NCBI GenBank assembly: GCA_024280875.1
Contig: JAJRPH010000087.1
Location: 1-28,119, forward strand
Direction: 5' to 3'
Length of the DNA stretch: 28,119 bases
DNA from: Deltaproteobacteria bacterium
GTDB taxonomy: Bacteria > Desulfobacterota > Desulfobacteria > Desulfobacterales > Desulfosalsimonadaceae
Part shown: piece after piece, positions 1 to 28,119 of the stretch
Position numbering within the stretch: position 1 is the first letter of the stretch
Layout: every line of letters begins with the position of its first letter
The notes under the pieces: model-generated
Databases searched by the model: none
The model's input: the letters and a program-made list of their open reading frames with translations, nothing else
Told to the model about the DNA's origin: nothing
Program-made: the position numbers and the translations under genes

Positions 1-5
1 CCGAT

Positions 6-25
6 GGATTAAGTGGGAGTTAATT
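6..25 (+). mobile_element. Possible right arm (L'/R') of an upstream integron attC site, degenerate
   Basis: TTAAG-TGGGA-GTTA(ATT) resembles the end of Vibrio-type attC (TTAGG-CGGGC-GTTA). GTT core at 19-21. The rest of the site would lie left of the window. Confidence 0.4.
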
Positions 26-44
26 AATTTTAAAAAACATAGCA

Positions 45-73
45 TTGACATTTTGATACCACATTGATACTAT
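45..73 (+). promoter_or_regulatory. Sigma70 promoter of hicAB with TTGATAC direct repeats in the spacer
   Basis: TTGACA (45-50), 17-bp spacer, TACTAT (68-73). TTGATAC at 53-59 and 64-70. Confidence 0.8.
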
Positions 74-79
74 ATTCAC

Positions 80-274
80 ATGGCGCGGAAAATCAGACAA
101 CTTATTAAGGATCTTGAAAAAGCAGCTTTTATTAATCGAGGTGGCAAGGGTAGCCATCGTAATTTTATTCATCCCAAAGGAATCGTCATTACAGTCTCCG
201 GCAAACCTGGTGATGATGCAAAAGCTTATCAAGAAAAAGAAGTTGAAATTAAAATAAAGAGGTCTAAAAAATGA
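80..274 (+). CDS. hicA: HicA-family mRNA interferase toxin
   Basis: 64 aa, basic, with the GGKGSH motif (catalytic His) typical of HicA. Stop overlaps the next start (ATGA). Confidence 0.93.
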   Translation: MARKIRQLIKDLEKAAFINRGGKGSHRNFIHPKGIVITVSGKPGDDAKAYQEKEVEIKIKRSKK

Positions 275-651
275 ATAAAAAAGACCATTTTCTAAAAATT
301 GTTGAATGGTCGGATGAAGATCAATGCTATGTGGGTTCAATTCCCGGCTGGATTGGTAAATGCTGTCATGGCGACAACGAAGAAGACGTTTATCATGAAC
401 TATGTCAGATACTGGAAGAATGGGTTGAAATTTACAAAAAAGATAATCTTCCTTTACCTTCAAGTATTACTGCAAAGAAATTCTCTGGTAAATTTCAATT
501 ACGAATTGATAGTGATTTGCATAAAGCACTTACTATTCGGGCAATGCAATCAAATGAAAGTTTAAATAATTTTTGTAAAAAAATATTAAAAAGAACAATT
601 TTACAACCTGATCAAAGTCTTACGAATAACGATTGCATTGAACGGGACTAA
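271..651 (+). CDS. hicB: HicB antitoxin with C-terminal ribbon-helix-helix
   Basis: N-terminal 'VEWSDEDQCYVGSIPGWIGKCCHGD' partial RNase H-like fold. C-terminal 'FSGKFQLRIDSDLHKAL...SLN' RHH. Confidence 0.93.
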   Translation: MNKKDHFLKIVEWSDEDQCYVGSIPGWIGKCCHGDNEEDVYHELCQILEEWVEIYKKDNLPLPSSITAKKFSGKFQLRIDSDLHKALTIRAMQSNESLNNFCKKILKRTILQPDQSLTNNDCIERD

Positions 652-712
652 AAACGCTGTTTTGGTCACGCACCTTTTTTCAGCGACCATTCATACGCTT
701 AAAAAAAAGAGG
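624..712 (+). mobile_element. attC-like site: left arm recognisable, right arm degenerate or truncated
   Basis: GAATAAC-GATTG-CATTGAAC-GGGACT-AAAAACGC parallels the Vibrio VCR left arm TAAC-AAACG-CCTCAAGA-GGGACT-GTCAACGC. The hicB stop (649-651) lies inside it. The right boundary is approximate. Confidence 0.5.
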
Positions 713-770
713 CTCCACACATTTCAGCATCGAAGAAATGTTATAACTATTTAAAATTTAAAGAAAGAAG

Positions 771-847
771 TGGTCGGGGCGGTAGGATTTGAACCTACGA
801 CTCCCTGCTCCCAAAGCAGGTGCGCTGCCAGACTGCGCCACGCCCCG
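771..847 (-). tRNA. tRNA-Pro(TGG)
   Basis: Reverse complement CGGGGCGTGGCGCAGTCTGG...CCTGC-TTTGGGA-GCAGG...GGTTCAAATCC...GCCCCGACCA. 77 nt, encoded CCA. Confidence 0.98.
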
Positions 848-864
848 ATAATTTTGATGGGGTG

Positions 865-893
865 TAACTATCATCCTTTTTTCAAACAATCAA
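865..893 (-). promoter_or_regulatory. Probable tRNA-Pro promoter
   Basis: Minus strand TTGATT-N17-TAGTTA with an extended -10 TG. The same -10 hexamer occurs upstream of tRNA-Val. Confidence 0.45.
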
Positions 894-907
894 GCTGATA
901 ATTTTAG

Positions 908-1678
908 TTAGCGGGTTAAATATACATCAACCCCCTTTTTGATGCTTTTTGCCGCATCGGTTAAAAAAGAAATATCATTTAATCGCTTTTCTGTTTTTGG
1001 ATTTGTCAGATATCCGGTTTCAATGATAATTGCCGGCATATCAAGACCTTCAAGTACGCGCAGTGCTGCTGCTGAAATAGTCACTTCCCGGATTTCCGGA
1101 TTCCCGGCAAGCTGTGCCTTCATGCATCCTGCCAGCGCCTGGCTTTTTTTCTGATACCGGAGCTGAATATGGTCCCAATTTAATCTCAAATCGTCACCAT
1201 TGCCCCGGATAACAGCTCTCAGTTCCTTGCCATCATTACGGTGCTCTGCTTTTTTATAATAAAAAACCGACCAGTTATCCATCTGGTACCGACTCCCTCC
1301 GCCAGCATGAATGCTGATAAACATGTCTGCCCTATGATAGTTGGCAACAGAGGCCCGCCGCGTCAGCGCTACCTGGTAATCTCCATTGCGGGTAAGCACC
1401 ACTTCATATTTCGGCTTCAGTTCTTTTGCCAGAATTTGCGCAAAATATAATGTTCGCTCTTTTTCAAGGCTGCCGTCAGGACCCTGCGCTCCATTATCAT
1501 AGCCCCCATGTCCAGGATCAATGACAATGGTTCTGATGCCGTCTGATTTGGAATCTCTTTCTTCAGCATAAGATAATATTACTGAAATAGTTAACATAGA
1601 CGTAACCAATAAAAAAAGAATCAAAATACCAGGTTTTTTATTACTTCTTTCAATTTTCATCATATCAATTGCTTGCAT
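908..1678 (-). CDS. N-acetylmuramoyl-L-alanine amidase (Amidase_3)
   Basis: N-terminal hydrophobic helix, then 'IVIDPGHGG', 'EKE', 'ADMFISIH' and 'AIIIETGY' zinc/catalytic motifs. The true start may be a slightly later Met. Confidence 0.92.
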   Translation of the reverse strand: MQAIDMMKIERSNKKPGILILFLLVTSMLTISVILSYAEERDSKSDGIRTIVIDPGHGGYDNGAQGPDGSLEKERTLYFAQILAKELKPKYEVVLTRNGDYQVALTRRASVANYHRADMFISIHAGGGSRYQMDNWSVFYYKKAEHRNDGKELRAVIRGNGDDLRLNWDHIQLRYQKKSQALAGCMKAQLAGNPEIREVTISAAALRVLEGLDMPAIIIETGYLTNPKTEKRLNDISFLTDAAKSIKKGVDVYLTR

Positions 1679-1687
1679 CGATTTTCC

Positions 1688-1716
1688 TTGACACCCCCAT
1701 AAATAGATACTATTTT
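1688..1716 (+). promoter_or_regulatory. Possible sigma70 promoter for tRNA-Leu/tig operon
   Basis: TTGACA (1688-1693)-N17-TATTTT (1711-1716). Confidence 0.4.
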
Positions 1717-1857
1717 ATCAAAAATTAAGACATCATCAATCTATTTGGCTATAATCTCAATAAGTTGATGGCACTTTAAAAAAACAATTACAAGTTTTAC
1801 CGTCATCATTTTTTTTTACTCAAAGAAAACAGGAAAATAAAGAAAATAAAATCCAAC

Positions 1858-1942
1858 GCGAGAGTGGCGAAATTGGCAGACGCGCTGGACTTAGGATCCA
1901 GTTCCGCAAGGAATGGGAGTTCGAGTCTCCCCTCTCGCACCA
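1858..1942 (+). tRNA. tRNA-Leu(TAG)
   Basis: GCGAGAGTGGCGAAATTGG...CTGGA-CTTAGGA-TCCAG, long variable arm, GTTCGAGTC, ends CACCA. 85 nt. Confidence 0.98.
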
Positions 1943-2138
1943 ACGATATAAGATATCCAGACCCAAAATAGTGTTTCCAATTTCGCAAATATTAGCAGGC
2001 AAAATTTGGAAACCGTCCGCAACATTTAAAAAATACATTATAAATAACTGTAGTGAATATTTTGTAATGCGTTGCAAGCCATTATTTAATAATTAACTGG
2101 GGTTTGGTCAGACATTTACTTTAGAGAGGAACCTTTCA

Positions 2139-3473
2139 ATGGAAATAACAGTTACAGATATCAATTCAGTTAAAAAGAAGGTACAGATCAAGATTCCCCA
2201 GGCAGATGTTGCAAAAGAACTTGACTCTGCCTACCTTCAACTCAAAAAAAACGCTAAGGTCAAAGGTTTCAGGCCTGGCAAAACGCCTCGTTCCGTACTG
2301 GAACGGATGTTTCACAAAGACGTGCACGCAGATGTCACCAATTCATTAATTCAGAATACATTTATCGATGCCGTTAAACTGGAATCCCTTGCATTTATTG
2401 GGACACCGGACATTGATTCGCCGGAACTGGATCCCAATAGCCCGTTTATTTATGACATCACAGTAGAACTGAAGCCGGAATTGTCTGACATCAATTTTGA
2501 AGGGGTTGAAATAAAAAAGACCCTTTATAAAATGTCAGAAACTGAAGTGGATAAACAGATTGAACTGCTGCAGAAACAGCTGGCGGAAACTCAGCCCATT
2601 AATGAAGATCGCGCGGCAGCTGACGGGGATCATGCAATCATCGACTATGAAGGACTTAAAGACGGAAATCCCTTTGAACCGACCCAAAAAACGGAAAATC
2701 ATACCCTTATAATCGGCCAGAAAATGATATCTGAAGAGTTTGACAAACAGATTATCGGAATGAATCCCGGCGAACAAAAAGAATTTCCCATTACTTTCCC
2801 AGAAGATTACCACAACAAGGATCTGGCCAACCTTGAAATCACATTTACTGCGACACTCAAGGAACTTCGCCAGGAAGTGCTTCCTGAAGCCAATGATGAA
2901 CTGGCTAAAAAACTGGGAAATTTTAAGACATTAGAAGATGTTAAAGATGCGATTCGAAAAAACCTTCAGGAAGGTTATGACAAGCGTTCTGATCAGGAAA
3001 TTCAGGAGCAGATATTTGAAAAGCTGCTGACCGAAAAATTTGAACTTCCTGAAACCTTAGTAAAATTTGAACTTGACGGCATCATTTCAGACACTGAAAT
3101 GAGATTTTCTCAAAGTAATGTAACCCTGGACCAGCTGGGGCTTTCCCGCGAAAAACTTGAAGAACAGTATCGGGATGTTGCTGAAAATCAGGTCCGGCGA
3201 CACCTTTTCTTGAGCAAAATTATTGAGCAGGAACAGATGGAATTGCCGGAAGAAGAATTAAATACCGAATATGAGTCCCTTTCTGTAACCGTTGGACAAC
3301 CTATCGATTTTATAAAAGAATACTACCAGAAAAATCCGGATAAGCTCGAAGGTTTCAAACATGCCATACTTGAAAAAAAGGTGTTTGATCTTATAATAAA
3401 AAAAGCAGTAATTGAAGAAGTCGAACCTGAAGCGGCTGATCCTGAAAAATCATCCGACGCAGCTTCAAAATAG
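2139..3473 (+). CDS. tig: Trigger factor
   Basis: GFRPGK ribosome-binding loop, FKBP-type domain, 444 aa, canonical position before clpP. Confidence 0.98.
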   Translation: MEITVTDINSVKKKVQIKIPQADVAKELDSAYLQLKKNAKVKGFRPGKTPRSVLERMFHKDVHADVTNSLIQNTFIDAVKLESLAFIGTPDIDSPELDPNSPFIYDITVELKPELSDINFEGVEIKKTLYKMSETEVDKQIELLQKQLAETQPINEDRAAADGDHAIIDYEGLKDGNPFEPTQKTENHTLIIGQKMISEEFDKQIIGMNPGEQKEFPITFPEDYHNKDLANLEITFTATLKELRQEVLPEANDELAKKLGNFKTLEDVKDAIRKNLQEGYDKRSDQEIQEQIFEKLLTEKFELPETLVKFELDGIISDTEMRFSQSNVTLDQLGLSREKLEEQYRDVAENQVRRHLFLSKIIEQEQMELPEEELNTEYESLSVTVGQPIDFIKEYYQKNPDKLEGFKHAILEKKVFDLIIKKAVIEEVEPEAADPEKSSDAASK

Positions 3474-3559
3474 TGTCGATCCGAAAATTGGACGAAATAA
3501 CCAATTATGGATGAACAAGAATAAAACTAACAGTTGACGAAAGTTAAAGGAGGCTTACA

Positions 3560-4174
3560 TTGCCATTAATTCCAATGGTCATTGAACAAACCAGCAAAGG
3601 GGAAAGAGCCTATGATATTTATTCCAGGCTGCTTAAGGACCGTATCATATTCCTCGGCACTGCAATAAATGATGATGTAGCAAACCTCATGATTGCTCAA
3701 ATGCTTTTTCTCGAATCAGAAGATCCGGACAAAGACATTAATTTGTATGTCAATTCTCCTGGAGGATCTGTCACTTCCGGAATGGCAATATACGACACCA
3801 TGCAGTATATCAAACCGGACATTACCACAGTTTGCATTGGCCAGGCGGCCAGCATGGGGGCACTTTTACTTACAGCCGGAGCCAAAGGGAAACGTTATTC
3901 GCTTCCCAACTCCAGGATCATGATTCATCAACCCATGGGCGGAGTCCAGGGCCAGGCGTCTGATATAAAAATTCAGGCGGAAGAAATCATCCGTTTGCGT
4001 GGTAAATTAAATAACATATTGGCATTTCATACAAATCAGGATATTAAAAAGATAGAGATCGATACGGATCGTGATTTTTTCATGTCAGGTGATGAAGCCC
4101 AGGAATACGGACTCATCGACCATGTGATAAACAACCGTGATGATCTTGATAAAATCATAGAATCGGAGGCCTAA
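3560..4174 (+). CDS. clpP: ATP-dependent Clp protease proteolytic subunit
   Basis: '[16 protein letters not shown]', 'GQAASMG' (Ser), 'MIHQP' (His). TTG start with GGAGG at 3549-3553. Confidence 0.99.
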
Positions 4175-4175
4175 T

Positions 4176-5423
4176 ATGCCAAATAAAGGCGATGATACGA
4201 CTGATAATCTTTTCTGCTCATTTTGTGGCAAAAATCAGCAGGAAGTCAAAAAACTAATCGCCGGCCCTGCAGTTTACATATGCGATGAATGTATCCAGCT
4301 TTGCAGTGAAATTATTGAAGAAGAAAGCAGCAAAGATACTGATCTTGCCGGACAGACCCTGACACCGGCGGAAATCAAAGAGAAACTGGATGAATATGTC
4401 ATTCAACAGGACCATGCCAAAAAAGTTCTCTCCGTTGCTGTTCATAATCATTACAAACGGTTGGAAACAAGCGTTAATACAGACGAGGTGGAGATACAGA
4501 AAAGTAATATCCTTTTAATCGGCCCCACCGGATGCGGTAAAACCTTACTGGCCCAGACTTTGGCACGGTTTTTAAATGTACCGTTCACCATAGCCGATGC
4601 GACAAGCCTGACAGAGGCCGGTTATGTTGGTGAAGATGTTGAAAATATTGTTCTGGCTCTTCTTCAAAATGCTGATTATGACGTGGAAAAAGCCCAGCGC
4701 GGAATTGTGTACATTGATGAAATAGACAAAATCTCACAAATGTCAGACAATCCATCAATTACCCGGGATGTTTCCGGTGAAGGGGTTCAGCAGGCGCTGT
4801 TGAAAATTATTGAGGGGACAACCGCCAGCGTACCCCCCAAAGGCGGCCGAAAGCACCCCCAGCAGGATTTTGTTAAAGTTGACACATCCAACATCCTCTT
4901 CATTTGTGGGGGCACATTTACCGGCCTGGATCAGATTATCCGGCGGCGCATCGGATCAAAACTGATGGGCTTTGGCGCAAAAGTTGTCAGCAAGACAGAA
5001 AGCAGCAACAGTGAAATTTTGCAGATGATTGAAACCGAAGACCTGATTAAATTCGGCCTGATTCCTGAATTTATGGGTCGTTTGCCGGTTGTGGCAACCC
5101 TCCAGGAACTGGATGAAGACGCGCTGATTAAAATCCTGACTTTGCCTAAAAATGCAATTATCAAACAGTTTCAAAAGCTTTTTGAAATTGAAGACGTCAA
5201 CCTCAGGTTTACAGACAGCGCACTTTCAGCGATCGCCAGCGAAAGTTTAAAAAGAAAAGCCGGCGCACGTGGACTTCGGGCAATTCTTGAAACGTCAATG
5301 CTTGATATTATGTATGAATTGCCGTCCATCGGCGGAGTCAAAGAATGTGTTGTCGGTGAAGAAGTTATCCTCAACAAGGAAGAGCCTATTTTATTGTACG
5401 AAAATTCCAAAAAGCAGGCGTAA
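4176..5423 (+). CDS. clpX: Clp protease ATP-binding subunit ClpX
   Basis: CSFC...CDEC zinc finger, GPTGCGKT Walker A, '[14 protein letters not shown]', 'GGRKHP'. Confidence 0.99.
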
Positions 5424-5487
5424 GCTCTTAACCCGGAAAATCGGATAAACCGGAAAAGTTAAAAATTAATTTAAAATTTGAACCCGT

Positions 5488-5533
5488 CACCTCAATAACC
5501 GATTGAATATTGGTTATTGAGGTGTTTTTTTTT
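5488..5533 (+). terminator. Intrinsic terminator after clpX
   Basis: 13-bp perfect stem CACCTCAATAACC / GGTTATTGAGGTG followed by a T run. Confidence 0.85.
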
Positions 5534-5719
5534 GATTTAATCCAGCATATAATACGCGCACTCTGAGCACCGACTATATCCAAAAAAAACCTCTTTTTTT
5601 GAAATTACACTTGCCACCGTTAGCTTTAGTGCTTAGTTTATCTTCAACTATTTGTCTTTATCTCAGACAAAAAATTCTTATAATTTTGAAAACCAGTAAA
5701 AAGAGATTAATTAAATCCT

Positions 5720-8179
5720 ATGATACATATACCAAAAATTTTCAGACCCGATGATTCGTCAGAAGATGGAAATCAATCCCCCATAACACTTCCCCTGCTG
5801 CCTTTGCGCGATATTGTTGTGTTCCCTCACATGGTATCCCCGCTTTTCGTGGGAAGATCAAAATCAATCAATGCCATTTCCGAGGCTATGAACTCCGAAG
5901 AAAAATATATTCTTCTCTCCACGCAATCTGATGCGGGAAAAGAAATTCCCAAGGAAAATGAAATCAATAAAATCGGAACGATTGCAAAAGTTCTTCAGAT
6001 GCTCCGGCTTCCCGACGGGACAGTGAAGACCGTTGTCGAAGGTAAATATCGCGCACGTATTGTCGATTTTAAACCAAACGAAAGCTTTTTTGAAGTTAAC
6101 CTTGAAATAATTGAAGAACCGGAAATTAATCAAAGTGAAAAAGAAGCTTTTTCCCGAAATATCAATATGCTGTTGAAGGACTATGCGGAACTGAATAAAA
6201 ACTTTTCAAAAGACACGCTCAAGAACCTTTCCATTATTACGGATCCGGTTAAAATGGTATACACCGTTGCCGGTCACTTTTCTTTTAAAACGGCAGCAAA
6301 CCAGTCTTTGCTGGAAACCGCCGCCATTAGTGAACGCCTCACCCACTTAATTGAATTGATTAAACAGGAAATCATTATTCTGGAGACCGACAAGCTGATC
6401 AAAAGCCGTATTAAAGAACAAATGGAGAAAAGCCAAAAAAACTATTACCTCAATGAACAGATGCGGGCCATTAAAAAAGAAATGGGATCTGATGACTCAG
6501 AAGCCGACGAATTAAAAGATCTTGAACAACGCATCAATCAGAAAAAAATGTCCAAAGAGGCAAATACAAAAACCAAACATGAATTGAAAAAGCTGAAAAT
6601 GATGACACCCATGTCGGCGGAAGCAACTGTTGTAAGAAATTATATCGACTGGCTGATCAGCCTGCCATGGAGAAAAAAAAGCAAAGTCGCTAAAGATATC
6701 GAAAAGGCGCAAAAAATCCTGGATGAAGACCACTACGGACTTAAAAAACCCAAGGAACGAATCCTTGAATACCTTGCCGTTCAAACTCTGGTGAAGAAAT
6801 TGCGAGGACCGATACTCTGCCTGGTGGGTCCTCCGGGGGTCGGTAAGACGTCTCTTGCAAAATCCGTTGCAAGGGCCACTGGTCGAAAATTCGTCAGGCT
6901 ATCTTTGGGCGGGGTCCGGGATGAAGCTGAAATTCGGGGGCATCGCCGGACCTATATTGGCGCCATGCCCGGTAAAATTATCCAGTCTTTAAAAAAAGTC
7001 CATGTCAACAACCCGGTTTTTTGCCTGGATGAAATCGATAAAATGAGCATGGATTTTAGGGGCGATCCGTCTGCCGCACTTTTAGAGGTGCTAGACCCGG
7101 AACAAAACTACGGTTTTAACGACCATTATCTTGATGTGGAGTATGATCTGTCGGATATTATGTTTATCACCACGGCCAACACACTGCCGGATATACCGCT
7201 GCCGCTTCAGGACCGGATGGAAATCATCCGTCTTTCCGGGTACACGGAAGTTGAGAAATACCATATTGCCGAAAAATTTCTGGTACCTAAACAGATTAAA
7301 CAAAACGGGTTAAAAAAGAATAAAGTCATATTTTCCAAAAATTCGATTTACGCTATTATCCGGGGCTACACCCGTGAAGCCGGAGTACGGAACCTGGAAC
7401 GGGAAATTGCCTCCATCTGTCGAAAAATTGCAAAAGACCTGCTCAAAAACAAAAAACATATCAATAGCAAGGTCACCTCAATTTCGTCAAAAACAGTTGA
7501 AAAATATCTGGGACCCGGACGAACCAACTTCGGCCTGGTGGAAAAAGAAAACCAAGTCGGTATTGTCACGGGCCTTGCCTGGACACAGTTCGGTGGTGAA
7601 CTCCTGAGCGTGGAAACGGTGACTATGCCCGGCAAAGGAAACTTCACCGTGTCCGGAAAGCTGGGGGACGTGATGAAAGAGTCTGCCAAAGCCGCTATCA
7701 GCTACGTTCGATCACGATCCGAACAGTTCAATATCGATCAGCTGTTTCATGAAAAAACAGACATCCATATTCATGTGCCCGAAGGGGCAATTCCTAAAGA
7801 CGGCCCGTCTGCCGGGATTGCCATGTGCACAGCCATTATCTCGGCACTTACCAAGCTTCCGATAGACAGGGATGTGGCGATGACAGGAGAGATAACCCTC
7901 CGCGGCCGGGTTCTTCCCATCGGCGGATTAAAAGAAAAAATTCTGGCTGCCCACAGGGGCGGTATTAAAAAAGTATTAATCCCCAAGGATAATGAGCGGG
8001 ATATCAGCGATATTCCTGCCAGTGTGGTCAAACAGCTGACCATCATTGCTGTGGAACATATGGATGAAGTCATCAAGCATTCAATCATTGAGAGCGATGA
8101 CAAACCGCTGTACAATCATTCTTATAATTTTGACAAGGGCAAGCTGGATGACTCAGATATCGTGGCCGCCGATGCGTAA
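5720..8179 (+). CDS. lon: Lon protease (endopeptidase La)
   Basis: '[13 protein letters not shown]', GPPGVGKTS Walker A, 'PKDGPSAG' (Ser), 'GGLKEK' (Lys). Confidence 0.99.
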
Positions 8180-8336
8180 CCGGCATTCCTTATCTTTTTG
8201 TGCGGCACACGACAAAAATAAATTTCCCATACCGTGAAACCATTAAAAAAATTAACCGGTTAAAGCTCATCAAATTGCCAATAAGCGACAGTCGACGCCC
8301 GGATTCATTTTTTTGGGAACCATTGATACTTTTAGC

Positions 8337-8365
8337 TTGACATAAAAAAGCTTTATTGTTAGTTA
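8337..8365 (+). promoter_or_regulatory. Probable promoter of tRNA-Val/tRNA-Asp
   Basis: TTGACA (8337-8342)-N17-TAGTTA with an extended -10 TG. Confidence 0.5.
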
Positions 8366-8393
8366 ACGTTTTCTATTAATGATGCAAACTTAA

Positions 8394-8469
8394 GGGCGGG
8401 TAGCTCAGTTGGGAGAGCATCGGCCTTACAAGCCGAGGGTCACAGGTTCAAGCCCTGTTCCGCCTACCA
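8394..8469 (+). tRNA. tRNA-Val(TAC)
   Basis: Anticodon arm TCGGC-CTTACAA-GCCGA, T arm ACAGG-TTCAAGC-CCTGT, ends ACCA. 76 nt. Confidence 0.98.
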
Positions 8470-8479
8470 CCCTTTTTAT

Positions 8480-8560
<81 letters not shown>

Positions 8561-8567
8561 TAAAAAC

Positions 8568-8601
8568 AAGGACTTAGAGAGTTTTTCTAAGTCCTTTTTT
8601 T
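8568..8601 (+). terminator. Island-supplied terminator for the tRNA-Val/Asp transcript
   Basis: AAGGACTTAGA / TCTAAGTCCTT stem followed by a T run. Confidence 0.8.
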
Positions 8602-8659
8602 ATGCCCAAAATTTCATACCCCACACCATACCCCACATTATTAGATTATTTTTGGGCAT
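8602..8659. repeat. 10-bp inverted repeat enclosing tandem CATACCCCACA repeats (arm-type-like sites)
   Basis: ATGCCCAAAA (8602-8611) / TTTTGGGCAT (8650-8659). CATACCCCACA at 8615-8625 and 8627-8637. Confidence 0.8.
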
Positions 8660-8785
8660 CACTCTTTTTTTACTCTCAGACTTTCAGATAAAGCGCCTCC
8701 ATTTCCAAATTTACTCTTTTCCCATATATAGTATGTTTCGAAAGAACCCACACTACATAAAGATTCACGCTCAAATCAACAGAGT

Positions 8786-8851
8786 TTTGTGGATCACTTT
8801 TTAGCAACAAAAAGCTTTGTGGATCACTTTTCGCAAAAAATGATCCACAAA
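8786..8851. repeat. Triple 16-bp repeat: two direct, one inverted
   Basis: TTTGTGGATCACTTTT at 8786-8801 and 8816-8831 (30-bp period). Inverted copy AAAAATGATCCACAAA at 8836-8851 with 1 mismatch. Confidence 0.9.
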
Positions 8852-8876
8852 TTCGCTTATAACGAATATATTAACC

Positions 8877-9998
8877 TCAAAAAACGGGGAGCCCTTCAGC
8901 GATGTTGAGCAGCTCAGGGAAAATATAAATAGCTGACCGTCTCCCACTGGCTTTGCGGAGTGTTTTTATGATGCCACTATCCCTCAATACCCTTATAATC
9001 CTTTTTGTTGTAGGTGCAGGGATTGCATCACAGGAATTAAAGTCTGTTGCTTTAAAAACCGGACGAGAAAAAATGAAATCAAGGGCATGGATACCATATT
9101 GAGAGTGGGTTAGCTCAATAATAAAGCTCTTTTTCTTTTCATAAAGTTCCAATATGGCTTCAGTTTTTTCCAAATTTTCCTTTGCCTGTTCAGCAACAGC
9201 ATGCAGAAAAAACTTACACCACTGCGTCCAGTCATTATCCTTGGAAATTAATAGTAATCGCCGATAGTATTCATCACGATTTGCCTCAAAATACGCACTG
9301 ATGTAAAACAATGGGCGCTGGATAAGACCTTGTTCAGTCAAATAAAGCGGCACAAGCATTCTCCCTAAACGGCCATTTCCATCAAGAAAAGGATGCAACG
9401 CTTCAAACTCAGCATGGAGAACACCAAGCTGAATCAACTTATCTGGCTCATTAGAATGAATATATTTCTCCCAATTACCCATAGCTTCCGGCAATTTTTC
9501 TGAAGATATAGGAATGAAGCGGGCTTCATCAATTGAGCAGCCTGGAGGGCCAATCCAATTTGAGTTTTTGCGGTATTCCCCCGGAGCCTTCCCGTGTCCC
9601 CTAACACCATCAAGAAGAATTCCATGGGCTTGCTTAATAACACGCTGACATAAAGGAAGGTTTGCTAATGCCCGTTCAGCCTCCCACATTGCTTTTCTAT
9701 AATTGAGAATTTCATTAATATCGCCTTTTTTCTCCTCTGAAATACCCTCTGCATCTTCTTCAGCTTCATATTCAAAAACCTCCCCCATAGTAGCCTGTGT
9801 ACCCTCAATTCTTGAAGAAAGAACAGCCTCTTGGGTTGTTAATGGGGTTAGCAAAATATTTGAATTAGGGATCGCTGACAATTTCCCATCATACCTCGCC
9901 AGAGCATCATGGGCAGGGCCGATTAATGGCAAGAGCTCCCTGTAATCAATATTGTTTGGCGGGAACCGGTCATAATGATAGTGAGTAGGCACACTCAT
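8877..9998 (-). CDS. Fic-family AMP-transferase, class II (internal inhibitory helix), with C-terminal HTH-like domain
   Basis: Complete HPFLDGNGRLGR motif. N-terminal SSRIEG matches (S/T)xxxE(G/N). Basic helical C-terminus. Confidence 0.93.
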   Translation of the reverse strand: MSVPTHYHYDRFPPNNIDYRELLPLIGPAHDALARYDGKLSAIPNSNILLTPLTTQEAVLSSRIEGTQATMGEVFEYEAEEDAEGISEEKKGDINEILNYRKAMWEAERALANLPLCQRVIKQAHGILLDGVRGHGKAPGEYRKNSNWIGPPGCSIDEARFIPISSEKLPEAMGNWEKYIHSNEPDKLIQLGVLHAEFEALHPFLDGNGRLGRMLVPLYLTEQGLIQRPLFYISAYFEANRDEYYRRLLLISKDNDWTQWCKFFLHAVAEQAKENLEKTEAILELYEKKKSFIIELTHSQYGIHALDFIFSRPVFKATDFNSCDAIPAPTTKRIIRVLRDSGIIKTLRKASGRRSAIYIFPELLNIAEGLPVF

Positions 9999-10335
9999 TT
10001 TTTCAACCTCTGTCTAATGACATTGTTCAACTAAGAATAATAAATCTAACCCCTTTGGATTTTAATAAATATATTCTAAACTAACATAAATTCAATGTTT
10101 TTTTCCCGACTTGCCCAGAGATTGAAAAGACAAACCTATTATAGATATTCCCCAACCCCCAACAAAAAACCGAACAATCGCCACCTCGACAACCCGATTA
10201 TTTTTATTATAGTGCCTGTTTTTATTTATAAAAACAATTGTTTTCCAATGAGAATTACTCTAACTATATAAAATGCATATTTTAAGTCTCCGAAAAATCG
10301 ACTAAAATAAAAAGGGTATTTAAGCAAAAAACAAT

Positions 10336-13245
10336 ATGCAACTGACGCCTTATCATGCCAAATATTTTGCCTACGAACTGACCAAACGGAGTTCATCAAA
10401 CAGTATCCAAAAACTGGCGGCATCCCTGTTGGATGCCCAGGTGGATTTAAATCCCCATCAGGTGGAAGCCGCCTTGTTTGCCTTCAAATCGCCTCTTTCA
10501 AAAGGAGCGATCCTTGCCGATGAAGTGGGGCTTGGCAAAACCATTGAAGCCGGGATTGTGATTTCCCAGAAATGGGCTGAACGAAAAAAGAAAATTCTTA
10601 TTATCGTACCTTCAAGCTTGCGGAAACAATGGGATCAGGAGTTGCTTGATAAATTTTTTCTTCCGTCGCTTATTCTTGAGACCCCCGCCTTTAATCAGGA
10701 AATCAAAAAAGGGAACCTCAACCCCTTTGTTCAGGAACAAATCATCATCTGCTCCTATCATTTTGCACGATCCAAGGAACCTTATATCACACAAATAAAC
10801 TGGGATTTGGTGGTGATTGACGAAGCCCATCGACTGCGCAATGTGTATAAGCCCGCCAACAAAATTGCGAACGCCATCAAAAGAGCCGTTTCTCATGCCC
10901 CAAAAATTTTGCTTACGGCAACCCCTTTACAGAACTCACTTCTTGAGCTGTATGGCCTTGTCAGTATTATTGATGATTATACATTCGGGGATTTACAAAG
11001 TTATAAAAATCAGTTTTCCCGACTGACAGGAGAAGACAGCTTTGATGATTTAAAAAATCGTCTGAAACCTGTTTGCAAAAGAACCCTTCGCCGGCAGGTG
11101 CTGGAATATATAAAATTCACCAACCGACTGACCATAACACAGGAGTTTATTCCTTCTCCGGAAGAACAGCAGCTTTATGATCTGGTGTCATCCTATTTAC
11201 AGCGCAATAACCTCTATGCCCTTCCTGCCGGCCAGCGCCAACTCATGACCCTTATTTTGCGCAGGCTGCTTGCCTCATCGACATTCGCCATTGCGGGCAC
11301 CCTTGAAGCTCTGGCAACAAAACTTGAAAATATCGAGGGCCTTTTCAACCGGCAAACGGAAATGGAAACCCTCATTTCAGATGATTTTGAAACATATGAT
11401 GAACTCTGCGATGAATGGCCGGCCGAAGAGTCCGACGAAGAATCCGACGCAAAAACCGACCCGGCCCTTTTCCGGAAGCAGGAGAAGACCTACACCCCGG
11501 AAGACATCGAATATATTAAACAAGAAATCCGCGATTTAACTGAATTCAAGCAGCTTGCCAGGTCCATCACCAGAAATTCAAAAGGGGAAGTCCTTCAGAC
11601 CGCATTAAAAAAAGGCTTTTCAGAAATAGAACGTCTCGGGGGCCGACAAAAAGCGATTATTTTCACGGAATCCCGCCGCACGCAGACATACCTCTTCAAT
11701 ATTTTGGAACAAACGGAATTTAAAGGCAGGATCATATTATTTAACGGCACCAACACGGACCCGCTTTCCCGGAAGATTTACCAAAAATGGCTTAAAAAAA
11801 ATAAAGGCACGGATAAAATTTCCGGCTCCAAAACAGCCGATATGCGGGCCGCCATTGTGGACTGTTTCAGGAATGAAGCGGTCATCATGATCGCCACTGA
11901 AGCCGCCGCCGAGGGGATCAACCTTCAATTCTGTTCCATTGTGGTGAATTATGATCTGCCCTGGAATCCCCAGCGCATAGAGCAAAGAATCGGAAGATGT
12001 CACCGGTACGGGCAGCAGCACGATGTGGTGGTGATCAATTTCCTCAACAAAAATAACGCGGCCGACCAGCGGGTCTATGAACTCCTGTCGGAAAAATTCA
12101 GACTTTTTTCCGGTGTTTTCGGAACCAGCGACGAGGTTCTGGGAAGCATTGAATCCGGTGTTGATTTTGAAAAACGGATTGCCAGGATTTATCAGAATTG
12201 CAGAACTATAGATGAAATCCAAACCGCTTTTGATGCCCTCCAAAAAGAACTGGAGGACCAGATTGAAAACCGCCTCACGTCCACCCGGCAGAAACTGCTG
12301 GAAACCTTTGACGAAGAAGTCCATGAAAAACTGCGTGTGAATTTGCTGGAAAGCAGGGCGTATATTTCAAAATACGAAAACTGGCTCTGGCAGATCACCC
12401 GGTATTATCTGGAGCCCCACGCCCGATTCGATGACAGCGGCCATTGTTTCACCCTGATTCAAAACCCGTTTCCCAATGAAAAAATACATGCCGGGCCTTA
12501 CAGAATCGGCAGAGCTGTTGACGACGCAAATATTTACAGACTCGGCCATCCGCTGGCCCGGAAAATAATCGCGCAATGCAAGGCGGCGGACCTGTATTTT
12601 CATGAACTGATTTTCAATTACACGGATACCCACATAAAAATCTCCATCATAGAGCCGCTGATCGGCAAATCCGGCTGGCTTGAAGTGTCTTGCCTGACAA
12701 TTCATTCTTTTGAAACCGAAGATCATGTTCTATTGTGCGGTATTTCCGATGACGGTTTGAAATTAGAATCTGAACAGTGTCGGAGACTCTTTTCGCTTCC
12801 GGCAACCGTTACCACTGGCAGTTTATTCAATGCCTCCCCATCGGTCACCGGTCAATTGCAGCCGATTGCCGATAAAATGCAAACAAAAATCTTACAGCAC
12901 AATGCCGAGCGGGACTCGGAGTTTTTTGATATTGAAATGGACAAACTTGAAAAATGGGCCGATGACGTAAAATGCAGTCTTGAAATCGAGCTGAAAGCAA
13001 TAGATAAGGAAATAAAATTCCGGAAAACCGAGGCAAAAAAAATCCTGAATCTGGAAGACAAGGTAAAGGCCCAGCGGCAGATCAAAGACATGGAAAAAAA
13101 ACGAAACACCCTGCGCATGAACCTTTTTCAGGCCCAGGATGATGTGGATGTCCGGAAAGAAAAACTGATCGATGATATTGAGGCCCGGCTTTCCCAGGGG
13201 ATTGAAAAAACCGGGTTGTTCCTGATACGGTGGCAGATTGTATAG
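10336..13245 (+). CDS. SNF2/RapA-like SF2 helicase-ATPase with C-terminal coiled coil
   Basis: LNPHQ, ADEVGLGKT, VIDEAH, LTATP, TEAAAEGINLQ, NYDLPWNP and EQRIGRCHRYGQ motifs. Heptad-rich C-terminus. Confidence 0.93.
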   Translation: MQLTPYHAKYFAYELTKRSSSNSIQKLAASLLDAQVDLNPHQVEAALFAFKSPLSKGAILADEVGLGKTIEAGIVISQKWAERKKKILIIVPSSLRKQWDQELLDKFFLPSLILETPAFNQEIKKGNLNPFVQEQIIICSYHFARSKEPYITQINWDLVVIDEAHRLRNVYKPANKIANAIKRAVSHAPKILLTATPLQNSLLELYGLVSIIDDYTFGDLQSYKNQFSRLTGEDSFDDLKNRLKPVCKRTLRRQVLEYIKFTNRLTITQEFIPSPEEQQLYDLVSSYLQRNNLYALPAGQRQLMTLILRRLLASSTFAIAGTLEALATKLENIEGLFNRQTEMETLISDDFETYDELCDEWPAEESDEESDAKTDPALFRKQEKTYTPEDIEYIKQEIRDLTEFKQLARSITRNSKGEVLQTALKKGFSEIERLGGRQKAIIFTESRRTQTYLFNILEQTEFKGRIILFNGTNTDPLSRKIYQKWLKKNKGTDKISGSKTADMRAAIVDCFRNEAVIMIATEAAAEGINLQFCSIVVNYDLPWNPQRIEQRIGRCHRYGQQHDVVVINFLNKNNAADQRVYELLSEKFRLFSGVFGTSDEVLGSIESGVDFEKRIARIYQNCRTIDEIQTAFDALQKELEDQIENRLTSTRQKLLETFDEEVHEKLRVNLLESRAYISKYENWLWQITRYYLEPHARFDDSGHCFTLIQNPFPNEKIHAGPYRIGRAVDDANIYRLGHPLARKIIAQCKAADLYFHELIFNYTDTHIKISIIEPLIGKSGWLEVSCLTIHSFETEDHVLLCGISDDGLKLESEQCRRLFSLPATVTTGSLFNASPSVTGQLQPIADKMQTKILQHNAERDSEFFDIEMDKLEKWADDVKCSLEIELKAIDKEIKFRKTEAKKILNLEDKVKAQRQIKDMEKKRNTLRMNLFQAQDDVDVRKEKLIDDIEARLSQGIEKTGLFLIRWQIV

Positions 13246-13400
13246 AAAAACAGGACATTTTTTACTTCACTCGAAAACGGAAAAATGTGTAAAACCTTTT
13301 AAAATCAAAATATTGTTACTTCATTTACAAGGACCCGAGTTCGACGTCCTCAAAATTCGCCGAGTACATTCCTTACTGGGCATAAAGATAAAGAGGAATT

Positions 13401-15113
13401 ATGACCAAACAAAAACTGGAACTGACCTGGATCGGCAAGGAAAAACAGCCGGTGCTGGAACCCCGCATTCTTATTGAAGACCCGGAAAAATCATACGGTG
13501 ACAAGACCGCTGAAAACATGCTGATATTCGGTGATAACCTGCTGGCGTTGAAAGCGCTGGAACAGGATTTTGCGGGAAAAATCAAATGCGTGTTTATTGA
13601 TCCACCGTATAATACAGGATCTGCCTTTGCCCAATATGATGATGGAATTGAACATTCGTTATGGCTGAGCTTAATACGAAATCGCTTAGAGATATTACAT
13701 AGGCTTTTAAAATCAGATGGTAGCATATGGGTGACATTAGATGACAATGAAGCTCATTATTTTAAGGTGATGTGCGATGAAATCTTTGGAAGGCATAATT
13801 TTATTGCAGATATAGCTTGGAAAAAGCGCGACAGCCCTCCAAATGACAGAAAAATTGGATCTATTAACGATCACATTTTAATCTGGTCAAAAGGCTTTAA
13901 GGTGGGCAGTAAAAAGACATTAGCAGAAGAATCATTCAACCTCATGCAGAGAACAGAAAAAGCCGATTCACAATATCAAATATGGAAGGAGCCGGATGGG
14001 CCAGACCCACGAGGACCTTTTCGTAAAATCGATACGACAGCTCATGGGAAAGGTGGCCGTTTTGTTAAAAGTTTATTTTATCCAGTAAAAAATCCTTATA
14101 CAGGCGAAGAAGTATGGCCAAGGGAAGGATGCTGTTGGAGGCATAATAAAAATGATATGGAGCGATTACAGTCAGAAAAACGAATATATTGGGGAGTTAA
14201 AGGGACCGCTAAAACTCCAATGAGAAAGTATTTTAAATTTGAAGCCAAACAGGGTATGTGTGCTCCTACTATTTGGGATAATGTTGGCCTTAACCAACAT
14301 GCTTCTCGTGAGCTTGAAATTCTATTTGAGAAGAAAGCGTTTTTCGAAACACCGAAACCAGAATTCTTGCTTAAAAGAATTTTTGAAATGGCAACCAACC
14401 CAGGAGACTGGGTTCTTGACTCATTTTTAGGCTCTGGAACCACCGCAGCAGTAGCCCATAAAATGAACCGCCGCTGGATCGGCATTGAACTCGGAGACCA
14501 CTGCCACACCCACTGCCTGCCGCGCCTGAAAAAGGTTGCCGACGGCACGGACCAGGGCGGAATTTCCAAGGCGGTCAACTGGAAAGGCGGGGGCGGGTTT
14601 AAATATTATTACCTGGCCCCCAGTTTGCTGAAAGCGGATAAACACGGCAACTGGATCATCGACGAGCGCTATAACGCGGATATGCTGGCTGCGGCCATGG
14701 CAAAGCATGAGGGGTTCAGGTACGCACCTGATCCGGATATTTACTGGAAACAGGGCCAATCAACAGAAAAGGACCATCTCTTTACCACCACCCGGTTTGT
14801 CACCATTGAATTGCTGGACAAGATCCATGAAGAAATGCAACCGGATGAGAGTCTGCTCATCTGCTGCAAGTCTTTTTCCAAATCCTGCGAAACACGGCAT
14901 GCCAATATCACCGTCAAGAAAATCCCCAACATGCTATTGGGTAAATGTGAATTCGGCCGGGAAGATTACAGTTTCAATATCATCAATATGCCGGTTGATG
15001 ACAATGCCCCTGACTTTGTGCCGCCCGGCCCAACGGAAAAAAACCCAAAAAAGACCAAAACCTCAACATCCAACAAGCAAATGGAATTATTCAAACAAGA
15101 GGATAAGCAATGA
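13401..15113 (+). CDS. mod: Type III restriction-modification methyltransferase (beta-class, N6-adenine type)
   Basis: 'GDNLLAL', DPPY (motif IV), central TRD, 'TPKPE', 'VLDSFLGSGTT' (motif I). Overlaps the res start (ATGA). Confidence 0.93.
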   Translation: MTKQKLELTWIGKEKQPVLEPRILIEDPEKSYGDKTAENMLIFGDNLLALKALEQDFAGKIKCVFIDPPYNTGSAFAQYDDGIEHSLWLSLIRNRLEILHRLLKSDGSIWVTLDDNEAHYFKVMCDEIFGRHNFIADIAWKKRDSPPNDRKIGSINDHILIWSKGFKVGSKKTLAEESFNLMQRTEKADSQYQIWKEPDGPDPRGPFRKIDTTAHGKGGRFVKSLFYPVKNPYTGEEVWPREGCCWRHNKNDMERLQSEKRIYWGVKGTAKTPMRKYFKFEAKQGMCAPTIWDNVGLNQHASRELEILFEKKAFFETPKPEFLLKRIFEMATNPGDWVLDSFLGSGTTAAVAHKMNRRWIGIELGDHCHTHCLPRLKKVADGTDQGGISKAVNWKGGGGFKYYYLAPSLLKADKHGNWIIDERYNADMLAAAMAKHEGFRYAPDPDIYWKQGQSTEKDHLFTTTRFVTIELLDKIHEEMQPDESLLICCKSFSKSCETRHANITVKKIPNMLLGKCEFGREDYSFNIINMPVDDNAPDFVPPGPTEKNPKKTKTSTSNKQMELFKQEDKQ

Positions 15114-17782
15114 ACAAAATCGCAACCTCCATCAAAAACCGTTTGAGTCTGCGCCCTCCGCAAGCCGAAAGTTTGAATATCCTGACGGAACTTGCCGACA
15201 AGCTGGCGCTGACTAAAAATGTTGATCTGCCGTCCGAGCTTGAAAAAGTCAAAACCAAATACCCCACATGTACGGATTTTGAGCGGGATTTCCCGTCGCT
15301 GTGTTTTGCCCTTGCCACGGGGGTGGGCAAAACCCGGCTCATGGGCGCGTTTATCACCTACCTTTTTTTGGCAAAAGGATTTAGAAATTTCTTTGTACTT
15401 TCGCCGAATCTGACAATTTACGAAAAGCTGATCACAGACCTTTCGGAGCCGAATAACCCCAAATATGTATTTAACGGGATCGGTGAATTTGTGCATCAGC
15501 GTCCCCGGATTATTACCGGTGATAATTACAAGGATTTTCGTCAATCACTGATGTTTGACAAATCTGAAATCAATATCAGCCTGTTTAATATTTCAAAAAT
15601 CAATGCTGAAACCCGAGGCAACGCGATTCCCCGGATTAAGCGAATGTCCGAAGTATTGGGCGAACCGTATTTCAATTATCTGGCAGGTCTGGAGGATCTG
15701 GTCTTATTGATGGATGAATCCCACCACTATCGGGCGGCCCGGGGCTTGCAGGTCATTAATGACCTTAAACCGGTCCTGGGCATAGAACTGACCGCCACTC
15801 CGCAAGTTGAACAGCGCGGCAACGCCATCAAGTTTAAAAATGTCGTGTATGAATATTCACTGGCAAAAGCCATAACAGACGGGTTTGTCAAAGAACCGGC
15901 CGTCGCCACCCGCAAAGATTTCGATCCGACACATCATTCAGCCGAAGAAGTTGACAGAATCAAACTGGAAGACGGCATCCGCCTGCATGAAGATACCAAG
16001 GTGGCCCTTGATATTTATTCACGAGACGCCAGAGTCCACGCCGTTAAACCGTTTGTGCTGGTGGTTGCAAAAGACACCCGGCATGCCGCCCAAATAAAAG
16101 ACCTGATTGTTTCAACGTCATTTTTTGAAGGATATTATGCGGACAAGGTCATGGAAATTCATTCCAATCAAAGGGGCGGAGAAAAAGAGGAAAACATCGC
16201 ACTGCTTATTTCTCTGGAGAATCCGGACAACGTCATTGAGATCGTCATTCATGTAAATATGCTCAAAGAAGGATGGGACGTCACCAATCTGTATACCATT
16301 GTTCCGCTTCGCACCGCTGCTTCTCAAACCCTTCGGGAACAGACCATCGGCCGGGGACTCCGGCTGCCATATGGGAAACGGACCGGAAGCGACAAAGTAG
16401 ACAAATTGACCATTGTGGCTCATGACCGGTTCCAGGAAATTGTGGATGAAGCCAACCGGCCGGATTCCATTATCCGCAAGGAAAATATCATTGAAATTGA
16501 TCCTGAGGAATTGGCGCAGCAAAAAGAAGTCGTCACCGCTGTTTCAACGATTGACCAGAAAATCCTGGATGAACAGGTAAGGATTGAAACTATTGTCGAA
16601 CCCGAAAAAAAACAAAACGCCCAAATCAGCCTGGATTTGCAGAAAACCATTCTTTCCACCCTTCCTGAATTAAATACATCAGTCAAAAACATCCAGGACC
16701 TGACACGATCGGAAATTAAAGTCATTGCCGTTGAAAAGATCAAACAGAAAATCTTCAGTTCTCCCCAGAAAGTCCTGTTTGCCCAGCAGATGATTAAAGA
16801 AGTTGAAGACGCCTATGACGCAATGGTTCATGATTTTGTGGCAAACATTATTGAAATTCCGAGGATTACCATTCAGCAAAGTGAAGATATCCGGTCCGGT
16901 TTTCATGATTTTGATCTGGATGTTAAAAATTTGAATTATCAACCGGTATCCGAAGAAATTCTGGTGAAAAAACTGCGGGAACAGGAAAACAGCATCGACA
17001 TTGTGATCGGCAAAGGGCGGATCACCCCGGATCGCCTGGATAATCTCATTGTGAACGAACTGATTAATTTTCCGGAAATTGATTATGATGTTTGCGCGGA
17101 TCTGCTTTTTCAATTAGCCGGGCAGTCAATTGATAAATTTAAAATCTATCTTGATGATGAACGGATGACGAATGTCGTTCAGTATCATAAAAGAGAAATC
17201 GGGCAATATATTTACGCTCAGATGATGGCGCATTTTTATTGCGAGACCCCGACATTTCAGGCGCCCGTCGTTAAACCGTTTACCCGAATCGAGGAACACA
17301 ACTTTTCAAAGTATTCCAAAGACAGCATCCACCATTATACCGAAACCATCGTGCCGACCAACGCCATTCCGAGCAAGGTGTTTTCCGGTTTTAAACGGGC
17401 CTGCCATACCTTATATAAATTTGATTCAAAAACAGAAAAAGATTTTGCCGTTATTCTGGAACAGGATAACGCGGTGCTCAAGTGGCTGCGCCCGGCCGGA
17501 AACCAGTTCCATATTTACTGGAAACACAACACCAAACAATATCATCCGGATTTTGTGGCGGAAACCGCCGGCACCATCTACCTGATTGAAACCAAAAAGG
17601 AGAAAGATATTGATACGGCCGAAGTCCGGGAAAAAGCGCAGGCCGCCCTTACCTATTGCCGACACGCCACCGAATTCACCACACAGAACAACGGCAAGCC
17701 ATGGAAATACGTATTAATCCCCCATAATGCGGTTCTAACTAATATGGGCTTTGATACGTTGGTAAAGAATTTTGAATTTTAA
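15110..17782 (+). CDS. res: Type III restriction endonuclease/helicase subunit
   Basis: ATGVGKT, DESH, ELTATP, EGWDV, QTIGRGLR helicase motifs. C-terminal 'YHPDFVAE...LIETK' PD-(D/E)xK nuclease motif is intact. Confidence 0.93.
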   Translation: MNKIATSIKNRLSLRPPQAESLNILTELADKLALTKNVDLPSELEKVKTKYPTCTDFERDFPSLCFALATGVGKTRLMGAFITYLFLAKGFRNFFVLSPNLTIYEKLITDLSEPNNPKYVFNGIGEFVHQRPRIITGDNYKDFRQSLMFDKSEINISLFNISKINAETRGNAIPRIKRMSEVLGEPYFNYLAGLEDLVLLMDESHHYRAARGLQVINDLKPVLGIELTATPQVEQRGNAIKFKNVVYEYSLAKAITDGFVKEPAVATRKDFDPTHHSAEEVDRIKLEDGIRLHEDTKVALDIYSRDARVHAVKPFVLVVAKDTRHAAQIKDLIVSTSFFEGYYADKVMEIHSNQRGGEKEENIALLISLENPDNVIEIVIHVNMLKEGWDVTNLYTIVPLRTAASQTLREQTIGRGLRLPYGKRTGSDKVDKLTIVAHDRFQEIVDEANRPDSIIRKENIIEIDPEELAQQKEVVTAVSTIDQKILDEQVRIETIVEPEKKQNAQISLDLQKTILSTLPELNTSVKNIQDLTRSEIKVIAVEKIKQKIFSSPQKVLFAQQMIKEVEDAYDAMVHDFVANIIEIPRITIQQSEDIRSGFHDFDLDVKNLNYQPVSEEILVKKLREQENSIDIVIGKGRITPDRLDNLIVNELINFPEIDYDVCADLLFQLAGQSIDKFKIYLDDERMTNVVQYHKREIGQYIYAQMMAHFYCETPTFQAPVVKPFTRIEEHNFSKYSKDSIHHYTETIVPTNAIPSKVFSGFKRACHTLYKFDSKTEKDFAVILEQDNAVLKWLRPAGNQFHIYWKHNTKQYHPDFVAETAGTIYLIETKKEKDIDTAEVREKAQAALTYCRHATEFTTQNNGKPWKYVLIPHNAVLTNMGFDTLVKNFEF

Positions 17783-17828
17783 AAAGTATTAAATCATCTT
17801 TTCCTCGAATGTCTTTTTTGTGCTGGCA

Positions 17829-17879
17829 TGAGGGGTATCCTTTGTTAAGGAATTTGGGGAATTTTCTCTATACCCAACA
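17829..17879. repeat. Degenerate copies of the ATACCCCACA motif near the island right end
   Basis: Minus strand ATACCCCTCA (17829-17838) and ATTCCCCAAA (17853-17862). Plus strand TATACCCAACA (17869-17879). Confidence 0.55.
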
Positions 17880-17996
17880 CATTTTATGAAAATCAAGGCA
17901 ATTTCATATAAACCAGAATAAACACTAAAACAGAATATACTTTATAATTAATAGGTTTAGGATATACAGATAAAAGCAAGTAAATATATCCCCCCA

Positions 17997-18046
17997 GCCT
18001 GTCACGCCGGAGGTCGCGAGTTCGAGTCTCGTCGCTCCCGCCATAA
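17997..18046 (+). repeat. Right att direct repeat (displaced 3' half of tRNA-Asp)
   Basis: GCCTGTCACGCCGGAGGTCGCGAGTTCGAGTCTCGTCGCTCCCGCCATAA. Single difference is G18026 vs T8540. The D arm and 5' acceptor strand are missing, so it is not a tRNA. Confidence 0.97.
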
Positions 18047-18052
18047 AAAATT

Positions 18053-18087
18053 AAGGGGACTGGAATTTTTTCCAGTCCCCTTTTTTT
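18053..18087. terminator. Strong hairpin terminator, likely the original tRNA-Asp terminator; may also end the FHA gene transcript
   Basis: 13-bp stem AAGGGGACTGGAA / TTCCAGTCCCCTT, T run downstream, A-rich upstream. Confidence 0.85.
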
Positions 18088-18185
18088 ATTGAAGACATAC
18101 AACCCGGAGCAACTATTTCATTTAATTCTTTGAAATACCAAACACCTCAAAAACCGCAAACAAACATAAAATTTCTTTTACATCG

Positions 18186-18740
18186 TTATTTGAAGATAAA
18201 AAAACCAACGACAATCAATGCAAAGATCACTCCGCCCCATAAAAGTAACTGGCTGATTGACAACCCGGGGTCTTGTGTGTTTACGGTAGGCCCGTGAGCT
18301 TTCTGATTTGACACATTCGGCTGATCATTTTCGATTCTGGCGCGCAATTGGGCCAGTTGTGTGGAACTCAGAACCGTTGTGCCATCAAAATCATCCAGTG
18401 AAACGCTGTTTTTTTTATGCTCTGATGTGTCTGGCAATTCGATTGTCACCCGCAGAGAAAACTTGCCAAGACTGATGACATCATCGTTCTTCAAAGCAGC
18501 TTCATTAATCTGCCGGTTATTCAGAAAGGTGCCATTGGTACTGCCCATATCCTTAACGATATAGGGGCCGCCGATGGATCTCTCAATCCGTGTGTGTTGA
18601 CGTGAAATCCCATTGTTATCGATAAAAATATCCGCCGTGGGGATACGGCCGATTTCCACGACATCCTGTTTAAAAGCAAAGGTTTTTAGGATGTTATCCT
18701 TTATAGCCAGCTCAATTTTCAATACCTGATCATTACGCAT
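18186..18740 (-). CDS. FHA-domain protein with C-terminal transmembrane anchor
   Basis: 'IGR', 'ISRQH', 'DMGSTNGTFLN' FHA signature. C-terminal 'LLLWGGVIFALIVVGFFIFK' helix. GGAG RBS. Confidence 0.9.
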   Translation of the reverse strand: MRNDQVLKIELAIKDNILKTFAFKQDVVEIGRIPTADIFIDNNGISRQHTRIERSIGGPYIVKDMGSTNGTFLNNRQINEAALKNDDVISLGKFSLRVTIELPDTSEHKKNSVSLDDFDGTTVLSSTQLAQLRARIENDQPNVSNQKAHGPTVNTQDPGLSISQLLLWGGVIFALIVVGFFIFK

Positions 18741-18815
18741 TGGTTGCTCTCCAGGGTTGGTTAGGCAATATGCTTCTTGAATTAGAAAAGGAATAAGTTT
18801 TTTATTTTGCTATAT

Positions 18816-18845
18816 ATTATAGGGTATAAAAAAAAAATATGTCAA
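18816..18845 (-). promoter_or_regulatory. Perfect-consensus sigma70 promoter of the FHA gene with a T10 tract in the spacer
   Basis: Minus strand TTGACA (18845-18840)-N18-TATAAT (18821-18816). The spacer contains a 10-nt homopolymer (18828-18837). Confidence 0.75.
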
Positions 18846-18997
18846 GTTTTATCCTGTGTTCGCCCCTTTATCCGTCATGAATCACTGCTTATAAATATGA
18901 TTGATGTTTCACCCATGATGCGATAAGATAACAGATTCATGATGATAAAAATTCTGTTGGATAAAATCAAAAATCGGATCAGCCTCAGGTACGGAAT

Positions 18998-19837
18998 ATG
19001 AATCATTTAAAATATGGTTTCAGCACAAATGTGGGTAATGTCCGCTCTCATAACGAAGACTATTTTCGTACCGAGCCTGAATTGGGACTTTGGGTTGTTG
19101 CAGACGGTATGGGAGGGCATAAAGGCGGTGAAACTGCATCCGCCATTGCCGCCGACTTTATTGTTGATAAAACCAAAGCGGGAAAACCTTTAGAGACATC
19201 GATTGCACAGGCGCATCACGCCATTAAACAGGCAAGCAAGGAAGGTAAAGGACCTGAAGGGATGGGAACAACCGTTGTGGCCCTTAAAATAAATGATAAC
19301 GACTATGAGATTGCGTGGGTGGGTGACTGTAGGGCATATCTATGGGACGGCATTACGCTGAAACAGATGACAAAAGACCATTCTTACGTCCAGCACCTTG
19401 TAGATACCGGTGTAATATCCGTCAGCGAAGCAGCCAACCATCCATATCAGGATGTTCTTATTCAGGCACTGGGGGCCGCTGATATCAAAGATGTGAATGT
19501 GGAAACAATTCACAATGAATTTCATCAGAATGAACAGATCCTGTTGTGCAGTGATGGACTTACCAAGGAGATAACTGATAAGGGCATTGCCGATGCACTG
19601 GCCCTTGAATTAAAAGAGCAGGAAAAAGTGGATCTGCTGATCCGGACTGCCGTAAATAATGGCGGAAAGGATAATATCACCGCCATACTGGTTTCCGCAG
19701 ATGATGATGCCCCTGTCAGAATGCTGATTGGCGACACAGTACCCATTAATACACAAGAATCAATGCCAACCGGTTTAGCTGAGAAACTGATTTCCTGGCT
19801 GAAACGGACATTTAAGGTATTTTTATCAACCAAATAA
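18998..19837 (+). CDS. PP2C/PPM-family Ser/Thr phosphatase (Stp1/PrpC-like)
   Basis: 'RSHNED', 'VADGMGGH', 'MGTT', 'WVGDCRAY', 'TKDHS', 'LCSDGL', 'GGKDNIT'. Confidence 0.96.
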   Translation: MNHLKYGFSTNVGNVRSHNEDYFRTEPELGLWVVADGMGGHKGGETASAIAADFIVDKTKAGKPLETSIAQAHHAIKQASKEGKGPEGMGTTVVALKINDNDYEIAWVGDCRAYLWDGITLKQMTKDHSYVQHLVDTGVISVSEAANHPYQDVLIQALGAADIKDVNVETIHNEFHQNEQILLCSDGLTKEITDKGIADALALELKEQEKVDLLIRTAVNNGGKDNITAILVSADDDAPVRMLIGDTVPINTQESMPTGLAEKLISWLKRTFKVFLSTK

Positions 19838-19858
19838 AAATGATCCGATACAAATTTT

Positions 19859-22800
19859 ATGATTGAGATTCCCAATTACGAAATCGGAAAACTGGCCGGC
19901 CGCGGCGGTGTTGCTGAAGTATATCTTGCAAGACACAAATTACTGGATCGAACGGTTGCCATAAAAGTCATTTTCCCCACCCAGGCGGACGACCAGGCGG
20001 ACAAACGATTTTTAAAAGAAGCAAAAGTGGTTGCCGGGCTCCGTCACCCGAATATTGTATCCATTTATGATGTCGGTGTTTATGAAAATAAATATTACAT
20101 CATCATGGAATATCTGGAAGGAGGCGACCTCAAACAAAACGTTCAGCGGACCCTCGCAATTCCTCAAACGCTTAAAATCATACGCCAAATCACCTCTGCG
20201 CTGGGCCATGCCCATGATAAAGGCTTTGTTCATCGCGATATCAAATCCCAAAATATCATGTTTCGCGCCGACGGCACGGCTGTTCTCACAGATTTCGGTA
20301 TTGTCAAAGACCTGACAGCAGATTCAGGCTACACGCTTGACGGAACCAGCATCGGCACTCCGCACTATATGAGTCCTGAGCAGGCTCAGGGAACGGAAGT
20401 TGACTGGCGGACGGATATCTATAGCCTGGGCGTCACTTTTTATGAAATGCTCACGGGGTCAGTCCCCTATAATGCAGATTCCGCTATTGCCGTCGCTCTT
20501 AAGCACATTAAAGATCCTGTGCCCCAGTTACCGGAACAATTTGCCAGCTTTCAACCGCTCATCGATAAATTAATGGCTAAAAATCCCGATGACCGATTCC
20601 AGTCTGCCCAAGACCTGCTTCGTGCCATCAGCGAACTTGATGGCGAAGGTCTTCCGAACGAGACCGTCGTGATGAAGCACAAATCTTTACAAAAGGTGAA
20701 CCTTTCCAATATTCTTTTCGGTGTGTTAGTTGGCTGTCTCATCGGCGGACTCATGTTCCTGAGCCAGCCGTACTTCTCCCGTTTCATTGACCGACAAAAC
20801 ATTACCGAGACGCAGACTGCAAAGGGTCCACACGTTAAATCGGCGACCCAGAATCCGAAAAGACCTTTTCTGGATGCAATCAAAAAGAATTGGACGACTT
20901 CTGTCGACTCGAAAGAGTTAACTGACTTAATCGTAAAAAAAGATTATTCAGAAGCGCTCACTTACATTTCACAAATCCGGAAAGAGATGCCGGCGACATC
21001 CAACGAAATGATACAAAAAGCGGATCGGTTTATTGAATCAAAGCAGAATATGAATGCCGGAGATATTTATAACACGGTTTTGTCTGTTGACCCGCAGAAC
21101 ACATCGGCACTTATGGGACTGCTTTATGTGGCCATCGAAAAACAGCAGGCAATGGCGACAAATCAGAGCCCATCGATTGCGGAATATGACGCCTTACTGG
21201 CATTATTAAACAAAGCGATCAATAACACCGATTCCCAATATTTCAAACAATTGAAAATCGAGTCCGTGGAGTCTGTTTATGAATTCGCCCGCCATCAATT
21301 GGAACAGCAGCGTTTTCAACAGGCCGGCATATGGGTGAAAACAGGATTAAAAAATGCACCGGATCATTTGCGGCTGAAAAAACTCGGTTATCTCATCCAG
21401 GCCCAAATCAGTATTAATGAAAACCGCCTGACTTTGCCGGATCAGGATAATGCGCTGGCCTATTACCGGAAGGTTCTACAGATAGATCCGGATGATCAGG
21501 CCGCCAGGCAGGGAATCTCCCGCATTAGCGACAAGTACAAAACCATGGCATTAGACGCCCAGAAAAAAAACAAATACAACGAGGCGGTCCAGCTGATCGC
21601 AAAAGCCCGATCGATTGTCCAAAACGACCCGGGTTTACAGATAACCGAGTGGCTTATCTTAGGGGATATGTATGCTTCAATGGGACAGTTCAATACGCCT
21701 GAAAATAAAAATGCCCGGCATTTTTATCAAAAAATTCTGGCACAATCTCCTCAAAACAAGCAGGGAATCTTGCGGATCGCCAAACTTAAAATGCTCATTC
21801 CTCTTTATCAGGTCCGACAGACAGATACGATTTCTGAAAAAATGCCTGCCTACAAAACACTCCTTTCAGAGTTGGATTCCGCCATTACCGAACATGGCCC
21901 GGAGAATATGGCAGATTTAACGCATCAGGTGACTGACCAGATAAAAGAAGACATGCAAGCCCAAAAGAAACGGAAGCAGACCATTCCGGCAGAATTCATG
22001 ACGCTGGTATCCAGTCATTTCCCTGACGAGAATGAAATTTTTAATACACAGTATGAAATATTGATTGCAAAAGGTGCTGAAAGTACTTCGAAAATGGAAA
22101 AAACGGAGTATTACTTAAAGGCACTGAAACTAAACCCGGTCCCTTTACCGGCAAAAGAAAAAATTGAAAAGATTGCAAACGATCTGGACAACCAGGGAAA
22201 AACAAATGACGCCCAGGCTGTATTGAAACAGGCCATGGATATCGCTCCGAAACATGCACCGTTTAATGAGATGTTTCAAACGAACCGGAAAATTCAGGAT
22301 ACAAAAGCGGAAATCTTCACCTTGCTGTTAAAAATCAAACGGATCCATACATTATCGGAAAAAGTTGAGCTTTATCACGCGGTATTTTCAAAGCTGAAAT
22401 CCTCTACCAAGCGGTTTGGCCAAAAAAAAATAAAGAATTTGAAAAATGATGTAACCGACCAGATTAAAACCGATATTAAAGCCAGAAAAAACAGCCGACA
22501 AACAATCCCGGTAAAATTCATGACGCTGGTTGAAAATGATTTTCCCGAAATGAATGCGTATGTGGTCAATGCCCAATATGAAATATTGATTGGAAATGGC
22601 GATAAAAGCGCCTCAAAAAAGGAAAAAGCGGAGTATTACCTGAACGCTTTGAAATTAGATAAAAAACGGGTGAAAGCAAAAAACAGCATTATTTTGCTTG
22701 CGAAAAATCTGGACAAAAATAAACACAATGAAGAGGCGGTGGCTGTTTTACAAAAGGCGACGGCTGTTTCACCAAATGATTTGATATTTCGTCAATTATC

Positions 22801-23137
22801 TGACAAAATCAAACATATGGTTGAAGTATTTGCCACAATTTCCGGATGTGCGAAAGAGAACAGGATTACTAAGGTACCGGTTTCCATTGAGAATCTGAAT
22901 CTTTGCATTCATTACCGGAATCTGGACCCTGACAGCGTAGTCAATATTGTCTTAACTCAAAAAAACGGCCAGGCCATGGAAATCCCCGTGGTCTTAGATG
23001 AGAGTTCCGGCAGTAAACCAATGGACATCGTCGCCCCGATCGAAGGATTCGCGCTGGGCGAATACTCGATTTCAATCAGACAAGACGAAAAAATATTATC
23101 AGAAGCACTGATACAATTTATACCCAAACGGAGGTAA
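19859..23137 (+). CDS. Membrane Hanks-type Ser/Thr kinase with a large TPR-like extracytoplasmic region
   Basis: GRGGVAEVY, VAIK, HRDIKSQN, DFG, GTPHYMSPE. TM helix near 20700-20775. Helical repeats after it. Confidence 0.95.
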   Translation: MIEIPNYEIGKLAGRGGVAEVYLARHKLLDRTVAIKVIFPTQADDQADKRFLKEAKVVAGLRHPNIVSIYDVGVYENKYYIIMEYLEGGDLKQNVQRTLAIPQTLKIIRQITSALGHAHDKGFVHRDIKSQNIMFRADGTAVLTDFGIVKDLTADSGYTLDGTSIGTPHYMSPEQAQGTEVDWRTDIYSLGVTFYEMLTGSVPYNADSAIAVALKHIKDPVPQLPEQFASFQPLIDKLMAKNPDDRFQSAQDLLRAISELDGEGLPNETVVMKHKSLQKVNLSNILFGVLVGCLIGGLMFLSQPYFSRFIDRQNITETQTAKGPHVKSATQNPKRPFLDAIKKNWTTSVDSKELTDLIVKKDYSEALTYISQIRKEMPATSNEMIQKADRFIESKQNMNAGDIYNTVLSVDPQNTSALMGLLYVAIEKQQAMATNQSPSIAEYDALLALLNKAINNTDSQYFKQLKIESVESVYEFARHQLEQQRFQQAGIWVKTGLKNAPDHLRLKKLGYLIQAQISINENRLTLPDQDNALAYYRKVLQIDPDDQAARQGISRISDKYKTMALDAQKKNKYNEAVQLIAKARSIVQNDPGLQITEWLILGDMYASMGQFNTPENKNARHFYQKILAQSPQNKQGILRIAKLKMLIPLYQVRQTDTISEKMPAYKTLLSELDSAITEHGPENMADLTHQVTDQIKEDMQAQKKRKQTIPAEFMTLVSSHFPDENEIFNTQYEILIAKGAESTSKMEKTEYYLKALKLNPVPLPAKEKIEKIANDLDNQGKTNDAQAVLKQAMDIAPKHAPFNEMFQTNRKIQDTKAEIFTLLLKIKRIHTLSEKVELYHAVFSKLKSSTKRFGQKKIKNLKNDVTDQIKTDIKARKNSRQTIPVKFMTLVENDFPEMNAYVVNAQYEILIGNGDKSASKKEKAEYYLNALKLDKKRVKAKNSIILLAKNLDKNKHNEEAVAVLQKATAVSPNDLIFRQLSDKIKHMVEVFATISGCAKENRITKVPVSIENLNLCIHYRNLDPDSVVNIVLTQKNGQAMEIPVVLDESSGSKPMDIVAPIEGFALGEYSISIRQDEKILSEALIQFIPKRR

Positions 23138-23142
23138 ATTTT

Positions 23143-23973
23143 ATGCGATGGATATTTCTGTTTATTCTGGTTGCCATGACAACCATCGGATGCGCTGCGA
23201 ATTGTCAAAAAGTTCAACAGCAGTTGGATGCATGCCAGGCAAAACTGACGGATAATGATTTTGTCATCAAAAAACAGGAATCGACAATCCGGCAGAAGAA
23301 TCAGGATATCGCCGAACAAAAAGAGGCCATTGAAAAGATGGGCATCGATATTGCCGAGTTAAACAGGCGGTTAAATATCAGTTACAATGAAAAAGGACGA
23401 TATGATGAACGCATCAAAAACATTGCGTCCTCAGTCCGGGAATACATCAAACAGCAAATGCGGGACAATCGCAACTTCCTAACCGGAATCGCCTTGGAAG
23501 ACTTTATCGGCAATGAATTAATCGAAAGAGCCCATTCCGGTGATGAGAAAATGCTTATTATTGACATGGCCCACCCCATTCCCAGCGGCGGACAGATAAA
23601 CGGAATCAGCGGATATTTTACAGTTTCAGCCAACATTACCATTAAATTACTCCGCCCGGTGGGCAATGACTATATAGTAATCTACGACAAGCAGATACGG
23701 GTTGATGCAGATGAACCCGGTAAAAAATATATCGATTTTGGCAGCCCGTTTATTGCAAAAAAAGGCGATGTGATTGCCTTCTATTTTCCCGGCCCCGTCA
23801 ATGTACCATATGACAGCGATATCGGCACTAATACATATTCAAAGATGAAATCGGATAAATACGCACACGGGGACCGGATCGCAGCTGAAGATATTTGGCA
23901 AAGCGACCAGGTCAAAAGAAAGTATTCTTTAAATTACTATGGCATTTTTTATACAAGGGTTGATTCAGAATAA
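23143..23973 (+). CDS. Putative lipoprotein: coiled coil plus beta-rich C-terminal domain, function unknown
   Basis: Signal peptide ending TIG-C (lipobox-like), heptad-rich segment, GGAGG RBS overlapping the kinase 3' end. Confidence 0.75.
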   Translation: MRWIFLFILVAMTTIGCAANCQKVQQQLDACQAKLTDNDFVIKKQESTIRQKNQDIAEQKEAIEKMGIDIAELNRRLNISYNEKGRYDERIKNIASSVREYIKQQMRDNRNFLTGIALEDFIGNELIERAHSGDEKMLIIDMAHPIPSGGQINGISGYFTVSANITIKLLRPVGNDYIVIYDKQIRVDADEPGKKYIDFGSPFIAKKGDVIAFYFPGPVNVPYDSDIGTNTYSKMKSDKYAHGDRIAAEDIWQSDQVKRKYSLNYYGIFYTRVDSE

Positions 23974-24014
23974 GGAATAATCAAAACTGCTGATTATTTA
24001 ATGAAAATAGAGAC

Positions 24015-24908
24015 ATGGCCCAGCAAACAAAACATTTAACAATATTATTTGCTGATATTTCAAAAAGTTCTGTTATTTATGAACGATTGGGAGATCAGGC
24101 AGCGCAGGAGATTGTCGGAACGATACTGAATCGTCTGACTGATTTAACGGTTAAATTTGAAGGAAAAGTAATTAAGACTGTTGGCGATGCGATTATCTCT
24201 ACTTTTCCTTCAACCGACGATTCAATTGAAGCTGCCAAATCCATGCAACTTGCAATGTCAGACGACTGTACCCCTCTCCAGATCAACATACACATCGGGA
24301 TTCATCATGGCCCGGTTGTTATTGATAATGAAGATATTTTTGGCGATGCGGTCAATGTAGCCTCACGGGTAGTTGATTATGCCAATCCGCGACAAATTGT
24401 CGCCACCCGGGCTGCGGTTAAAAATCTGCCGGAGGACTCCAGCCATTTTACAAAATACATCACCAAAATAACAGCCAAAAATATTTCCGGTGAACTGGAA
24501 CTGTTTGAAATTATCTATGAAGACCAGAACACGACAATGGTGATCGACTGCCGGGAACTCTCAAAAGCCATTCGTTCCAGCCTGTATCTGATGAGGGGCG
24601 ACCACCTCATTGTTGTGGATGTCCAAAAACCTGTGGTCTCCATCGGCCGTGAGGATTTTAATGACATTACCATTCAATATTCATGGATTTCCAGGACCCA
24701 CGCATATATTGAAAACCAAAATGGCGTGTTCATGATAAAGGACAAAAGCACCAACGGGACTTTTATATATCCGCAAGATGCCGATCCCATATACGTAAAT
24801 AAAGGGGAACACCCGCTGTCCGGAAAAGGGCTGATTATTTTTGGCCGGGAAAAAGAACACAAGATGACCAGTGTCCTAACGGACACGATTGAATACAACA
24901 TCAAATAA
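24015..24908 (+). CDS. Class III adenylate cyclase fused to a C-terminal FHA domain
   Basis: 'LFADIS', 'KTVGDA', 'IGIHHG', 'DIFGDAVNVASR' cyclase motifs. 'IGR', 'ISRTH', 'STNGTFI' FHA motifs. Confidence 0.92.
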   Translation: MAQQTKHLTILFADISKSSVIYERLGDQAAQEIVGTILNRLTDLTVKFEGKVIKTVGDAIISTFPSTDDSIEAAKSMQLAMSDDCTPLQINIHIGIHHGPVVIDNEDIFGDAVNVASRVVDYANPRQIVATRAAVKNLPEDSSHFTKYITKITAKNISGELELFEIIYEDQNTTMVIDCRELSKAIRSSLYLMRGDHLIVVDVQKPVVSIGREDFNDITIQYSWISRTHAYIENQNGVFMIKDKSTNGTFIYPQDADPIYVNKGEHPLSGKGLIIFGREKEHKMTSVLTDTIEYNIK

Positions 24909-24931
24909 CATCAGAACGGGAGGAGGCCACG

Positions 24932-25165
24932 ATGATGGAAAAAAAATTTAAACAGGTCTGTGAATGTGAAAATTGCGGAAACGAAGCAGAAATGACCATC
25001 ACCTGCACACTCATACCGGAAGAAGATGAATCTACTCCAAAAGCAAAGACTGTAGCGCCTTCGGATCATAATCATAAAAAAATTAAAGGACACGCAGTAT
25101 GCAGTCAGTGCGGCGGAGAAGCAGATATATGGATTGATGATATTGAAAACCTTCAGGAAATCTGA
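24932..25165 (+). CDS. Small Cys-rich protein with two CxxCGxEA repeats (possible zinc or iron ribbon)
   Basis: CENCGNEAEMTI and CSQCGGEADIWI. Strong GGAGGAGG RBS. Confidence 0.8.
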   Translation: MMEKKFKQVCECENCGNEAEMTITCTLIPEEDESTPKAKTVAPSDHNHKKIKGHAVCSQCGGEADIWIDDIENLQEI

Positions 25166-25298
25166 TCCACCCATTCGCTGTGTTATAAGTGCTTCGCAGT
25201 AACAGACTACAACATCACTCCTTTTTAAAATATAATCTGACTTTCATTATACCGAAATTTCCGACACCTGTTAATCCACTTCGTGAAAGGAAATAAAT

Positions 25299-26477
25299 AT
25301 GGAAGATTCCAAAAAGATCATCAACACCGGCTTAAGGGGTGTCACCGTTGCCAGTACCCGAATCAGCCATGTGGATGGCGAGGCAGGAAAGCTGATTTAC
25401 CGGGGATATCCGATCTTTGACTTGTCTGATAAAACCAGCTACGAAGAAATCGTACACCTGCTGTTGCATGAATCCCTGCCTGATGAACAACAACTCATCG
25501 CAATAAATGACAGACTGGTCGCCAATCGTACGATTCCTGAAAGCCTGATTGCTGCTTTAAAAACCCAGCCTGACAATGCATTACCCATGGATATCCTGCA
25601 AACAGCAATCCCTATGCTGGCCAACAATGATCCCAATGCAGCGGAGGTGACCATTGAAAATGCGCAGCGCATTGCCGAAAGCCTGATTGCCAAAATCGCC
25701 ACGATTGCAGCTGCCTGGCACCGCATCCGGAACCATTTGGAACCGGTGCCCCCGGACCCCGGGTTGGACCATGCGGCAAATTTTCTATATATGATGAACG
25801 GTAAAAAAGCCGAAGATGTCACCGCCCGTTTTTTTAACGTCTGCCTGGTACTTCATGCCGAGCATTCATTTAACGCATCCACCTTTTCGGCACGGCAGAT
25901 TGCCTCCACCCGGGCGCACATGTATGCCTCAGTCGCCGGGGCAGTCGGCTCCCTTTCCGGAGAACTGCATGGCGGTGCCAACACCCGTGTTATGCAGATG
26001 CTTGAAAAAATTAATTCCATTAATGCTATTGACGATTACATCACAAACGTTCTGGATACCGGCGGTAAACTCATGGGACTGGGCCATGCGGTATATAAAA
26101 CCGGCGATCCCAGGGCTCGGATACTGGCCCCCATGTCCAGACAACTCGGAGAAATTACCGGCAATCCCAAATGGTATGACATGTCCGTCACTTTGGAAGA
26201 AAAGGGGAAAAAGGCATTTAAAAAAAAGAAAGGGATTGATATTTATCCGAATGTCGATTTTTACAGTGCGTCCCTGTATCATTACATGGGTATTCCCGCA
26301 GATCTATTCACGCCGGTCTTTGCTATTTCAAGGATTGCCGGGTGGACTGCCCATGTGATTGAAGAACAGTTTGGGGGTGCGGATGCCAAACCGGTGCTTT
26401 ACCGGCCTGCTTCCGACTATATCGGCGAATACTGCGGCCCGGAGGAATGTGCGTTTGTTCCATTAGACGATCGTTAA
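25299..26477 (+). CDS. gltA: Citrate synthase (short Si-type; a 2-methylcitrate synthase cannot be excluded)
   Basis: 'GLRGV', 'LIYRGY', 'HAEHSFNASTF', 'LHGGAN', 'MGLGHAVYK...DPRA', 'PNVDFYS'. Confidence 0.9.
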   Translation: MEDSKKIINTGLRGVTVASTRISHVDGEAGKLIYRGYPIFDLSDKTSYEEIVHLLLHESLPDEQQLIAINDRLVANRTIPESLIAALKTQPDNALPMDILQTAIPMLANNDPNAAEVTIENAQRIAESLIAKIATIAAAWHRIRNHLEPVPPDPGLDHAANFLYMMNGKKAEDVTARFFNVCLVLHAEHSFNASTFSARQIASTRAHMYASVAGAVGSLSGELHGGANTRVMQMLEKINSINAIDDYITNVLDTGGKLMGLGHAVYKTGDPRARILAPMSRQLGEITGNPKWYDMSVTLEEKGKKAFKKKKGIDIYPNVDFYSASLYHYMGIPADLFTPVFAISRIAGWTAHVIEEQFGGADAKPVLYRPASDYIGEYCGPEECAFVPLDDR

Positions 26478-26498
26478 ATAAAGCAGGAGCGGTTTATT

Positions 26499-27593
26499 AT
26501 GAGCCAGACAATAACACTGATTCCCGGCGACGGCATCGGGCCGGAAATCGCGGAAGTGGTTAAAACATGTGTGGCCGCACTGGGTATCGACATCGACTGG
26601 GACATTCAGCACGCCGGCGGCGCGATGATTGAAAAAGAAAACACCCCCCTGCCCGATCGGGTACTGGATTCCATCCGGCAAAACCGGATCGCCCTGAAAG
26701 GTCCTGTTGAAACACCTGTGGGCAGAGGATTCAGGAGTGTCAATGTAAAGCTCCGGCAGGATCTGGATCTGTATGCCTGCGTCAGACCATGCAAATATTA
26801 CGAAGGCATTCAAAGCCGCATCACGAACCCGGAATCCATTGACCTGATTATTGTCAGGGAAAATACGGAAGACCTGTATGCCGGCATCGAATTCATGGAC
26901 AGCTGCGGCGAAGAAGCGCCGTTTTTAAAATTTTTAAAAGAGCAGAAAGGAATCGAACTGGGCTGTGACACCGGTATCAGCATCAAGCCCATTTCCATTT
27001 CCGGCTCCGAAAGAATCGTCACTTTTGCATTTGAATACGCCAAGAAACATGGCCGTAAAAAAGTGACCGCCATTGACAAAGCCAATATCATGAAATTCAG
27101 TGACGGTCTCTTTATGCGGGCCGCCGAAGCAGTCAGCCAAAAATACCCGGCCTTCATCTACGAGCATAAACTGGTGGATAACATGTGCATGCAGCTCGTC
27201 CAGTACCCTGAAAAATATGATGTACTGGTGCTACCCAATCTTTACGGCGACATCATATCCGATCTGGCTGCCGGTATTATCGGTGGCCTGGGAGTCGCGC
27301 CGGGCGCTAATATAGGTAATGACTATGCCGTGTTTGAAGCCACCCACGGCAGCGCCCCGGACATTGCCGGCCAGAACAAGGTCAACCCCACAGGCATCCT
27401 GCTGTCAACCGTGCTAATGCTAAAATACATGGGTCTGTCCGATGCCTCAGGCCACATGGAGCAGGCCATCGCAGCCGTTATCCGGGAAGGAAAACGAGTC
27501 ACCGCTGATTTGAAGAAAGCCGATTCACCGCATCCGCCGGTGGGAACCCGGGAAATGGGAGATGCCATTGTAGAAAAAATAAATTCTTTATGA
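26499..27593 (+). CDS. icd: Isocitrate dehydrogenase, probably NAD-dependent
   Basis: 'PGDGIGPE', 'FRSVNVKLR' (SxNxxxR isocitrate signature), 'RENTED', 'KANIMK', 'PNLYGDI', 'HGSAPDIAG'. Confidence 0.88.
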   Translation: MSQTITLIPGDGIGPEIAEVVKTCVAALGIDIDWDIQHAGGAMIEKENTPLPDRVLDSIRQNRIALKGPVETPVGRGFRSVNVKLRQDLDLYACVRPCKYYEGIQSRITNPESIDLIIVRENTEDLYAGIEFMDSCGEEAPFLKFLKEQKGIELGCDTGISIKPISISGSERIVTFAFEYAKKHGRKKVTAIDKANIMKFSDGLFMRAAEAVSQKYPAFIYEHKLVDNMCMQLVQYPEKYDVLVLPNLYGDIISDLAAGIIGGLGVAPGANIGNDYAVFEATHGSAPDIAGQNKVNPTGILLSTVLMLKYMGLSDASGHMEQAIAAVIREGKRVTADLKKADSPHPPVGTREMGDAIVEKINSL

Positions 27594-27603
27594 ATAATAC
27601 GGA

Positions 27604-28119
27604 TCAGGTATTCTGCCGCACCATTTGCCGTATTACATACGGCAAAATCCCGCCGTGGCGATAATATTCCACTTCAACCACCGAGTCCAGACGCAGAATA
27701 GTTTTAAATTCCTTAATGTTTCCACCGTTTAATGCCGCTTTGACCACAATCTCCTGGCCGGGCGTTATCTTTTCACCCAGATCCTGTATTTCAAACACTT
27801 CTTCCCCGGTGAGTTCCAGCGTACCCGCATCCTGCCCTTCTAAAAACTGGAGGGGCAGCACACCCATGGCCACCAGGTTACTGCGGTGAATCCGCTCAAA
27901 ACTTTCCGCCATCACTGCGCTCACGCCCAACAGAAGCGTTCCTTTAGCGGCCCAGTCTCGGGAACTGCCGGTACCGTATTCCTTGCCGGCAATGACAACC
28001 AGGGAAATTTTTTCCTTCTGGTAAGCCATGGCCGCATCATAGATGGACATGATTTTTCCGGACACCAAATGCTTCGTCCACCCGCCTTCAGTACCAGGCG
28101 CCAGATAATTTTTCAGGCG
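27604..28119 (-). CDS. acnA: Aconitate hydratase A, C-terminal part (runs off the window edge)
   Basis: The frame is open from the window end (RLKNYLAPGTEGGWT...). 'GKEYGTGSSRDWAAKG', 'SFERIHRSNLV', 'YYRHGGILPYV'. Confidence 0.96.
   Translation of the reverse strand, partial: RLKNYLAPGTEGGWTKHLVSGKIMSIYDAAMAYQKEKISLVVIAGKEYGTGSSRDWAAKGTLLLGVSAVMAESFERIHRSNLVAMGVLPLQFLEGQDAGTLELTGEEVFEIQDLGEKITPGQEIVVKAALNGGNIKEFKTILRLDSVVEVEYYRHGGILPYVIRQMVRQNT

Follow-up and report, generated by a model that had tools for sequence, protein, structure and literature searches.

A type III restriction-modification locus with a probable accessory SNF2 translocase on a tRNA-Asp island of a Desulfosalsimonadaceae bacterium

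Results

Three co-oriented genes encode a type III pair and a SNF2 motor

The analyzed stretch of DNA (28,119 nucleotides, hereafter the window) carries three adjacent genes on the + strand encoding a SNF2-family ATPase (10336..13245, 969 aa), a type III Mod (13401..15113, 570 aa) and a type III Res (15110..17782, 890 aa). As the sequence-only reading had stated, all three are intact; they encode full sets of catalytic motifs. The SNF2 reading frame is uninterrupted, and its product is identified by Pfam (SNF2-rel_dom, 2.8e-35; Helicase_C, 7e-21), PADLOC and NCBIfam matches together with the motifs GLGKT65, DEAH162, TATP194 and RCHRYGQ554. Its ATPase core spans about residues 30-600, and inspection of its motifs found no nuclease motif in the protein. 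Mod is a β-class N6/N4 DNA methyltransferase for which N6_N4_Mtase (PF01555, 6.4e-46) is the sole Pfam family, while the PADLOC model MTase_III PDLC03636 covers residues 1-538 (614 bits). DPPY67 precedes FLGSG342, which is the β-class motif order; these motifs alone do not discriminate m4C from m6A. Res joins a SF2 helicase-like ATPase (ResIII, 2.2e-20; GVGKT at about residues 71-75, DESH202, TAT228 and QTIGR411) to a C-terminal PD-(D/E)xK nuclease (PD...ETK at residues 813-829), and matches PADLOC REase_III PDLC03648 (590 bits); by sequence comparison the match to EcoP15I Res (4zcf_C) is weak (2e-06, about 85 residues).

The mod stop and res start overlap by 4 nt. The SNF2 gene is separated from mod by a 155-nt spacer (13246..13400, +) that contains a ribosome-binding site (AAAGAGG) ahead of the mod ATG, and a terminator-like hairpin looked for in this spacer was not found. 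The best promoter-like site 5' of the SNF2 gene (TCGACA-16-TATAGT; 10186..10213, +) is a consensus match only. The motif order in Mod, the motifs in Res and the position of mod directly upstream of res are those of a type III restriction-modification system, and from their sequences we identify the trio as an intact system of this type with a SNF2 motor gene ahead of it. The classical enzymes EcoP1I and EcoP15I (Mod2Res1) share the β-class Mod followed by an overlapping Res, the SF2 motifs and the C-terminal PD-(D/E)xK domain, but are encoded by two genes only, to which the window adds the SNF2 gene.

The trio is cargo of an integrase-less tRNA-Asp island

The trio lies within a 9.5 kb island that lacks an integrase, is inserted in tRNA-Asp and carries only the Fic, SNF2, Mod and Res genes. 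The intact tRNA-Asp (GTC; 8480..8557, +, found by ARAGORN) contributes its 3' half (8508-8557) as the left island repeat (attL), and this half recurs as a 50-nt direct repeat at 17994..18043 (+). Comparison of the repeats and of the empty site identifies this partial tRNA-Asp as the right island repeat (attR) and as the original 3' half, now displaced. In the attR copy and in the empty-site relative the sequence is GTTCGAGTCTCG, but in the window tRNA it is GTTCGATTCTCG, which indicates that the 3' half of the window tRNA-Asp was supplied by the island. The empty site was located by a search with the lon-tRNA segment in a genome of the same genus, where tRNA-Val, tRNA-Asp, a terminator and the FHA gene are contiguous and the island is missing; in a search by way of the FHA gene, neither lon nor tRNA-Asp was found upstream of that gene in four same-genus genomes. 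A strong terminator hairpin of 13 pairs (18053..18082, +) followed the native tRNA-Asp, and the empty-site relative has a similar hairpin in the equivalent position. The tRNA island proposed from the sequence alone is thus borne out by the 50-nt repeat and the empty site. The remaining cargo gene (8877..9998, -) encodes a 373-aa SoFic-like Fic/DOC protein (Pfam Fic_N, 2.3e-26, and Fic, 1.8e-16; PADLOC SoFic, 1.5e-114), which scores 184.6 bits against NCBIfam SoFic, under the cut-off of 550.

The SNF2 gene and the type III pair are linked in both directions

The sequence-only reading had named sporadic linkage between SNF2 and this Mod/Res clade as an outcome that would speak against its proposal. 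Seeding with Res, we found a SNF2 gene in 47 of 52 informative loci (43 full and 4 partial genes, about 90%), the count being restricted to loci with at least 3 kb of upstream sequence, and the SNF2 gene is therefore tied to the clade. Seeding with SNF2 gave 80 homologues (53-84% identity, many phyla), and where the downstream DNA is long enough almost all of them are followed by a type III Mod/Res pair; among SNF2 homologues with 10 kb of downstream DNA, none was seen beside anything but a type III pair. The layout of the window recurs in >70 other loci, and at least three Mod/Res families, in many phyla, share the order SNF2, Mod, Res on one strand. A DNA search found homologous loci in 253 of 5426 complete E. 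coli genomes. SNF2, Mod and Res form one conserved unit.

In most relatives the gap between SNF2 and mod consists of inserted cargo genes, often YhcG/DUF1016, Bro-N/PDC-S13, a SMC-like ATPase, Schlafen/AlbA_2 or HTH-IrrE; the instance in the window is a minimal, cargo-free example of the layout. Unrelated defence-type genes in this position indicate that close proximity of SNF2 and mod is not strictly required, as would be expected if the SNF2 protein were a separate single-gene defence or housekeeping function in a shared defence hotspot, functionally uncoupled from restriction. The conserved order and orientation, the frequency of SNF2 in Res-seeded loci and the exclusively type III partners of the homologues with 10 kb of downstream DNA all argue against such uncoupling, which we regard as highly improbable.

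One SNF2 family is combined with three Mod/Res families

A single SNF2 family lies 5' of three Mod/Res families (PADLOC REase_III PDLC03648, 03647 and 03654). These partner families can barely be aligned with one another, while the SNF2 proteins are still 45-70% identical across them. Over the SNF2 tree, which partly disregards taxonomy, the partner family shifts at least nine times, even between sister taxa, and at one locus (L008) a res of the window type has left a 3' scar directly after a different res. Both the repeated shifts and the scar favor a SNF2 activity directed at DNA rather than at one particular Mod or Res. The switching of one SNF2 among three unrelated type III Mod/Res families is new in the present comparison. 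Alphaproteobacterial loci encoding SNF2 and proteins of 1100, 1084, 734 and about 380 aa were first taken as class 1 DISARM; this reading was dropped because PADLOC and Pfam identify a long type III MTase (PDLC03646), a type III REase (PDLC03654) and a McrB-like AAA_5 protein among them.

The window system belongs to the subgroup of Eco86II and BspHIV

Novelty, which the sequence-only reading had implied for the trio, does not hold, since the layout was published in 2021: type III systems in which the gene for a conserved helicase-like ATPase precedes mod occur in >500 genomes and include Eco86II from E. coli NCTC86 and BspHIV from Acinetobacter sp. H (Murray et al., 2021; PMC8259958). Gene order and orientation in these two systems match those of the window, and their ATPase has SF2 motifs and lacks a nuclease motif. 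Ahead of mod, BspHIV has a non-coding spacer of about 140 bp, similar in size to the 155 bp in the window. In both characterized members m4C is the protective modification (PMC8259958). The window SNF2 protein aligns over residues 3-969 with the SNF2-related protein of E. coli NCTC86 (47% identity, E 8e-265), whose gene lies 20 bp 5' of the sole such MTase/helicase pair in NCTC86, a pair identified as Eco86II by the paper's description and not by accession. Two further E. coli SNF2 proteins encoded 5' of type III Mod/Res align with it end to end (53% and 45%). These alignments assign the window system to the SNF2-associated type III subgroup (the third group of Murray et al., 2021). The Mod and Res proteins nevertheless belong to different families, with lengths of about 570/890 aa (PDLC03636/03648) in the window and about 1040/1126 aa (PDLC03646/03654-type architecture) in NCTC86.

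Methylation by Eco86II proceeded without the ATPase, and a partially purified Eco86II preparation in which the ATPase was undetected by mass spectrometry cut naked DNA in vitro (PMC8259958). Of the proposal that the trio is a three-component system, the conserved unit stands, while an obligatory third subunit is weakened by these findings, and the label 'three-component system' is hypothetical. The same results favor a DNA-directed role for the motor, although the ATPase could be missing from the preparation simply because of low expression or loss during chromatography. In literature searches on SNF2, DrmD and type III topics and among papers citing Murray et al. (2021), no functional study of a type III-linked SNF2 was found.

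The SNF2 core resembles motors of other defence systems and RapA

The core of the window SNF2 is closest to DrmD models, scoring 714.6 bits against NCBIfam DISARM_DrmD_b (NF038318; residues 30-684) with a cut-off of 950, 260 bits against NF038317 with a cut-off of 610, and 711 bits (4.8e-214) against PADLOC DrmD. As in class 1 DISARM, the SNF2 gene stands ahead of a methylase and a helicase-type effector. Class 1 DISARM was nonetheless rejected for the window: the NCBIfam DrmD matches fall under their cut-offs, Mod (PF01555) is not of the DrmMI type, an adenine methylase of the pfam13659 type, and drmA, drmB and drmC were not found. The absence of these three genes, already asserted from the sequence alone, agrees with the four-gene content of the island, to which it refers for DrmA and DrmC; a search of the genome, which is 84% complete, for DUF1998 (PF09369, DrmB) found nothing. 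Hma was likewise set aside, as the SNF2 protein scores only 174.9 bits against the HmaA model and the island has no third ATPase gene. ARMADA (ArmA with the ArmB methylase), BREX (BrxHI/BrxHII) and ietHAS (ietH) also have a RapA/DrmD-like SNF2 adjoining defence genes. However, ARMADA has a PglX-like methylase and a YprA-type helicase-nuclease and ietAS a protease/ATPase, which are absent from the island. None of the four island genes matches a PglX-like methylase, a YprA-type helicase or BrxA/B/C/PglZ, and the BrxHI and BrxHII models score only 209 and 168 bits against the SNF2 protein.

The service of related SNF2 proteins in other defences is consistent with an accessory role in the window. 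In class 1 DISARM drmD and drmMI, deleted together, contribute to defence, in ietHAS the Walker A and DEAH mutants of ietH lose protection, and ArmA of ARMADA is predicted to be DrmD-like. By sequence the closest solved relative is E. coli RapA (HepA), an RNA polymerase-associated SNF2 ATPase. This relationship to a bacterial motor whose targets are protein-DNA complexes also favors a DNA-directed role. Against the analogy, the similarity (2e-39) is limited to the ATPase N-lobe (window residues 18-223, RapA residues 134-342), the RapA region N-terminal to the ATPase core has no counterpart in the window SNF2, and the genomic contexts differ.

A family-specific C-terminal module follows the ATPase core

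The C-terminal 330 residues of the SNF2 protein (about 640-969) form a module that in the AF2 model (pLDDT 84.7) comprises helices, a β-rich domain, a long coiled-coil hairpin and a closing strand. The module is conserved (mean column identity of 52% in 46 sequences) and sits C-terminally in proteins about 940-1000 aa long (among 679 cluster representatives, E <= 1e-30). Since the DISARM DrmD_b match ends at about residue 684, this tail is specific to the type III-linked family. Foldseek found no PDB match to the model at E <= 0.001, and in a wide VIA-align search the β-domain matched nothing while the coiled coil matched generic helical hairpins only. No solved relative of the module was detected, and the matching AlphaFold DB clusters were mostly uncharacterized or unnamed proteins, with a few labeled as helicase or SNF2-family fragments that apparently belong to the same family. 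This 330-aa family-specific module without a solved-fold match is also new here.

Such a module resembles a protein-protein adaptor, and direct protein contact would account for the near-exclusive linkage to type III pairs more readily than a purely DNA-directed action. Both points could indicate that SNF2 joins the enzyme as a genuine third subunit, even if transiently, with its C-terminal module docking on a surface common to all type III Mod or Res and its motor altering communication along DNA; it could, for example, add active translocation or loading and so relax the need for two inversely oriented sites. The very tight linkage, in which the gene invariably precedes mod in the same orientation, is consistent with this arrangement. 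However, the ATPase was dispensable for methylation and undetected in the cleaving Eco86II preparation (PMC8259958), and repeated partner swaps across barely alignable Mod/Res proteins are hard to fit with a co-evolving interface. We consider a third subunit of this kind rather unlikely. For Mod paired with SNF2 residues 640-969, complex prediction gave a score of 0.12 (mark, 0.34), which weighs neither for nor against such docking.

Discussion

The window contains a member of a known SNF2-linked type III subgroup on a tRNA-Asp island, and the reading we favor, with some reserve, is that its SNF2 protein serves as a DNA-acting accessory translocase. Most likely the protein translocates on double-strand DNA and is not a stable subunit. 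The results above establish that the genes are intact with their motifs in place, that linkage runs in both directions, that the SNF2 protein is homologous to the Eco86II-linked ATPase, that modules have been swapped, and how the island is built; each SNF2 step that follows is inferred. As expected from its family, Mod would recognize an asymmetric site and methylate one strand, and a Mod2Res1 complex would begin to slide on DNA upon ATP use and cut unmodified DNA where two complexes meet. The SNF2 motor would act on the DNA substrate in vivo and not through a co-evolved contact with one particular Mod/Res, stripping or pushing bound proteins as RapA does with RNA polymerase. Removal of such roadblocks could allow sliding type III complexes to communicate on protein-covered invading DNA; alternatively SNF2 may license restriction in the cell in some other way. 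The β-domain and coiled-coil hairpin of the C-terminal module may be the adaptor that ties SNF2 to type III systems.

A requirement for the SNF2 motor in vivo would make type III restriction a mechanistically different, three-part system, a possibility that we hold only tentatively. In one version protein roadblocks or anti-restriction proteins may be cleared so that passively sliding Mod2Res complexes can meet; in another the two-site, inverse-orientation rule may be relaxed. If SNF2 is required, the association of one motor with three unrelated Mod/Res families and its likeness to DrmD, ArmA and ietH would suggest a booster module that is portable across DNA-targeting defences.

The motor might instead guard the host by controlling restriction at the stages of establishment, replication or repair. 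It could, for instance, remove Mod2Res complexes from unmodified host sites, a form of restriction alleviation that would ease transfer of the cassette between hosts. The cassette is mobile, as the tRNA island shows, and is spread over many phyla with a phylogeny partly at odds with taxonomy; motors of the same superfamily, RapA among them, clear stalled complexes from DNA; and the Eco86II ATPase is dispensable for cleavage in vitro (PMC8259958). Many type III systems, however, transfer without such a gene, and loss or mutation of SNF2 in related systems (drmD deleted with drmMI, point mutants of ietH) lowers defence with no sign of toxicity, which leaves a guarding function improbable, if less so than functional uncoupling.

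For long-range DNA communication by ATP-triggered sliding the type III enzymes are a textbook example, and a large and widespread subgroup of them carries a second, highly conserved motor. The window instance introduces no new principle, while the partner swapping, the family-specific C-terminal module and the cargo hotspot constrain the possible mechanisms. The E. coli strains with homologous loci offer a practical test ground for the role of SNF2. Once worked out, this role would tell whether passive sliding in cells depends on active help, and it might account for the repeated occurrence of SNF2 motors next to methylases in DISARM, ARMADA and BREX.

A conserved trio in a tRNA-Asp island

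The SNF2 ATPase (969 aa; 10336-13245), the DNA methyltransferase Mod (570 aa; 13401-15113) and the helicase-nuclease Res (890 aa; 15110-17782) are encoded on the plus strand of the window, and their family assignments have strong support from profile matches (SNF2-rel_dom, 2.8e-35 and Helicase_C, 7e-21 for SNF2; N6_N4_Mtase, 6.4e-46 and PADLOC MTase_III, 614 bits over almost the full protein, for Mod; ResIII, 2.2e-20 and PADLOC REase_III, 590 bits for Res). Each retains the complete set of expected catalytic motifs: GLGKT65, DEAH162, TATP194 and RCHRYGQ554 in SNF2, DPPY67 preceding FLGSG342 in Mod, and GVGKT, DESH202, TAT228, QTIGR411 and PD...ETK (813-829) in Res. Inspection of the SNF2 protein found no nuclease motif. 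The end of mod overlaps the start of res by 4 nt, and the 155-nt SNF2-mod spacer contains a good ribosome-binding site and no terminator-like hairpin. Assignments, motifs and gene layout bear out in all respects the trio described by the sequence-only reading, which is a real, intact and well-conserved system.

Upstream lie tig, clpP, clpX and lon (2139-8179), then tRNA-Val and tRNA-Asp (8394-8557). The 3' half of tRNA-Asp recurs as a 50-nt copy (attR, 17994-18043) that repeats positions 8508-8557 (attL), precedes a 13-pair terminator hairpin and closes a 9,486-bp island. This island carries Fic, SNF2, Mod and Res and lacks an integrase. In a same-genus genome a single contig carries tRNA-Val, tRNA-Asp (L164:62-139), a similar hairpin and then FHA, PP2C and kinase genes; because this contig lacks the insert and is 84.6% identical to window 18181-20237, it is an empty tRNA-Asp site. 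The sequence GTTCGAGTCTCG is shared by the relative's tRNA and the window's attR copy, whereas the window's intact tRNA has GTTCGATTCTCG, one base off the displaced native copy (T for G). The insert therefore arrived with a tRNA 3' half of its own, as elements that integrate into tRNA genes do. A further relative (contig C28 of genome G005) has two other partial tRNA-Asp copies, and the site is thus a reused integration hotspot.

The Fic/DOC protein (8877-9998, minus strand) matches the PADLOC SoFic candidate-defence model (1.5e-114) and scores 184.6 bits against the NCBI SoFic equivalog, under its cut-off of 550; it may add a second defence function, or a toxin, to the island's cargo. Just within the left end of the island, 3' of the Fic gene, TTTGTGGATCA(C/T)TTTT occurs three times at 8785-8852, twice direct and once inverted. 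The repeat core, TGTGGATCA, is one base off the DnaA-box complement, TGTGGATAA, and the repeats could be a regulator or island maintenance site. Adjoining the island on the other side is a host-like cluster (18186-24908) encoding an FHA protein (minus strand), a PP2C phosphatase, a 1092-aa Ser/Thr kinase with TPR repeats, an unknown protein of 276 aa and an adenylate/guanylate cyclase-FHA fusion, followed by citrate synthase and isocitrate dehydrogenase. The first three of these genes are kept in same-genus genomes and are therefore host genes, not island cargo; the kinase domain matches PADLOC PD-T4-6 models, as generic kinases do.

Relation to published systems

The best-scoring models for the SNF2 core are those of DrmD, the DISARM motor (NCBIfam DISARM_DrmD_b, 714.6 bits; PADLOC DrmD, 4.8e-214), but the former score falls short of the curated cut-off (950) and the alignment stops near residue 684. 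The class 1 DISARM methylase DrmMI belongs to pfam13659, whereas the window Mod belongs to PF01555 and matches type III models, and DUF1998 (DrmB) was not found, though not thereby proven absent, in this 84% complete genome of 559 contigs. On these grounds DISARM was rejected for the trio.

The novelty implied by the sequence-only reading did not hold, as the trio belongs to an abundant subgroup already published by Murray et al. 2021 (PLoS One; PMC8259958), namely type III systems whose mod gene has a conserved helicase-like ATPase gene on its 5' side; these occur in more than 500 genomes and include Eco86II and BspHIV of Acinetobacter sp. H. In that work partially purified Eco86II gave partial site-specific cleavage, MS/MS detected Mod and Res and zero ATPase peptides, methylation proceeded without need for the ATPase, and the authors call its role unknown (PMC8259958). 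Strain NCTC86 (NZ_CP019778.1), the source of Eco86II, encodes a single full-length homologue of the window SNF2 (47% identity across aa 3-969, E 8e-265), which bears the annotation SNF2-related protein. Its gene is separated by 20 bp from a pair on its 3' side that encodes a site-specific methyltransferase of 1040 aa and a DEAD/DEAH helicase protein of 1126 aa. End-to-end identity to the window SNF2 is 53% and 45% at two other E. coli loci, one of which (STEC309) has a DUF262/DUF1524 gene inserted between SNF2 and methylase. Of 5426 complete genomes of E. coli, a DNA-level search placed homologous loci in 253.

SNF2 is retained while its partners are exchanged

A protein search seeded with SNF2 gave 80 loci from distinct species in many phyla, with nearly all matches full length at 53-84% identity. 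Clustering of neighbouring ORFs placed a methylase and helicase-nuclease after SNF2 on the same strand wherever downstream DNA sufficed. These partners are of three types: A, that of the window (Mod about 550 aa, Res about 890 aa; PDLC03648 in PADLOC); B (Mod about 640 aa, Res 970 aa with an RE_endonuc domain; PDLC03647); and C (Mod 1100 aa, PDLC03646; Res 1084 aa, PDLC03654), behind which a McrB-like AAA_5 protein often lies. In the alphaproteobacterial loci L062, L066 and L075 (positions about 19.4-22.7 kb), SNF2, long Mod and long Res precede a 734-aa McrB-like AAA_5 protein and a ~380-aa protein, a pair that possibly forms a linked type IV (McrBC-like) module. The reciprocal search with the window Res gave 80 loci (45-84% identity), 52 with at least 3 kb upstream of mod; there SNF2 was full length in 43, partial in 4 (two truncated by the contig end) and missing in 5. 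SNF2 is thus tied to this Mod/Res clade, and the sporadic linkage that would have refuted the sequence-only reading was not observed. Such near-exclusive linkage favours the main rival reading, in which SNF2 would be a transient third subunit docking through its C-terminal module.

A maximum-likelihood tree built from 51 SNF2 proteins requires at least nine changes of Mod/Res family; for type A, eight changes are forced by branches with good support. Two Brocadiaceae with close SNF2 proteins have differing partners (A and B), and in a Thermodesulfobacteriota clade a pair of A loci has a pair of B loci as its sister. In locus L008 the type B res stops at 9007, and at 9073-9279 there follow 69 residues left over from the C-terminus of a type A Res (67% identical to aa 822-890 of the window Res), the scar of one Mod/Res cassette having replaced another behind an SNF2 gene that stayed in place. 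Across partners SNF2 keeps 45-70% identity, while the partners themselves are hardly alignable to one another.

Among 76 type A loci, pooled from the two seed sets with some overlap, SNF2 and mod are separated by no more than 300 bp in 16 and by more than 1 kb in 50. Defence-type inserts here include Bro-N/PDC-S13, a YhcG/DUF1016 nuclease, an SMC-like ATPase, Schlafen/AlbA_2 and HTH-IrrE; this gap is a cargo hotspot, and the window trio is the compact form of the layout. The mod-res gap also gathers unrelated defence-type genes, less often.

A model of SNF2 aa 640-969 (pLDDT 84.7) comprises two helices, a beta-rich domain, a coiled-coil hairpin of ~120 residues and a final strand, for which fold searches found no solved relative. 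Its profile recovers 679 cluster representatives at E <= 1e-30, and the complete proteins are ~940-1000 aa long and end in the module. This family-specific tail again favours a third subunit; complex prediction of Mod with the module neither supports nor speaks against contact and is not used in our argument. Partner swapping, the L008 scar, SNF2 conservation across partners, the cargo hotspot and the C-terminal module are new here.

Proposed role of SNF2

Judged by family membership, Mod and Res would act as a type III enzyme. We favour a role for SNF2 as an accessory double-strand DNA translocase acting on the substrate DNA rather than as a stoichiometric subunit, because the ATPase is unneeded for methylation and went undetected in a preparation that cleaves naked DNA (PMC8259958). 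The same reading is supported by the high conservation of SNF2 through repeated exchange of unrelated Mod/Res partners, by its nearest solved relative being the RNA polymerase-associated ATPase RapA, and by the importance of related SNF2 motors for defence in class 1 DISARM and ietHAS; ArmA of ARMADA, predicted to be DrmD-like, also counts in its favour. DNA-bound proteins should be able to disrupt type III communication that relies on sliding in one dimension, so that the motor would have a useful task on the protein-covered DNA of the cell, with an effect invisible on naked DNA. Two further readings, in which SNF2 would protect the host by alleviating restriction or would merely be co-located with Mod/Res, appear less likely than either an accessory translocase or a third subunit. 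Neither papers citing Murray et al. nor other literature searches yielded a functional study of a type III-linked SNF2.

Follow-up and report, generated by a model that had tools for sequence, protein, structure and literature searches.

A conserved five-gene module of a sediment sulfate-reducer combines a predicted trans-envelope Ser/Thr kinase and its neighbouring lipoprotein with a putative FHA-adenylate cyclase

Results

Gene content and layout of the module

The genome of a sediment sulfate-reducer carries a five-gene signalling unit that lies within a window of 28,119 nucleotides, the whole stretch of DNA analysed here, and comprises the following features.

18053..18082, both strands: bidirectional terminator-like hairpin with a 13-bp stem, 3' of the FHA-TM gene, at the left edge of the module
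18186..18740, minus strand: FHA-TM gene, 184 aa (Pfam FHA, E 5e-19), divergently transcribed
18369..18383, minus strand: codons of G120-T121-T122-V123-L124 of FHA-TM, invariant where the rest of the linker varies
18816..18845, minus strand: sigma-70-like promoter of the FHA-TM gene, by pattern match (12/12 consensus)
18998..19837, plus strand: PP2C Ser/Thr phosphatase gene, 279 aa (PP2C_2, E 6.6e-13), first gene of the plus-strand run
19859..23137, plus strand: Hanks-type kinase gene, 1092 aa (Pkinase, E 1.2e-53, plus TPR matches)
19859..20668, plus strand: kinase domain, residues 1-270 (1-261 in the AlphaFold2 model), by Pfam, invariant motifs and model
20708..20761, plus strand: single predicted transmembrane helix of the kinase, residues 284-301, also in the AlphaFold2 model
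20906..22810, plus strand: periplasmic all-helical TPR-like repeat region of the kinase, residues 350-984, by TPR matches and AlphaFold2
22811..23137, plus strand: C-terminal seven-stranded β-sandwich of the kinase, residues 985-1092 plus the stop codon, by AlphaFold2 (987-1087 in the model)
23143..23973, plus strand: lipoprotein gene, 276 aa (signal peptide, lipobox TIGC with Cys17)
24015..24518, plus strand: class III (IIIc-like) adenylate cyclase domain, residues 1-168 of the 297-aa cyclase-FHA protein (Guanylate_cyc, E 1e-18)
24531..24545, plus strand: codons of T173-T174-M-V-I177 in the inter-domain linker of cyclase-FHA
24612..24908, plus strand: C-terminal FHA domain of cyclase-FHA, residues ~200-297 plus the stop codon (FHA, E 4e-12)

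All five open reading frames are real, at the coordinates listed, and encode the domains named in the initial annotation; every catalytic and pThr-binding residue checked is invariant among 16-23 orthologues. The ORFs, the Pfam assignments and this residue check bear out the initial claim of five adjacent genes with intact motifs, and the Pfam domains together with the invariant motif residues likewise confirm the composition read from them, namely a writer, an eraser, two readers, a lipoprotein and a cyclase. Profile searches of the window also agreed that it holds no secretion genes. On the plus strand the genes are separated by 21 nt (PP2C/kinase), 5 nt (kinase/lipoprotein) and 41 nt (lipoprotein/cyclase-FHA), and the GGAGG Shine-Dalgarno motif of the lipoprotein gene sits within the final kinase codons.

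Writer and eraser

By its catalytic subdomain motifs, the largest protein is predicted to be a Hanks-type Ser/Thr protein kinase, in which G14/G16/G17, K36, E54, H125-R126-D127, K129, N132 and D145-F-G are invariant among 22-23 orthologues, as are T159, T163 and T167 of the activation loop. The outer domain of ~800 aa initially proposed for it is correct, because the AlphaFold2 model shows one transmembrane helix, at residues 284-301, and hence a single-pass topology. Block by block, the pLDDT of this ectodomain is mostly 83-96, its repeat region contains a tandem duplication of ~165 aa (642-805 and 816-980), and a Pfam search of the kinase found no vWA domain.

In the PP2C protein D21, D36, G37, D186 and D225, which include the metal-binding Asp residues, are invariant in 20 sequences. 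Since its score against the Stp1/IreP equivalog falls just short of the cut-off (216.6 versus 230 bits), we assign it at the family level only.

Two putative phosphothreonine readers and a cyclase

FHA-TM consists of an N-terminal FHA domain (~20-98), a variable linker and a C-terminal hydrophobic membrane anchor (~163-183). The FHA assignment is made by its predicted pThr-binding residues (G31, R32, S46, R47, H49, S67, N69 and G70), all of which are invariant in 16 orthologues. Many FHA domains prefer pT-x-x-[ILV], and the GTTVL motif of the linker, which fits pT-x-x-L, is a candidate phospho-acceptor and FHA-binding site. FHA-TM also matches the YscD-type cytoplasmic FHA and GltG/TagH models, in each case below the cut-off. 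We rejected a GarA/OdhI identity for this protein, given an NF041660 score of 62.6 bits, far below the cut-off of 200, a TT motif that follows the FHA domain, and the transmembrane anchor.

The cyclase-FHA protein is predicted from six catalytic residues to be a class III, IIIc-like adenylate cyclase: D14, K54, D58, D107, N114 and R118 are all invariant in 19 orthologues, and in 47 more distant members the same holds except for R118 (43 of 47). The ATP-specifying K/D pair is among them, in keeping with the second-messenger (cAMP) role first proposed for this gene. Its best solved relatives are Ma1120, LipJ (Rv1900c) and Rv1264 (PDB 4wp9, 1ybt and 1y10), with which it shares a short catalytic domain whose arm is shortened, an expected homodimeric mechanism and all six catalytic residues, including the K/D adenine pair. 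The pocket of its FHA domain (G211, R212, S226, R227, H229, S245, N247 and G248) is invariant, and in both FHA domains the motifs GR, SRxH and S/N-G-T do not vary. T174 is likewise invariant, with I, L, V or M at +3, in the 19 orthologues and the 47 distant members, making T174-x-x-[ILVM] a second candidate phosphosite that would fit the pT-x-x-[ILV] preference. Because stand-alone cyclase-FHA proteins elsewhere also keep T174, its role could be structural. Other cyclases with an FHA domain are known, Synechocystis Cya1 among them, and several members of the FHA-fused family, which numbers at least 676 here, are annotated in databases as "class 3 adenylate cyclase". The present protein differs in its domain order, cyclase then FHA, and in that its gene has a kinase, a phosphatase and another FHA gene beside it.

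The lipoprotein and its tie to the kinase β-sandwich

The fourth protein is a predicted bacterial lipoprotein by its signal peptide and lipobox Cys (MRWIFLFILVAMTTIGC), and no Pfam or NCBIfam family matched it. Cys17 is invariant in 10 close orthologues and at least 90% conserved in a 60-sequence family alignment; many distant homologues fit the strict lipobox pattern and most others end their signal peptide in a similar G/A-C. The +2 rule of E. coli, which may not be that of this phylum, predicts an outer-membrane placement. In the structural model (pLDDT 86.8) a helix of ~97 residues (18-114) is followed by a jelly-roll β-sandwich head (120-270). The unnamed family comprises about 124 clusters at 50% identity, each with one representative, and Alteromonadaceae and Syntrophotaleaceae are among the groups that carry its distant members.

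Of 10 distant contexts, 8 have just before the lipoprotein gene an ORF that matches the C-terminal β-sandwich of the kinase (HMM positions ~950-1092, E 6e-5 to 6e-15). At two of these loci (L060 and L053) the β-sandwich resides on a protein of its own and not on the kinase, which points to this domain as the partner of the lipoprotein. On sequence evidence the coupling of kinase domain and lipoprotein extends across phyla. The genes near distant lipoproteins vary by lineage: a GGDEF gene in one case, Tad pilus genes or a cluster of T2SSE, T2SSF and FHA genes in others. The role of co-sensor first suggested for the lipoprotein is strengthened by this tie to the C-terminal domain of the kinase, which holds even in Gammaproteobacteria.

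Conservation of the module

The cluster is strictly syntenic among Desulfosalsimonadaceae/Desulfococcus-like MAGs, as judged from 26 family loci drawn from GTDB species-representative genomes; all carriers found are uncultured MAGs. The lipoprotein occurs in all 13 genomes of the genus and in 4 further genera, with the kinase directly upstream, 7-11 nt apart, at every one of 25 assessable loci. PP2C is kept at 19/21 assessable loci, cyclase-FHA at 19/23 and FHA-TM at 15/19. Five-gene synteny spans at least five genera at protein identities of 45-88%, while the flanking genes differ between loci, so that the co-conservation on which the initial annotation depended is present. In several relatives the module lies close to citrate synthase and IDH, in a chromosomal context that is stable. 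The accompanying description of the circuit as "self-contained" is too strong, given that the cyclase is absent from 4 of 23 loci and FHA-TM from 4 of 19, that stand-alone cyclase-FHA relatives exist, that the genome holds 5 other Pkinase matches above the Pfam cut-off, and that FHA matches are many in relatives (6-10 in each near-complete one). In three of the four loci that lack the cyclase, the lipoprotein is followed by an α/β-hydrolase gene (L033 and L042) or a redoxin gene (L036).

Discussion

Large periplasmic domains are common among Gram-negative Hanks kinases, few of which have a known ligand or output. For the present kinase we propose that it forms, together with the lipoprotein, an envelope sensor that relays a phospho-signal to a cAMP-making cyclase through a conserved trans-envelope Ser/Thr module, a model to which we give roughly even chances. 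The first part of the sensor would be the single-pass kinase with its periplasmic helical-repeat arm ending in the β-sandwich, and the second would be the lipoprotein with its helical stalk and lectin-like jelly-roll head, either of which may contact the distal β-sandwich. An envelope change or a periplasmic ligand, as the putative stimulus, would alter this contact and so switch the cytoplasmic kinase domain, which could then phosphorylate two linkers, that of the membrane-bound FHA-TM at T121/T122 and that of the soluble cyclase-FHA protein at T174. Either these sites or phosphothreonines on the kinase itself would be read by the two FHA domains, the dimerisation or localisation of the cyclase would change and with it cAMP synthesis, and PP2C would reset the system. 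Both the control of the cyclase by the kinase and the direction of this regulation are what we infer.

The model recombines known parts in a five-gene module. Its envelope-surveillance logic is plausibly comparable to that of RcsF/IgaA, NlpE/CpxA and TagQ-TagR/PpkA; in the first two, as here, a lipoprotein is paired with an inner-membrane protein that has a large periplasmic domain, although sequence and fold are unrelated and a Hanks kinase here takes the place of a two-component system as transmitter. Like GarA/OdhI of Actinobacteria, FHA-TM is small and bears, outside its FHA domain, a double-Thr motif that a cognate Hanks kinase could phosphorylate and that its own FHA domain could then bind; unlike them, it is membrane-anchored, its motif is GTTVL and lies C-terminal to the FHA domain (theirs is ETTS, N-terminal and before it), and metabolic enzyme targets are not implied. 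PknS of Xanthomonas citri, a Hanks receptor kinase that likewise crosses the membrane once, has three TPRs; its periplasmic TPR region is required for signalling, and it acts on the ECF sigma factor EcfK (PMC13147305). In contrast to the module kinase, PknS has no FHA or cyclase partners, and its description does not mention a partner lipoprotein (PMC13147305).

Several other readings of the locus are conceivable. The functional unit might be PP2C-kinase-lipoprotein, with cyclase-FHA acting independently, under any Hanks kinase or none, and merely settled beside the operon. The relatives at ~40% identity in other Thermodesulfobacteriota stand alone, and the cyclase therefore need not depend on this kinase; the gene is also dispensed with at some loci, as noted above, the gap preceding it is the widest in the plus-strand run, and the genome has at least six Pkinase genes. 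What makes this reading unlikely in our view is that position and orientation of the cyclase gene are kept at most loci, even where identity falls to ~56% and in several genera, with changing outer flanks, and that it carries a pThr reader whose nearest writer and eraser lie in the same gene run. It is quite unlikely that the main target is instead a surface or secretion machine (Tad/type IV filament-like or other), reached via membrane FHA proteins in the manner of the T6SS threonine-phosphorylation pathway, with cAMP as a lineage-specific side output. Such a target would fit the distant pairs of kinase β-domain and lipoprotein that adjoin Flp, prepilin peptidase and TadE genes (L047) or a T2SSE(MshEN)-T2SSF-3×FHA cluster with PP2C (L060), as well as the sub-threshold resemblance of FHA-TM to the YscD-type and GltG/TagH models, and a T2SSE-T2SSF-3×FHA cluster is present elsewhere in the genomes of genus relatives. 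That cluster, however, has its own kinase, none of the 26 family loci has such genes beside the module, nor does the window contain any, and the cyclase is the only enzymatic output that the module encodes.

A threonine-phosphorylation switch of the T6SS, parted from its T6SS genes, would account for the equal parts list of kinase, PP2C, FHA protein and lipoprotein and for the weak TagH match. In the pathway of P. aeruginosa (PpkA/PppA/Fha1/TagQRST), too, an outer-membrane lipoprotein acts upstream of a membrane-bound Hanks kinase that has a periplasmic domain, accompanied by a PP2C and an FHA reader (PMC5995506, PMC3953482). Yet here T6SS genes are unlinked, the ectodomain consists of helical repeats and a β-sandwich in place of vWA, the lipoprotein belongs to an unrelated family, and the encoded output is an adenylate cyclase. 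The TagH score (TIGR03354) reaches 48.9 bits, where the cut-off is 120.25, and the T6SS search suggested at the outset yielded no TssC match (PF05943) in the genome itself (84% complete). Because TssC is also unmatched in 3 of 5 module-carrying relatives at 98-100% completeness, we regard such a switch as highly improbable; the T6SS-positive relatives have separate FHA genes on other contigs, ~1-2 kb from TssC-like matches. Equally remote is membership in the neighbouring anti-phage island, as a kinase-based defence or a Pycsar-like cyclase. The module does adjoin SoFic, a DrmD-like SNF2 helicase and a type III restriction-modification system, its kinase domain matches the PD-T4-6 and mad6 models, and its cyclase weakly matches PycC (best E 7e-10), but these PADLOC matches span the generic kinase and cyclase folds only. 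The island is a separate insertion that starts at a tRNA-Asp gene (8480-8557), a search of 10 relatives' loci for its restriction-enzyme gene found none beside the module, and in several relatives the module's own neighbourhood near citrate synthase and IDH is stable; moreover, the K/D pair of the cyclase is of the purine (ATP) type and no cNMP-activated effector gene is adjacent.

Returning to the envelope-sensor model, what is new here, as judged from sequence, is the lipoprotein family, its β-sandwich pairing and the two candidate Thr phosphosites. It is possible, though we hold it only tentatively, that the β-sandwich and the coiled-coil/jelly-roll lipoprotein constitute a new periplasmic sensor common to Desulfobacterota and Gammaproteobacteria, with interchangeable outputs (cyclase-FHA, possibly GGDEF, Tad or T2SSE/T2SSF/FHA filament machines), and that the present module would be the first in which a Hanks kinase leads to cAMP via an FHA-cyclase, with a GarA-like switch at T174. 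The locus is a compact circuit in which every step is testable, offering a sensor pair kept across phyla, a PP2C eraser, two pThr readers with candidate sites at T121/T122 and T174, and an easily measured output, cAMP. To our knowledge, the regulatory input has been demonstrated for no FHA-fused cyclase; if true, the model would reveal how this family is regulated, would show how Ser/Thr phosphorylation enters bacterial cyclic-nucleotide signalling, and would give a role to the unnamed lipoprotein family. The genome itself has 13 cNMP-binding domain matches, which would be possible receivers of the cAMP signal.

Conservation of the five-gene module

The five adjacent genes proposed by the initial annotation were all recovered as open reading frames, with Pfam domains as it had named them:

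18186–18740, − strand: membrane-anchored FHA protein (FHA-TM); Pfam FHA
18998–19837, + strand: PP2C phosphatase; Pfam PP2C
19859–23137, + strand: receptor kinase; Pfam Pkinase and TPR
23143–23973, + strand: lipoprotein; no Pfam family
24015–24908, + strand: class III adenylate cyclase with a C-terminal FHA domain (cyclase-FHA); Pfam Guanylate_cyc and FHA

The + strand genes are separated by 21, 5 and 41 nt, with the GGAGG of the lipoprotein gene placed inside the final kinase codons, and the FHA-TM gene is transcribed divergently from this run; its promoter matches the sigma-70-like pattern at 12/12 positions, and a terminator-like hairpin with a 13-bp stem is also present. Translation reveals a C-terminal hydrophobic anchor in the FHA-TM protein. 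The catalytic and phosphothreonine-binding motifs had also been said to be intact, and all of the residues that we checked are indeed invariant in alignments of 16–23 orthologues. Among public sequencing runs, one DNA sediment run only contained a small share of the module locus, and no RNA run contained it.

To count synteny, all five proteins were searched by tblastn in 26 loci taken from GTDB species representatives, and the co-conservation on which the original proposal depended is borne out, presence ranging from 15/19 to 25/25. The kinase gene lies directly upstream of the lipoprotein gene in all 25 assessable loci (7–11 nt apart), PP2C is present in 19 of 21, cyclase-FHA in 19 of 23 and FHA-TM in 15 of 19, and the proteins of the family loci are about 45% to 88% identical to those of the window. 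On these counts the five-gene set is a real, conserved module with a hard core of PP2C, kinase and lipoprotein, alongside which FHA-TM and the cyclase are frequent but not essential. All 13 genomes of the genus have the lipoprotein, as do 4 of 11 other genera of the family, and none of the 16 other sampled families of the order yielded it. Since the related contigs, all of them MAGs, are labelled Desulfosalsimonadaceae, Desulfococcus, Desulfobacteraceae or Desulfobacterales, the earlier guess of a sulfate-reducing host is reasonable.

Three of the four cyclase-less loci were examined. In two of them the lipoprotein gene is directly followed by one for a class-2-lipase-like α/β-hydrolase of ~285 aa (L033, 10884–11747; L042, 11054–11911), which may be an alternative partner or output; in the third, L036, it is followed by a redoxin and then a cNMP-binding-rhodanese protein (L036:7130–8639).

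The lipoprotein and the kinase ectodomain

The translated kinase contains one TM segment, and an AlphaFold2 model built on a 21-sequence alignment (mean pLDDT 82.7) divides it as follows:

Segments of the kinase in the AlphaFold2 model
Residues 1–261: kinase domain
After residue 261, before the TM helix: disordered juxtamembrane segment
Residues 284–301: TM helix
Between the TM helix and the helical repeats: low-confidence linker
Residues 350–984: uninterrupted helical-repeat region (block pLDDT mostly 83–96)
Residues 987–1087: seven-stranded β-sandwich

The ectodomain contains a tandem duplication of a helical unit of ~165 aa (residues 642–805 and 816–980; window 21782–22798), the two copies of which are 41% identical (E 3e-41); some of the shorter kinase orthologues (957–1046 aa) may have a single copy.

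The lipoprotein is the new element of the module. Its 276 aa begin with a signal peptide and a lipobox, TIGC, ending in Cys17, and they have no Pfam or NCBIfam match and no meaningful PADLOC match. In the structural model (60 sequences, pLDDT 86.8) a single long helix, residues 18–114, is followed by a β-sandwich, for which a fold search returned generic jelly-roll or lectin-like sandwiches only (PHR, discoidin, DUF4082-like, phage fibre tips), at query-side TM scores under 0.5 and with no specific family that could be named. Within the window's clade two further lipoprotein cysteines that follow the lipid-bearing Cys17, Cys21 and Cys31, are invariant. An exhaustive profile search gathered 124 cluster representatives of the family, mostly of ~250 aa and many of them matching a strict lipobox pattern; where a source is named it is Alteromonadaceae or Syntrophotaleaceae, and the protein names seen, Atlas clusters included, are all "hypothetical protein". 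Because only 4 of 401 genomes in an even sample of Desulfobacterota match, the family is patchy rather than phylum-wide.

We read ten distant lipoprotein contexts, scoring each against an HMM built from the kinase. In eight, the ORF immediately 5' of the lipoprotein matches the kinase β-sandwich (HMM positions ~950–1092); there was no such match upstream of the lipoprotein in L049 and L055. At least four of the eight show a Hanks kinase that ends in the β-sandwich, and these kinases are complete in L048, L051 and L062 (739–986 aa). The upstream ORF is truncated by the contig end in L061, L047 and L063, helical repeats being visible as well in L061. Elsewhere the β-sandwich stands apart from the kinase: in L060 it has an ORF of its own, 162 aa long, with an 835-aa kinase on one side and the lipoprotein on the other, and in L053 it lies within a separate 352-aa protein with kinases on both sides. 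The chief reason for thinking that lipoprotein and β-sandwich may act together in the periplasm is this adjacency, which persists even where the β-sandwich has been separated from the kinase. Complex prediction with kinase residues 930–1092 and lipoprotein residues 18–276 scored 0.14 (mark 0.32), a result that weighs neither way on binding.

The cyclase and the candidate phosphosites

Among solved structures, the class IIIc enzymes Ma1120, LipJ and Rv1264 stand nearest to the cyclase, and the K54/D107 pair, which specifies ATP, is invariant in the cyclase orthologues. An FHA domain is also carried by Cya1 of Synechocystis. Given that the cyclase-FHA family is large (676 matches at E ≤ 1e-10, the named members being annotated "adenylate cyclase" or "FHA domain-containing protein") and that two relatives at 42–46% identity are stand-alone genes, the enzyme looks like a pre-existing FHA-regulated cyclase which, in this family, the kinase operon acquired.

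Two threonine motifs stand out. G120-T121-T122-V-L124 is invariant in 16/16 FHA-TM sequences, the rest of the linker being variable, and T174, just past the catalytic domain of the cyclase, is shared by 19/19 orthologues and by 47/47 members further away in the family, every one of which has I, L, V or M at +3. Many FHA domains prefer pT-x-x-hydrophobic, which both motifs fit, and both recall the double-Thr switch of GarA/OdhI. Judged by sequence, GTTVL and T174 are thus candidate phosphosites; T174 could equally be a structural residue.

Convergent with the cyclase gene, with stop codons 2 nt apart, is an ORF for a Phe-rich, hydrophobic product of 87 aa (24911–25174, − strand), which has an 11/12 sigma-70-like promoter at 25274–25246(−), belongs to no family and was matched by tblastn in four relatives at 47–65% identity. 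The product may be a small membrane protein, or the ORF may be spurious.

Alternative readings and genomic setting

T6SS loci had been named as something to look for. TssC has no match in the window's genome (84% complete) or in 3/5 module-carrying relatives that are 98–100% complete, and the TagH model scores far under its cut-off on FHA-TM; on these grounds we reject a T6SS switch. Anti-phage defence is suggested by the upstream island (8877–17782), which starts at a tRNA-Asp, is also adjoined by a tRNA-Val and encodes a SoFic-like Fic protein, a DrmD-like SNF2 helicase and a type III Mod/Res system. This reading was rejected as well: no copy of the island's restriction-enzyme gene turned up beside the module in the loci searched for it in 10 relatives, and PADLOC matches within the module are fold-level only. 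The island is unrelated to the module. Downstream of the module lie genes for citrate synthase and isocitrate dehydrogenase.

The circuit had further been called self-contained, a description that goes too far, as the genome has 6 Pkinase matches over cut-off, 3 PP2C_2 matches and 2 class III cyclases. The search for cAMP receptors that had been recommended returned 13 cNMP-binding domains in the same genome. Its only two FHA domains are both in the module; since near-complete relatives hold 6–10 FHA matches, this uniqueness is unreliable in an 84%-complete MAG, and we dropped it as an argument.

Proposed mechanism

Architecture and conservation were observed here; lipoprotein–kinase binding, the phosphosites, the stimulus and the sign of regulation are inferred as parts of the following model. 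The lipoprotein and the distal β-sandwich of the kinase would form a periplasmic sensor. Like RcsF/IgaA, NlpE/CpxA and TagQ-TagR/PpkA, this sensor would inform the kinase of the state of the envelope or of a ligand. The kinase would then phosphorylate FHA-TM at its TT motif and the cyclase at T174. Binding of FHA domains to phosphothreonine would change how the cyclase dimerises or is recruited to the membrane, and with it cAMP output, and PP2C would reset the system. We hold this overall model to be about evenly poised between right and wrong.

Kinase/PP2C/FHA sets, TPR receptor kinases, class IIIc cyclases and FHA–cyclase fusions are all already known kinds, PknS being a TPR receptor kinase (PMC13147305). 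In full-text literature we found no description of the five-gene set or of a kinase-regulated FHA–cyclase; nor did the literature yield an account of an unnamed lipoprotein family locked to one kinase ectodomain module across phyla, of a sensor pair combined with a cyclase-FHA output, of the module's membrane-anchored FHA protein or of the two invariant Thr motifs.

Genes adjoining the kinase–lipoprotein pair

The genes adjoining the pair differ between lineages. Flp, prepilin peptidase and TadE genes lie beside it in L047; PP2C, three FHA proteins, T2SSF and T2SSE/MshEN do so in L060; and in L051 a GGDEF protein lies 354 nt downstream, a distance that makes the link weak.

A cluster of T2SSE (with MshEN N-domain), T2SSF and three FHA proteins, of which two have TPRs, is conserved between L060 (5463–10534), where it borders directly on the module of kinase, β-domain ORF, lipoprotein and PP2C, and L064 (5744–16258), a locus in the relative G002, where the next genes encode a Pkinase-DUF4384 protein and one with a caspase domain. 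The cluster has the look of a type IV filament-like machine, FHA-controlled and so far uncharacterised.

In L048 (4562–9565) a glutaredoxin gene precedes the kinase and a 1-Cys peroxiredoxin gene follows the lipoprotein, so that, with L036, thiol-redox genes adjoin the pair in two unrelated lineages. Together with Cys21 and Cys31 of the lipoprotein, these neighbours may be a hint of redox sensing.
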